This document shows positions 1 through 51,841 of a stretch of DNA of 51,841 nucleotides, in pieces; positions within the stretch are counted from its first letter, which is position 1; each line of letters opens with the position of its first letter. This stretch comes from Candidatus Eiseniibacteriota bacterium (GTDB taxonomy: Bacteria; Eisenbacteria; RBG-16-71-46), in NCBI GenBank assembly GCA_036845125.1, contig DAIUEO010000005.1, positions 1 through 51,841 of the forward strand. The letters are read 5' to 3'. The position numbers and the translations under genes are program-made. The notes under the pieces were generated by a model. The model was not told the origin of the DNA. It saw only the letters and a program-made list of their open reading frames with translations, and ran no database searches.

Positions 1-275
1 TCGCTCAGGATGAACCGTCCCTCCTCGGCGCTCTGGAAGTTGGCGGCGGCCTCCGGATCGGCCTTGAGACGCGCGCGATAGGCTTCGTACGCCGCGAGGC
101 TGTCGAAGGAGATGAGCCCGAACGCCACATCGTTCGTTCCTTCGTGCGGCATCCAGTAGCCCACCAGACGGCCCCCGCAGCGGGGAATGATCGAGAGCCA
201 CCGCTGCGCATAGGCCTCGAAGGCCTCGCGGCGGAAGGGATCGAGCCGGTAGCGGATGAACACGGTCACGCTCAT
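1..275 (-). CDS. NIPSNAP-like (dimeric alpha/beta-barrel) protein; the 3' end runs off the left edge of the window
   Basis: Absent from the ORF track because it is open to the window edge. The reverse-strand ATG (complement of 273-275) lies 4 nt downstream of AGGAGG (complement of 280-285). My translation is [80 protein letters not shown]..., which resembles NIPSNAP-type proteins. It is divergent from the ArsR gene. Confidence 0.55.
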
Positions 276-372
276 GGTGCCTCCTTTCGCGCCTCATGCT
301 GCGCGAAGGCGGCACCGGGATGCTTCGACCGCGATCGAAGGGTGGGCTCATGCGATCCGCTATCCTACCTCC

Positions 373-1059
373 ATGCTTCCACGACACCGACTGGCCGAGA
401 TCGCCTCCGTGCTCGGAGATCCGGGCCGCGCCGCGATGGTCACCTCGTTGTGGGATGGAAGGCTGCGCCCGGCGAGCGAGCTGGCCAAGCTCGCGGGGGT
501 GTCGGCGCCCACGGCGAGCAGCCACCTCGCACGCCTCGTGGCGACGGGTCTGCTCGCGGTCGAGCCGCGCGGCCGTCATCGCTACTACCGCCTGGCCGGA
601 CCGCGCGTCGCGCAGCTCCTCGAGGCTTTTGCGGACCTGATGCCGCCACGCGCCGCAACGGTCGCCGCTGGCGGCGCTGCGGAGCCGCTGCGCGCGGCAC
701 GCCTCTGCTACGACCACCTCGCGGGCTCGCTCGGCGTTTCCATCGCGGACGCTCTGCTCGACCGCCGTCTCATCGAATTCACGAACGGGGCGTTCGTGCT
801 GGCGGCCCGCGGCAGGAGCTGGTTCGAGCGCTTCGGCGTGGATGTCGCGTCGCTCGCGGCGCGGCGCAGGCCCATGCTGCGTGCCTGCCTCGACTGGACC
901 GAGCGGCGCGAGCACCTGGGCGGCGCCCTGGGCGCCGCACTCGCGGCCGAGCTGCTCGAGCGGGACTGGGTCCGCCGCGAACTCCGGTCGCGCGCGCTCC
1001 ACGTCACGACCGACGGCCGCCGAGGATTTCATCGCTCGCTGGGCATCCGGCTGCCGTGA
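373..1059 (+). CDS. ArsR-family winged-helix transcriptional regulator with an extended C-terminal domain
   Basis: ORF 256..1059. The HTH segment is LAEIASVLGDPGRAAMVTSLWDGRLRPASELAKLAGVSAPTASSHLARLVATGLLAVEPRGRHRYYRL. I prefer the internal ATG at 373 (MLPRHRLAEI...) because the 256 start would overlap the divergent NIPSNAP-like gene start. Confidence 0.75.
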   Translation: MLPRHRLAEIASVLGDPGRAAMVTSLWDGRLRPASELAKLAGVSAPTASSHLARLVATGLLAVEPRGRHRYYRLAGPRVAQLLEAFADLMPPRAATVAAGGAAEPLRAARLCYDHLAGSLGVSIADALLDRRLIEFTNGAFVLAARGRSWFERFGVDVASLAARRRPMLRACLDWTERREHLGGALGAALAAELLERDWVRRELRSRALHVTTDGRRGFHRSLGIRLP

Positions 1060-1066
1060 CGCACGG

Positions 1067-3265
1067 CTACCACGTGAGGGCGAAGCCCGCCACGATCATG
1101 CGGCGACTGAAGTAGGACAGCACCTCCTCGCGCGCGCTGTAGTCCTCGTTGTAGACGTACTCGAGCACGTTCGGCACCGCGAATACGTTGAGCGCCTCGG
1201 CGTAGAGCACGCTCACGCCGCTCGCCGGGAGCCCGAGTCCGGCCGGGAGGGAGAACAGCCGCGTCACGCGGAAATCGAAGCGGTGGTAGACCGGCATCGT
1301 CGCCGAGTAGTGGGGGCCTTCGACCGGATGCCAGATGCCGCGGGTCGAGTCGTAGGTCGCTCCGGTCACCGGCGTGTACGGCTGGCCGCTCGAGAGGCCG
1401 AACCGCCCGCCGAGCTGCCACATCCCGGGAAGCTGCACGGCGCCGACCAGCGTCAGCGAGTGACGCACGCCGTAGGGGGTCGGAGTCTCGGTCAGCGCGT
1501 CGCCTTCGCGACGGCGCGTGTCGAGGAACCCGTAAGACACCCAGCCGGTCCAGGGACCGGTGCGGGTGCGCGCGAACATGTCGATCCCGCGCGCATAACC
1601 GTGACCTTCGTTCGCGTAGTACGTATCCGACGACTGCGTGACGAGATCGTCGTAACGCTTGCGGTAGGCCTCGACACGCACGTTGGTTTCCTCACCCAGC
1701 CATTCGTAGCCGGCGATCCAGTGATCGGCTTCGAGCGGACCGAGGGACGGGTTGCCGTAGACCGGGTCCAGGTACCCGGGCTCGGCGGGCTGGTGGTAGC
1801 GGCCGGTGGCCACGCGGACCGTCTGGTGCGCGTCCACTCGCCACGCCAGCGCGGCGCGCGGATCGGCGGTCCAGGTGTCGGCGAGCGACACCCGATCGAA
1901 GCGCGCCCCGAGCGTCGCGTAGAGCGGGCCCCACAGCCGGATCTTGTCCTCGAGATAGGCGCCCGGGTTCTGGAGCCGCGGCCGGGTGTCGTGGAAACGC
2001 ACCGGGGCGCCGGGTGCGAGGTCGGTGCTGTCGGCGGGGAAGGTGCCGAGGAGATCGTCGGCGCGCCGCGCGAAGCGCAGGCCGGTCGCGATCTCGTGAC
2101 GCGGCGAGGCGGCCCAGGTCGCGTCGAGCTGCCCGGTGAGCCGCACCTCCTGCTGGTCCATCGCGGAAGCACCGAAGGTCCAGTCGGAGTCGTAGTGCTG
2201 GAGTGCCAGGTGACCGCGGAGCGCGACCGCGCGACCCAAAGCCTGCTGCCACTGGAGCGCGCCGAGCTGGCTCGACGTGCGCGAGGTGAACGTGCCCTCG
2301 TAGTTGAGCTGGTGCGCACTCACGGCAATCCGGTCACGCGCCCCCAGGTAGAGCAGCGACAACCGGCCGGTGGGTGCGTACTTCCAGAGCAGGCGCGCGG
2401 CGCCATCGGTGCTGCGCGGCGCCTGCATGAATTCGCGCGAGGATCCGTACATCTTGTCGAGCAGGGTGATGTCGCTCGCGCGGACCGCAGCGACGAGCGA
2501 CAGGCGGTCCGGAACGAGCGCCCATCCGGCCGAGACGCCGCCGCCGGTGAAGTTGGCGCCGACCGAGACGGTCCTGATGTTCATCGGATCCTGGGTCTCG
2601 ACATCGAGCACGCCGGAGAGGGCGCCGCCGTAGCGGGCGGAGAAGCCGCCGCTCGAGAAGAACGCGCTCTTCAGCATGTAGGTGTCGAGCGTCGAGAACA
2701 GGCCGCCCGAGGCGCCCTCGTAGTGATAGGGATGTCCGATCTCGCCGCCGTCGATGCGCACCACGGTCTCGTGGGGATCGCCGCCCCGAACGTAGAGCGC
2801 GGCGCCTTCGGTCGGCGCGTTGATGCCGGGCATGGTGCGCAGCGACTGCAGCATGTCGGCGGCGCCTCCCGGAGTGGTGTAGACGTCGAGCCTGCGAAGC
2901 GTGGGTCCTTCGCTCTTTCCCGCCTTGCCGAACGACGAAGCCGCGACCACCACCTCGCTCACGGGCAGCGGCTCCTCGCGGAGCACGATGCGGAGCGGCG
3001 CGAGGCCGGGAGCCGATGTCACGGCGAGACTCACCGCGTGGTAGCCGAGCTGGCTCACCTCGAGCGTGAACACGCCGTCGGGCAGCTCGAGGCTGAAGCT
3101 GCCGTCGGTGCCGGTGACGGCGCCGGTCCTGAGCGCCGCGACCCGCACGTTCGCGAGCTCGACCGGCTTCCCGGCGCCGTCCACCACGAGGCCCGTGATG
3201 CGCGCGGCGTGGGCCGTCGTCGCGGCCACGAGCAGCGCCGCGACGATCACCAGGGCGGACTTCAT
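1067..3265 (-). CDS. TonB-dependent outer-membrane receptor with an N-terminal carboxypeptidase-regulatory-like domain
   Basis: 732-aa ORF with signal peptide MKSALVIVAALLVAATTAHA. It has a CarboxypepD_reg-like start (ITGLVVDGAGKPVELANVRV..TDGSFSLELPDGVFTLEVSQLGY), a plug-like region and a long Gly/Tyr/Asp-rich barrel. The terminal aromatic residue (...AGFALTW) is typical of OM beta-barrels. Confidence 0.8.
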   Translation of the reverse strand: MKSALVIVAALLVAATTAHAARITGLVVDGAGKPVELANVRVAALRTGAVTGTDGSFSLELPDGVFTLEVSQLGYHAVSLAVTSAPGLAPLRIVLREEPLPVSEVVVAASSFGKAGKSEGPTLRRLDVYTTPGGAADMLQSLRTMPGINAPTEGAALYVRGGDPHETVVRIDGGEIGHPYHYEGASGGLFSTLDTYMLKSAFFSSGGFSARYGGALSGVLDVETQDPMNIRTVSVGANFTGGGVSAGWALVPDRLSLVAAVRASDITLLDKMYGSSREFMQAPRSTDGAARLLWKYAPTGRLSLLYLGARDRIAVSAHQLNYEGTFTSRTSSQLGALQWQQALGRAVALRGHLALQHYDSDWTFGASAMDQQEVRLTGQLDATWAASPRHEIATGLRFARRADDLLGTFPADSTDLAPGAPVRFHDTRPRLQNPGAYLEDKIRLWGPLYATLGARFDRVSLADTWTADPRAALAWRVDAHQTVRVATGRYHQPAEPGYLDPVYGNPSLGPLEADHWIAGYEWLGEETNVRVEAYRKRYDDLVTQSSDTYYANEGHGYARGIDMFARTRTGPWTGWVSYGFLDTRRREGDALTETPTPYGVRHSLTLVGAVQLPGMWQLGGRFGLSSGQPYTPVTGATYDSTRGIWHPVEGPHYSATMPVYHRFDFRVTRLFSLPAGLGLPASGVSVLYAEALNVFAVPNVLEYVYNEDYSAREEVLSYFSRRMIVAGFALTW

Positions 3266-4056
3266 GACTTCTCTTTCTTCTCCGCCTTGTCGAGCGCGGG
3301 CAGCAGCCCGTAGCGAACCCAGCCGTTCTGGGGATTGATCTCGAGCGCCTTCTGGTAATAGCCGCGCGCCTCGGCGGGCTTGTCGAGCTTGGCGGCGGCG
3401 CGTCCGGCCCAGGTGTAGGCGTCGTCGTAACCCCAGTCGATCGCCGTGCTGTCGGACGGCGCGGCCTTCGCGAACAGCGCGATGGCGCGCTCGAGCTGCG
3501 GCAACGCCTTCTTCGCTCCGCCACCGACGAACCCCGGCTTGTTCATGGTGTTGATGCCTTCCATGAGTGCGACGCGCGGGTTGTCGGGCGCCAGCGCACG
3601 GGCCTGGTTCTGGAGGTCCCCGATCTCATTGCCGACCGTCATGCCGCGCATCGGCGCGACCATGATCGAGAGCCCCATGACGCCGCTCTTGAGTGCGATG
3701 TATTCCGCGTTCTTCGGATCGGCGGCAATCGCCTGGTCCATGTGCTTGACGCCGTCGTCGCAGTAGCGGTCGGCCTGCTTCTTGTCCCGCATCATCATCC
3801 GCGGGATCAGTCGATAGTCGGAGTAGGCCACCCAGTAGTGGAGCAGTGGTGAGTCGGGATTGGCCGCCGACAGCGCCGCCAGCTGCTCGTGCGCGGCGAC
3901 CAGCGCCTCGACCGAGTCGTACTGGGCGGCGTAGGCGGTGGCGCGCGCCTCCGCGAGCACGGCGGGCTCCACGGCGCGCGCGGGAGCGGCCGCGAGGGTC
4001 ATTCCCGCGACGAGCGCGAGAACGGGACGCATGATCGACGCGAAGCGGGGTTTCAT
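3262..4056 (-). CDS. secreted TPR-like repeat protein
   Basis: 264 aa with signal peptide MKPRFASIMRPVLALVAGMTLAAAPARA. It is helical and Ala-rich, with a TPR-like C-terminus (AEARGYYQKALEINPQNGWVRYGL). ATGA overlaps on both sides (3262-3265 and 4053-4056) indicate an operon with the kinase and the receptor. Confidence 0.6.
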   Translation of the reverse strand: MKPRFASIMRPVLALVAGMTLAAAPARAVEPAVLAEARATAYAAQYDSVEALVAAHEQLAALSAANPDSPLLHYWVAYSDYRLIPRMMMRDKKQADRYCDDGVKHMDQAIAADPKNAEYIALKSGVMGLSIMVAPMRGMTVGNEIGDLQNQARALAPDNPRVALMEGINTMNKPGFVGGGAKKALPQLERAIALFAKAAPSDSTAIDWGYDDAYTWAGRAAAKLDKPAEARGYYQKALEINPQNGWVRYGLLPALDKAEKKEKS

Positions 4057-5171
4057 GGCATCTCCTCCAGTTTGGGGGTTGAGGTGAGGGGTGATGGAAG
4101 AACGGGCAGCGTGATCTCGACCCGCGTGCCGCCGCCCGCCCGGGTCCCGATCTTGAGCTGGTGGGGAGGACCGGCGCTGCGCAGCCGCTCGCGCACCGAG
4201 TGCAGGCCGAAGCCATTACCGGAGGGCTTCGATGCCGGATCGAAGCCGGGTCCGTCGTCCTCGATGACGATCAACAGGCGGTCGCCTTCGCGGCGGGCGA
4301 CGAGCGTGATCGTGCCGCCCGCGGCGCGGGCCCCGATCCCGTGACGTACGGCGTTCTCGATCACGGGCTGCAGCAGCAGGCTCGGCACGCCCAGGTTGCC
4401 GACCGCGCCCTCAATGCGCTCCTGGACCTGGAGCCGCGCGCCGAACCGCGCCCGCTCGATGGCCAGGTACGCACGCAGGAACTCGAGCTCCTCGTCGAGG
4501 CGGGTGTGCTCGCGCTCGGAGGCGCGCAGCGTGTAACGGAACACGTCGGCGAGCCGCACGATCGTGTCCTCCGCCTCGTCCGCGTGCTCACGCACGAGTG
4601 CGGCGATGGTGTTGAGGGCATTGAACAGGAAATGCGGCTGCACCTGGGCGCGCAGCGCCCGCAGCTCGGCCTCGGCCAGCTCGGCGCGCAGCCGCTCGAT
4701 GGCACGCGCCCGGTCGAGCGCGGTGCGGTGATAGCTGACCGCGCTGACCAACCCGCCGATCAGCGTGGTGAAGAGGAGCGCGAACATTCCGGAGATCGCC
4801 ACGGCGCGCGCCGAGCCGAGGAACCCGGGCATGAGAGTGAAATGGACGATCAGCGCGGCGGTATACGACGAGACGAGCGCGACGCCGAGGTAGTGCAACG
4901 GGATCATCCAGCCGCGGCCCGTGCCCGCGTAGTCGCGGCGCGGGAGGACGAAGCACTCGAGCAGCCACATCGCGAACCCGATGACGTAGGAGAAGACGAG
5001 CGCGACCGCGTAGGCGAGGGCGTAGCTCTGCAGGTCGCTGCCGAACAGCGTGCCGAAGAAGATGGCCGAGAGGATCGCCCACAGTGGGGCGCGCCACGCC
5101 ATGGTCCAGAGACGCTGAAGCGGGGTGCGCGGCTTGCGCGCGAGCGGGGAAGCGCTGTCGATCGGTGTCAT
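4053..5171 (-). CDS. LytS/YehU-type sensor histidine kinase (His_kinase PF06580-like plus HATPase_c)
   Basis: 372 aa with about five N-terminal TM helices. The diagnostic phosphoacceptor block is QVQPHFLFNALNTIAALV. The ATPase blocks are LLLQPVIENAVRHG, IVIEDDGPGF and GFGLHSVRERL. Confidence 0.85.
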   Translation of the reverse strand: MTPIDSASPLARKPRTPLQRLWTMAWRAPLWAILSAIFFGTLFGSDLQSYALAYAVALVFSYVIGFAMWLLECFVLPRRDYAGTGRGWMIPLHYLGVALVSSYTAALIVHFTLMPGFLGSARAVAISGMFALLFTTLIGGLVSAVSYHRTALDRARAIERLRAELAEAELRALRAQVQPHFLFNALNTIAALVREHADEAEDTIVRLADVFRYTLRASEREHTRLDEELEFLRAYLAIERARFGARLQVQERIEGAVGNLGVPSLLLQPVIENAVRHGIGARAAGGTITLVARREGDRLLIVIEDDGPGFDPASKPSGNGFGLHSVRERLRSAGPPHQLKIGTRAGGGTRVEITLPVLPSPLTSTPKLEEMP

Positions 5172-5216
5172 GCAGAGAGGTTACGGACAGTCCGCCGCGC
5201 TCGATATGGGCAGTCC

Positions 5217-5249
5217 GATGAACGGTCGTTCGGACCGGATGAACGGTCG
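5217..5249. promoter_or_regulatory. Two exact copies of GATGAACGGTCG with a 21-bp period; candidate LytTR/AlgR-type response-regulator site
   Basis: The copies are at 5217-5228 and 5238-5249. On the kinase coding strand they read CGACCGTTCATC twice, 46-78 nt upstream of the kinase ATG (5171). They sit in the divergent intergenic region 5172-5411. Confidence 0.4.
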
Positions 5250-5411
5250 CCGGGATGTCCGAAATGCACCCGGGCGGCCCTGGCTGGGCACACTGGCGAC
5301 AAACGCCGCCTCAGGCCCTACTCTCTCTGCCGACGTGCGTGAACATGTACCCGTCGTTCCATGACAAGGAGCTTGCCGGTGTTTAGGTCGTCCAGCCTTG
5401 GCACACTGTTA

Positions 5412-5873
5412 ATGCGGGTGGTTCTAATCGTCGTCATGAGCGGATGCGGGCGTGAAGCGCGACTGCCAACCGCCGCGGCTCCGCTCAGCGATCCAAGCCT
5501 CAGAGCAGGCGACCCGGGCGAACCGGTGATGGTGCGCGGCCGTGGGCGCCAGCACCTGCCACCGCAGGTGCTCATCGCCGAGGTGAAGGAAGCCCTGGGA
5601 GCGGTGCTTTCCGGCGAGCAGGTCTACTACCAGAAGTGGGCAACCTTCACGAATGTGCCGGGGACAGCCGACTTCCGCGGCGCTCTCGGAATCTATTTCG
5701 GCAGCCTGCTTCGTCGATGGGAATTCTCCGTCAGCGACGCGTCCGAGACTGGCTTCGTTGCCAAAGCCGAGGGGCGCGACGGCACGGACGCCAAAGGGAT
5801 CACCGTGACCCTCGCCTACGAGAGGGGAGAACCCATCTCGTGGAGCGTGGAGCGCCGAAGGCCCTCTCGTTGA
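5412..5873 (+). CDS. hypothetical lipoprotein
   Basis: ORF 5361..5873. The internal ATG at 5412 gives MRVVLIVVMSGC, a lipobox-like signal. The mature part (AEVKEALGAVLSGEQVYYQKWATFTN...FSVSDASETGFVAKAEG) loosely resembles the globular part of pilin-like proteins. Start and function are uncertain. Confidence 0.45.
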   Translation: MRVVLIVVMSGCGREARLPTAAAPLSDPSLRAGDPGEPVMVRGRGRQHLPPQVLIAEVKEALGAVLSGEQVYYQKWATFTNVPGTADFRGALGIYFGSLLRRWEFSVSDASETGFVAKAEGRDGTDAKGITVTLAYERGEPISWSVERRRPSR

Positions 5874-5903
5874 CGTTAGTAACTCAAGGCCGCTGACGAC
5901 CTG

Positions 5904-6371
5904 CTACTCCAGCTCGAATTCGTAGGTCAGGAATTCGTCGTCGCGCTTCCAGCCGGTCGATTCGTAGAGCTTCTGTGCCGCCAGGTTCGAGCGCGCGGTG
6001 GAGAGCGCCAGGCGGACCGCGCCTTCGGATCGCGCGTGCGCGATCGCCGCATCCAACAGCCGCCGCGCGGCGCCCCGGCGCCGACCGGCCTCGCTCACGA
6101 ACAAATCGTTGAGCACTAAAATGGGCCGGGCCGACACGGACGAGAAGCTCGGGTAGAGCTGCGTGAAGCCGACAGCGACATCGTCCACGAGCACCACAAA
6201 CACCACCGATTCGCCGCGCGTGAGCCGGGCCTCGAGGAATTCACGCGCCAGCTCGAGGTCGCCCGGACGGTCGTAGAACCGGCGGTAGGCGTCGAAGAGC
6301 GGCGCCAGCGCTTCGAGATCCGCGACGGTGGCGCGGCGGACGACCAGACTGGCAGCCGCGGACGGTGGCAT
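5904..6371 (-). CDS. GNAT-family N-acetyltransferase
   Basis: 155 aa with an acetyl-CoA binding block LFVSEAGRRRGAARRLLDAAIAHARSEGAVRLALST..N..AQKLYESTGW. Confidence 0.85.
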   Translation of the reverse strand: MPPSAAASLVVRRATVADLEALAPLFDAYRRFYDRPGDLELAREFLEARLTRGESVVFVVLVDDVAVGFTQLYPSFSSVSARPILVLNDLFVSEAGRRRGAARRLLDAAIAHARSEGAVRLALSTARSNLAAQKLYESTGWKRDDEFLTYEFELE

Positions 6372-6406
6372 GACGGCAATCTAGCTCACCTGCTACCCTG
6401 CGCCCC

Positions 6407-7360
6407 ATGCGAATCACGTCCGTGTTGTGCGTGTTGCTGGGACTGACCGTGCTCGGCTGCCAGAAGAAACCTGCGGAGCAATCGGGTTCGAAGACCGCCA
6501 CCGGCGCGCCCACTCTGGAAGAGCTGAAGAACACCGAGTACACCGGTTTCGAGGAGGTGTCACGCACCGTCCACCTGAGTGGAGGTGCCTGGGAGGGCGC
6601 GCCCTACGACTCGCGGAGCGAGGTTCGCCCGCACGTCATCTACGTGAAGGATATGAGGCTCGAGGGTGACCTCGACGGCAACGGCTCGCCCGAAGCGGTG
6701 GCGTTCCTGGCATTCGCGTCCGGCGGCTCCGGAGATCTCCTGCATATCGTCGTCCTCGACCGTCGACAGGGTGCCGTGATGCAGCGCGCGAACGCCATCG
6801 TGGGTGACCGCGTGCAGATTCGTGGCGCTCGAATCGAGGGAGCGAACATCGTCCTCGACCTGGTCGAAGCCGCCCCCGGCGATCCCGCCTGCTGCCCGGC
6901 CGAGTTGGTGACCCGCAGGTGGCAGCTCGAAGGCGACTCGCTGGTCGAGCGACCCTCCGGCATACCGCACACACGCCTGAGCCCGGAAGCGACGGATGGT
7001 GTCGACTGGAAGCTGAAGGAGTGGAATCTCGGTGAGCCGGCTCCCGAGGACCCCACGGTGACGCTCATCTATACCGCCGGGCGCTGGTCCGGGAATTCCG
7101 GATGCAATCGCTACGCCGCCTCGGTGTCGTCGGGAGAGAACCCGGGCGACGTCATCGTCGGCCCGTCGTTCGGAACACGCATGGCGTGCGAGCCCACAGC
7201 CGCCGCCATGGAGCGCCGCTTCCTCACCCAGCTCGGCGCGACGAAGCGGATCGGCTTCTACGCCGGCCGGCTCGCGCTGACCTACGCGATGGACGACAGC
7301 CTCGGCACCATGCTGTTCGAGCCGGCGCCCGCCGCCCCGGATACGACCGCAAGGCCGTGA
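6407..7360 (+). CDS. lipoprotein with a C-terminal META (HslJ-like) domain
   Basis: Lipobox MRITSVLCVLLGLTVLGC. META-like block: WKLKEWNLG...TLIYTAGRWSGNSGCNRYAASV...VGPSFGTRMACEP..AAMERRFLTQL...YAGRLALTY. Confidence 0.75.
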   Translation: MRITSVLCVLLGLTVLGCQKKPAEQSGSKTATGAPTLEELKNTEYTGFEEVSRTVHLSGGAWEGAPYDSRSEVRPHVIYVKDMRLEGDLDGNGSPEAVAFLAFASGGSGDLLHIVVLDRRQGAVMQRANAIVGDRVQIRGARIEGANIVLDLVEAAPGDPACCPAELVTRRWQLEGDSLVERPSGIPHTRLSPEATDGVDWKLKEWNLGEPAPEDPTVTLIYTAGRWSGNSGCNRYAASVSSGENPGDVIVGPSFGTRMACEPTAAAMERRFLTQLGATKRIGFYAGRLALTYAMDDSLGTMLFEPAPAAPDTTARP

Positions 7361-8877
7361 ACCCGAAGGTCGTCGAGGCGGCACGCGCCGCGTTTCCCGT
7401 CTCCACGAACGCGATCACGCTCGGGGCGGTGGTGCACGAGGGCGCGTGTCATCCCGAGCCGCTGATTTCCGCGCCGCTCGCGATGATGAACCGCCACGGC
7501 TTGATCGCCGGCGCCACCGGCACCGGCAAGACCCGCACGCTGCAGCTCCTCACCGAGCAGCTCTCCGCGCGCGGCGTTCCGGTGTTCATCTCGGACGTGA
7601 AGGGCGACCTCTCGGGAATCGGGTCGCCGGGGGAGATGGGCGATCGGGTGAAGCAGCGCGCGCAGGAGACCGGCTACGCGTGGAAGCCGTTCGCGGCGCC
7701 CGTCGAGTTCCTGAGCCTGAGCGGCAGGCGCGGCGCCCAGCTGCGCGCGACCGTGTCGTCGTTCGGCCCGCTGCTGCTGTCCAAGGTGCTCGGCCTCAAC
7801 GAGACCCAGACCAGCGTGCTCACGCTCGTGTTCAAGTACTGCGACGACCGCGGGCTCGCGCTGCTCGACTTCCCGGACCTGCGCGCAGTGTTGCAGTACC
7901 TGACCGGCGACGGCGCCGCGGAGCTCAAGGACTATGGCGGCATGTCGAAGCAGACCGTGGGCGTGCTGCTGCGCGAGATGGTGGAGCTCGAGCACCAGGG
8001 CGCCGAGGGTTTCTTCGGCGAGCCCCAGCTCGACCTCGCGGACCTCATGGTGGTCACATCCGAAGGCCGCGGGCTGGTGAGTGCGCTCGAGCTGTCCGAC
8101 GTCCAGGACAAGCCGGCGCTGTCGTCCACGTTCGTGATGTGGCTCCTCGCGCGGCTCTATGCCGAGCTGCCCGAGGTGGGGGATCTCGAGAAACCCAAGC
8201 TCGTGTTCTTCTTCGACGAGGCGCACCTGCTGTTCGACGGCGCCAGCAAGGAATTTCGCGCCGAAGTCGAGAAGATCGTGCGCCTCATTCGTTCCAAGGG
8301 TATTGGCGTGTTCTTCGTGACCCAGAACCCCAAGGACATTCCCGACGAGATCCTCGGCCAGCTCGGGCACCGGGTTCAGCACGCGCTCCGTGCCTTCACG
8401 CCCGATGACGACAAGGCCCTGCGCGCGGCGGCGCGCACGTACCCGAAGACCGAGTTCTACGACGTGGCGGCCACCCTGACCTCGCTCGGGATCGGCGAGG
8501 CGTTCGTCACCGTGCTCACCGAGCGCGGCACGCCCACGCCGCCCTTCGCGACGCGGATCGTGCCGCCGGCCTCGCGCATGGCGCCCATGGAGGAGACCGA
8601 GTTCGCGGCGCGCCTCGCGGCATCGGCGCAGGTTCGGGAGTACGCCACACCGCTCGATCGGGTGAGTGCGCGCGAGATCCTCGCCGGGCGCGAGCCGGCG
8701 GCAGTCGGCCCGGCCGGAGCGCCTGCGACCGCGCCCGCCGCGCCGAGGAGAGGTGCTCAGGAGCCGCCCAGCACCTTCGAGCAGATTCTGAAGTCGCCCA
8801 TGGCAAACACCATCATGCGCGGAGTTATGGGCGCCCTGCTCGGCACCGCCGTGCGCCGGCGCCGCCGCTACTTCTGA
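7357..8877 (+). CDS. HerA-like / DUF853 (YjgR-family) P-loop NTPase
   Basis: ORF 7102..8877. Walker A is GLIAGATGTGKTRTLQ and Walker B-like is KLVFFFDEAHLLF. I prefer GTG 7357, which overlaps the META gene stop (GTGA) and gives about 506 aa, the usual size for this family. The 7102 start would overlap the META gene by 259 nt. Confidence 0.8.
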   Translation: MNPKVVEAARAAFPVSTNAITLGAVVHEGACHPEPLISAPLAMMNRHGLIAGATGTGKTRTLQLLTEQLSARGVPVFISDVKGDLSGIGSPGEMGDRVKQRAQETGYAWKPFAAPVEFLSLSGRRGAQLRATVSSFGPLLLSKVLGLNETQTSVLTLVFKYCDDRGLALLDFPDLRAVLQYLTGDGAAELKDYGGMSKQTVGVLLREMVELEHQGAEGFFGEPQLDLADLMVVTSEGRGLVSALELSDVQDKPALSSTFVMWLLARLYAELPEVGDLEKPKLVFFFDEAHLLFDGASKEFRAEVEKIVRLIRSKGIGVFFVTQNPKDIPDEILGQLGHRVQHALRAFTPDDDKALRAAARTYPKTEFYDVAATLTSLGIGEAFVTVLTERGTPTPPFATRIVPPASRMAPMEETEFAARLAASAQVREYATPLDRVSAREILAGREPAAVGPAGAPATAPAAPRRGAQEPPSTFEQILKSPMANTIMRGVMGALLGTAVRRRRRYF

Positions 8878-11036
8878 TGGCGCGCGACCCCCGGGGCGGT
8901 TCGAAGCCGGCCCGTCCCGGAGGCGCTTCCGCGGCCCGCCCCGCTCCGTGGGCCGGGCTCGAGGTGCCGCCGCTCGTGGTCTTCGCCCTGCTCGCGGTCG
9001 CGATCGTGCTGCTCCACGTTCCCGGGCTGCCGCGCACCTTCTTCGCGGACGACTTCCTGTTTCTCGACCAGGTGCGCTCGCGCACGCTGCTCGAGTCTCT
9101 GCGCGTGGCCGATCCGCTCAGCAACTTCTATCGCCCGGTGAGCCGCCAGATCTATTTCTGGATCATCTCCGCGACCACGAACGAATCGGGCTTCGCGTTC
9201 CACGCCTCGAACCTGTTCTTCTTCGTGGTGCTGGTCGGCCTCTTCTACCTGGTCGCGCGCCGTATGGCCGGCGGTGTCGCGGCCGCGATCGGCACCGCCT
9301 TCCTCGCGCTCCACTACGCCGGCGACGTTCCGGTGCGCTGGGCCTGCGGCAGCCAGGAGCTGCTCTCGGTGGGCGGCGCCCTCGCGGCGCTGTGGCTCCA
9401 TCTCGGCGGACGGCGCTTCCTCGCGGCGGCGTTCCTGGTGGTCGCTGCGCTCTCCAAGGAAATCGTGCTGCTCACGCCGCTGATCGCGGCCATCGCCGAC
9501 CGCCGCCCGGGGGAGAGCCTGTGGCATTCGGCGCGCCGCGCATGGCCGCTCGGAATCGGCGTCGCCGTTTGGGCGGCCGTGTGGCTGCTCGCGCCACACA
9601 CGCGACAGGCCGCCTCGACCGAGGTGGAGCTCCATCCGTGGGGCGCGGTTTCCACCTACGTTCACCTGCTCCAGGTGTTCTTCGGTTTCGAAGCGCGGCA
9701 GGGCGAGCTGTGGCGGCTCCCGCGGGTCGGGCCGCCGCTCGTGCCGCTGGTGCTGGCCGCGGTGGCCGTGTTCTTCGCGCGGGAGTCGCGACGCGCGCGG
9801 GACCCGAAGCCGGCTTCCCCGGCGAGCGACACGACGCACACCGCGGCCCGCGAGGCTCTGCCGTTCGGGCGCAGCGGCCAATCGCGTGCGCGGCACGCGA
9901 TCGTCACCGGCATCCTGTGGGCGCTGCTCGCCACGGTGCCAATCATCGCGGTCGCGGTGCTGTGGAGCGCCTACTACTACCTGTACGCGATGTGCGGCGC
10001 GGCGCTCGCGCTCGGCGCGGCGTTGAGCCGGGTTCCCCGCGGCTGGGCGGTGGCGGCGCTGGTCCCGCTCGCCTGGGGCTCGGCGAGCGCGCGGCACCTA
10101 GACGAGTTCACCTCCGCGCGGAACCCGTGGAGTGCGATGTCCCACATCAACCGCTTCTACATCGAGCGCGCGACCCGGGTCTGCGAGGGGTACCTCGCGG
10201 ACCTGCGCGCGCTGCACCCCGACTTCCCGCAACGCAGCACGCTGTTCTTCGCCGGGCTCAAGCCCAACGTGGCGTTCCAGGTGGCGGACGGGCCGCTCAT
10301 CCGCTGGGCCTATCGCGACAGCAGCCTGCGCTCCTACTACCTGACCAACTTCTCGCGCGACAAGGCGACCCGCGGCCCCAACTATTACTTCGTGAGCCAG
10401 AGCGACTCGATCTCCGAGATGGCGGAAGGATCCGACCGAATGCTGCGAATCGCGTTCAGCATGCTGGTGAGCGACTGGCCGCCCGGCGCGCATGACGCGC
10501 TGTCACTCGAGATCGAGCGTGACCCGTCGAGCGATCGCGCCCGCTACTGGTCGGCATGGACCAGCTACGCGCTCGATCGGCCGGACGAGGGGCGGCAATC
10601 GCTCGCCAGCGCCGGATACGGACTCGAGAGTGCGCCCGCATCCGGGCAGCGCGCGGCCTACGACGCGCTCGCCCGCGGGGACACGCTCGGCGCGATGGCG
10701 CTCGCGCGCGAGGAGGTGAAGCGCCACGCGCTCGACGCGGCAGCGCACGCGCTGCTCGCCGACCTCATGCTGATCCGCGACCCGGACGATCCCGACGCCG
10801 CCATCGAGGCCCTGGCCGCACGCGTGCTCGCGCCCCTGGACCCGATCGTGTGGCGGCGCTGGGCCATGGTGCAGGCGCGGCGCGATCGCTACCTCGAAGC
10901 ACTGAAGTCGTTCGATCGCTACTTCGAGCTGGCCGGCGCGATGGGGGAGAACGACGCCGAAGCGAAGCGCTGGGTGGAAGCGATGCGTCGCGTGCTGCCG
11001 GGCGGCGCCGCCAAGCCGGAAGCCTTGCGCGACTAG
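8877..11036 (+). CDS. polytopic GT-C-like membrane protein with a C-terminal TPR-like soluble domain
   Basis: 719 aa. TM1 is followed by an acidic loop (RTFFADDFLFLDQV), as in GT-C glycosyltransferases. It has at least 8 further TM helices and a helical TPR-like tail (ARYWSAWTSYALDRPDEGRQSL...LEALKSFDRYFELAG). The ATG overlaps the upstream stop by 1 nt (TGATG). Confidence 0.6.
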   Translation: MARDPRGGSKPARPGGASAARPAPWAGLEVPPLVVFALLAVAIVLLHVPGLPRTFFADDFLFLDQVRSRTLLESLRVADPLSNFYRPVSRQIYFWIISATTNESGFAFHASNLFFFVVLVGLFYLVARRMAGGVAAAIGTAFLALHYAGDVPVRWACGSQELLSVGGALAALWLHLGGRRFLAAAFLVVAALSKEIVLLTPLIAAIADRRPGESLWHSARRAWPLGIGVAVWAAVWLLAPHTRQAASTEVELHPWGAVSTYVHLLQVFFGFEARQGELWRLPRVGPPLVPLVLAAVAVFFARESRRARDPKPASPASDTTHTAAREALPFGRSGQSRARHAIVTGILWALLATVPIIAVAVLWSAYYYLYAMCGAALALGAALSRVPRGWAVAALVPLAWGSASARHLDEFTSARNPWSAMSHINRFYIERATRVCEGYLADLRALHPDFPQRSTLFFAGLKPNVAFQVADGPLIRWAYRDSSLRSYYLTNFSRDKATRGPNYYFVSQSDSISEMAEGSDRMLRIAFSMLVSDWPPGAHDALSLEIERDPSSDRARYWSAWTSYALDRPDEGRQSLASAGYGLESAPASGQRAAYDALARGDTLGAMALAREEVKRHALDAAAHALLADLMLIRDPDDPDAAIEALAARVLAPLDPIVWRRWAMVQARRDRYLEALKSFDRYFELAGAMGENDAEAKRWVEAMRRVLPGGAAKPEALRD

Positions 11037-11744
11037 TTAGAAGGGAAAGCCGAGGCCGAGGGTCAGGACGACTCCCGAGACGTCGAGATCGAACGGCCCG
11101 GATACGTTGCAGTACCGGTATCCGAGCGACCCCGTGGCGAGATAGCGTCCCATCGAGCGCCGCGTGCCGAAGTGCAGCTCGGCGAGCGGAGCCCGGCCAT
11201 CCCCGATGAGCTCAGTCACCGATGTCGGGCCGCCGGAGGACGAGAAGTCCAGGGTCTCCGACGCATCCAACCAGACCAGGCCCTCTCCGACTCGCAGGTC
11301 CACGAATGGGGACCACGTGCTCCCGGACCACGCCTTCTGGAGCACGATCTGCAACGCGAGAAGCCGCACCTCCATCGCGATGTCGAGGGTGCCCGAGTAG
11401 TCCCCGTAGAGCGAGTACGCATGGGTCCAGGTGTAGCGGGTGCCCAGCCCCCAGCGGAAATTGGGGTTGGACCCGCGGAGAAGATCCGCGCCGAAGATCA
11501 GGTTGGGCGGGAACTCACGCTGCGATTCCACCGGAATGCCGCTCTGCTGGTAGAAGTCCAGGACGTCCGAATAGAAACTCTTCGCGTCGGCGAGTGCCAT
11601 GTTGTTCACCCCGCCCACGACCTCGAACAGCCAGCGCCGAGGACGGAGCGACGAGACGTCCGGCGTGGCGGCTCCGGCCAGCGATGCCAGCAAGGCGATG
11701 CCGAGAGAGAGTCGAAGTCCGCGAACCCAGGGCCGCGCGCTCAC
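11037..11744 (-). CDS. outer-membrane beta-barrel protein
   Basis: 235 aa with a signal peptide (...LLASLAGAATPD). It shows an alternating beta-strand pattern and a terminal aromatic residue (LGLGFPF). It starts 1 nt after the upstream gene stop. Confidence 0.6.
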   Translation of the reverse strand: MSARPWVRGLRLSLGIALLASLAGAATPDVSSLRPRRWLFEVVGGVNNMALADAKSFYSDVLDFYQQSGIPVESQREFPPNLIFGADLLRGSNPNFRWGLGTRYTWTHAYSLYGDYSGTLDIAMEVRLLALQIVLQKAWSGSTWSPFVDLRVGEGLVWLDASETLDFSSSGGPTSVTELIGDGRAPLAELHFGTRRSMGRYLATGSLGYRYCNVSGPFDLDVSGVVLTLGLGFPF

Positions 11745-11745
11745 G

Positions 11746-13452
11746 TCAGTTTCTCGAGAAGAACGGTGCCGACGACAGTGCCGCCACGACCCAGGTCTCG
11801 AACCCCTCGGCGTAGAACCACTGCTCGTCGCGTGAGGTCGACACCCAGCGCGGCACCTGGACGAAGTCCCAGCTCCGGACCTGGGCGAGGCTCAGACGGT
11901 CGTATTGAACGACTCTGCCGGGGAGGAAATAGATGCCGTTGGGGTCGGACCGCGATTGCGACAGGTAGAGGTGGCTCGCGGTGACCCAGAACCCGAACAA
12001 TTGCTGATCAGAGGGCGCGGCGAGCTGACCCACGGGTGAGAAGGAAGCGGCATCGAGGATCTCGACGAAGTTGGACGGGGCCCCGTAGACGTGGCCCAAG
12101 TACAAACGCGCGCCGTCCGGACTCAACTGCAGGTCGGCAATCGACGGAGTGACGCCCCGCCGATCCACGATCGCGATCGCATCGGTCGACACGTCGATCC
12201 GGTAGAGTGAATCGGTCGTGGCCGCGTAGAGAGTATTGGCGTCCGGAGAAATGACGAACCGGGTGTTGTTGGAGAGAGGAAGTTGAAGCGCGCCGACGGT
12301 TCCCCCATCGCTGACATCGATCGCGACGAGTTCCGAATACGTGGCCAGATAGGCGCGATCGGGGCGACCCGCAACAAGCGCGTAGCCGACGGTCCCAGCG
12401 GTGCCGGCCATGTTGCGGCTCGTGGTCAGGGCTAGAGTCGAGGCCGAGTAGATCAGCAAGATGTTCTGCTGGAAGGCGGGCTCGTACGAGGTCGCGTAGA
12501 TCGAAGCGCCGTCCGAAGTCACATCGATTCCCGGGGCGCGAAGCGAGGTCCTCCGCAGCTCGGTCTGGCTCACGGAGGAGTAGGCCCGCAGGGTGTCGCG
12601 GAAGAGTACGTAGAACTCATCGAGGGTCGGGCTCGGAACCAACGGCGGGATCATGCCCGCGGAGGACGAGAGATCGGGCGTGAGACCGACGACGGCATCG
12701 CCCAGCAGCAGCCGGACCACGTTGCTGGCCGCCGCCACGGTTCGATTGCTCACGTGTACGCGGTAGTCCAGGCGCACGCCGATGACCGTTCCGGAGATCG
12801 AGGCATCCCGGTAGCTGGTCGAGTCCCGGTCGAAGACCTTGGGTCCCGGCGGAGCGTACTCGGGTGGGAGGAGGTTGCCTCCATAGTTGCCTTCGCGGGA
12901 GATGCAGTACGCGTAGAAGTTGCTGTCGGAGCTGGCCGTCCAGGTGAGCTGCGGAACTCCGCCATCCCACGTCACGGACGTGAGTGTCACCGGCGTCGGC
13001 AAACTCTGATCGAAGACGACGTCAACGAGGCGAACCACGGACGGGTAGCCCGCGATCCCGGCGAGCCCGATGTCGGGCTTCGTCTCGCGGGCCGCGATGG
13101 CCAGCGTGTGGGGACCCTCCGGCCAGGTCCGGGTGTCGACGGAAAGGACGTAGGGAGCGCTGGCGGTCTCCGATACGACGACGCTGTCCACGAACAACCC
13201 GAGAGCCGCCACCGGGCTCGAGAGCGTCGGGAGGTCGGCGGCGTCGATCTCGAGAGTAACGATCCCGGCGAGATGCTGGCCCGGACGGATCAGGGCGGGG
13301 TCGAGGCGGCCGACGTCGGGAGGCTGCGCCGCGTCGTTGTACAGGCGGTCATTCGGCTTGACGAGATCGCAGGAAGAGCAGGCACAGAGGAGCAACGCGG
13401 CCGCGAACCGCGCGGCGCGGGAGTACTCCCGACTCGGTTGTCCTGCGGCCAT
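11746..13452 (-). CDS. lipoprotein with Ig-like and YVTN/YncE-type beta-propeller repeats
   Basis: 568 aa with an N-terminal AAALLLCAC lipobox-like signal. Repeats include SPDANTLYAATTDSLYRIDVSTD, LSPDGARLYLGH and TSDGASIYAT. Confidence 0.55.
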   Translation of the reverse strand: MAAGQPSREYSRAARFAAALLLCACSSCDLVKPNDRLYNDAAQPPDVGRLDPALIRPGQHLAGIVTLEIDAADLPTLSSPVAALGLFVDSVVVSETASAPYVLSVDTRTWPEGPHTLAIAARETKPDIGLAGIAGYPSVVRLVDVVFDQSLPTPVTLTSVTWDGGVPQLTWTASSDSNFYAYCISREGNYGGNLLPPEYAPPGPKVFDRDSTSYRDASISGTVIGVRLDYRVHVSNRTVAAASNVVRLLLGDAVVGLTPDLSSSAGMIPPLVPSPTLDEFYVLFRDTLRAYSSVSQTELRRTSLRAPGIDVTSDGASIYATSYEPAFQQNILLIYSASTLALTTSRNMAGTAGTVGYALVAGRPDRAYLATYSELVAIDVSDGGTVGALQLPLSNNTRFVISPDANTLYAATTDSLYRIDVSTDAIAIVDRRGVTPSIADLQLSPDGARLYLGHVYGAPSNFVEILDAASFSPVGQLAAPSDQQLFGFWVTASHLYLSQSRSDPNGIYFLPGRVVQYDRLSLAQVRSWDFVQVPRWVSTSRDEQWFYAEGFETWVVAALSSAPFFSRN

Positions 13453-13613
13453 TAATGCCTACTTAGCGTGTGCGCCGACACTGCTCGCGGCCTTCGTGCG
13501 CAGCTCGGTGGCAGGGAGGGAGGGTAGCCGCCAACAATGGGGAGTTCAATCGAATTGGTCCGAGGTGTGCGTGATAGACTTGCTTCCCGTCGCCACCGAT
13601 CAGGAGTCTCCCC

Positions 13614-15800
13614 ATGCCGCCCGCGCCGCGCCCGTGGCTTCTCGCCTCAGCGTTGATGTTGCTTCCCGTTGTCTCCTTCGCGGCCGATTCCATTGATGAG
13701 GCCATTCGTGAGGCGCTGGGCACCGCGGATCGTCTGCCGCTCCGGACCGGCATCCTTCACGACCGCGTCCTCGACCTCACGGGACTCTCGCGCTTCGACG
13801 GCACGCCGTCCGCCCCGCGCGGGAACCTCGCGCTGTTCCGGCAGGCCGCCTACGAGCTGAGCCGCGCCTCGCGCGGCGCCCTGCGCCTCCCGGAGGCTCA
13901 AACCTTCGCGTCGCGGGCGGCGGGCAGCGCCGTGATCCCGATCCGCGTGCTCGACGTGGCGTACGAGCGCGTGCGTCCCGAAGCCGGCGCGGCGATCGGC
14001 CGGGGCGAGGTTCCGCCCGATGCACTCGAGGAGGCGCGCGCCTTCCTCGCCGCGCCGGCGATCGAGCACACCTATCGCGGCGCACGCACGTCGTTTGTGA
14101 TCGAGCCCGACGATGTGAGCGGCAACGATGCCCTGCCGGTGACGCGAATCGAGATCGATCCTGGTGACGGCGGCGGTTTCCGAAGCGCCGGTTTCGGCGA
14201 GCCGGTCGAGGCGCGTTACGGCGCGACCGGGGAAGTGATCGTTCGCGTCCGCGTCACGCGCGGTGGTGTCGCCCGCGAGGCGTCCTTCGCCTTCGACGTC
14301 CGTGCACTGGCCGCGCCACTTCCGGACGACACCCTGTTCGTCACCGCTTCCGAAGCATGGCTCGGCCAGTTCGGCACCGGCCGCGCGTACGTGCGCTACG
14401 GGCAGGGGCACACCAGCGTGGTGAACCCGGTGGTGGTCATCGAAGGCTTCGATCTCGACAACAGCATGAGCTGGGACGAGCTCTACGCGCTGCTCAACCA
14501 GGAAGGGCTCGCCGACACGATCCAGGCGCGCGGCTACGACGCGATCGTGCTCGACTTCGACGAAGCCACGAATCCCATCGAGGAAAACGGGTTGCTCACC
14601 GCCGAGCTGATCCGCCAGGTGCGCGCGATGCTCGCGCCCGGCGCGCGGATGTCGGTCGTGGGCGCCAGCATGGGCGGCCTCTGCTCGCGCTACGCACTCG
14701 CGCACCTCGAGCAGCTGGGCGAGCCGCTGCCGACCAAGACCTGGATCTCGTTCGACACGCCCCACCTCGGCGCCAACATCCCGCTCGGCATCCAGTACTG
14801 GATGCAGTTCTTCGCGTCGCAGTCGGCGGATGCCGCGTTCCTGCTCTCGCGGCTCGACACGCCCGCCGCGCGCGAGATGCTGGTCTACCACTACACGACA
14901 CCCGCGAGTTCATCGCCGAGCGCTGATCCGCAGCGCCCCGCGTTCCTCGCGAACCTGGCGGCCGCGGGCGACTGGCCCACGCGCATTCGAAGGGTGGCGG
15001 TCGCGAATGGGAGCGGCACCGGAACCGGCCAGGGCTTCGGACTCGGCGCGCAGATCATCCGCTGGGAGTACAACAACCTTCTCGTCACGATCCTCGGAAA
15101 CATCTGGGCGCTGCCGGACAACACTCCGACCACGACGATCTTCAACGGCCGCATCCGCATCCTGTTCGTTTCGGACACCCAGAAGTCAGTGCCCGTGAGC
15201 GGCACGCTTCCCTATGACGGCGCACCCGGCGGCCGGCGCGCCACCATGACCCAGATGGACACCACCGCTGCACCCTACGGCGACATCGTGGCACTCCATC
15301 CCGCGCACTGCTTCATTCCGACCCCCAGCGCGATCGCGCTCAGTACCGTAGGCCTCTCGACGCCCCTGATCGGCAACCCCTCGGTTCCGTCCGGCACTCC
15401 ATTCGCGGCCGTGTATCTCCCGACCGCCAACGAGGACCACGTCGCGATCACCCCCGGCAACGCGGCGTTCGTTCTGGGCGAAATCGAGCAGCCGGTGGTC
15501 GCGGCGCCGGACCCGATGCCGACTCCCGGTGTAGCCCTGCGGTCGTGGCCCCAGCCATCCCGCGGCGCGTCGACCATCGCGTTCTCGCTCCCCACCGAGG
15601 GCCGCGTGAAGCTGAGCGTCGTGGATGTCGCGGGACGAACCGTCCAGGTCCTGCAGGACGGCGTACTCACGGCAGGAGAGCACCGCGTTCCGTGGAGTGG
15701 AGTGGGGGAGTCCGGGCGCCAAATGGCGGCCGGGATCTACTTCATCACCCTCGAAACCGGCGCGTTCACGCAATCCGTGCGGGCCGCCGTCCTCAAGTGA
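13614..15800 (+). CDS. secreted alpha/beta-hydrolase (lipase/PGAP1-like) with a FlgD-Ig/T9SS-type C-terminal domain
   Basis: 728 aa with signal peptide MPPAPRPWLLASALMLLPVVSFA. The nucleophile elbow is VVGASMGGL. The C-terminal ~85 aa are ...STIAFSLPTEGRVKLSVVDVAGRTVQVL..GEHRVPWSG..ESGRQMAAGIYFITLETG....AAVLK. Confidence 0.7.
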   Translation: MPPAPRPWLLASALMLLPVVSFAADSIDEAIREALGTADRLPLRTGILHDRVLDLTGLSRFDGTPSAPRGNLALFRQAAYELSRASRGALRLPEAQTFASRAAGSAVIPIRVLDVAYERVRPEAGAAIGRGEVPPDALEEARAFLAAPAIEHTYRGARTSFVIEPDDVSGNDALPVTRIEIDPGDGGGFRSAGFGEPVEARYGATGEVIVRVRVTRGGVAREASFAFDVRALAAPLPDDTLFVTASEAWLGQFGTGRAYVRYGQGHTSVVNPVVVIEGFDLDNSMSWDELYALLNQEGLADTIQARGYDAIVLDFDEATNPIEENGLLTAELIRQVRAMLAPGARMSVVGASMGGLCSRYALAHLEQLGEPLPTKTWISFDTPHLGANIPLGIQYWMQFFASQSADAAFLLSRLDTPAAREMLVYHYTTPASSSPSADPQRPAFLANLAAAGDWPTRIRRVAVANGSGTGTGQGFGLGAQIIRWEYNNLLVTILGNIWALPDNTPTTTIFNGRIRILFVSDTQKSVPVSGTLPYDGAPGGRRATMTQMDTTAAPYGDIVALHPAHCFIPTPSAIALSTVGLSTPLIGNPSVPSGTPFAAVYLPTANEDHVAITPGNAAFVLGEIEQPVVAAPDPMPTPGVALRSWPQPSRGASTIAFSLPTEGRVKLSVVDVAGRTVQVLQDGVLTAGEHRVPWSGVGESGRQMAAGIYFITLETGAFTQSVRAAVLK

Positions 15801-15824
15801 CCCGTCTCGAAAGAGGCGCGAACG

Positions 15825-15853
15825 TTGACCCCGGCGCGCTCCTGAGGTAGAAA
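15825..15853 (+). promoter_or_regulatory. sigma70-like promoter for tRNA-Ala (TTGACC-17 nt-TAGAAA)
   Basis: TTGACC lies at 15825-15830, followed by a 17-nt spacer and TAGAAA at 15848-15853. This is 23 nt upstream of the mature tRNA 5' end, in an otherwise GC-rich context. Confidence 0.45.
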
Positions 15854-15876
15854 ACTAGGTCCGCAACGCCTTGGGT

Positions 15877-15952
15877 GGGGCTGTAGCTCAGTTGGGAGAG
15901 CGCTTGACTGGCAGTCAAGAGGTCAACGGTTCGATCCCGTTCAGCTCCACCA
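15877..15952 (+). tRNA. tRNA-Ala (anticodon GGC), with CCA encoded
   Basis: Hand-folded cloverleaf: acceptor GGGGCTG/CAGCTCC, D arm GCTC-AGTTGGGA-GAGC, anticodon arm CTTGA-CTGGCAG-TCAAG, variable loop AGGTC, T arm AACGG-TTCGATC-CCGTT, discriminator A, then CCA. The G3:U70 pair, the alanine identity element, is present. Confidence 0.95.
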
Positions 15953-16062
15953 TTCTTCCTCACATGGCGGTCTCCAAGGCGGAAGCAGTCGGACGGGTGC
16001 AAGACGCCCCGCCGCCCAGCCGTCGCGTTCACCCACAACGCTCCTTCGATCGGAGCGGGTGA

Positions 16063-17949
16063 ATGTCCCGAAGCCCTGATCGAGGGCTTGTTCCTGGAGC
16101 ACCCCGATGGTTTGAGCTCCCCGCGCCCGGACGCAACGAACCGTGTCGATGCGAGAGCGGCAGGAAGATGAAGCACTGCTGCAGAAGCTTCTACGAGTTC
16201 GCACGGGAACCTGTAGTCAAGAACGCGGGCATGTTTGTGACTCATGAATTGCTTTGGCCCGGACTACGTTCCAACTACGACGTCATCGCGCAGCGTTGCC
16301 GCCTCTTGCCAGGTCCTTGGCTCATTCGGTTCCTGTCAATCCTGCAGTGGCTTTTGGAAGGAGAATTCTCGAGCAATCGCCCGGGGAACGTGGGCTTGAG
16401 CTTCCTCCGGAATTTCGCGGAGCCCATTGTGGCAAAGAAAGTGGAGGCCTGGCTATCAAGCGGTCGAGCACAACGGGTGTTTCATCGCTGCACAATCCCA
16501 GCAATGATGCAGGTACGGATGCTGGCGGGTGAGCAGGAAGGCAGCACAATGGAGCCATCCGCAGAGACCTTCGAAGAGGTTGCGAGACTCCTCTTGATGG
16601 TCAACGACCTGCTCGAAGGCGACTACGAGGAAGCGAAAGGCGCTAGCACAACATCGCAGGGCGTCGACCATGCTCTGGCAGCTTCGATGTTCCGCAATCA
16701 CTTCTATAGTCACCGTGCAAACTGGGGCCCAGCGATGGGGCGCCACTGGGGTCTGCTGACCTTTGGCGGAAGGGCAGTGCATGGCAAGTTCCCGAAGGAG
16801 GTTTTTGATGTGCAGAGGGAACACCAGGCCCTTCTTGGATTCGCCCCAACCGACATGCTCACGATCATGTTTGCCCTGGTGGCGTACTACTCGAGCTTCA
16901 CACCAGAGCAACTCAACGAGAGGCCAGACAGGTTTCTCGTGGGCGTTGATCTACTGAACGCGCTCGGTGGACCCGAAATGAGAGCACAAACTCAGGCGAT
17001 TTTCGCGGCATGTTCGGCGGACTGGGATGCGCATGTGGCGGCAATGCGAGCAATTGCTGTGGGCCCGCGAAAGAACGTGCAGCAGTTCTTCAGCGTCTAC
17101 AACACGCCGCTCATGCGCGAAGCGGAAGTCTATTTTCCCCTCGATTTTGAGTTCCTCCGGAGCCAGACGACCGAAGGATGGTTCTGGAGCCTTGTTCGAG
17201 TGCTGAGGCAGAATAATCGAGGCCCTGACATCGGCCGACTCAATGCTTCCTTTGGCAGAGCATTCGAATGGTTCTGCTCTGAATTGACTCGCCCGCTGCG
17301 CGACGGGGACGTCCGCGTGTGGTCCGACTGGGATGGAGAGATCCAGGCTCAGCAGGGGCAGCAGGTTCCGGACATACTCCTGGTGGATGGTTCCGTTCTG
17401 TTTGTGATTGAGGTCACTAGTAGCGCAGTGCCGCCATCGGCTGCTGTGAGCTGCGACCCGGCGGTCCTGGAGGGTGCGATTAGCAGAGCCTGGTTCGGAC
17501 CTTCTCGCAAGCTAGAACAGCTGCAGAATGCCCATGAAGGCGTGTTGGCCGAACGGGTGACCGCTGGTGGCCTGAACCTAGCAAACGTGAAGAGGGTGGT
17601 GCCGCTGCTGGTAACGCTAAGGTACTTGCCTCGACATCTCGGACTATGGCACTGGTACCGAGACATCATGCGCAAGAACGCTCTCAGGCCGGAGTTTATC
17701 GAGGCAGTACGAATCCTCGACAGCGAAGATTGGGAAGAGCTGTGTTTCGGAGCGATCGAAGGGCACGGAGTTGCAGCCCAATTCGATGCTTGGCAGGGGT
17801 CCGATTGGGCATGGCAGTCCTTCGAAGACTGGAGAGCCGCAACCCTCGGCAACCGCCCATTGCACCCACTACTTCGCAAGTTCTTGGACGATCTTTTCGA
17901 GAGGATGCCACCGCAGTTCGATCCGAAGCGGGCAGGTGCCTCCGTGTAG
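16063..17949 (+). CDS. SEC-C motif protein with a C-terminal PD-(D/E)xK-like (restriction-endonuclease-fold-like) core; otherwise unknown
   Basis: 628 aa. The N-terminal GRNEPCRCESGRKMKHCC (16129-16182) matches the SEC-C metal-binding motif. The C-terminal VPDILLVDGSVLFVIEVTS (17365-17421) looks like a PD...ExK nuclease core with Thr in the Lys position. G+C is low relative to the flanks. Confidence 0.6.
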   Translation: MSRSPDRGLVPGAPRWFELPAPGRNEPCRCESGRKMKHCCRSFYEFAREPVVKNAGMFVTHELLWPGLRSNYDVIAQRCRLLPGPWLIRFLSILQWLLEGEFSSNRPGNVGLSFLRNFAEPIVAKKVEAWLSSGRAQRVFHRCTIPAMMQVRMLAGEQEGSTMEPSAETFEEVARLLLMVNDLLEGDYEEAKGASTTSQGVDHALAASMFRNHFYSHRANWGPAMGRHWGLLTFGGRAVHGKFPKEVFDVQREHQALLGFAPTDMLTIMFALVAYYSSFTPEQLNERPDRFLVGVDLLNALGGPEMRAQTQAIFAACSADWDAHVAAMRAIAVGPRKNVQQFFSVYNTPLMREAEVYFPLDFEFLRSQTTEGWFWSLVRVLRQNNRGPDIGRLNASFGRAFEWFCSELTRPLRDGDVRVWSDWDGEIQAQQGQQVPDILLVDGSVLFVIEVTSSAVPPSAAVSCDPAVLEGAISRAWFGPSRKLEQLQNAHEGVLAERVTAGGLNLANVKRVVPLLVTLRYLPRHLGLWHWYRDIMRKNALRPEFIEAVRILDSEDWEELCFGAIEGHGVAAQFDAWQGSDWAWQSFEDWRAATLGNRPLHPLLRKFLDDLFERMPPQFDPKRAGASV

Positions 17950-17959
17950 CACGCTGCTA

Positions 17960-18150
17960 GCGACCGAAGTGACGGCCTCACCTCCAACGTGATCCGGCCG
18001 GTCTCATGTTCGAGCTAGCTAGACCTCACTTGATTCGTTCACAGGCTCGGGAGCGCTAGGGTGCAGCCTGAGGGGCAGCCGTGGCGACTCCCACCAGCGT
18101 CGCGGCTCTCCATCAGCACGACCACGTCCGCGATCTCGTCGGTGAGGACA
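17960..18150 (-). pseudogene. decayed 3' fragment of a paralogue of the FG-GAP/CTD gene at 20896-22656
   Basis: The reverse strand of 18095-18150 reads LTDEIADVVVLMESRD. This corresponds to LTDEIADVIILMENRD, the reverse strand of about 21205-21255, with about 44 of 50 nt identical by eye. Further shared blocks follow (GGAGTCG; CCCGAGCC-GTGA-CGAATC), with indels and in-frame stops. Homology stops abruptly at the HNH gene 3' end. Confidence 0.55.
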
Positions 18151-18184
18151 GAAGCACGAACAAGGCATGAAGGACGACGTACAG

Positions 18185-19099
18185 CTAATTAGGCGCTGTC
18201 ATTGTCCCCCCCGCTGAATCGCTCGGTTCGAGGATAGCGAACAGCTCGTTCGGTTCAGCGAGATGTTGCTGGTAGATCCATCTGGGGCCGGAGAGAGCGA
18301 TACGCTTAAAATGGACGCGGAAGCAGATTTGGCGGAACAGACGCACTTGCACCCTGGTGTGAGGGGCATTGTCCTCGAGTACTAGCCCGTGGATGGGTGT
18401 GACCGCGCCGGCCTGAAGGCGCTCAACGGCGGCGGCCGTATCTTCCCAGTTGCCTCCGCGAAGCATACGCCGGTAGGGTTCTAGAGCGTCCGAATAGATC
18501 GCACTTCCAATGCAGCACGCCAAGAACTCGTAGGCCGTCTTTAGCGCCCATGTATCAGGCGCGCCCAATCCGGTTTCAAGGGCGGGACGGATTCCCTCCG
18601 TATGCCACTCGATGATTTCGATTCCTGGTGCCAACTCGATCCGCTCGTTCGCCGGGGCTCCGTCGAACTTCTCTAGGGCTGCAGGAATCTCCAGGTCACG
18701 ACCTTGCTTCCGGAGCATCTGGACGATGGCGTCACGAGCTTCGGGGGTGGCCAGCATCAGGGAGCCGTCACCCGGCCGAAGGGGATGGGGCCGGAAAGCG
18801 CCTGCTTTGACCGATCCCTGGAACTCGCCGTATCCGGACTTGCCGACGTAGGCGGCCCCATCCTCGATAGTCTCGACGAGTTCCGGCAGCGTCTCCTTCA
18901 GTTGAAGGGCGGCTCTGCGAACATGTGGGTCGGACTTCACGCGGGAGTCGATCGTCGTTCCTAGGGTGCTATTGCAGGGCTTGCAGAGGAAGCTTGACCT
19001 GAGCCTTCCACCCACCAGAGCGGGAATGATGTGTTCTACCGTGAGTTCCCGTTCTTCAAGACACACGATGCACCGAGGATCTGTCCAAGGAACGACCAT
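18185..19099 (-). CDS. HNH endonuclease-domain protein with an uncharacterised ~240-aa C-terminal domain
   Basis: ORF 18185..19132. The ATG at 19099 is preceded by AGGAGG (complement of 19104-19109). The N-terminal HNH module is CIVCLEERELTVEHIIPALVGGRLRSSFLCKPCNSTLG (CxxC...EH...CxxCN). G+C is low. Confidence 0.75.
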   Translation of the reverse strand: MVVPWTDPRCIVCLEERELTVEHIIPALVGGRLRSSFLCKPCNSTLGTTIDSRVKSDPHVRRAALQLKETLPELVETIEDGAAYVGKSGYGEFQGSVKAGAFRPHPLRPGDGSLMLATPEARDAIVQMLRKQGRDLEIPAALEKFDGAPANERIELAPGIEIIEWHTEGIRPALETGLGAPDTWALKTAYEFLACCIGSAIYSDALEPYRRMLRGGNWEDTAAAVERLQAGAVTPIHGLVLEDNAPHTRVQVRLFRQICFRVHFKRIALSGPRWIYQQHLAEPNELFAILEPSDSAGGTMTAPN

Positions 19100-19233
19100 G
19101 CGACCTCCTAGCAAACCGAGGCAGGCTACCACGCATGAGGCTGCGGTGCAGACAGTTGCGGCGGATGCCGATGACTAGTCGTGGTGCAGGCGCCGCGGCT
19201 ACATGGCCGCCCCGGAGGCATTTTGGAGGGTTG

Positions 19234-19926
19234 ATGCTGATGAGAGTTGCGTTTGCTGGTGCGCTAATCCTGGTTCACGCGGTAGCGCAGGCTGGGTCAC
19301 TCTGCGTTCCGCCCACGGTCGAGAGGAACAGCCCTCACCAGTTTCTCGTCAGCATGGCGAATGCACTCGTCTACGCGAAGGAGGGTCTCGATCGCGTTAC
19401 GGAAGCGGACACCGACCTGTATTCGCTTGTCGTGGTGCTTCGACTCCAACAGTCGAGCTACAGGTGCGCCGCGAGCCAGGTAATGCCCTACGAGGCAAGT
19501 TCCGACTCGATCATCAGTGCAAGCGCCCAGGCCACTGCGGGAATCTTTGACCGCCTTTCACAAGTGGACGATGAGTTCGTGTCTCAGGCTAAGGTGCTCC
19601 TCGAACCGGACGGTTCGTTTTCAGCGGGAGAGATGGCAGAACGACAAGCGCAGACCCAAGCAGACCTTGAACAAACGTGGAAAGTTCTGATTCATGCAGT
19701 GGCCCTCGGCACGTTCGCTGTCGTGCGGGCCGATCCCATCACAGGCAAGATGGCGCGACTCTCGCTCACCGCAACGGAACGAGACGAAATCCTCGCAATC
19801 CTCCGATCAGGGTTCGGGCGAGGCGTTGCCGATGGGATACAGGCAGGTCAGCCTGCACTGCATGCTTCTGCGGCTGCCCTCTACCAGTTTCTCAGCAACC
19901 CGAAGTGGCAGTTACGATCGCGCTGA
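19234..19926 (+). CDS. hypothetical secreted helical protein
   Basis: ORF 19135..19926. The ATG at 19234 follows GGAGG and gives signal peptide MLMRVAFAGALILVHAVAQA. I recognise no family. Confidence 0.5.
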   Translation: MLMRVAFAGALILVHAVAQAGSLCVPPTVERNSPHQFLVSMANALVYAKEGLDRVTEADTDLYSLVVVLRLQQSSYRCAASQVMPYEASSDSIISASAQATAGIFDRLSQVDDEFVSQAKVLLEPDGSFSAGEMAERQAQTQADLEQTWKVLIHAVALGTFAVVRADPITGKMARLSLTATERDEILAILRSGFGRGVADGIQAGQPALHASAAALYQFLSNPKWQLRSR

Positions 19927-19954
19927 CCGAAGTCCTTGAGCGGGAGGGTGCGGA

Positions 19955-20257
19955 ATGGCGAACGGTGGGGCACTCGGCGATCGCCTTGTCGACATCGCCA
20001 TCTTCACACTGATGGGTGGGTTGGGTTTGGGGTGGGCCTTACTGCTCGGAACCATGGGTGTCCAAGCTCTGTTCCCGCAGTCAGCAGCTCGCGCTGAGCG
20101 CGTTCTTCAGGCCACGTCGAAATGGCTCAACCCCACTCTGAAGTACGCCCTATGGGTAGTTCTTGCTCTTGTCGCCGTTCGCTTCGTCGCGAGTTTGCTC
20201 GGATGGGCTCCTCCAGTGCCGCCGGGAGACCCGGGCGAGCTTGAGCGCGGGTCGTGA
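19955..20257 (+). CDS. small membrane protein with two predicted TM helices
   Basis: 100 aa. The hydrophobic segments are IAIFTLMGGLGLGWALLLGTMGV and YALWVVLALVAVRFVASLLGW. It starts 28 nt after the preceding gene. Confidence 0.45.
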   Translation: MANGGALGDRLVDIAIFTLMGGLGLGWALLLGTMGVQALFPQSAARAERVLQATSKWLNPTLKYALWVVLALVAVRFVASLLGWAPPVPPGDPGELERGS

Positions 20258-20310
20258 GCAGTTCGATCCCTTCAACGAGGTGTTCTGTCTCTGGCCTGTC
20301 CCGCCTCTAG

Positions 20311-20853
20311 GGAAAGGGGGGCATCCTGGCAAGGCAACGGCTGAAAGATCCACGCGACTTCCGTGATCGTGTTCAAGAGACGGTCCAATGGTTCAGCACG
20401 ATCTACCTTGGCGGGATACCGCCGATCATCACGAACGACTCCGCGTTTCTGGCGTTCATTTGCGTCGTCACTGCAACCGAGGCGCTCTCTGGCTACCGCT
20501 ACGGCGGTGGAAACCTAAACCACCGCTTCGTGAAGTTCGTACGGGAGTATTTCCCTGATGCATACACGCCTCATGCGGAAGACCTCTATGCTCTGCGCAA
20601 GAAGCTGGTGCACGCTTTTTCAACGGGACCGTTCCAGCTAATCCATCACAGGAGCGACATGCACCTGCGCGTGACGACTCGAGGTCAGGTGATCTTGAAT
20701 GCCGAGGACATGTACGGCGCTCTGCTGTCGGCCGCGCAGAAGTACTTCGCAGAGCTAAACGCCAACGATGATCTCAAGCGGAAACTTGTCGAACGCCTGG
20801 ACGCAGAAGGAGGTGGCAGCATCAGCGTCGGGCGAATTGCGGTAATCCGATGA
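20311..20853 (+). CDS. HEPN-like (Rx4H) hypothetical protein; the frame is open from 20311 but the first canonical start is GTG 20530, so it may be a pseudogene, frameshifted, or use a non-canonical start
   Basis: The track ORF is 20530..20853. The same frame is open back to the stop at 20308-20310 and reads protein-like sequence there (LKDPRDFRDRVQETVQWFSTIYLGGIPPIITNDSAFLAFICVVTATEALSGYRYGG...). The motif DLYALRKKLVHAF has R at 20596-20598 and H at 20611-20613. Confidence 0.45.
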   Translation, partial: GKGGILARQRLKDPRDFRDRVQETVQWFSTIYLGGIPPIITNDSAFLAFICVVTATEALSGYRYGGGNLNHRFVKFVREYFPDAYTPHAEDLYALRKKLVHAFSTGPFQLIHHRSDMHLRVTTRGQVILNAEDMYGALLSAAQKYFAELNANDDLKRKLVERLDAEGGGSISVGRIAVIR

Positions 20854-20895
20854 TCCGCAATCCCTGCGAGAGGGTGTCCCGCGCCGGCCCAATGA

Positions 20896-22656
20896 TCAGT
20901 GCAGCAGCACCATGCGATCGGATCGCGTGCGCCCGTCCGACGTGACCGTATAGAAGTACACGCCGGCGGGGAGGAGTCGACCGCTCCGGTCGCGACCGTC
21001 GAAGCGGTGTGAGTGCCATCCCGGTCCGAGACCCGTCTGGTCAACTCCGTTGACCTTCCGGCCCGACGCGTCGTAGACGGTGATGCGGACGTCTCCGGCT
21101 TGTGGGAGGCCGAAACGGATGAGCGTGCCCGATTCGCTCACGGGCTCGGGGGCGTTGGGGCGTAGCTCGAGGGCGGCGGGGACCGGTGTTTCGACTCCGG
21201 AAGTCGCGTCGCGGTTCTCCATCAGGATGATCACGTCGGCGATTTCGTCGGTGAGGACGAGGTCGAGATCGCGGTCGTTGTCGATGTCGAGCGGGATCGC
21301 GCACGAGGGGTTGGACGGGGCGATGATGTCCTGGTCGAACGTGAAGACGCCGGCGCCGTTGTTGGTGTAGATCCGCCAGAATCCGCCGCCGAAGGACGAC
21401 AGCACGATGTCGAGGTCGTGGTCGCCGTCGAGATCGCCGACATCCGCCGACGGGGTGTGCGCGCCGACCGCGACGGTCGTGACCGGACTGAAGGTGCCGG
21501 TGCCGGTATTGAGCAGCACGCCGCCGTTGAACCCGGTGCTGTTGGCGGTCACGGCATCGAGTCGGCCGTCGCCGTTCAGATCGCCGAGCGCCACGCCCCA
21601 CGGGAATCCGCCGGCCGATTGAGCGGGCCCCGCCGCTGTGAACGTGCCGTTCCCGTTGCCGAGCAGGGTCTGAACCTGGCCGCCGATGCCGCCGGTCACG
21701 AGGTCGGCGATGCCGTCGAGGTTCATGTCGCCGACCGCGAGGCCCCACTCGCCGCCGACGCCGCTGTTGAAGAAGCTCGGGGCACCGAACACCCCGCTGC
21801 CGTTGTTGATGAGCAGCGAGAGATTGTCGCTGCCCTGGTTCACGTTGACGATGTCCATGTCGGCGTCGCCGTCGACGTCGATCGGCACGATGCCGTGCGG
21901 CCAGGACCCCACCGGGATGTTCGTGATCGGGCCGAAGGTGCCGTCGCCGTTGCCCATCAGGATCCAGACATCGTCGGTGGAGGTGGCGCCGATGCAGAGG
22001 TCGCTGTTGCCGTCGTTGTCGAAGTCGGCGGGCTCGTTGGGGCTCGCTTCGTCGCCGATCGCCTGCGGGGTGAGCATGGTGCCGTAGTTGCCGGTTCCGT
22101 TCGCGAGGTTCAGGAACACCCGCACGTCGGCGCTCACCTCGTTCACGGTGGTGAGGTCGCAGTATCCATCGCCGTTGAGGTCGCCGGCCGAGGCTCCGTA
22201 GATCCGGGTCTGAACGTTGTCGATACGGTTCGAGATCACGTTCAGTTCGTCGAACTGGCGCGTCGCGGGCTGGGTCTCGGCCAGGAACTGGAAGAAGTAA
22301 CCGGCCGGCCTCAGGGGGATGTTGTCCGCGCCCCGTACGTCGTGCGACAGGTTGATGCTCACGATCTCGCCGGCCGAAAACGGCCGGTGCCGGACGAACG
22401 TCGCGGTCCGATTGCCGTTGCTGAACTCGAACGTCCCGGAGACGTTTCCGCTCCACCGCCCGAAGACCCGGAAGCTCGCCGGTGTGACGGAGGAAGTTAG
22501 CAGCGGCCGGTCGAACGTGACCGAGACGAGGCTCGAGACGCTCGCCATGCTATTGCGCGCCGGGCTGGTGCCGATGGCCGCGAGCTGTGCCATGGCGGGA
22601 CCGGCGAGGGCCGCGGTGGCGGCGGCGAGGAATCCGGCAATACGGGCGAGCGACAT
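20896..22656 (-). CDS. secreted FG-GAP/VCBS-repeat (integrin-alpha-like propeller) protein with an SbsA-Ig-like N-domain and a FlgD-Ig/T9SS-type CTD
   Basis: ORF 20896..22902. The ATG at 22656 follows GGGAGG and gives signal peptide MSLARIAGFLAAATAALAGPAMA. There are seven DxNGDGxxD-type repeats (DLNGDGYCDL, DFDNDGNSDL, DVDGDADMDI, DMNLDGIADL, DLNGDGRLDA, DLDGDHDLDI, DIDNDRDLDL). The CTD is ...IRFGLPQAGDVRITVYDASGRKV...GVYFYTVTSDG...MVLLH. Confidence 0.8.
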   Translation of the reverse strand: MSLARIAGFLAAATAALAGPAMAQLAAIGTSPARNSMASVSSLVSVTFDRPLLTSSVTPASFRVFGRWSGNVSGTFEFSNGNRTATFVRHRPFSAGEIVSINLSHDVRGADNIPLRPAGYFFQFLAETQPATRQFDELNVISNRIDNVQTRIYGASAGDLNGDGYCDLTTVNEVSADVRVFLNLANGTGNYGTMLTPQAIGDEASPNEPADFDNDGNSDLCIGATSTDDVWILMGNGDGTFGPITNIPVGSWPHGIVPIDVDGDADMDIVNVNQGSDNLSLLINNGSGVFGAPSFFNSGVGGEWGLAVGDMNLDGIADLVTGGIGGQVQTLLGNGNGTFTAAGPAQSAGGFPWGVALGDLNGDGRLDAVTANSTGFNGGVLLNTGTGTFSPVTTVAVGAHTPSADVGDLDGDHDLDIVLSSFGGGFWRIYTNNGAGVFTFDQDIIAPSNPSCAIPLDIDNDRDLDLVLTDEIADVIILMENRDATSGVETPVPAALELRPNAPEPVSESGTLIRFGLPQAGDVRITVYDASGRKVNGVDQTGLGPGWHSHRFDGRDRSGRLLPAGVYFYTVTSDGRTRSDRMVLLH

Positions 22657-22945
22657 TGAGCACCTCCCGAGGTTCGAGCTCCGGCGACCCCGCGGCCTGG
22701 TGTCCGCCCGCACGATGGCGACCGGCGTCGAGGCTAGGACGGGTTGGTCCGCAGGGCCAGTCGAAAAGTGGCCAGGTTCAGTTCCGCTGGCGATCTGTTC
22801 AGTATCGCCAGCAATTACCCGCTCCAGCGCGTTGGCGCCTCGACATTGGGCCAGTGTCGACAGGTTGATCCCACATCGTCGGGCCGCTAGGGTTTCGCGC
22901 ACGAACCCATTCTAGATTCCGATCCGCGCTCATAAGGAGAAATCG

Positions 22946-23662
22946 ATGCGGCTACACATCACATCACTCCGCATGCTCGTCGTCATGGTTCCGCTGATCC
23001 TCGTGGTCGGCTGCACCAAGGGCCAGAAGACCGAGCCCGGAGCCGCCGTCACCCAGCCGGCCGACGGTGCTCTGCCGCCTCCTCCCGGGCCCAACACGGT
23101 GGTCGCGTTCACGTGGTTCGAACAGGGCAGCACGGTCCCGGCGGAATGGGCGAAGGCGCGTGACGCGATGAAGGGCGTGGCGGGGTTCCGCTACTGGGCG
23201 GTGTTCACCGCTCTGGACGAGCGGCAGTCGAACGCGATGGTGGTCTCGATCTGGGACGATTCGAGCGCGGCGAAAGGCGGCCTGCAGGCGGCCGCAGCCC
23301 AGGTCCCGGCGGGCGGATGGGCGAAGACCGGACTTTTCCGCCGGGCCGCCGCCGACGGGAAGCTGGGGGACGAGGTGCTCAGCTCGGTGGTGGTGGTGAT
23401 TCCGATCACGTCCCAGGTGGACAGCGCGCGGGCGGTGACGGATTTCATTGTCGCGAACGGCTTCATGAGGACCCAGCCCGGCTACCTGGCGTCGTCGCTG
23501 TTCAAGTGCGTGGCGGGCGATCCCGGCTACGGCTACCTGATCGCCGGACGGTGGAAGAGCCGCGAGAACCTGCAGCAGGTGGCCGCGCTCCCGGCGTTCC
23601 AGGAAATGCAGACGAAGCTCGCGATCGCGGGCCAGCCGACCACGTACCAGCAGCAGAAGTAG
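22946..23662 (+). CDS. lipoprotein with two ABM-like (antibiotic-biosynthesis-monooxygenase fold) domains
   Basis: AAGGAG RBS at 22933-22938 and lipobox LILVVGC. There are two ~95-aa units (VVAFTWFEQG...MVVSIWDDSSA and VVVVIPITSQ...YLIAGRWKSRENL) with the ABM-like strand pattern. Confidence 0.5.
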   Translation: MRLHITSLRMLVVMVPLILVVGCTKGQKTEPGAAVTQPADGALPPPPGPNTVVAFTWFEQGSTVPAEWAKARDAMKGVAGFRYWAVFTALDERQSNAMVVSIWDDSSAAKGGLQAAAAQVPAGGWAKTGLFRRAAADGKLGDEVLSSVVVVIPITSQVDSARAVTDFIVANGFMRTQPGYLASSLFKCVAGDPGYGYLIAGRWKSRENLQQVAALPAFQEMQTKLAIAGQPTTYQQQK

Positions 23663-23675
23663 CGGCGGGTCCGGG

Positions 23676-25235
23676 CTACCTGGCCGCGGGCCTCCGCGGC
23701 AGGTACACGTACTCGGGGCGCGTGCGCATGCCGGTCACCGGCCAGAAGGCCTCCGGGTCGGTGAACAGGTTCGTCGCCGGATCGTAGCCGGTGCGGATGG
23801 TCGAGCCCAGCCAGCCGCGCGTGCTGAGCACGACCGTCGAATACGCCGTGTCGCGCACCGCCTGCTCCAGCTCGGCAACGAGCTCCCGCTCGACGTCCCC
23901 CTTCGCGATCTCGACCACGGCGACGAAGGCCATCTCGTGGAAGTGATCCGGCTTTCCGGCCAGGCGCACGAGGTAGGGATGCGAAGGAATGAGCACCCGC
24001 CCCGGCGTCGAGCGGAGTTTCTCCACGAATCGATCGCCGACCGTGCGATCCGAATCGGTCGGGATCTGGGCCAGCGGGTTGTAGGCGAGCGCCAGGAGCT
24101 GGAGCGCGATCGCGACCTGGAGCGCGGTGGCGAGCCGCCGCGAATCGTCCCCCGGGAGTTCCGCGAGCCACCGCAGCCCCGCGTGAACGCCGAGCCCGAA
24201 CACGATCGCGATCGTGGCGTACGCCGGCATCAGGACGTTGTCGTATCCCCCGGGGAACATGCGATGGAACCATGAGCTCAGCAGCGTCCCGGCGAGCATG
24301 GCGGCGTAGAACCATTGCCCGGATGGCGCCGCGGGCACCTCGTCTCCGGCCGCCGCTGCGGGGCGCGGCTGAAGCAGGTAGGCCGCACCGATCAGCAGCG
24401 CGAGTCCCATCGGCATGAAGATGTCGCGCGGCCAGTAATCGAAGACACGCGCCGCCTCGACCGGATGCCGGGCCGGCGCCACGAACAGGAAGTAGCGGTA
24501 CCAGCCGCTGCTCATGCGGTCGAGGAGCAGGGTCGTGCCGCCGATCCCGACCGTGAGCGCTCCGGCGAACACCAGGAATCGCATCCGCTGGGTCCACGCG
24601 AGATGGATCAGCAGCGGGAGCACGACCATGGCCGCCGACTGCTTGGCGAGGAACGCGAGCGTGAAGAGGGCACCGGCGATCAGCGGCGAGCGCCAGGGCG
24701 TGCGGTCCAGGCGCAGCGTCGTGAAGCCGCCGAGGAGGAGGAAGAGATAGAGCGAGTCGGCGCGCGCGACGTCGAACCATGCGCCTGAAATCCGGTAGGT
24801 CGCCGCCAGCAGCCCGACGGTCAAGGTCGCGGCCAGCAGCCGTCCGGTTTCGCGCCACACCAGCCACCCTGCCACCACGAAAGCTCCGAGCGATGCGAGG
24901 AATGAAGTCAGCCGGAGGGGCAGGAATCCGTCGCCGGTTCCCTTCGACACCAGCGCGGCGATCCACGGATAGAGCGGCGGGTAGTTGAACGGCACGTATT
25001 CGAGCGACGGCTTCACGTAGAGCGGGCGGCCGTCGAGCACGCGCGACATGGCCTGCAGGAGACCACCCTCGATCCATTCGAGCTCGTAGGGGTAGGACAT
25101 GCGCGCGACCGCAACGCCCACGTAGACCAGCACGAACAGCACCGCCACCACGACGAGCAGTGCGGTGGGGATCTTCTGAGCGGAGCCGGGACGGGAAGCG
25201 GAGGCGGACGGGGAACGCGGGCCCGGGGGGGACAT
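23676..25235 (-). CDS. GT-C fold membrane glycosyltransferase (family 39/ArnT-like)
   Basis: 519 aa and polytopic. TM1 is followed by the loop YPYELEWIEGGLLQ...RPLYVKPSLEYVPFNYPPLY, typical of ArnT/PMT-like proteins. Confidence 0.65.
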   Translation of the reverse strand: MSPPGPRSPSASASRPGSAQKIPTALLVVVAVLFVLVYVGVAVARMSYPYELEWIEGGLLQAMSRVLDGRPLYVKPSLEYVPFNYPPLYPWIAALVSKGTGDGFLPLRLTSFLASLGAFVVAGWLVWRETGRLLAATLTVGLLAATYRISGAWFDVARADSLYLFLLLGGFTTLRLDRTPWRSPLIAGALFTLAFLAKQSAAMVVLPLLIHLAWTQRMRFLVFAGALTVGIGGTTLLLDRMSSGWYRYFLFVAPARHPVEAARVFDYWPRDIFMPMGLALLIGAAYLLQPRPAAAAGDEVPAAPSGQWFYAAMLAGTLLSSWFHRMFPGGYDNVLMPAYATIAIVFGLGVHAGLRWLAELPGDDSRRLATALQVAIALQLLALAYNPLAQIPTDSDRTVGDRFVEKLRSTPGRVLIPSHPYLVRLAGKPDHFHEMAFVAVVEIAKGDVERELVAELEQAVRDTAYSTVVLSTRGWLGSTIRTGYDPATNLFTDPEAFWPVTGMRTRPEYVYLPRRPAAR

Positions 25236-25254
25236 TCGCCTATACTTACGCCGA

Positions 25255-26904
25255 ATGATCCGCGAGCCGCAAGGAGCGAAGAAGGCGAGGACCGCGTCCC
25301 CGGCGGCTCCACCGGCGCCCGCCGGGTTTCAGTTCACGCCGATCATGGCCGCCGCCCTGCTGATCTGCGGCGGAGTCTGGATCGCATTCCGCGTCTACAC
25401 CGGAATCGTCCTCGAAGACGCGCTCATCACCTACCGGCACGCCGAGAACCTCGCCCTCGGCCGCGGCTTCGGGTTCAATCCGGGCGAGCCGGTCTTCGGC
25501 ACGACCTCACCGCTGATGACCCTGTGCCTGGCGCTCGTCGCGAAGCTGGCCGGCGTCCAGAACATCCCGCTCGTCTCGAACGTGCTCGCCATCGCCGCCG
25601 CGTTGGGAACCGGAATCCTGATCGGACGCCTGATCGTGCGCGCGGGCGGAACTCCGCTCTTTGCAGCGCTGGTGATCCTCCTGTCGGGCCTGAACGCCGA
25701 GATCGTCTGGAGCGTCGTCGGCGGACTGGAGACTCCGCTCGTCATCTTCTTCATGGCTCTCGGTCTCGACGGCGCCCAGCGCGAGCGCTGGTATCAGACC
25801 GCGGTTGCCTCGAGCCTGCTCCTGCTCACGCGGATCGACGGGGCCGTCTGGGTGGTTCTGCTGCTCGTCGTGGCGGCGTATCGGATGAAGCTCCGGGTGT
25901 GGAAGCCGATCGCCCTCGGGCTTGCGGTCCTCGCCCCGTGGCTGGTCTACGCCGCCATGACTTTCGGGAGCATCGTCCCCCACAGCGTGATTGCGAAGCG
26001 TGCGATCGGACTCGGTGCGGGAAGCGTCCAGTACCTGCCGTGGATCATGAACTCGCTGGGCGTTGCCTTCATCGGCGACCTCACCCCGTTCGAGTTTCCG
26101 ATCTGGCTGATGTTCGTGGTGGCGGGAATGGTCGCATTGCTCACGACGCGCGAGCTCCGCAGGTGGATCCCGCTCGCCGTGTTCCCGGTCGCGTTCGGCG
26201 CCGCGCTGTGGATCGGACAGGCTCCGCCTTTCGAGTGGTACACGGTGCCGGTCACGTGGTGCTGCCTGATCGTGGGCGCTCAAGGGTCACTCGAGTTCCG
26301 CCGCATGCTCGACGCGTATTGCGAGCGCAGAGGCTGGGCTCCGTCGGCAACGCGTGGAGCGTTCGTCGCGGCCTGGCTCGTGGTCGCAATCGGACTCGGC
26401 GTCCGTCTCGCGGGCTCCTTCGAGCATCAGCGGCTCACGCAGGAGAACGAGGACGGAACCCGGCGGCGCGTGGGGGAGTGGATCCGTGACCATTCCCGAC
26501 CGGAAGCCGTGGTGGCGATGGAGGCGATCGGCTACCAGGGGACCTACTCGCGGCGCCGGGTCATCGATCTGGCCGGGATCGTCAGCCCGGAGGTGGTCCG
26601 GCTCCACGCCGAGAGCCGCTCGAACGCCCAGACCCTCGAGCGCGTCCTCGACACCTACCATCCCGACTTCCTGGTGCTGAGGGCCTACGAGTTCGAAACC
26701 AACGGCCACCATCACGGCGGCCCCCTGTTCGAGACGCCGGAGGCCCGCGATCGCTTCGTCGGGCAATATCGGCAGGTATTTTCCCTGACGGCGCCCCATC
26801 CGCAGCTGTGGGGGGACAATGCGAGGATCTCGGTCTTCGCCCGGACCGGCTCGCCCAACATAGCCCTTCCGGACTCCCTTCAGGGCCCGGCGGGACCGGG
26901 TTAG
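25255..26904 (+). CDS. GT-C-like membrane glycosyltransferase (arabinofuranosyl/mannosyl-transferase-like)
   Basis: 549 aa. TM1 is followed by YTGIVLEDALITYRHAENLALGRGFGFNPGEPVFGTTSP. It has about 10 more TM helices and a soluble C-terminal domain. An alternative start is ATG 25345 (MAAALLICGG). Confidence 0.6.
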   Translation: MIREPQGAKKARTASPAAPPAPAGFQFTPIMAAALLICGGVWIAFRVYTGIVLEDALITYRHAENLALGRGFGFNPGEPVFGTTSPLMTLCLALVAKLAGVQNIPLVSNVLAIAAALGTGILIGRLIVRAGGTPLFAALVILLSGLNAEIVWSVVGGLETPLVIFFMALGLDGAQRERWYQTAVASSLLLLTRIDGAVWVVLLLVVAAYRMKLRVWKPIALGLAVLAPWLVYAAMTFGSIVPHSVIAKRAIGLGAGSVQYLPWIMNSLGVAFIGDLTPFEFPIWLMFVVAGMVALLTTRELRRWIPLAVFPVAFGAALWIGQAPPFEWYTVPVTWCCLIVGAQGSLEFRRMLDAYCERRGWAPSATRGAFVAAWLVVAIGLGVRLAGSFEHQRLTQENEDGTRRRVGEWIRDHSRPEAVVAMEAIGYQGTYSRRRVIDLAGIVSPEVVRLHAESRSNAQTLERVLDTYHPDFLVLRAYEFETNGHHHGGPLFETPEARDRFVGQYRQVFSLTAPHPQLWGDNARISVFARTGSPNIALPDSLQGPAGPG

Positions 26905-27009
26905 CGCCGGCCATGGGGCGGCACTCGGGAACCCGGCTGCCGCATTCGCCGTAATCCCCTTGCAGCTTGGCAGTTCGACGTAGCTCCCTCCTTGGGAACT
27001 GGAGGCCGG

Positions 27010-28281
27010 ATGAAGAAGAAACTCTGGTGGATCATTGCAGGCGCGGTGGCGGTCGTCCTGATCGTCGGCATCGTGGCGGCGCGCGGCCGCGGCCAGAAGC
27101 CGATGGCGGTCCAGACGGCCAAGGCGGACCGGCAGAAGATCGTTCAGAAGGTCAGCGCCACCGGAAAGATCCAGCCCAAGACCAAGGTCGAAATCAGCGC
27201 CGACGTGAGCGGAAAGATCGAGAAGCTCGGGGTGGTCGAGGGGCAGTGGGTCGAGAAGGGCACCTTCCTCGTCGGGTTGGCCCGCGAACGCTACGTCGCG
27301 GCAGTCGAGAGTGCGGTCGCCAACGTCAGCGCCGCCGAGGCCAACGCGACCATGGTGAAGGAGAACATGAACCGCGCCCAGGGCGAGTTCGAACGGTCCA
27401 AGTCGCTTCAATCGAACGGCATCGAGACGGCGTCGGCGTTCGAAGCGAAACGGGCCGACTACCTGGTCGAAGCGGCGCGCTACAAGGCCGCGCAGGATCA
27501 GGTCGCCCAGGCGACCGCGGCGCTCAGGCAGGCCCGTGACGACCTGTCGAAGACCACCATCTACGCGCCGATGGCCGGGACGATCAGCGCCCTCAACAAG
27601 GAGCAGGGCGAGATCGCGCTCGGCTCCCAGTTCCAGAAGGACGTCATCCTCGTGATTGGCGACCTCCGGCAGATGGAGGCGCAGGTCAACGTCGACGAGA
27701 ACGACGTTGGCTCGATCGCGATCGGCCAGGAGGCCGAGATCGAGGTCGATGCGCTTCCCGATCGCCCGCTGAAGGGCGTGGTCTCGGAGATCTCGAACAG
27801 CGCGAACACCTCCGGCAGCGGCACCACCGAGCAGAAGACCGAGTTCGCGATCAAGATCAGCATCACCGATCCGCCGAAGGAGCTGCGCCCCGGCATGACG
27901 GCCAGCGCCGACATCATCACCCGGACCGAGGACCAGGCGCTCAGCGTTCCCATCCAGAGCGTGGCGGTGCGGACCATCGATCAGCTCGCGATGAAGGGCG
28001 AGCAGCGCAAGGACGCCGAGAAGCGCTACAAGGCCGACAAGGACGGCTTCGCGGAGATCGTGTTCTGCGTCGAGGGTGGCAAGGCGGTCGCGAAGCAGGT
28101 CAAGACCGGGATCCAGAGCGAGAACCTGATCCAGATCCTCGACGGTCTCAAGGAGGGGGACGAGGTCGTCATCGGAAGCTATCGCGCGATCTCGAAGGAC
28201 CTGGTGAATGGCGCCGTCGTGACGATCAGCAAGGAACCGTTGAAGGAAAAACCCGGCGAGGAGGCGGGGAAGCCCGGATGA
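27010..28281 (+). CDS. efflux periplasmic adaptor subunit (HlyD/MacA family)
   Basis: ORF 26992..28281. ATG 27010 follows GGAGG and gives the membrane anchor MKKKLWWIIAGAVAVVLIV. It has a lipoyl/coiled-coil/beta-barrel layout (KVSATGKIQPKTKVEISADVSGKIEKL...TTIYAPMAGTISALN...AEIEVDALPDRPLKGVV). Confidence 0.85.
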   Translation: MKKKLWWIIAGAVAVVLIVGIVAARGRGQKPMAVQTAKADRQKIVQKVSATGKIQPKTKVEISADVSGKIEKLGVVEGQWVEKGTFLVGLARERYVAAVESAVANVSAAEANATMVKENMNRAQGEFERSKSLQSNGIETASAFEAKRADYLVEAARYKAAQDQVAQATAALRQARDDLSKTTIYAPMAGTISALNKEQGEIALGSQFQKDVILVIGDLRQMEAQVNVDENDVGSIAIGQEAEIEVDALPDRPLKGVVSEISNSANTSGSGTTEQKTEFAIKISITDPPKELRPGMTASADIITRTEDQALSVPIQSVAVRTIDQLAMKGEQRKDAEKRYKADKDGFAEIVFCVEGGKAVAKQVKTGIQSENLIQILDGLKEGDEVVIGSYRAISKDLVNGAVVTISKEPLKEKPGEEAGKPG

Positions 28282-29516
28282 GAGTCCCGGTCGCGCTCCA
28301 GGAGTCGATCGCGATCGCGATCGCCGCTCTGCGCGCGAACAAGGCGCGCGGGGCCCTGACGACCCTCGGCATCGTCATCGGGATCGTGGCGGTCGTGCTC
28401 ACGATGACCGCCGCCAATGGGCTCCAGAACAAATTCCGCGAGAGCTTCTCGGCCCTCGGCAGCGACGTCATCTACGTGTCGCGCATGCCGTGGGTGGTGA
28501 TGAACGACTTCTTCCGCTACCGCAACCGTCCGGGCATCGCGCTGAAGGAGGCGCGCGCGCTCGAGGACCGGTTCCGCGGGCGGGCCATCATCAATCCGAC
28601 GGTGGACGGCCAGCACGACGTGAAGTTCCGGGAGCAGACGATGGAAGGCGTCATCGTCATCGGAACCACCGAGAAGCAGTCCGTCATCTCCACCCAGCTG
28701 CCCTCGACCGGGCGCTTTCTGCTCCCGTTCGACGTCGCCTACAAGCGCGACGTCTGCGTCATCGGCTCCGACATCCAGAAGGGGCTGTTCGGCACCGTCG
28801 ATCCCATCAACAAGAAGATGAAGATCGGGCGCGCCCGGTTCCGGGTGATCGGGGTGATGGAGAAGGAGGGCGGGAGCTTCATGGGCGGCCCCAACTTCGA
28901 CCGCCGGATCTTCGTCCCGATCACCTCCTACGTGAGGGCGTTCAGCAGCGGCCGCGGCCGCGAGGACGTCAACATCGCCGTCAAGGCGCCGCGGCAGGAG
29001 GCGATGCGCGATCTCGAGTACTCGGTCATCGGCGAGATGCGCTCGATCCGCAAGCTGCGCCCGTCCGCGACGGACAACTTCTCGATCAACAAGCTGGACA
29101 CGCTGACCGGAACGTTCAACAACATGATGGGCGTGCTGTTGCTGGTCGGACTGATCGTGACCAGCATCTCGCTGTTCGTGGGCGCGATCGGGGTGATGAA
29201 CATCATGTTCGTCACGGTCACGGAGCGCACGCGCGAGATCGGGATCCGGAAGGCGATCGGCGCCACGCGGCGCAGCATCCTCCTGCAGTTCCTGTGCGAG
29301 TCCTCGGTCATCGGCCTGCTCGGAGGCGTCATTGGAATCACGCTGGCTGTGATCCTGACCGCGGTGATCAATGCGGTGCTGATGCCCGCGGCCGTGTCGT
29401 GGCCGATCGTGGCGATTGCGGTGGGCGTGTCGGCCGGAGTCGGCGTGCTGGCCGGGCTGGCGCCCGCCTGGCGCGGCGCCAAGCTCGATCCGATCGAGGC
29501 GCTCCGCTATGAGTGA
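28278..29516 (+). CDS. MacB-type ABC transporter permease (MacB periplasmic core plus FtsX)
   Basis: 412 aa. N-terminal ALRANKARGALTTLGIVIGIVAVV; C-terminal FtsX block VTERTREIGIRKAIGA...LDPIEALRYE. There is an ATGA overlap with the adaptor gene. Confidence 0.85.
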   Translation: MRVPVALQESIAIAIAALRANKARGALTTLGIVIGIVAVVLTMTAANGLQNKFRESFSALGSDVIYVSRMPWVVMNDFFRYRNRPGIALKEARALEDRFRGRAIINPTVDGQHDVKFREQTMEGVIVIGTTEKQSVISTQLPSTGRFLLPFDVAYKRDVCVIGSDIQKGLFGTVDPINKKMKIGRARFRVIGVMEKEGGSFMGGPNFDRRIFVPITSYVRAFSSGRGREDVNIAVKAPRQEAMRDLEYSVIGEMRSIRKLRPSATDNFSINKLDTLTGTFNNMMGVLLLVGLIVTSISLFVGAIGVMNIMFVTVTERTREIGIRKAIGATRRSILLQFLCESSVIGLLGGVIGITLAVILTAVINAVLMPAAVSWPIVAIAVGVSAGVGVLAGLAPAWRGAKLDPIEALRYE

Positions 29517-30787
29517 CACCCGCCGCGGGAGCGAAGCCCATGTACGTTCCTGACGTCCTGATGATGTCGCTCCAGGCGATCGTGGCCAACAAGCTTCGCT
29601 CGGTGCTCACGCTGGTGGGGATCGTGGCCGGGGTGGCGTCGATCATCGCCGTGATGACCGGGATCGCGGTGATCCAGGGGGCCATGGAGCGCGAGATGAG
29701 CGTCCTCGGAACGCAGACGTTCCAGGTCCAGAAGTGGCCCGCGGGCGGGTTCGGCGGCGAGGCCGCCCGCCGCAAGGCGATGCGGCGCCCGCCACTCACG
29801 CTCGAGAACGCGCAGGCCATCCGCGACCAGGTCCAGGGTGTCGACCTGGTGGGCTCGGAGATCTGGGACTTCGGCTACACCGTCTCGTACAAGGGTCAGT
29901 CGACCAACCCGAACGTCTCGATCTGCGGCGGTACGCCCGAATACCCGCAGAACAACACGCACTATGTCGGCCTCGGCCGCAACATCTCGCAGATGGACGT
30001 GCGCGCCGGGCGCTCCGTCGCGGTCATCGGCCATGCGATCGCCAGGAAGCTGTTCCCGTTCACGGACCCGATCGACCGGGAGATCCGCCTCGACGGACGG
30101 AAGTACCAGGTGGTGGGGGTCTTCGACGAGAAGAAGTCGGCGTTCGGCGGCAACTTCGACAACTACGTCCTGATCCCGGTCTCGACCTACGTGAACGTAT
30201 ACGGCCTCACCGATCGCAACGGCTTCGGGCGCTCGGTCAACATCACGGTGCGCGCCGAGACGCCGGCGCAGGTCGACGAGGCGATGGAGCAGACGCGCCA
30301 GGTGCTGCGGCACGTGCGCGGACTGGGTCCGAAGGACGAGGATAATTTCGAGTTCTTCAACAGTCAGAGCCTGATCACCCAGTTCAACCAGGTGAGCCAG
30401 GGGGTCAAGCTCGGCGCGTTCGTCATCGGCACGATCGCCCTGCTCGTGGCGGGCATCGGCATCATGAACATCATGCTGGTCTCGGTGACCGAGCGGACCC
30501 GCGAGATCGGCATCCGCAAGGCGCTCGGCGCGCCCTCGCGGAGCATCCTGTACCAGTTCCTGTTCGAGGCGGTGGTCCTGTGCAATATCGGCGGCGTGTT
30601 CGGGGTCCTCGCCGGCTTCGGGCTCGGCAACCTCGTCACGGTGTTCACCCACTTCGACGCCGACGTCCCGCTCGAGTGGGCCGTCATCGGCCTGGTCTTC
30701 TGCTCGGCCGTCGGGATCGCGTTCGGGCTCCTGCCGGCATTGCGCGCGGCGCGTCTCGATCCCATCGAGGCCCTGCGCTACGAATAG
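29513..30787 (+). CDS. MacB-type ABC transporter permease (second paralogue)
   Basis: 424 aa with the same architecture (VANKLRSVLTLVGIVAGVASI...VTERTREIGIRKALGA...LDPIEALRYE). GTG 29513 overlaps the upstream stop. ATG 29540 is an alternative start. Confidence 0.85.
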   Translation: MTPAAGAKPMYVPDVLMMSLQAIVANKLRSVLTLVGIVAGVASIIAVMTGIAVIQGAMEREMSVLGTQTFQVQKWPAGGFGGEAARRKAMRRPPLTLENAQAIRDQVQGVDLVGSEIWDFGYTVSYKGQSTNPNVSICGGTPEYPQNNTHYVGLGRNISQMDVRAGRSVAVIGHAIARKLFPFTDPIDREIRLDGRKYQVVGVFDEKKSAFGGNFDNYVLIPVSTYVNVYGLTDRNGFGRSVNITVRAETPAQVDEAMEQTRQVLRHVRGLGPKDEDNFEFFNSQSLITQFNQVSQGVKLGAFVIGTIALLVAGIGIMNIMLVSVTERTREIGIRKALGAPSRSILYQFLFEAVVLCNIGGVFGVLAGFGLGNLVTVFTHFDADVPLEWAVIGLVFCSAVGIAFGLLPALRAARLDPIEALRYE

Positions 30788-30797
30788 CGGTGCGCGA

Positions 30798-33791
30798 TCA
30801 GCCGCCGATCAACACCAGCCGGCGGGTCTGGCGGGCCGCGCCGGCCTCGAAGCGCAACAGGTAGACACCCGGAGCCACGCGGTTCCCCTGCTGGTCACGC
30901 CGGTCCCAGTCGCGCTGGTAGGTGCCGGGCCCGAGTCTTTCGTCGGCCAGGGTTCGCACCTTTCGCCCGGCTGCATCGAAGACTACGAGACGAGCCGTCC
31001 GGTCGGACGAGAGATCGAAGCGAATCGCCATGACGCCGAACGACGGGTTCGGGGTCACCGCATGCAGGGTGGTTCGAGATGGGGCCAGTGCCGAAGTTCC
31101 CGGCTCGACATCGGGATCCTCATCGACGCCGACGAAACCCACCACCGTGAGCACCACGGAGGTGTCGTCGTAGGTGGGCGTCAGCTGGAAGTTGCCCTTC
31201 ACCACCAGGTGGTCGAACGTGCCGGAGCGGGATGCGAAGGACATGATTCGGAACTGGTGGCCGATGACCGGCGTGTAGCCCGGGAGCAAGGTGACTTTCA
31301 GCGTGTCCTTCAGGTTGACGTGACCGGTTACCGCCAGCCGGTCGTGCCGGGTGATCGGTGTCAGACCTCCAATCTCGATCGCGATCGTACCGCCCGGCTC
31401 CTCGGTCAGTGCGCCGTTCACCACGAGCAGCCCGGGCGACGCACCCGGCTCGATCCGACCCTGGTTCGAGAGATAGCCGGGACCGGTCGCCACGGTTCCC
31501 CCTCCTTTGAGCACCCCGCCCGGCGCGATCCCGACAAACGAACCCGCAATCGAGATCGTGTGCCCCGCGGCATCGAGCGTGCCGAACACGAGGAGCTGCG
31601 CCAGAGTTGCCGGCCCGATACTCACATCGCTGCCCAACGAAGTGATCGAGCCGGCAGCGACGGCCACGCCCCCGGTCCAGGAGCCCGGACCGCGCACGGT
31701 CTGCGCACCGGCACGGTTGAAGGTGGAGTTCCCGATCGAGATCGTCCCCGCGTTCACCAGGGAGGTGCCACCGTAGTTCAGACGCGAACTCGAATTCACG
31801 CCGCTGATCACGCCATTCACGGTCAAGCTGCCGTTCGCCTGAAGCGTGGTATTCATGCCCACCCGCAGCTCGGCACCGGACGCCACGGTGGTGGCCGCAT
31901 TCGCACCCAGCGGGATCACCGCGGTCGGGACCTGGGTCGTCCCGGCCGCCAGGAGCAGCGGCGCGTCGAAGCTCCCCGCACCCAGGTGAAGCTCGTTGCC
32001 GAGTCCCTGGAACCGGACCAGGCCCGGTCCCGCCACGCTGCCTGGAACCGCCGTGAAGGGATTGCCGACCAGAAGTTGCGCCTGCTGCAAGGAAAGCGTG
32101 TAAGTACTCAGGAGCAGCGTGCCCTGCACGCTCACCGCGATGAATCCGGCAGCACCTGGGCCCAGGGTGACGTTCCCACCCAACCGTGTCGTCGAACCCG
32201 GCATCACCACGACACTGTTGCCGGTCCACGAACCGGCTCCCGTCACGAACTGCGTCAAGCTGAAATTGAAGCCGAAGGTTGAAACCGAGACCACACCCGC
32301 ATTCTCAATCGAGTAGCTGGCGAAGTTCAGACGGGAGGTCGTGTTCGCGCCGCCCACCACGCCATTCACAACCATGTTCCCATTCACCTGTAGCGTGGTA
32401 TTGGCGCCCACCCGAAGCTCCGCACCGGACGCCACCGTCACCGGCGTCACGCCGGCGGAACCCAGCGCAATCAGTGCGGTCTGGACCTCCGTCACTCCGG
32501 CAGCCACCAGCACCGGCGCCTCCCAGGCTCCCGCACCCAGATGCAGCTGGTTGTTGGGTCCCTGGAAGCGGACCAGACCCGGCCCGTTAACCGCTCCGGG
32601 CACCATGGTGAATGGATTGCCAACCATCATCTGCGCCTGATGGAGAGTGAGGGTGAAGCCGTTGGTGACGAGCGCGCCCTCCAGAGTGACGTTGATGAAC
32701 CCCGTGGCATTGGGCCCCAGGGTGACGTCACCGGTCAGCCTCACGGTTGAGCCCGTCTCGACCCGGACGCTGTTGCCGGTCCACTGACCCGAACCGCTCA
32801 CGAACTGCGGCGGAAACAGATAGTTGAAGCCAAAGGTCGCGATCGAGATGATGCCGGCGTTCACGACTGCAGGGCCGGCACAGTTCAGCCGCGAAGTCGC
32901 ATTCACCCCGCTCACCAGCCCGTTCACGGTCAGGTTGCCCTGCATCTGGAGCGTCGTGTTCGTGCCCACACGCAGCTCCGCCCCGGCGGCGACGGTGGTG
33001 TGGGCGTTCTGAATCATGGGGAACAGCGCGGTGGGAACCTCCAGCACACCGGCCTCCACAAGCGTCGGCACCCCGTAGTATCCCATTCCGAGATGGAGCC
33101 GATTCCCCAGACCCTGGAAGCGAATCAGGCTGCTTCCCTCCACAATTCCCGATACGCCGAGGAACGGATTGCCCACCAGCAGCTCCACCTGGTTCAGATT
33201 CAGCGTGTAACCGTAAACCGAGATCGTGCCCATCACGCCGACGGTTTCAAAGCCAAGGGGACCGGGCCCCAGCGTGACGTCGCTGCCCAGCGCGGTGGTC
33301 GACCCGGTTGCCACCTGAACGTTGTTCCCGGTCCACGAGCCGGACCCGCTCAAGCTCTGTGCACCGGCACGGTTGAAGAAGAACATTGGGACCGAGATCG
33401 TTCCGTCATTCACCAGTGAGGCTCCGGCGAAGTTCAGCCGCGCCGACGTTCCGAGGCCGGTCACTGTCGCGCCCGCATGCAGCTCGATGAACGAGGAGAC
33501 GCCATCCCGGACGGTGAGCGTGACGCCATCCTGGAGGGTCACCGAGGCCGGACCATGGACGATGAGGGACTGGATCTCGGTGTTGCCAGAGATCAGCGGC
33601 AGCGAGCTGCCCATGTCAGTGACCAGGGCCTGGTCTCCCGGTCCGGGAACCGACTGTGGATCCCAGTTCGCGGCAGTGGCCCAGTCGGAGCTGACTCCAC
33701 CCTTCCACGTGTACAACGATGCCGAGGTCGGGTCGGAGTTGAGCAGGACGAACAGCAGGCTGCCACACAGCATCCAGATGCGTGCGGTCAT
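30798..33791 (-). CDS. secreted beta-helical repeat surface protein (autotransporter-associated beta-strand-repeat-like) with a FlgD-Ig/T9SS-type CTD
   Basis: 997 aa with a signal peptide. The N-terminal YTWKGGVSSDWATAANWDP is typical of such repeat proteins. It is Gly/Asn/Thr/Val-rich with internal repeats. The CTD is ...VTPNPSFGVMAIRFDLSSDRTARLVVFDAAGRKVRTL...GVYLLRFEAG....LVLIGG. Confidence 0.7.
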   Translation of the reverse strand: MTARIWMLCGSLLFVLLNSDPTSASLYTWKGGVSSDWATAANWDPQSVPGPGDQALVTDMGSSLPLISGNTEIQSLIVHGPASVTLQDGVTLTVRDGVSSFIELHAGATVTGLGTSARLNFAGASLVNDGTISVPMFFFNRAGAQSLSGSGSWTGNNVQVATGSTTALGSDVTLGPGPLGFETVGVMGTISVYGYTLNLNQVELLVGNPFLGVSGIVEGSSLIRFQGLGNRLHLGMGYYGVPTLVEAGVLEVPTALFPMIQNAHTTVAAGAELRVGTNTTLQMQGNLTVNGLVSGVNATSRLNCAGPAVVNAGIISIATFGFNYLFPPQFVSGSGQWTGNSVRVETGSTVRLTGDVTLGPNATGFINVTLEGALVTNGFTLTLHQAQMMVGNPFTMVPGAVNGPGLVRFQGPNNQLHLGAGAWEAPVLVAAGVTEVQTALIALGSAGVTPVTVASGAELRVGANTTLQVNGNMVVNGVVGGANTTSRLNFASYSIENAGVVSVSTFGFNFSLTQFVTGAGSWTGNSVVVMPGSTTRLGGNVTLGPGAAGFIAVSVQGTLLLSTYTLSLQQAQLLVGNPFTAVPGSVAGPGLVRFQGLGNELHLGAGSFDAPLLLAAGTTQVPTAVIPLGANAATTVASGAELRVGMNTTLQANGSLTVNGVISGVNSSSRLNYGGTSLVNAGTISIGNSTFNRAGAQTVRGPGSWTGGVAVAAGSITSLGSDVSIGPATLAQLLVFGTLDAAGHTISIAGSFVGIAPGGVLKGGGTVATGPGYLSNQGRIEPGASPGLLVVNGALTEEPGGTIAIEIGGLTPITRHDRLAVTGHVNLKDTLKVTLLPGYTPVIGHQFRIMSFASRSGTFDHLVVKGNFQLTPTYDDTSVVLTVVGFVGVDEDPDVEPGTSALAPSRTTLHAVTPNPSFGVMAIRFDLSSDRTARLVVFDAAGRKVRTLADERLGPGTYQRDWDRRDQQGNRVAPGVYLLRFEAGAARQTRRLVLIGG
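31394..33479 (-). repeat. about four tandem copies of a ~185-aa (~555-nt) coding repeat inside the 997-aa gene
   Basis: The anchor string GAELRVG(T/A/M)NTTLQ..G...VNG occurs at residues 270, 456 and 639, giving periods of 186 and 183 aa. Matching blocks are SRLN..., SG.G.WTGN.V, VTLGP, L..AQ..VGNPF and LVRFQG..N.LHLG. The first copy (about residue 105) and the last are more divergent. Boundaries are approximate. Confidence 0.6.
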
Positions 33792-33955
33792 CGTGGGCTC
33801 CCGTCGAGATGGGTTTTCGCGGGGTCGGCTCCCTTCAGCGGATTCCGCGGCTCAATTCTGCGCCCCGCACCAAGGAGAGGCAAGACCCCGGTGTAACTTC
33901 TCCCGCCCTCGCGCATATCTATCTCCGGAGCCGTCACTCGCCACCGGAGACCACC

Positions 33956-34675
33956 ATGACCACCGCCATTGCAGACCCGATCGCCGGCCCGCGCCCGGTC
34001 GCTTCGTACCGCCACACCGCCCTGCTCATCGGCGTGATGCTCGTCATGGCCGGAATGGGCGCGTTCTTCCAGTACCGCGCCGCGAGCTCCGGCGCGACGA
34101 CGCTTCCGCACCCGCAGCGCATGGCGGGTCTCTATCTGTCGCTCATCGCCATGGAATGGGGGCTCGTGCTCTATATCTGGCGGGCGGGACTGCGCCTCGC
34201 CGGCGCCTCGCTCCGCGATCTGATCGGCGGGCGATGGAACTCGCCCCGCGCCGTCGCCACCGACGTGCTGCTCGCCGCTAGTACCTGGGGCGTCTGGACC
34301 GGGCTCTCGTGGTCGATCGATCGCGTGCTCGGCCCCGGCCATGCGGCGTCGGTCAGCTCCATGCTGCCGCACCAGCCGCTCGACATCGCACTCTGGATCG
34401 CGGTTTCCATGAGCGCGGGCTTCGCCGAGGAGCTGGTGTTCCGCGGCTACTTCCAGGCCCAGTTCCACGCGCTCACGAGGAACGCGTCGGTCGCGCTCGC
34501 TCTTCAGGCGATCCTGTTCGGAGTCACGCACGGCTACCAGGGGGTTCGGGCGTGCGTCACCATCACACTGTATGGTCTGCTCATGGGCGCGTTGGCGAAT
34601 GCTCGAGGCAGTCTTCGCCCCGGAATGGTCGCGCACGCGTGGACCGACATCGCGGCAGGGATATTCCGGATCTAG
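33956..34675 (+). CDS. CPBP-family (CAAX-type) intramembrane metalloprotease
   Basis: ORF 33782..34675, with ATG 33956 giving MTTAIADPIA.... Motifs present: GFAEELVFRGYFQ (EExxxR), FGVTHGY and HAWTD. Confidence 0.8.
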   Translation: MTTAIADPIAGPRPVASYRHTALLIGVMLVMAGMGAFFQYRAASSGATTLPHPQRMAGLYLSLIAMEWGLVLYIWRAGLRLAGASLRDLIGGRWNSPRAVATDVLLAASTWGVWTGLSWSIDRVLGPGHAASVSSMLPHQPLDIALWIAVSMSAGFAEELVFRGYFQAQFHALTRNASVALALQAILFGVTHGYQGVRACVTITLYGLLMGALANARGSLRPGMVAHAWTDIAAGIFRI

Positions 34676-34693
34676 GCGCTCCGGGGCGGCCGC

Positions 34694-35176
34694 GTGACGA
34701 GCTTCGGCGATCTCTACAGCAGACATTCCGCCGACGTGTTCCGATTCGCGCTCTACCTGTCGGGCAATCGCACCGAGGCCGAGGACATCACCTCCGAGAC
34801 GTTCGTGCGCGCGTGGACGGCGCCGGCGCCGATCCGCATGGCCACGGTGAAGGGCTACCTGTTCACGATCGCACGCAACCTGTTCCTGCAGGGGAGGCGA
34901 AAGGCCTCCCGCCAGGTCGAGCTGTCCGAGGATCTGCGGGATCCGGGCGCCGGGCCGCACGCGGGGGCCGAGCACGACTCCGAGTTGGCCGCGGCGCTGG
35001 TCGCCCTGCAGAAGCTGCCCGAGGTCGATCGTGCCGCGCTGCTGATGCGCGCCCACGACGAGCTGCCGTACGAAGAGATCGCCCGTGCGCTCGGAATCTC
35101 TCTGGCGTCGGTCAAGGTCAAGATTCACCGCGCGCGTCTGGCGCTGGCGCGCATCCGCGACGAGTCCCGAGGGTAG
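34694..35176 (+). CDS. ECF (group IV) RNA polymerase sigma factor
   Basis: 160 aa with a GTG start. Region 2: DVFRFALYLSGNRTEAEDITSETFVRAW...YLFTIARNL. Region 4: LPEVDRAALLMRAHDELPYEEIARALGISLASVKVKIHRAR. Confidence 0.85.
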   Translation: MTSFGDLYSRHSADVFRFALYLSGNRTEAEDITSETFVRAWTAPAPIRMATVKGYLFTIARNLFLQGRRKASRQVELSEDLRDPGAGPHAGAEHDSELAAALVALQKLPEVDRAALLMRAHDELPYEEIARALGISLASVKVKIHRARLALARIRDESRG

Positions 35177-35189
35177 GGAGGAGGCACCG

Positions 35190-35609
35190 ATGAAAGTCAC
35201 ACGCGAAGTCATCCTGGATCTGCTGCCGCTCTACCTCGCGGGCGAGGCGAGCCCCGCCACGCGCGAGCTGGTGGAGGAATACCTGGCGCAGGATCCGGAG
35301 CTGGCGCGCCAGGTGCAGTCGAGCCGTGACCCGCTCGGGCGGGCGATGCCGGCGGCGCCCGCGCCCGATCTCGAGGTGCAGATGCTCTCGCGGACCCGCC
35401 GCCTGATCGCGCTCCAGAGATGGCTCTTCGGTCTCGCGATCGGGTTCACAGCGATCGGGCTCGCCTTGAGGGTCACGTTTCACGACGGACGGATTTCGAG
35501 CGTGAACCTCGTCGTCCTGGAGCATCAGGCCGAGGTGGGGGTGTTCCTCGTGATCGGCGCGGCACTCTGGGTCGTCTATTTCACATTGAAGCGCCGGCTG
35601 AGGACCTGA
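35190..35609 (+). CDS. membrane anti-sigma factor (zinc-less anti-sigma-domain-like)
   Basis: ORF 35085..35609. ATG 35190 follows GGGAGGAGG, 14 nt after the sigma gene stop. The N-terminal VILDLLPLYLAGEASPATRELVEEYLAQDPELARQV resembles an anti-sigma N-domain lacking the Cys/His ligands. Two TM helices follow. Confidence 0.6.
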   Translation: MKVTREVILDLLPLYLAGEASPATRELVEEYLAQDPELARQVQSSRDPLGRAMPAAPAPDLEVQMLSRTRRLIALQRWLFGLAIGFTAIGLALRVTFHDGRISSVNLVVLEHQAEVGVFLVIGAALWVVYFTLKRRLRT

Positions 35610-35629
35610 AAACGCCGACTGCCGGCCTG

Positions 35630-35680
35630 GCCCGCGCCGAGGACCTCACCTCGCTCACCTTCGAGAAGGCCTGGCGTGCG
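35630..35680 (+). repeat. 51-nt fragment of an ECF sigma region-2 coding sequence; a direct repeat of 40888-40938
   Basis: GCCCgCGCCGAGGACCTCACCTCGCTCACCTTCGAGAAgGCCTGGCGtGC matches 40888-40938 with 3 mismatches, by eye. It encodes AEDLTSLTFEKAW but lies in the 135-nt gap between the anti-sigma gene stop and the giant gene stop, with no ORF context. Confidence 0.7.
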
Positions 35681-35744
35681 TGCACGAGCTCATGCTCGGC
35701 GTCGAGCGGTGCCCGACGCCGGCATGTCGTGAAGGGCCGTTCTA

Positions 35745-38700
35745 CTACCGCAATACGACCAAGGTTCGGCGAGCGACGTCGTTTCCGCTGCTAAAGCGTG
35801 CGAAGTAGAGCCCGGGAGCCACCGGGACTCCGCGCGAATCGCACAGATCCCATGCGACCCGGCCGCGGCCCGGCGCCAGTTCCCGATGGATCAGCCTTCG
35901 CACGAGACGCCCAGAGACATCGAATAGTTCGAGATGTGCTTCTCCGCGCCGCGTGAGCGAGTACGCGAACGAGACCGGTGACGCGACCACCGGGTTCGGC
36001 GCGACCGGGCCGAAGGCGAACGTCGAAGCCTGGCCGGACTCAGGCACGTCCACGAGCTGCGAGAGCAGATTCCCAAAGCAGCCAGGCGCCTCCGCGTTCC
36101 CGAGCGCAATCGCTGTCCATAGCTCGGCTTTCGAACGGACCTCACAGTCTCCAGGGCGGCCCAGCTGGGAGAGAGCAAAGCCATCCACGAGCGTCGAATA
36201 GGTCGCCGCCGGCGCCGGGTTCCGTCGCACTGAACCCACGAACGGTCCGCTCATGTAAAAGTCCTCGTAGTAGATTGCCGCGCTCATGCCGGGGTTCGGA
36301 TCCAAAACCGAGACGTCCCTCGGCACGAGGTCGCCGCCGGGCAGGGCCGATTGCGTGGCGAGCCCGAACATCGATTGGTCGTAGGGCGCCGGTGCGCCGG
36401 TAGCGAACGCGCGCAGGCACGTCGTTTCGAATACTCCGCCAGCGACCTCGTTCATGCTGCCGAGTCCGTTGGTGCCAAGGATCGCCGACGCGAACGGCGC
36501 AACCTCGGGCCGGGTGAGGTCAAGGCCAATACCCGAACCATTCAGCCACAGCCGCTCGATATCCGGTGTCGAGGCAGTGAGCCACGATTGCAGCAGCGCG
36601 AGGTCGTTTGCTGGATTGCCGAACGCCTGCGCGGCGAGCACCGCTTCGTCACGCCGCCCTGTGAGCCATACCACTTGCTTGTACGTGGCAAGCTGCGCGG
36701 CGCTCGGGCCGCTGGTCGAGCCCACAGGTTGGCCGATCCGGGAGCCAGGCGAATTGCCCAGGTTGGCGTCCGCAGCACGCACGTCGAACCGGTCCCAACC
36801 CGACGTTACCCCGAGCTGCGCGAGGGCGCGCTCCAGCGTGCCGATCTCGGAAGTATCAGCCGCCGCGTTCACCACGAGCACGCAGCTCGCGGGGCCCGTC
36901 GTGTCGGCCCAGCCGGGCAGGCAGCGGAACGTGAATGTGCGGGTCGAGTCCGGCAGACGTGCCACCCCCCCCGCCGAGTCGACGAATGTGGCAGTGAAGT
37001 AGTAGTTGAGCGTGGTGCCGGGAGTGAAGAGGCTGTCCGGGAACACCTCGTTTCCTGAGTCCGGTGAATACTGCGGGTCCATCGGACCGAAGCTCAGCTC
37101 CGACATGAACTGGGAGGGCGCGGCAGGCCCAGTCACAGGCAGGTTGTGCAGCGCGAGTGACGCGCTTGAATAGCCGCCGGATGACGGGAACCGCCCGAGC
37201 CAGTCGAGGAACGCCACCGAGTCGATTCCCGGCCCCGCGTCTACGCGAAAGTGGACTCGAACCCGCGGCGGAGGGGTGCCGGGCGGGCCCGGTCGCACGA
37301 ATAGGCATGGCACGTCGACGACCTGCATCACAGACACGCCCCCCAGCGAATCGGCGATGGTGGGACCGACCGCGTCCACTCGGCAGGTGGCATGAAGATC
37401 GAGCGAGCCATTCGTCGGGAACGCGTCCTGCAGCAGGTCCGCATCGCGGGCGACCATGCGCGGGCCACCGCCCGCGAGCGCCGCGACCTGCACATTATCC
37501 ACGTATGGGCCTGGACTGTCCCCCTCGATGCCGTTCAGCCATGGCCACTTGGCAGAGTCGTCCTGAACGCCGATCGCGACCTGCAGGCTCTCTGCATAGA
37601 GCGGCACCAGTGGACTGATGTCCGCACTGATCCGGCGCACCGCGTCTTCCTTGCCGTAGTAGCGCAGCCCGTAGTCGAGCCACGGCCCCCACGCGTCCTG
37701 TAGCGCCCCGGTCGAATCCGGGGAGGGCTTCGATCGCACGTTCCACACCAGGAAGAACCCGTTCGCCATCGGCAGCCGGGTAAACATGTCGAAGCTCAGG
37801 CGATAGCCGACGTGTGGATAGCCCGGCACTGGGTTCAGCCCCATGGGCGGCGAGACTGCGCGGTTGTCCTGGCCTGGAACGTGGCGCCCCGTGAGCTGGT
37901 CAACAAAGTCGAGCACGGGCGCTTGCATGTGGCTTGGCGGCACATGCGGAGGCAGGATGATCACAGGGAGGATCTCGACTCGCCCGCCCTGTCCCGACCA
38001 GTCCTCCTCTTTCCAGCCCTGCATGCCGCCGGTAAATGTCCAGCCCCCGACCCAATAGAGCGGCGGCTTGTCGCCGACGACCGGATATGGCTCGGGTCGT
38101 GGCAGGATGCCGCACGTCGGATAGGCGCCGCCCGTGACGCGCCACGGAATCATGAACAGATAGATCGAGTCCCGGCCGACCTCCCAGTGTGTGGGCACGC
38201 CTCCCTCGACCACATGATGCTGGTTCCAGACTGTGAGAAACCGGTAACCAGCGTGATCCACAGTCTCCGTGACATTCTGCGTGCTCTTGTCCGCGTCGTC
38301 CGTGTTCTGGTTCGCGCCGTTCCTGTCCCAGTCGTTCGCGTCGGAGTTCTTGTTTTCGTCTTGGTCCCAATAGCGATTGTTGATATCGCCGTCGGCGTCG
38401 GAGCTCCCGAGCGCCGTGTAGTCCACGACATCGCCGGGGAACACCAGCAGCGACTTGCGCGGCGGCCGGAGCGAGTCGCCGTTCAGCCTCGTGAATCGCG
38501 CAACGCAGACGGGCTCGAAGTAGCGGTTCAGGAAGTCGCTCCAGTAGTGGTTGGTCTCAAAGAAGAACTGGGGAAGCGGGGGAATGGGGTGGGCGCCTGC
38601 GTTGAGAAACGGTGTAACGTCATTGTTCTTCATGTAGCGGTAGGGTCCGGGCGTCATGCCGCCCATGTGCGGATTGTCGAGCGTGAACTCGCTGCTGTTC

Positions 38701-40559
38701 GACGACCGCTGGTGGCGGGGCCATTCGATGGACAGGCCGCGCAGCTTCGGTTCGCTTTTGCGCCTCAGCGTCACGATGTTGTTCATGTTCGAGACGATGT
38801 CCCATGCGGCGTCTCGCGTGTCCATGGGCAACTTCTCGTTCGTGTACAACTGGAGGAACGCGTCCGACATGTCCACCCAATCCTGGTGGATCTTGCCCTT
38901 GAACTTGAGTTCGTATGCGTTGTCTCGGGACGCACGTATGAGGAGCTGCTTGTTGTCGGCCGGGTCCAGCGCCAGTTCGCCGATGTCGGCGACGTCGCGG
39001 ATGAGCTTGTGCGCAAGCACGTCGATTTGGGGAATCAGCACGTTCCGAACGGCATCGAGATCCACGGCCCCGACCGCGATGTCCTCGGTTCGGGCTGAAT
39101 TCGCGAGCATGTCATCCCCGTAGACCTCAGCCCAGGTCTCTGTGAATCTCTGGGGCGTGAGGGTGGCCGGGTTCTTCTCGGCGATGTTCTTGAAGAACTC
39201 TCCAGCCGGAAAATTCCAGCTCGGAAGCTCGCACAAGCCGGCGTACTTCACGGTCATGGGAATCTGATCCGCCACTTCCACCATTCCCATCCAGCAGCTG
39301 ATCATCATCAGGGTCTCGACGTCCGTCCCGAATATTCCTCCGTAAAGCTCGCCCATGCTCATATGATTGGTCCCCGTTCCGCCCTCCCTCAGCATCGTTC
39401 CCTTCCACCCGTAGCCGTGCCCGGCCATGATCAGAGCCTCGTGCTGATGGGGCCCGGGAAACAAGCGCTCCGCCCAACCGATGAATTCGTTCAGCGTATC
39501 CCCAAGCACCATGGACGGAAGCGCCGACTTGCCCCACTTCTCCCCGGGTGAGTTCAGGGTCAATGGTTGGTCTGCGGTGCAGCGCGAATCCAGCAGGATG
39601 TACCGGGCGCCCGTCTCACCCTTGCCGTTCATCAACCAGGGATCATTGGTCTGCACCACGATGTGCATGCGCGGCAGCAACCCCGACGCGCAAACGGCAG
39701 GCAGGTTCATGACCTTTCGAACCATTTCGATCATGGGAAGGGCTGCTGTAACGAGCGAAAGCCTGACCTTCGGATCGCTCGCGTCCAGGTAGAGCATGAC
39801 GAGCCAGTCATATTCCGCTGCGTTGCCCGACAGGCTCCCAGATGCGAGCAGAGGAGCCGCGGCCCGCCAGTTCGGTTGCTTCGGAGTCGCCAGGCCCGCG
39901 TCCTTCCCGCCCCCTCCCGCGAAGTTCACGAGGTCGTTCGAGTCGGTGCTGGACGAATCACGTCCGATGGACTCCCCCTTCATTAGAACCGTGACACTAG
40001 TGCCGAGTGAATCGCTCGACTTCGTCGGAACCACACCGCCCACCGGCCAATTGCCAGTTCCCGTCGCCCAAGCGTAAGCCGGTCCCGTTGGCGTCGCTTC
40101 ACTGGACGACCACGCCACGAAGTCCACCATGTGCGCGGCCGACGGCGTGGAGACGTAGAGCGCGCAGGCGTCGAGCGTGTCCACGAACGGGACTACAAAG
40201 GGAACGTGAAGGACCCCGATGCTGTCGGTGAGCACCGAGTCGTCCTCGCCGGCGGCGAACACGACGAGCAGCAGGCCGCCGGCCGGCAGGTCCCAGGCGG
40301 GAAGCGAGGCCAACTCCGTCGTCGAGTTGCCCAGCGTCCAGCCCGCAAGCGACTGCGACCCTGGTCCCGTGTTACGGAGCTCCACCCAAGGCGAAGTGCT
40401 CAACGAGTCATAGAACGCGAGAGCGAGCGAGTCTTCGGGGGCTATCGGGCGGAACATCACCTCATTCACCACGACGGACGGCGAGGCTGTCGTGGCCGAC
40501 GCGAGCGCGAGACATGTAAGCACACATAGGCGGGAGAAACTGCGGGCGCGGCGGTCCAT
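35745..40559 (-). CDS. giant secreted multidomain protein: lamin-tail domain, clostripain-like (C11) cysteine peptidase, Asp-rich Ca-binding-like repeats, and FlgD-Ig/T9SS-type CTD
   Basis: 1604 aa with a signal peptide (...CLALASATTA). LTD: VVVNEVMF...WVELRNTGPGSQSLAGWTL. C11-like blocks: WLVMLYLDASDP, IMAGHGYGWKG (His) and LMMISCWMGMVEVADQ (Cys), with the His and Cys about 41 residues apart. Asp-rich: SSDADGDINNRYWDQDENKNSDANDWDRNGANQNTDDAD. CTD: ...VAPNPVV..VSFAYSL..GEAHLELFDVSGRLVRRL...GLYFARFSSG....LVVLR. Confidence 0.8.
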   Translation of the reverse strand: MDRRARSFSRLCVLTCLALASATTASPSVVVNEVMFRPIAPEDSLALAFYDSLSTSPWVELRNTGPGSQSLAGWTLGNSTTELASLPAWDLPAGGLLLVVFAAGEDDSVLTDSIGVLHVPFVVPFVDTLDACALYVSTPSAAHMVDFVAWSSSEATPTGPAYAWATGTGNWPVGGVVPTKSSDSLGTSVTVLMKGESIGRDSSSTDSNDLVNFAGGGGKDAGLATPKQPNWRAAAPLLASGSLSGNAAEYDWLVMLYLDASDPKVRLSLVTAALPMIEMVRKVMNLPAVCASGLLPRMHIVVQTNDPWLMNGKGETGARYILLDSRCTADQPLTLNSPGEKWGKSALPSMVLGDTLNEFIGWAERLFPGPHQHEALIMAGHGYGWKGTMLREGGTGTNHMSMGELYGGIFGTDVETLMMISCWMGMVEVADQIPMTVKYAGLCELPSWNFPAGEFFKNIAEKNPATLTPQRFTETWAEVYGDDMLANSARTEDIAVGAVDLDAVRNVLIPQIDVLAHKLIRDVADIGELALDPADNKQLLIRASRDNAYELKFKGKIHQDWVDMSDAFLQLYTNEKLPMDTRDAAWDIVSNMNNIVTLRRKSEPKLRGLSIEWPRHQRSSNSSEFTLDNPHMGGMTPGPYRYMKNNDVTPFLNAGAHPIPPLPQFFFETNHYWSDFLNRYFEPVCVARFTRLNGDSLRPPRKSLLVFPGDVVDYTALGSSDADGDINNRYWDQDENKNSDANDWDRNGANQNTDDADKSTQNVTETVDHAGYRFLTVWNQHHVVEGGVPTHWEVGRDSIYLFMIPWRVTGGAYPTCGILPRPEPYPVVGDKPPLYWVGGWTFTGGMQGWKEEDWSGQGGRVEILPVIILPPHVPPSHMQAPVLDFVDQLTGRHVPGQDNRAVSPPMGLNPVPGYPHVGYRLSFDMFTRLPMANGFFLVWNVRSKPSPDSTGALQDAWGPWLDYGLRYYGKEDAVRRISADISPLVPLYAESLQVAIGVQDDSAKWPWLNGIEGDSPGPYVDNVQVAALAGGGPRMVARDADLLQDAFPTNGSLDLHATCRVDAVGPTIADSLGGVSVMQVVDVPCLFVRPGPPGTPPPRVRVHFRVDAGPGIDSVAFLDWLGRFPSSGGYSSASLALHNLPVTGPAAPSQFMSELSFGPMDPQYSPDSGNEVFPDSLFTPGTTLNYYFTATFVDSAGGVARLPDSTRTFTFRCLPGWADTTGPASCVLVVNAAADTSEIGTLERALAQLGVTSGWDRFDVRAADANLGNSPGSRIGQPVGSTSGPSAAQLATYKQVVWLTGRRDEAVLAAQAFGNPANDLALLQSWLTASTPDIERLWLNGSGIGLDLTRPEVAPFASAILGTNGLGSMNEVAGGVFETTCLRAFATGAPAPYDQSMFGLATQSALPGGDLVPRDVSVLDPNPGMSAAIYYEDFYMSGPFVGSVRRNPAPAATYSTLVDGFALSQLGRPGDCEVRSKAELWTAIALGNAEAPGCFGNLLSQLVDVPESGQASTFAFGPVAPNPVVASPVSFAYSLTRRGEAHLELFDVSGRLVRRLIHRELAPGRGRVAWDLCDSRGVPVAPGLYFARFSSGNDVARRTLVVLR

Positions 40560-40640
40560 GCGCAGTTGTCCTCACGTATTGCCCGCGAGCACTCGACGGG
40601 GGGATCGCCGGGCGCGGGCTCGCATCCAGATGCCAGCGGG

Positions 40641-40668
40641 AGTTTACGTCCCCGCCTTGGGCTGTCAA
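40641..40668 (-). promoter_or_regulatory. sigma70-like promoter for the giant gene (TTGACA-16 nt-TAAACT on the minus strand)
   Basis: The complement of 40663-40668 is TTGACA and the complement of 40641-40646 is TAAACT, with a 16-nt spacer. The -10 element is about 82 nt upstream of the ATG at 40559. Confidence 0.4.
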
Positions 40669-40752
40669 CGGGTATCTGTTGAGCTGACCGGCGAGGAGCG
40701 GGGCAAAGGTCCCCCGTGATACCCGTGGTCTGGGGCCGTATCATCCCCTGCA

Positions 40753-41298
40753 ATGGCCAACGAGAGCATGACCATGAGCCGGCTTTGGACCTGGGCGATT
40801 CCGGTCACCGAGGAGAACTGGGACGCGCTGTACGCGGAGCAGCTTCCGCGGGTCTACAACTTCTTCCGGTTCCGGGTCGGGAACGACGCCCTCGCCGAGG
40901 ACCTCACCTCGCTCACCTTCGAGAAAGCCTGGCGGGCCCGCGCCCGCTACCGCCGGGACGTCGCGGCGTTCGGCACCTGGCTCTACGTCATTGCGCGCAA
41001 CGTGGCGGTGGATCATTTCCGCCAGCGGCGTCCCCACGTCGCGCTGGAGGAAGCCGCCGAGATTCCCGGCGGTGACACGCCGGAGCAACTCGCCGAGCGA
41101 CGCTCCGATGCCGAATTGCTGGGCCGGCTGGTCGCGCAACTACCCCCGCGCGAAGCCGAGCTCCTCGCCCTTCGGTACGGCGCCGGACTCACGAACCGGT
41201 CGATCGCCCGCATGACGGGCCTCACCGAATCCAATGTCGGCACCATCCTGCACCGCACGATCAAGGGATTGCGCGCCGACTGGCCGGAAGGAGCATGA
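40753..41298 (+). CDS. ECF (group IV) RNA polymerase sigma factor
   Basis: 181 aa. Region 2: VYNFFRFRVGNDALAEDLTSLTFEKAW...WLYVIARNVAVDHFR. Region 4: LPPREAELLALRYGAGLTNRSIARMTGLTESNVGTILHRT. The start is uncertain (ATG 40753, 40768 or 40774). Confidence 0.85.
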   Translation: MANESMTMSRLWTWAIPVTEENWDALYAEQLPRVYNFFRFRVGNDALAEDLTSLTFEKAWRARARYRRDVAAFGTWLYVIARNVAVDHFRQRRPHVALEEAAEIPGGDTPEQLAERRSDAELLGRLVAQLPPREAELLALRYGAGLTNRSIARMTGLTESNVGTILHRTIKGLRADWPEGA

Positions 41299-42260
41299 CG
41301 ATGGACGAGCGTTTTCTGGAAAACCTGCGCCGCGAGCCGCGGCCTGAGTTCGCGGCCACGCTGCGCGACAAGCTGCGGTCTCAGGAGTCGCGGTCGGTCG
41401 CCTGGCGGCACGGCCGCACCCGGGCCCTCGCCTTCGCCGCGGCGGCGGTGATCGCGGTGTCATTGTTTGCCCTGCCGTCGGTGCGGGCCTCCGCGACCGC
41501 GATGCTGGACATGTTCCGCGTGCGGAAGTTCGCGGTGGTCCAGTTCGACGAATCGCGCTTGGAGAAGCTGCGCTCGCTCAAGGACGAGCGCGCATTTCTC
41601 ATCTTCGACCGCAAGGAAGTGCACCGGGAGCCGGGGCCGGCGCGGTACATGGCTTCGCTGGAAGCGGCGGAGGCCGAGGCGGGGCTCAAGGCGGCCCGGC
41701 TCACCTACATTCCGACCGGTCTCATTCCCGACAGCATCTACGTGGAGGGCGCGGGCGAAGCGCGATTCGCGGTGAGCGAAACCAAGCTGCGCGAGGCGCT
41801 CGACCTGCTCGATCTGCGCGACGTCTCGGTGCCCCCCGGTCTCGAGGGCCAGTGGGTCGACGTGCGCAAACCCCCGGTCGTGATTCAGACGTTCAAGAGC
41901 GCAAGAGGGAACGAGGTCGGCCTGATGCAGGCGATGAGCCCCGAGGTGGCGCTCCCACCCGGCCTCGACCTGGCGCGGCTCGCCGAGGTGGGGCTCCGCA
42001 TCCTCGGGCTCGACCAGGGTGAAGCGCGCCGCATCGCGCAGGCCACCGACTGGCGGAGCACGCTGCTCGTGCCGGTGCCGATGAACGCGAGCACGTTCCG
42101 CCAGGTGACGATCCACGGGCAGCCCGGTCTGCTCGTCACCATGGAGAACGGGAAGCGGAACGGCTCGGTGGTGCTGTGGACCGAGAACGACCGCGTGTTC
42201 GCGCTGAGGACGACCCTGGGTTCGACGGTCGCGGTGCAAATGGCGGAGTCGGTGCAGTAG
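41295..42260 (+). CDS. single-pass membrane protein, putative anti-sigma factor with a DUF4367-like extracytoplasmic domain
   Basis: ATGA overlap with the sigma gene. It has a cytoplasmic N-terminus and a TM helix (ALAFAAAAVIAVSLFALP). The C-terminal block VTIHGQPGLLVTMENG...VVLWTENDRVFALRTTLGSTVAVQMAESV resembles DUF4367. Confidence 0.55.
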   Translation: MTMDERFLENLRREPRPEFAATLRDKLRSQESRSVAWRHGRTRALAFAAAAVIAVSLFALPSVRASATAMLDMFRVRKFAVVQFDESRLEKLRSLKDERAFLIFDRKEVHREPGPARYMASLEAAEAEAGLKAARLTYIPTGLIPDSIYVEGAGEARFAVSETKLREALDLLDLRDVSVPPGLEGQWVDVRKPPVVIQTFKSARGNEVGLMQAMSPEVALPPGLDLARLAEVGLRILGLDQGEARRIAQATDWRSTLLVPVPMNASTFRQVTIHGQPGLLVTMENGKRNGSVVLWTENDRVFALRTTLGSTVAVQMAESVQ

Positions 42261-42270
42261 CCTTCACCGC

Positions 42271-43221
42271 ATGACGGCACTGGTCGAGACGCGCGGGCTG
42301 CGGAAGCAGTTCGGGAGCAAGGTGGCGGTCGACGATCTCTCCCTGACGGTTCGTCGGGGGGAGGTCTTCGGCTTTCTCGGACCGAACGGCGCCGGCAAGA
42401 CCACCTCGCTCAAGATGCTGCTCGGGCTGATCGAGCCGAGCGCGGGCTCGGCGATGGTGCTGGGCGCGCCGATCGGCGACCGCCGCGCGCGCGCGAAGCT
42501 CGGGTTCCTGCCCGAGCACTTCCGCTTCCCCGACTGGCTCACCGGCCGCGAGATGCTGCGCTTCCACGGCCGGCTCTACGGGATGGGCGGAACCGCGCTC
42601 GCCGTGCGCGCCGACGAGCTGCTCGCGCGCGTCGACCTGCTGGATGCCGCGCACCAGCCGATCCGCACCTACTCGAAGGGCATGATGCAGCGGGTGGGCC
42701 TCGCCCAGGCCCTGCTCAACCGGCCGGAGCTGGTGTTCCTCGACGAACCCACGTCGGGGCTCGATCCGCTGGGCCGGCTGCTGGTGCGCGACATCATCCG
42801 CGAGCTGCGCGCCGAGGGCACCTCGGTGTTCCTCAACTCGCACCTGCTCGGCGAGGTCGAGGCCACCTGCGACCGCGTCGTGTTCGTCAAGGCCGGACGC
42901 ACCGTGCACGAGCTGAGGCTCGGCGGCGACGCGAGCGCCCTCGACGTCGAGCTCCGGATGGGACCGCTCATGAACGGAACGCTCGAGATGCTGGAACGCT
43001 TCGGCCGCGTGGAGCCGGTTCCAGGCCTGGGACGGAACGAGCCGGGGACCTCCGTCGCCGAGACCCGCGTGCGCCTGCGGGTCACGAACGAGGAAACGCT
43101 GCCGGAGCTGGCGCGCTCGCTGGTCGAGCGCGGGGTGGCGCTCTACGAGATGAAGCTCGCCCGCAAGTCCCTCGAGGCCTGGTTCCTCGAGGTCATGGGC
43201 GAGGAGCAGAGGCCCGGCTGA
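42271..43221 (+). CDS. ABC transporter ATP-binding protein (ABC-2/DrrA-like)
   Basis: Walker A is GPNGAGKTT, the signature is YSKGMMQRVGLAQAL and Walker B is LVFLDEPTSGLD. The H-loop region is present. Confidence 0.9.
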   Translation: MTALVETRGLRKQFGSKVAVDDLSLTVRRGEVFGFLGPNGAGKTTSLKMLLGLIEPSAGSAMVLGAPIGDRRARAKLGFLPEHFRFPDWLTGREMLRFHGRLYGMGGTALAVRADELLARVDLLDAAHQPIRTYSKGMMQRVGLAQALLNRPELVFLDEPTSGLDPLGRLLVRDIIRELRAEGTSVFLNSHLLGEVEATCDRVVFVKAGRTVHELRLGGDASALDVELRMGPLMNGTLEMLERFGRVEPVPGLGRNEPGTSVAETRVRLRVTNEETLPELARSLVERGVALYEMKLARKSLEAWFLEVMGEEQRPG

Positions 43222-44054
43222 TGCGCGACCTCCTCACGATCGCCCACCTCACGCTCCACGAGACGGTGCGCCGGCGCGTCCTGCTGGCCGCGCTGATCGG
43301 CGGCGCCGCGTTCCTCGTGCTGTTCGCGGTCGGGATGCACTTCGTGAACCTCGATGCCGTGAAGAGCGACGCCTCGGCGATGGAGCGCCGCATCATGTTC
43401 AGCATCCTCACGCTCGCGGGACTCTTCGCCGCGAGCCGGCTCGTCATGATGACCGCCGTGCTGCTCCCGGTGGACACGCTCTCCGGCGAGATCGCCTCCG
43501 GCGTCATCCAGACCGTGGCGTCCAAGCCGATTCGGCGCCGCGACATCGTGCTCGGGAAATGGCTCGGTCACTGGCTGGTGATGGCGGGCTACCTGGTTCT
43601 GCTCACGGGCGGCGTGCTCCTGATCATCCGGGTGATCGCGCACCAATCCCCGCCGCGGCTCGAGCGCGGGCTGCCGCTCATGCTGCTCGAGGGCACGGTG
43701 CTGCTCACCCTCTCGATCGCGGGCGGCACGCGGCTCAGCACCATCACCAACGGCATGTTCGCGTTCGGCCTCTACGGCATCGCCTTCATCGGCAACTGGG
43801 TCGAGCAGATCGGCACCTTCACCGACAACGAGGCGGCCCGCTACGTGGGCACGGTGGCGAGCCTCATCATGCCGAGCGAGGCGATGTGGCAGCTCGCCGC
43901 CGCCCACATGCAGCCCACCCTGATGCGCGAGCTGGGCGCCACGCCGTTCTCGCCGCTCTCGGTGCCGAGTGCGGCGATGGTGTGGTGGTCGCTCGGCTAC
44001 GTCGTGGTGGCGCTCGCGATCGGACTCAGGATCTTCCAGAAGCGCCCGCTCTAG
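43221..44054 (+). CDS. ABC-2-type transporter permease
   Basis: 277 aa with about six TM helices. The start overlaps the ATPase gene stop (TGATG). Confidence 0.7.
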   Translation: MRDLLTIAHLTLHETVRRRVLLAALIGGAAFLVLFAVGMHFVNLDAVKSDASAMERRIMFSILTLAGLFAASRLVMMTAVLLPVDTLSGEIASGVIQTVASKPIRRRDIVLGKWLGHWLVMAGYLVLLTGGVLLIIRVIAHQSPPRLERGLPLMLLEGTVLLTLSIAGGTRLSTITNGMFAFGLYGIAFIGNWVEQIGTFTDNEAARYVGTVASLIMPSEAMWQLAAAHMQPTLMRELGATPFSPLSVPSAAMVWWSLGYVVVALAIGLRIFQKRPL

Positions 44055-44055
44055 C

Positions 44056-44877
44056 TCACGTCCGGGTCGCGACGACCTGCAGGAACTCGCTGGTCAACAG
44101 CACGGTCCCGTCACTCGCTTCGTTGCCCGCGGCGTACAGCTCCTCCATCTCGCGCCGGAAGGCCGACTGGCCCTCCGCGTCCAGCGACTGGAACGTGCGC
44201 AGGGTCGGTGGCGAGTAGGTGATCTGATTCTCGACCGTCTCGCGCACGCCGTATGGATAGCGGAATACCGCGGAGCGCGGCGTGATCTCCACCTTCGAGA
44301 AGCCCTCCCGGAAGCGCTCACGTACGACGGCCGGGTCGCCCCACAGGAGAGGAGGCGCCATGCCGGGAGGGGGTGGGGCGTACTTCATATTGAGCTTGAA
44401 TGACCGGGCCAGGAACCCGGAGGCGGTCCAGTTGGCCATCACGATGCGGCCACCGGGGCGGACGACGCGCTTCATCTCCGAAACGGCCAGCTCGGGTCGC
44501 GGCGCGAACATCGCTCCGAAGATCGAGATGAGGAGATCGAAGGACGCATCGGGGAAGGCGAGCTGCTCGACATCGCCCTCTTCGAAGCGGATCTCGACTC
44601 CCGCCTCGCGGGCCCGGGTGCGGGCCTGCTCGAGGAGATTCGGGGCGATGTCGACGCCGATCACCTCGGCCCCCTGACGTGCCAGCGGGATCGCGGAGTT
44701 CCCCGTGCCGCAGGCGATGTCCAGCACCTTCAGGCCGGGCCGGATGCCGAGGGAGTCCACGACCTCCTGGTTCGACTTCTCGATCTGGTGGGCGATGACC
44801 CCGAAGTCGCCTCCGGTCCAGGTGGCCTTGATCCGCGCCTTGAGCGCGTCGATGTCCGGGATGGGGGTGACACTCAT
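44056..44877 (-). CDS. class I SAM-dependent methyltransferase
   Basis: ORF 44056..45120. ATG 44877 follows AGGAGG. Motif I is KVLDIACGTGNSAIPLAR and the post-I segment is VIGVDIAP. The longer upstream extension is Arg/Pro-rich and not protein-like. Confidence 0.85.
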   Translation of the reverse strand: MSVTPIPDIDALKARIKATWTGGDFGVIAHQIEKSNQEVVDSLGIRPGLKVLDIACGTGNSAIPLARQGAEVIGVDIAPNLLEQARTRAREAGVEIRFEEGDVEQLAFPDASFDLLISIFGAMFAPRPELAVSEMKRVVRPGGRIVMANWTASGFLARSFKLNMKYAPPPPGMAPPLLWGDPAVVRERFREGFSKVEITPRSAVFRYPYGVRETVENQITYSPPTLRTFQSLDAEGQSAFRREMEELYAAGNEASDGTVLLTSEFLQVVATRT

Positions 44878-45076
44878 GCTGCCTCCTGAGACTCCCCGCC
44901 GGGGAGCCGGATGGGCCGACCAACCAAAAGGGTGATTACGGGTAATGAATGTGTCGCGGGGCGGAGGCCATCGCAACCGGGCCTTTACCGGCTTCCGCGA
45001 GCGTGGTGGAATTGTAGCCCGAGAGTTCGCCGCACGGTCCGGTGCCTGCCCGCCGGCCGGAGAAGAAGGGGGTCGC

Positions 45077-46864
45077 ATGATCCGGTTCGAGCATGCCGGA
45101 CGGACTCCGCCGTCGCTCACGACGGCGGCAGCCCTCGCCCTGGCGCTGTCGCTCGGCCCGGGTGCGGCTCCCGCCGCCGTCCTGATGCACGAAGGCTTCC
45201 ACTACTCGAACGGGCCGCTGGTTCCGAACGGCGGGTGGTCGGCCATCAGCTCGGCCGGATCCAAGACGGTCCAGGTGGCCGCGGGGAAGGTCGTCCTCCA
45301 GCAAAGCGCCGGCGTCGGCGAGGACGTCAGCCGCGCGTTCCCGTCTCAGAGTGCGGGGGCGTCGGTCTTCGCGGCGTTCTTCCTGACGGTTCCGCCGGGT
45401 GCGATCGGAACGGGCACCGAGTACTTCGCCCATTTCCGGCAGGCGGTGGCCAACAACTTCCGGACGCGCGTCGCCGTCGGTCCCGGGCCCGCGAACCCGG
45501 GGGACTACGGGCTCTACCTGCAGCACGGAGGGACTTCCCCTTCGTTCTCGTGGCCGGTCCGCCTGCGATTCAACGTCACGTACCTGATCGTGACCCAGTA
45601 CGACGGCGCGGCCAATCTGAGCCGGCTCTGGGTGAATCCGGTTTCGTCCGCGAGTCCCAGCATCAGCGTTAGCGATGTCACTCCGCCGGTGCCGCTCGAT
45701 TCGTACGGGTTCCGTCAGGCCTCCCCGGTCGGAGCGACGTTCGTCGAGTGGATCGACGAGCTTCGCGTGGCGACCACCTTCGCCGACGTCTACCCCGTGC
45801 TCGACGTGGTCGATCTGTCGGGTGACGCCTCGGATGCCGCCCATCCGAAGCTCACCCGGATGGAGGACGGCGGATTGTTCGCGGTGTGGGGGCGCGCCGG
45901 TTATCGGGTGGCCTACAGCCACTCGCCGGGGAAGGGCGTCAATTTCTCGGAGCCGCGGTTGCTCGACGTGCCAAGCCGGCATCCGGCGACGATCCAGACG
46001 AACAACGAAGTGCTCCTGGTGGCGGCCGTCACGCACGATCTGTCCAGCCTCCGGACCGGCCCCGGCGAGATCACCGTGGGCCCGGTGATCGCAAGCGTCG
46101 ATCCGACGGACAACGCGGCCCGACCCGAGTTCGCAAAAGATGCTGCCGCCGAAACCACTCACGTCGTCGCGATCGTGTGGGACGCCGATTCCTCGGTGAT
46201 CCTCTACTCCCAGACCTCCGATGACGGGGCCACGTTCAAGTCGGCAGAGGCGATCGGACCGTCGGACGGCCACGTCCAATGGCGGCCCGACATCGCGCGC
46301 TACTCCTACCGAGTCGAGGCGATGTGGAACTGCAGCGCGAGCCCCAGCGAGGAGTGGATCATGCACACGCGCACCTCCGTCCCGAATCTGTTCCAGGTCC
46401 CGGACCGGATCTCGGCGATGGGCCGCCGCGCCCGTGATCCACAGGTGTCCTACGCGGGTCCCTCCACCTGGGACGCAGTCTGGATCGAGCTCGGGGTGGG
46501 CGGTGGACCGGACTCCCTCGTCCTCGCGACGTCCTCTTCAGACGGCGTCGTGTACACCAAGCAGTTCACCGTGGCCATTCCTGCCCTGCCCGGCACCGCC
46601 CGTCACACTTCGATGATTCGGAGCGCGGATGGAGCGCTGCACATCGCGTTCGATGCCACGGTCAACGGCAGCATCGAAGTGCTGTACGCATCGATCCCCA
46701 GCACCCGGAACGCCTTCAGCGGCCCGTTCATCCTCTCCGGGTCGCCGGGGGCCTCGACCGATCCTTGCGTGGCCATCGACGTCAACGGGCGGCCGGTCTT
46801 CGTGTGGTCCGAGCTGATCGGCGGCGTTCGCGACATCGCGTTCACCCGATGGCTGCTGCCTTGA
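45077..46864 (+). CDS. secreted protein, possibly a BNR/sialidase-like beta-propeller
   Basis: ORF 44945..46864, with ATG 45077 giving a signal peptide (...AAALALALSLGPGAAPAAV). There is one good Asp-box (TSDDGATF) plus blade-like repeats (VAIVWDADSSVILYSQTSDDGATF; AVWIELG...LVLATSSSDGVVYT; VFVWSEL). There is no CTD. Confidence 0.5.
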   Translation: MIRFEHAGRTPPSLTTAAALALALSLGPGAAPAAVLMHEGFHYSNGPLVPNGGWSAISSAGSKTVQVAAGKVVLQQSAGVGEDVSRAFPSQSAGASVFAAFFLTVPPGAIGTGTEYFAHFRQAVANNFRTRVAVGPGPANPGDYGLYLQHGGTSPSFSWPVRLRFNVTYLIVTQYDGAANLSRLWVNPVSSASPSISVSDVTPPVPLDSYGFRQASPVGATFVEWIDELRVATTFADVYPVLDVVDLSGDASDAAHPKLTRMEDGGLFAVWGRAGYRVAYSHSPGKGVNFSEPRLLDVPSRHPATIQTNNEVLLVAAVTHDLSSLRTGPGEITVGPVIASVDPTDNAARPEFAKDAAAETTHVVAIVWDADSSVILYSQTSDDGATFKSAEAIGPSDGHVQWRPDIARYSYRVEAMWNCSASPSEEWIMHTRTSVPNLFQVPDRISAMGRRARDPQVSYAGPSTWDAVWIELGVGGGPDSLVLATSSSDGVVYTKQFTVAIPALPGTARHTSMIRSADGALHIAFDATVNGSIEVLYASIPSTRNAFSGPFILSGSPGASTDPCVAIDVNGRPVFVWSELIGGVRDIAFTRWLLP

Positions 46865-46880
46865 AGGAAGGAGGGAAGCG

Positions 46881-48671
46881 ATGATTCGAAAACTGCGATC
46901 CGCTTGGGTCTTCGCCCTCCTCGTGATGGTCCTCGGCGCTCGCCCTGCCGCGGCGGACTGGACGAACCCCGATGGGCAGAGCCTGCAGCCGACGATCAAG
47001 CCGGAGCGGATCAGCGTGATCTCCGATGGCAGGTACGGCGCCTACTTCGTGTGGACGAGCGGGGCGGGGCCGAACTCGGACGTCTACGTGCAGCGGCTCA
47101 ATGCCTCCGGCGCCGCTCCGGCGACGGAAGGGGACCCCTGGCTGTGGGGGGCGCCGATGCTGGTGAGCGACGCCCCGAGCAGCCGGCAGCGGAACGCCAC
47201 CGCGGTGTTCGATTGCAGCAAGGGCATCTTCGTGGCGTGGGAGGACGGCGCCGGGGCAGCGTTCACCGGCACGGACATCATCCTCCAGCACGTCAACCCC
47301 AACGGCGAGCGGGCGGACGATCTTCCCGTCGTACTCGCGCTCGGTGAGCAGGTTGCCCCGTCGCTGGCGGCTTCGAAGAACACCGGCGCCCCCGGAGGCG
47401 AGGACGGTCTCCTCGTCGTATGGCAGGACTCGCGCAACATTGCGACCGACGGCTACAAGATCCGCGGGCAACGGGCCTCGGGGGCCGGGCCGTGCGATCC
47501 GATCGTCACTTTGCAGTGGGGATCCACCGGTAGCTTCGCGACGCCGCTGTGCGACCAGTTGACGTTCCAGTATCACCCGAAGGTGGCATCGGATCACCTC
47601 GGTGGCGCCGTCATCGTATGGGAAGACGTTCGCGACGGGTTCAGCGACGTTTACGCGTCGCACCTGACCTCCGCAGGCGCCTGGGACTCGACCTGGGGTG
47701 GCCTGGCCTCGCGCTGCGGGATCAACCTGACCCCCGGGACGTTGGACAGCGATCAGTTCCGGGTCGTGCTCGCGAGCGACGGCCGGGGGGGCGCGTTCGT
47801 GGCCTGGCTCGACGATCGTAACGGCAACAGCGACGTCTACGCGGGACGCCTCAACCTGAATGGAACGTTCTCGGCGGAGAAGCTCACGGCGAAGGTCGGC
47901 CGCAGCGTCAGCCTCGACATTGCGCCGGATGGCGCCAAGGGGGCTCTGGTCACCTGGCAGTACACCGATCCCAGCACCGGCCACGACATCTACGCCCAGC
48001 GTCTGGATCCGAACGGAAGCCCGATGTGGGCGACGGGCGGGGTCGTGGTCTGCGCGCAGAACGGTGGCCAGACTAATCCCGAGATCGTCTCCAACGCCGG
48101 TCAGGGCGCCTGGATCACCTGGATGGACACGAGGTCGAGTCCGCTCGGAACGAGCCCCGACATCTATGTGAACAACGTGAGCCGTTTCGGCAGCCCCGCG
48201 ACCGAGTGGTCGCTGGCGGGAGGCCACCTGATGTGTGCCGCCGACGAGCCGCAATCGCGGCCCGGAGTGGGGGTCACCCCCGACGGCTCGGCGATCGTCG
48301 CGTGGGAGGACCTGCGACCGGGCTCGACCGGTCTTTACGCCGAGAAGGTCGCCACGGTGGCCTCGGTTGCTGTATTCGACGAGGATCCTCAGGATCGCAT
48401 CGAGATCTCACGCGGCGCACCGAATCCATTTCGGAGCCGCGTGCGGCTCTCGATCGCCCTGACGGCCGAGGCGCCGGTGGTCCTCGAGTTGTACGACATG
48501 CAGGGAAGGCGCATTCGAACCCTTGCTCGTCGGACGCTGGGACCCGGCAGTCACTCATTCGAATGGGACGGAGCTCGTGATGGAGGCGCACCGGCGGCAC
48601 CAGGTGTCTACGTGCTTCGGGCGCGGGTTCGCGACGTCGAGGAGCACCAGAAGCTGGTTCGGCTGCGCTAG
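46881..48671 (+). CDS. secreted protein with about eight ~60-aa W.D.R...DIYAQRL-type repeats and a FlgD-Ig/T9SS-type CTD
   Basis: GGAGGG RBS and signal peptide MIRKLRSAWVFALLVMVLGARPAAA. Repeat anchors: SDVYVQRLN, TDIILQHVN, DGYKIRGQR, SDVYASHLT, SDVYAGRLN, HDIYAQRLD, PDIYVNNVS, TGLYAEKVA. CTD: GAPNPFRSRVRLSIAL...VVLELYDMQGRRIRTL...GVYVLRARV....LVRLR. Confidence 0.7.
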   Translation: MIRKLRSAWVFALLVMVLGARPAAADWTNPDGQSLQPTIKPERISVISDGRYGAYFVWTSGAGPNSDVYVQRLNASGAAPATEGDPWLWGAPMLVSDAPSSRQRNATAVFDCSKGIFVAWEDGAGAAFTGTDIILQHVNPNGERADDLPVVLALGEQVAPSLAASKNTGAPGGEDGLLVVWQDSRNIATDGYKIRGQRASGAGPCDPIVTLQWGSTGSFATPLCDQLTFQYHPKVASDHLGGAVIVWEDVRDGFSDVYASHLTSAGAWDSTWGGLASRCGINLTPGTLDSDQFRVVLASDGRGGAFVAWLDDRNGNSDVYAGRLNLNGTFSAEKLTAKVGRSVSLDIAPDGAKGALVTWQYTDPSTGHDIYAQRLDPNGSPMWATGGVVVCAQNGGQTNPEIVSNAGQGAWITWMDTRSSPLGTSPDIYVNNVSRFGSPATEWSLAGGHLMCAADEPQSRPGVGVTPDGSAIVAWEDLRPGSTGLYAEKVATVASVAVFDEDPQDRIEISRGAPNPFRSRVRLSIALTAEAPVVLELYDMQGRRIRTLARRTLGPGSHSFEWDGARDGGAPAAPGVYVLRARVRDVEEHQKLVRLR

Positions 48672-48729
48672 AGGAACGGACCTGCCCATTCGCGGATCGG
48701 CGCGACTCACGGTACCGGCGCTGGTCGCT

Positions 48730-51700
48730 GTGTGCGCGCTCGCCATGCTCCACGCGCCGGTCGAGGCGGCGTGGCGCCGGTTCGGCACCGCTGACGGACT
48801 GATCGCCGCGCCCGTGCTGGCCATGGCCGAGGACTCATCGGGCACCCTGTGGTTCGGGACCGACCAGGGGATCACCCGCAGCGATGGTGCCGACTGGCGG
48901 AGCACCGACAGTGTCTCGGTGCGGTCCGTTCGTGCACTCCTTGCGATGGGCCCGGACGAAGTGTGGTGCGGGACTGCTTCGGGCATCGCGACTCTCGATC
49001 GGGACATGCAGGTACGGTCGGTCCTGACCGTGGCCAGCACGGCCGGCGGGCTCGTGTCGGACGCCGTGCGATCCCTGATGCTCGATGCCCGGGGTCACGT
49101 GTGGGTCGGCACCGATCACGGAGTGAGTGAACTCGATCGTTCCGCCGGCACCTGGACCAACTCTCTGCCGGGCGTCGCCGTGCGATCGATCGCCGGGGAC
49201 CGGGCCGGCGGGGTCTGGCTCGGCACGAACGCAGGCGCGTATCGATATCACCCCGACAGTCTGCCGCAGTGGAAGTCGTTTCCAAGGGGAGGCGTGAAGG
49301 ACGACATCGCTGCCATCTTCGTGAGCCGTGGCGGGCAGGTCTGGACGGGCTGGCCCGCCAACGCCGATTTGGGCGGAGTGAGCATGCTCGATGGCATGAG
49401 CTGGGTGGACTACCGATGGGCCGAGACTCCGACCCTGAGATTCGTGGAGGTCCAGGGGATAACGGAGAACCCGGCGGGCAACATCTGGATCGGGCACGGG
49501 CAGGGTCTCAGTCGCTTCGACGGCAGGACGTGGAGGAGTTACCGGGCCGATCTTGCGGACCCTGTGAGCTGCATCCACGTCGATGGCCCGGGAAACATCT
49601 GGGGAGGCGTGCCCGACGGAGTGATCCGCTATGACCGCGCCTCCTGGGCGACGTTCGTCGGCTCCGCTCTCGAGAATCGCTTCATTCGCGCCGTAACCCA
49701 GGATTCGACGGGCGCGGTGTGGTCAGGCACCGAGGGCGGCGGAGCCATTCGCTACCGAGGCGACGGGATCACGGTGTTCGGCGTTGCCGACGGACTCGCC
49801 GGGAACACCGTCACGGGGATCGCGCGCGACGGCGACGCGCTCTGGTTTGCCACCTCGAGCGGCGTCTCACGGTTCAACGGGGCTTCGTGGGTCTCGTACT
49901 CGTCCACCACTTCGGGACTCGTTTCGGACGACGTTCGCGCGGTAGTCCGAGACGGGTCGGGCGCACTGTGGTTCGCAACAGGCGCCGGGTTGAGCCGCTT
50001 CGCCGGCGGCTCGTGGACGACCTTCACGCAAGGCGACGGACTTGCGGGCAATGACGTGCACTGTCTTGCCGCCGATCGCGCCAACGGGATCTGGGTCGGC
50101 ACGGAGTCCGGCGCGAGTCACTTCGACGGCGCGACCTGGACGACGTACCGGGCTGCCGGTGGAACCCTTTCCGACGACCGCGTCCACGCGATTCACGAGG
50201 ATCGGTCGGGGCGGGTCTGGTTCGGAACCGAGCAGGGGGTCAGCGTCCTCGAGAATTCGTCCTGGCGTCATTTCACCACCGCGGACGGTCTCATCGACAA
50301 TCGCATCCGAGCCATCCTGGAAGACCGCAACGGGACCATCTGGGTGGCGATGCAGAACTGGGTGGCACGGTACGACGCGTCGTGGGTGATCCCCGGCATC
50401 CCTGCGACAGTCCCCTCGACGGCGATCAGAACCCTGTTCGAGGAGCGGTCCGGCGATATCTGGCTCGGCACGATCGACGGCGTCATTCGCCACGAGCCCG
50501 ATCGCGTCGCGCCGCAGACCGTCCTCACGCTGCAGCCGCCGGCACTCTCCGCGAGCCGGCGGCAGCCGTTCCGCTTCGCTCCCGCCTTCGAAGACGATGC
50601 CGGCGTGGAGTACCGGTACGCATTGGATCAGGGGCCATGGTCCAGCTGGTCCGACCAGGAGTTGATCGTCCTCGACGACCTCCCGAGTCGTTCTCACGAG
50701 CTTCGCGTGATGGCGCGCGACCCGCTGCGGCAGGCGGACCCGACGCCGGCCGTCGCGCGCTTCACCATCGATGCCGATCCGCCGGCCCCCGTGATCGCCG
50801 CACTCGGTGAATCCGTCAGCGACTCGATCCTGATCCGCGGCACCGCCGACGATCCGCTGTTCCGGTCGTTCCGCGTGGAGGTGCGCGCGCAGGGAAGCGC
50901 GACACCGCAGATCCTTCCCGCGACGGGTGGCGGAACGTCACCGGTGCGCGATGGCGTGCTCGCGGGGTGGAACACCGGGAGCTTTCCGGACGGCAATTAC
51001 GAGCTGCGCGTGGCGGTTCTCGACGCGCTCGGGCTCGAAGGGGTCGCGACCTTGCAGGTCGAGGTCGACAACGCGTTCCCTTCCGCCGCACTCACCTCGC
51101 CGGTGCGCATCCGGCGGGAAGCGGGCGGAGACGTGTACGCGGTGAACGGGACCGCCCACCTCTATATCCCTCCGGGTGCGCTGCCGGGGGACGCCGAGGT
51201 CACACTCGAGCCCGCGGCGCTCCAGGTGGACACGTTGAGCGACGGCGCGTCACGTATCGGCCCCGCGATGAAGCTCGATTGGGGAGGCTCACGGCTCATG
51301 AAGCCGGCGGTGCTCGACTTGCCGCTGGGCAGCGTGCCTGCGGGCAGATCGCCCTCGATCCGAACGTCGGCGGGTGGTTCGATCGATCCGTGGCATGTAG
51401 TGGGAGGGACCGTCGCCGCGGACGGCTCGCACCTCACCGCTGTGATCACCGACCCGGGCAGCTATGGCGTGTACGCGGCCGGAGCCGGCGGCACGCCGCC
51501 GGCATCCGGGACGATCTCGCCGCTCTCGTTCACCCCGCGCGCGTTCTCGCCGAGCGGCGGATACGCCGCGAGCGAGGTCGCGATCGGGTTCACGCTCGGC
51601 GCTTCCGCGGCGGTCACGGTCAAGGTCTACAACCGCGCCGGGCGTCTCGTGCGCCGGGTCGCCGATCATGCGTCGATGGGCCCGGGTGGGAACGTGGTGC

Positions 51701-51810
51701 GCTGGGACGGGCGCGATGGCGACGGTGGTCGTGTTCCCGCCGGGCTCTACCTGGTCACGGTGGAAGCGCTCGGAGAAACGAAGCAGGGAGCGCTCGCCAT
51801 ACTCGAGTGA
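48730..51810 (+). CDS. secreted Reg_prop (two-component-regulator propeller) plus Y_Y_Y protein with a FlgD-Ig/T9SS-type CTD and no kinase or receiver; the start is uncertain
   Basis: ORF 48523..51810. There are at least 12 repeats of the G.(I/V/L)W.GT..G(L/V/I)..(F/Y/L)(D/N)-type (GTLWFGTDQGITRSDG, HVWVGTDHGVSELD, GIWVGTESGASHFDG and others). The Y_Y_Y-like block is VEYRYALDQGPWSSWSDQELIVLDDLPSRSHELRVMARD. CTD: ...VAIGFTLGASAAVTVKVYNRAGRLVRRV...GLYLVTVEALG...ALAILE. Candidate starts are ATG 48580, CTG 48682, GTG 48730 and ATG 48745. Confidence 0.75.
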   Translation: MCALAMLHAPVEAAWRRFGTADGLIAAPVLAMAEDSSGTLWFGTDQGITRSDGADWRSTDSVSVRSVRALLAMGPDEVWCGTASGIATLDRDMQVRSVLTVASTAGGLVSDAVRSLMLDARGHVWVGTDHGVSELDRSAGTWTNSLPGVAVRSIAGDRAGGVWLGTNAGAYRYHPDSLPQWKSFPRGGVKDDIAAIFVSRGGQVWTGWPANADLGGVSMLDGMSWVDYRWAETPTLRFVEVQGITENPAGNIWIGHGQGLSRFDGRTWRSYRADLADPVSCIHVDGPGNIWGGVPDGVIRYDRASWATFVGSALENRFIRAVTQDSTGAVWSGTEGGGAIRYRGDGITVFGVADGLAGNTVTGIARDGDALWFATSSGVSRFNGASWVSYSSTTSGLVSDDVRAVVRDGSGALWFATGAGLSRFAGGSWTTFTQGDGLAGNDVHCLAADRANGIWVGTESGASHFDGATWTTYRAAGGTLSDDRVHAIHEDRSGRVWFGTEQGVSVLENSSWRHFTTADGLIDNRIRAILEDRNGTIWVAMQNWVARYDASWVIPGIPATVPSTAIRTLFEERSGDIWLGTIDGVIRHEPDRVAPQTVLTLQPPALSASRRQPFRFAPAFEDDAGVEYRYALDQGPWSSWSDQELIVLDDLPSRSHELRVMARDPLRQADPTPAVARFTIDADPPAPVIAALGESVSDSILIRGTADDPLFRSFRVEVRAQGSATPQILPATGGGTSPVRDGVLAGWNTGSFPDGNYELRVAVLDALGLEGVATLQVEVDNAFPSAALTSPVRIRREAGGDVYAVNGTAHLYIPPGALPGDAEVTLEPAALQVDTLSDGASRIGPAMKLDWGGSRLMKPAVLDLPLGSVPAGRSPSIRTSAGGSIDPWHVVGGTVAADGSHLTAVITDPGSYGVYAAGAGGTPPASGTISPLSFTPRAFSPSGGYAASEVAIGFTLGASAAVTVKVYNRAGRLVRRVADHASMGPGGNVVRWDGRDGDGGRVPAGLYLVTVEALGETKQGALAILE

Positions 51811-51841
51811 TATGGAACGACCCTAGGTCAAGGCACTTTTT

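Follow-up and report, generated by a model that had tools for sequence, protein, structure and literature searches.

A compositionally foreign islet beside a tRNA-Ala gene in a soil bacterium holds members of three unnamed protein families of predicted nuclease type

Upx is a single-protein anti-phage nuclease of the PD-(D/E)xK type (PDB 9wuf). It spans about 1270 aa in NTD, MD and CTD domains, contains two nuclease domains and keeps the canonical D...ExK residues as D1161, E1176 and K1178 (PMC13099982, PMC13601566). Rugutis, a lactococcal antiphage protein of 359 aa, is a single-gene system encoded on mobile DNA; its N-terminal SEC-C motif is followed by a confidently predicted domain that lacks a PDB homologue, and it has no reported nuclease domain (PMC11381338, PMC13064643). 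Here we analyze a ~5 kb tRNA-adjacent block (15953-20895) in a soil bacterium, which encodes a protein with features of both. All coordinates refer to the window, the whole 51,841-nucleotide stretch of DNA that we analyzed (Table 1).

This islet is the strongest compositional outlier in the window. Its GC content is 0.595, compared to ~0.68 in the rest of the window, and 1-kb windows give 0.58-0.61 over 16000-21000 versus 0.66-0.72 on either side. The tetranucleotide L1 distance between the islet and the remaining window is 0.376, where non-overlapping 5-kb windows range from 0.12 to 0.22, and GC-normalized tetranucleotide usage correlates at 0.76 for the islet and at 0.81-0.96 for other parts of the window. 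GC3 is 0.636-0.669 in the five islet ORFs versus 0.833-0.895 in five flanking genes, and is 0.867 in the FG-GAP/FlgD_ig gene at the right border. A sequence-only reading of this DNA had noted a drop in GC directly 3' of tRNA-Ala(GGC); the tRNA does adjoin the block, which stands out in GC, tetranucleotide usage and GC3 alike. A second low-GC patch, at 38-40 kb, lies within one native-looking ORF.

Could the islet consist of native, lineage-specific genes, with a lower GC due to expression level or amino-acid content and not to horizontal transfer? The islet sequence is 100% identical in all population contigs, no empty site was found, and the other low-GC patch sits inside a single native-looking gene, all of which fit such an origin. 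However, GC3 is ~0.2 below that of every flanking gene, GC-normalized tetranucleotide usage deviates too, and homologues occur in scattered, unrelated lineages in mobile contexts, so we regard a native origin as extremely improbable. We conclude that the DNA between tRNA-Ala and the host FG-GAP gene is clearly foreign in composition. Because our searches found neither a tRNA-derived direct repeat or other att-type repeat at the islet nor a relative with an empty site at the tRNA-Ala locus, the term "island" in its strict sense is unproven. As the earlier reading had stated, profile searches detect no integrase, transposase or other mobility gene, methyltransferase or ATPase in 15953-20895, and none could fit into the short intergenic gaps.

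Table 1. Features of the islet and its borders (window coordinates).
Feature	Coordinates	Strand	Description and basis
tRNA-Ala(GGC)	15877..15952	+	Left border of low-GC block; ARAGORN; Rfam tRNA 68.2 bits
628-aa protein	16063..17949	+	N-terminal SEC-C zinc knuckle, all-alpha domain, PD-(D/E)xK-type core, C-terminal helices
SEC-C motif RNEPCRCESGRKMKHCCR	16132..16185	+	Residues 24-41; translation checked
Catalytic strands of PD-(D/E)xK core PDILLVDGSVLFVIEVTSS	17368..17424	+	D437, E450, T452 replacing Lys; translation checked
Frameshifted FG-GAP/FlgD_ig-type host-gene relic	18032..18149	-	Convergent intergenic region between 628-aa and HNH genes
304-aa stand-alone HNH_5 endonuclease	18185..19099	-	Pfam HNH_5 43.8 bits (cut-off 27.5)
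HNH (His-Me finger) motif CxxC...EH...GG...CxxCN	18935..19072	-	Pfam match region; translation checked; alignment
ORF3, orphan 230-aa protein	19234..19926	+	Sec-type signal peptide MLMRVAFAGALILVHAVAQA|GS, read from sequence
ORF4, orphan 100-aa protein	19955..20257	+	Two hydrophobic segments; ORF list
ORF5, 174-aa helical protein	20329..20853	+	Invariant Rx4H (RKKLVH, 20596-20613), HH and LNAED motifs
FG-GAP/FlgD_ig secreted protein, host-type	20896..22902	-	Right border of islet; Pfam FG-GAP_3 1.5e-41 and FlgD_ig

Judged by their sequences, three of the five genes are members of wider, unnamed and mutually unrelated protein families of probable nuclease type. The most notable is that of the 628-aa protein, which comprises 388 representative homologues, all environmental, and has no entry in Pfam, NCBIfam, PADLOC or PHROGs. 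The gene start proposed earlier, ATG 16063, is preferable to the public annotation, whose gene calls (481, 476 and 593 aa) truncate or split the SEC-C motif. Pfam SEC-C scores below threshold in the protein itself (13.1 bits), and 14 of 70 family members match it at E <= 0.01, the best of them at 3.9e-10; the motif also matches YchJ and SecA peptides in the PDB. An all-alpha domain (residues ~50-386) precedes the nuclease-type core (~387-560), and one homologue (P0002) is homologous over residues 50-620. In the AF2 model (pLDDT 92.9, pTM 0.92) the core follows the order alpha-beta-beta-beta-alpha-beta, and Foldseek relates the model to Upx, Nt.BspD6I, the R.BspD6I small subunit, Hjc, VRR-NUC and NERD structures. 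NERD, DUF234 and DUF4143 are likewise found as Pfam matches among family members, and the family profile aligns to the nuclease motif D...ECK of Can2 at E 3.1e-4.

Profile, fold and invariant residues therefore agree with the earlier description of this protein as SEC-C plus a PD-(D/E)xK-like core. All 70 aligned sequences have D437 and E450, and E402 in the first core helix is conserved. The position of the canonical Lys, 452, is T in 49 sequences, K in 10 and S in 6. As the islet protein itself lacks the canonical catalytic Lys (T452), it is not certain to be an active nuclease; K483 on the following helix may act as a stand-in for the missing Lys. A sensor-nuclease that works as a single protein is a plausible reading of this family. 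The family gave no matches in IMG/VR, GenBank phages or PLSDB plasmids, the last searched by tblastn.

The convergent gene had been read as an HNH-domain protein, and this holds: HNH_5 exceeds the Pfam threshold, and the catalytic and zinc residues are invariant. The family (48 homologue clusters, mostly full-length) shares H23, C39, C42 and N43 as well as a C-terminal RVHF motif, and the protein has a conserved C-terminal domain of ~240 aa with no assigned function. Members occur in two IMG/VR contigs, and none were found in GenBank phages or PLSDB.

ORF5 had been described as a HEPN-like Rx4H ORF at 20311-20853. That frame opens on GGA straight after a stop codon and offers no ATG, GTG or TTG ahead of GTG 20530. 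CTG 20329 aligns with the initiator Met of the homologues, so either the gene starts at CTG or its start codon has been lost. Homologues (45 clusters, mostly ~175 aa) show that the protein is real, and all five ORFs lie where they had been placed except for the start of this one. The Rx4H motif also stands, as its translation was checked and it is invariant in the alignment. The HEPN label fares less well. The AF2 model is helical (pLDDT 90.9), carries a beta-hairpin and places Rx4H at the end of a helix instead of its start. Neither profile nor fold searches link it significantly to a HEPN family: Pfam HEPN models reach E ~0.2 at best in 3 of 41 family members, and two of the four best PDB fold matches, both at a nonsignificant E of 2-3, are the sacsin HEPN domain and the C-terminal helical domain of ANT(3'')(9), which we take to be HEPN-like. 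HEPN membership of ORF5 is thus unproven. We found no member of its family in IMG/VR, GenBank phages or PLSDB plasmids.

The two remaining ORFs are confirmed as a signal-peptide protein and a protein with two hydrophobic segments. ORF3 matches no family in Pfam, NCBIfam, PHROGs or PADLOC, and its 90% cluster consists exclusively of this population; ORF4 forms a singleton cluster whose sole family match is a chance-level DpdD stretch. ORF3 has no relative in viral contigs or plasmids. No role is assignable to this pair of a secreted protein and a protein with two transmembrane segments.

With a PD-(D/E)xK core, an HNH_5 domain above threshold and an invariant Rx4H, the islet is rich in nuclease-type folds, and PADLOC finds only the SEC-C motif, in line with the earlier remark that no named defence system matches. 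These two facts would suit a single undescribed five-gene system in which two DNases, an RNase and a membrane/secreted sensor pair cooperate. The genes are also closely packed and uniform in GC3 (0.64-0.67), and ORF3, ORF4 and ORF5 run in the same direction, separated by 28 and 71 nt. Nearly equal GC3 fits one donor or transfer as well as several, but the distribution of homologues speaks against a module. We drew a small sample of ~14 independent loci with a full-length homologue (7 HNH, 3 of the 628-aa family and 4 ORF5). Using all family members as queries, we detected a second family in none of the 13 loci fetched as DNA, and the gene table of the P0002 locus lists no HNH_5 gene. The 628-aa and HNH genes, whose recurrence together had been set in advance as a test of the module, never co-occur in these loci.

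Instead, in every family the homologues stand alone, and their neighbours change from locus to locus; for HNH, no conserved neighbour was found. One locus of the 628-aa family contains a D5_N primase, AbiEi/AbiEii and an E2/ThiF/JAB/patatin protein; another has a serine recombinase directly upstream and CBASS HORMA/TRIP13/Cap17 genes downstream; the third has a terminase and, ~2 kb away, a phage-type ParB-methyltransferase. HNH genes are found with RadC, RelA_SpoT, AAA_25 and an integrase, or with TIR and an rve transposase, and ORF5 genes with HicA, Phd/ParE and a DEAD/MZB helicase, or with a transposase, a terminase small subunit and a Ser/Thr kinase. The lineages involved are unrelated, including Methylomirabilales, Eiseniibacteriota, Thorarchaeota and Neptuniibacter.

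The islet itself is also divided. A relic at 18032-18149, translating to VLTDEIADVVVLMESRDA and APEPVNES, aligns to 21131-21258 of the intact neighbour gene with 74% identity (E 2e-17) and with indels of lengths not divisible by 3. The matching segment belongs to the 3' region of the FG-GAP/FlgD_ig gene at the right border, and no gene in the window is more closely related to the relic than this one. The host-gene relic leaves the 628-aa gene on one side and the remaining four on the other, and it argues for a composite islet that arose from more than one acquisition. Given in addition that the 628-aa and HNH genes point towards each other and that ORF3 and ORF4 lack detectable relatives beyond this population, a cooperating five-gene system appears very unlikely.

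The same mobile surroundings raise the question of whom these genes serve. In a decayed integrative element or prophage remnant, the nucleases would act for the element, in homing, recombination, packaging or addiction, and not in host defence. The tRNA adjacency and foreign composition, the recombinases, integrases, primases and terminases beside homologues, and the two IMG/VR contigs with HNH genes would all be explained, and the relic and the lost canonical start of ORF5 are signs of decay. On the other hand, an integrase, an att repeat and structural phage genes are all missing from the islet, the three phage and plasmid collections yielded no member of the 628-aa or ORF5 family and two of them none of the HNH family, and bona fide defence and toxin-antitoxin genes abound around the homologues as well. 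We therefore consider this origin possible but rather doubtful, noting that for cargo genes "element-serving" and "defence" can both hold. In our view, the islet is probably a horizontally acquired accretion of independently mobile single-gene cassettes and not one multi-gene system.

Under this accretion reading, at least two insertion or replacement events would have built the islet and destroyed a host FG-GAP paralogue, leaving the fragment at 18032-18149 as its remnant. We infer a defence function for the islet genes, in which the 628-aa, HNH and ORF5 proteins would each be a solo nuclease-type effector carried by mobile elements for defence or addiction. The helical domain of the 628-aa protein, with its SEC-C knuckle, might recognize a target such as foreign DNA or a phage protein, and recognition would gate Mg-dependent DNA cleavage by the PD-(D/E)xK domain. 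ORF5, if HEPN, would be an RNase-type toxin; because of its CTG start codon, it may be poorly expressed or silenced here.

Among known systems, ORF5 most resembles the HEPN-superfamily toxins (Rx4-6H RNases such as AbiD/F, Swt1-like and Apea-like), with which it shares R-x4-H, a small all-helical form and homologues adjoining toxin-antitoxin pairs. It differs from them in its added invariant HH and LNAED motifs and its beta-hairpin. In the 628-aa family, the block GxxFE...D...E-x-(K/T) is the part that aligns with Can2, and the NERD model matches 2 of 70 members. Unlike Can2 and Card1, the 628-aa protein has no CARF domain, and the similarity is limited to ~65 residues in an otherwise unrelated architecture. 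Rugutis, compared by description only, likewise combines an N-terminal SEC-C motif with a single-gene arrangement.

FokI/Nt.BspD6I-type type IIS endonucleases are similar in size (~600 aa) and in order, with an N-terminal helical recognition region followed by a C-terminal PD-(D/E)xK cleavage domain. Nt.BspD6I matches the model at a Foldseek E of 4e-3 to 4e-2 and the R.BspD6I small subunit at prob 0.97 and TMt 0.47; full-length TM-scores for this group are ~0.15, and probably the nuclease domain superposes alone. Unlike these enzymes, the 628-aa protein has an extra SEC-C motif, its catalytic Lys is not conserved, and no companion methyltransferase adjoins its gene, either in the window or at two of the three homologue loci. 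Within the PDB, the model fits no structure better than Upx (Foldseek prob 0.95, E 2.6e-3, 609 aligned columns), but the resemblance is weak, with a TM-score of just 0.23, and neither the family profile against PDB sequences nor PADLOC reveals sequence-level similarity. The window protein further departs from Upx in its length of 628 aa, its one nuclease core, its Thr for Lys and its N-terminal SEC-C knuckle. Nevertheless, both are stand-alone proteins that join a large non-catalytic region to a divergent PD-(D/E)xK domain, and both have relatives in defence-rich, mobile contexts. By analogy, the layout that we propose for the 628-aa protein would be that of FokI/BspD6I-type enzymes and Upx.

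Sliding GC content, tetranucleotide deviation and GC3 all bear out the low-GC block that the sequence-only reading had placed directly 3' of the tRNA-Ala(GGC) gene. In 1-kb windows, GC content drops from 0.66-0.72 to 0.58-0.61 across about 16000-21000 and recovers afterwards; over the islet as a whole (15953-20895) it is 0.595, compared to about 0.68 in the remaining window. The tetranucleotide L1 distance is 0.376 for the islet versus 0.12-0.22 in non-overlapping 5-kb windows, and the GC-normalised tetranucleotide-usage correlation is 0.76, compared to 0.81-0.96 in the rest of the window. GC3 cleanly separates the five islet ORFs (0.636-0.669) from five flanking genes (0.833-0.895). Overall, the islet is the strongest compositional outlier in the 51.8-kb window. 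We also considered a second low-GC patch at 38000-40000 (GC 0.60) as a possible island, but it falls wholly inside one 1604-aa ORF and is intragenic variation.

All five of the ORFs ascribed to the islet are present in the ORF list, and the earlier statement that none of them has an integrase, transposase, methyltransferase or ATPase domain is correct. Because the intergenic gaps measure only 28-235 nt (110, 235, 134, 28, 71 and 42 nt), there is no space in the islet for a hidden gene of any of these kinds. Public gene calls truncate or mis-start three of the five genes. A scan for non-coding features identified the tRNA as the only Rfam family, and revealed neither meaningful tandem repeats nor consensus sites for promoters or terminators. 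The coordinates of the features are collected in the table.

Features of the islet and of other parts of the window discussed in the text
Feature	Coordinates	Strand	Basis or description
tRNA-Ala(GGC)	15877-15952	+	ARAGORN and Rfam
628-aa gene	16063-17949	+	start at ATG 16063, backed by homologues
Relic of a host gene	18032-18149	-	118 nt, within the 235-nt convergent spacer between the 628-aa and HNH genes
HNH gene	18185-19099	-	Pfam HNH_5
ORF3	19234-19926	+	Sec-type signal peptide, read directly off the sequence
ORF4	19955-20257	+	two hydrophobic segments
ORF5	20311-20853 (open frame); 20329-20853 (gene)	+	homologue alignment
1604-aa ORF	35745-40559	-	Peptidase_C11 and lamin-tail domains
Shared FlgD_ig / Por_Secre_tail-like domain	13614-15800; 20896-22902		also in loci L015 and L018-L031

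The islet has the adjacency to a tRNA 3' end and the deviant composition of a tRNA-associated island; it lacks an integrase, and its far border carries no direct repeat of the tRNA 3' end. One candidate for a copy of the tRNA T-arm or an att repeat, the 17-mer GTGAGCAGTTCGATCCC at 20254-20270, was not significant against shuffled controls. It scores below the best tRNA-like match found by local alignment in 15961-23000, which lies inside the FG-GAP gene at the right border and has a p of about 0.06 relative to shuffled sequence. Soil-metagenome assemblies from JGI, ENA, Logan and NCBI contain the islet at 100% identity, in ten or more contigs. Searching genome and metagenome contigs for a syntenic relative with the 728-aa flanking gene gave matches of 29-64% identity, the best of them 41-64%, with no tRNA and no common neighbours; it yielded no close relative with synteny at this locus. 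A variant of the 728-aa flanking protein with at least 90% identity (P0256) is encoded on a different JGI contig of 43,007 nt. The genes flanking the islet code for secreted proteins of the FG-GAP, alpha/beta-hydrolase and Ig-like kinds, which have C-terminal domains of the FlgD_ig type. This FlgD_ig / Por_Secre_tail-like domain, about 90 aa long, is common to many of the flanking secreted proteins, and it alone accounts for most of the weak cross-matches in our locus scans.

The convergent spacer between the 628-aa and HNH genes holds the relic of a host gene of the FG-GAP/FlgD_ig type. The relic aligns to 21131-21258 of the intact FG-GAP gene (74% identity, E = 2e-17) with indels that are not multiples of three. 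Translated in two frames, it reads VLTDEIADVVVLMESRDA and APEPVNES, where the intact neighbour has VLTDEIADVIILMENRDA and APEPVSES. Foreign DNA thus replaces both flanks of a former host paralogue, and the islet is composite, most simply through at least two insertion or deletion events. Several assemblies of the same population end either inside the tRNA at 15878-15895 (L005, L009 and L010) or inside the relic at 18121-18127 (L011 and L012). That independent assemblies end there hints at unresolved strain heterogeneity at the tRNA and relic junctions.

The sequence-only reading proposed that the five ORFs form one undescribed defence-type module, and named a failure of the genes to co-occur elsewhere among the signs that they do not. 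Using tblastn, we searched every non-self locus with the islet's five proteins and with each member retrieved for the 628-aa and ORF5 families. Each locus carried one family alone, a result that was uniform across a modest sample of about 14 independent loci. Additionally, all-against-all BLAST of the neighbouring genes at five loci identified no conserved partner of the HNH gene. Across these loci the families never co-localise, and the five-gene unit is not a real system. What resembled a system is ordinary island biology, in which solitary cargo genes gather at a tRNA-flanked hotspot, and the block should not be cloned as a unit. Each islet gene would instead be an autonomous cargo gene of the defence or addiction kind.

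The surroundings of the homologues describe the company that these genes keep one by one; each family is seen by itself, in mobile contexts. All three contexts of the 628-aa family have recombinases, CBASS, AbiE or phage genes alongside. P0002, the nearest relative of the 628-aa protein, has a D5_N primase, AbiEi/AbiEii and an E2/ThiF/JAB/patatin protein as neighbours, and P0246 (locus L033) has a ParB-methyltransferase and a terminase. The third member, P0098 (locus L032), has a large serine recombinase just upstream and a CBASS set downstream that consists of HORMA, a TRIP13-like AAA protein, a Cap17-like protein (N domain) and an RNase_T-like exonuclease. This stretch of L032 (6145-17893) forms a compact island of defence genes carried by an integrative element; a 115-aa gene sits between the recombinase and P0098, 20 nt upstream.

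Homologues of the HNH gene are found next to RadC, RelA_SpoT, AAA_25 and an integrase (L013), next to RadC, TIR and an rve transposase (L016), beside a Peptidase_M78/HTH protein (L015), and in a two-gene insert amid metabolic genes in a Neptuniibacter MAG (L017). Those of ORF5 neighbour HicA, Phd/ParE and a DEAD/MZB helicase in L034 and L035, and a transposase, a small terminase and a Ser/Thr kinase in L036. In L034 (1945-3954) HicA and Phd/ParE are toxin-antitoxin pairs beside the homologue, and in L036 (4611-7510) the homologue lies 93 nt downstream of the kinase, a protein of 765 aa. L036 and L037 each have a further ORF, of 47 aa, that overlaps the ORF5 homologue at its 3' end.

The earlier coordinates of the 628-aa gene are correct, as homologues support its ATG. 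In the public annotations of this region (16063-16504) the gene is given 481, 476 or 593 aa; its start is set too far downstream, which either removes or splits the SEC-C zinc knuckle. The alignment with P0002 (43% identity) covers residues 50-620 of the 628-aa protein, and closer family members open with the same SEC-C segment, whose consensus is RNxxCxCxSGxKxKxCC. In the 628-aa protein the CxC...CC motif occupies residues 28-40, and Pfam SEC-C matches 14 of the 70 aligned members. When 5.8 billion proteins were searched by word index, P0002 was the sole relative returned; with a profile run exhaustively against 1.84 billion representatives, the family grew to 388 members at E <= 1e-3, each standing for a cluster at 50% identity. 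The majority are 560-660 aa long and match at full length, and apparently all come from uncultured environmental organisms. No member is named, and the body of the protein falls outside every family in Pfam, NCBIfam, PHROG and PADLOC. By tblastn, the 628-aa protein and two further members had no match in PLSDB plasmids and the 628-aa protein had none in GenBank phages; the family had no match in IMG/VR.

Profile, Pfam, AF2 and Foldseek evidence upholds the description of this protein as a SEC-C protein with a PD-(D/E)xK-like core, with the caveat that its catalytic Lys is replaced. An AF2 model based on the 70-sequence alignment (pLDDT 92.9, pTM 0.92) has an all-alpha region at about residues 50-386. 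D437 and E450 lie in the alpha-beta-beta-beta-alpha-beta core behind it (H387-414, E417-421, E427-429, E438-442, E445-452, helices, E511-518). This is the PD-(D/E)xK core topology, with an acidic residue where strand 2 starts and the (D/E) in strand 3. When conservation was scored on the same alignment, P349, D437 and E450 were the sole invariant residues, and position 402 was Glu in 56 of the 70 members. Position 452, the canonical Lys site, is Thr in 49 of the 70 sequences, including the 628-aa protein, Lys in 10 and Ser in 6, and the 628-aa protein lacks the catalytic Lys of the triad. K483, in the helix that follows, does not vary among the 13 closest members and might substitute for it.

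Similarity to established PD-(D/E)xK members extends from sequence profiles to the fold. Across the motif block, the profile built from the family and the PD-(D/E)xK nuclease domain of Can2 (7bdv) match with an E-value of 3.1e-4, which aligns GxxFE...D...IExT with GGWFE...D...IECK of Can2, and Pfam NERD, DUF234 and DUF4143 match individual family members. In a Foldseek search of the PDB, nearly all matches to the model are PD-(D/E)xK proteins, with weak E-values; they include Upx (9wuf; prob 0.95, E = 2.6e-3, TM 0.23), the R.BspD6I small subunit (prob 0.97, TMt 0.47), the type IIS nickase Nt.BspD6I and Hjc resolvases. Matches in BFVD were partial only, to NERD, VRR-NUC, Hjc and restriction endonuclease proteins.

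The convergent HNH-domain protein also turned out to be what it had been taken for. It scores 43.8 bits against Pfam HNH_5, over the gathering cut-off of 27.5, and has the catalytic His and Asn together with a Cys4 zinc site. H23, N43, C39 and C42 are invariant in the family alignment, and the first CxxC of the finger is present in the window protein and most family members. The homologues, which fall into about 48 clusters and are full-length in the majority, have the N-terminal finger CxxC...EH...GG...CxxCN in common. Their conserved C-terminal domain of about 240 aa ends in VQVRLF...RVHF; searches of Pfam and the PDB detected no relative of it. A systematic classification of His-Me fingers places HNH_5 as an uncharacterised group (PMC5714182). 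The HNH protein had no tblastn match in PLSDB plasmids or GenBank phages; IMG/VR contains 2 full-length relatives, whose neighbouring genes are without Pfam domains.

The open frame of ORF5 begins right after a TAG and has no ATG, GTG or TTG in its first 73 codons, until GTG 20530. Its homologues form 45 clusters, the majority about 170-180 aa long, and cover 87-97% of the frame. In the closest of them (P0051, 87% identity), the initiator Met aligns with CTG 20329, which is five bases downstream of GGGAAAGGGGGG. This arrangement would fit either the use of CTG as a rare start or the recent loss of a start codon. Public annotations of ORF5 are 107 or 64 aa long.

ORF5 had been called HEPN-like for its Rx4H motif. 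The motif stands: R90-x4-H95 (RKKLVH at 20596-20613) is invariant in 41 sequences and conforms to the Rx4-6H pattern of HEPN proteins, and H106-H107 and LNA(E/D) are also invariant in the family. The similarity to HEPN domains, however, is not significant. Pfam returned nothing for ORF5 itself at E <= 10, and HEPN_Swt1 and HEPN_Apea reached E-values of about 0.2 in 3 of the 41 family members. The confident model (pLDDT 90.9) is helical with a single beta-hairpin. All of its Foldseek matches in the PDB have E >1; sacsin HEPN ranks second (E = 2.0), and the top four also include ANT(3'')(9) through its helical C-terminal domain. The family profile had no match among PDB sequences. We regard ORF5 as a possible HEPN-like protein rather than an established member. 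It had no tblastn match in PLSDB or GenBank phages, and no match in IMG/VR.

The remaining two ORFs have the features first attributed to them, namely the signal peptide of ORF3 and the two transmembrane-type segments of ORF4. Neither matches a family in Pfam, NCBIfam, PHROG or PADLOC, and their 90% clusters contain this population only; ORF3 has no relatives in IMG/VR or PLSDB. Elsewhere in the window, at 7357-11036, we considered two abutting genes as a possible defence pair. The first encodes a HerA-like C-terminal (PF05872, DUF853-type) NTPase (E = 1e-176), with weak PADLOC matches to mad8 and HerA. The second, of 719 aa, is without a recognisable domain, and the stop at 8877 coincides with its start.

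As had been supposed, the five proteins match no named defence system. In PADLOC-DB v2 no system model was matched; the hits were confined to the SEC-C motif in E2 and PDC-S12 models, at 15-17 bits, and to a stretch of DpdD at chance level. The components themselves are of known kinds in new forms: a PD-(D/E)xK family whose architecture is new and whose active site lacks the Lys, an HNH_5 protein with a C-terminal domain that has no detectable relative, and the possible HEPN-like ORF5. The useful remainder is the first of these, a well-defined unnamed family that joins a SEC-C knuckle and a new helical domain to a PD-(D/E)xK core in which Thr takes the place of the catalytic Lys. It is sizeable, uncharacterised and confidently modelled, and it occurs in defence-rich mobile contexts.

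The layout of the 628-aa protein would place a large recognition region ahead of the PD-(D/E)xK cleavage domain, much as FokI/BspD6I-type enzymes and Upx have their recognition region before the nuclease. No methyltransferase adjoins the 628-aa gene in the window or its homologues in two contexts; in the third (P0246, L033), a phage-type ParB-methyltransferase lies about 2 kb away. The lack of an adjoining cognate methyltransferase speaks for a nuclease that depends on modification or is activated by a trigger, and against a classical R-M enzyme. We tentatively suggest, as an idea with the odds somewhat against it, that the family may be a new single-protein sensor-nuclease against phages, functionally analogous to Upx at half its size, in which the zinc knuckle/helical domain senses a phage component. 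This component would perhaps be the terminase, as with Upx and Rugutis, and sensing it would unleash the Lys-less PD-(D/E)xT nuclease. If the family does act as a stand-alone defence nuclease, it would be a compact addition to the Upx-like sensor-nuclease class and, after Rugutis, the second case of an N-terminal SEC-C knuckle in immunity.

We draw the parallels with Upx and Rugutis as analogies rather than as demonstrated homology. PADLOC-DB includes an Upx model, which is absent from the PADLOC matches of the islet proteins, and the 628-aa family profile does not match Upx among PDB sequences. Upx, at about 1270 aa, is built of NTD, MD and CTD and contains two nuclease domains (PMC13099982), whereas the 628-aa protein has a single nuclease core in its model and differs from Upx in architecture. 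The trigger that Upx detects is the phage terminase ATPase (PMC13601566). Rugutis, a lactococcal single-gene system, is likewise triggered by the terminase ATPase domain and has an N-terminal SEC-C on an otherwise novel fold (PMC11381338, PMC13064643). Rugutis and the 628-aa protein differ in length (359 and 628 aa), and both have a SEC-C motif at the N-terminus.
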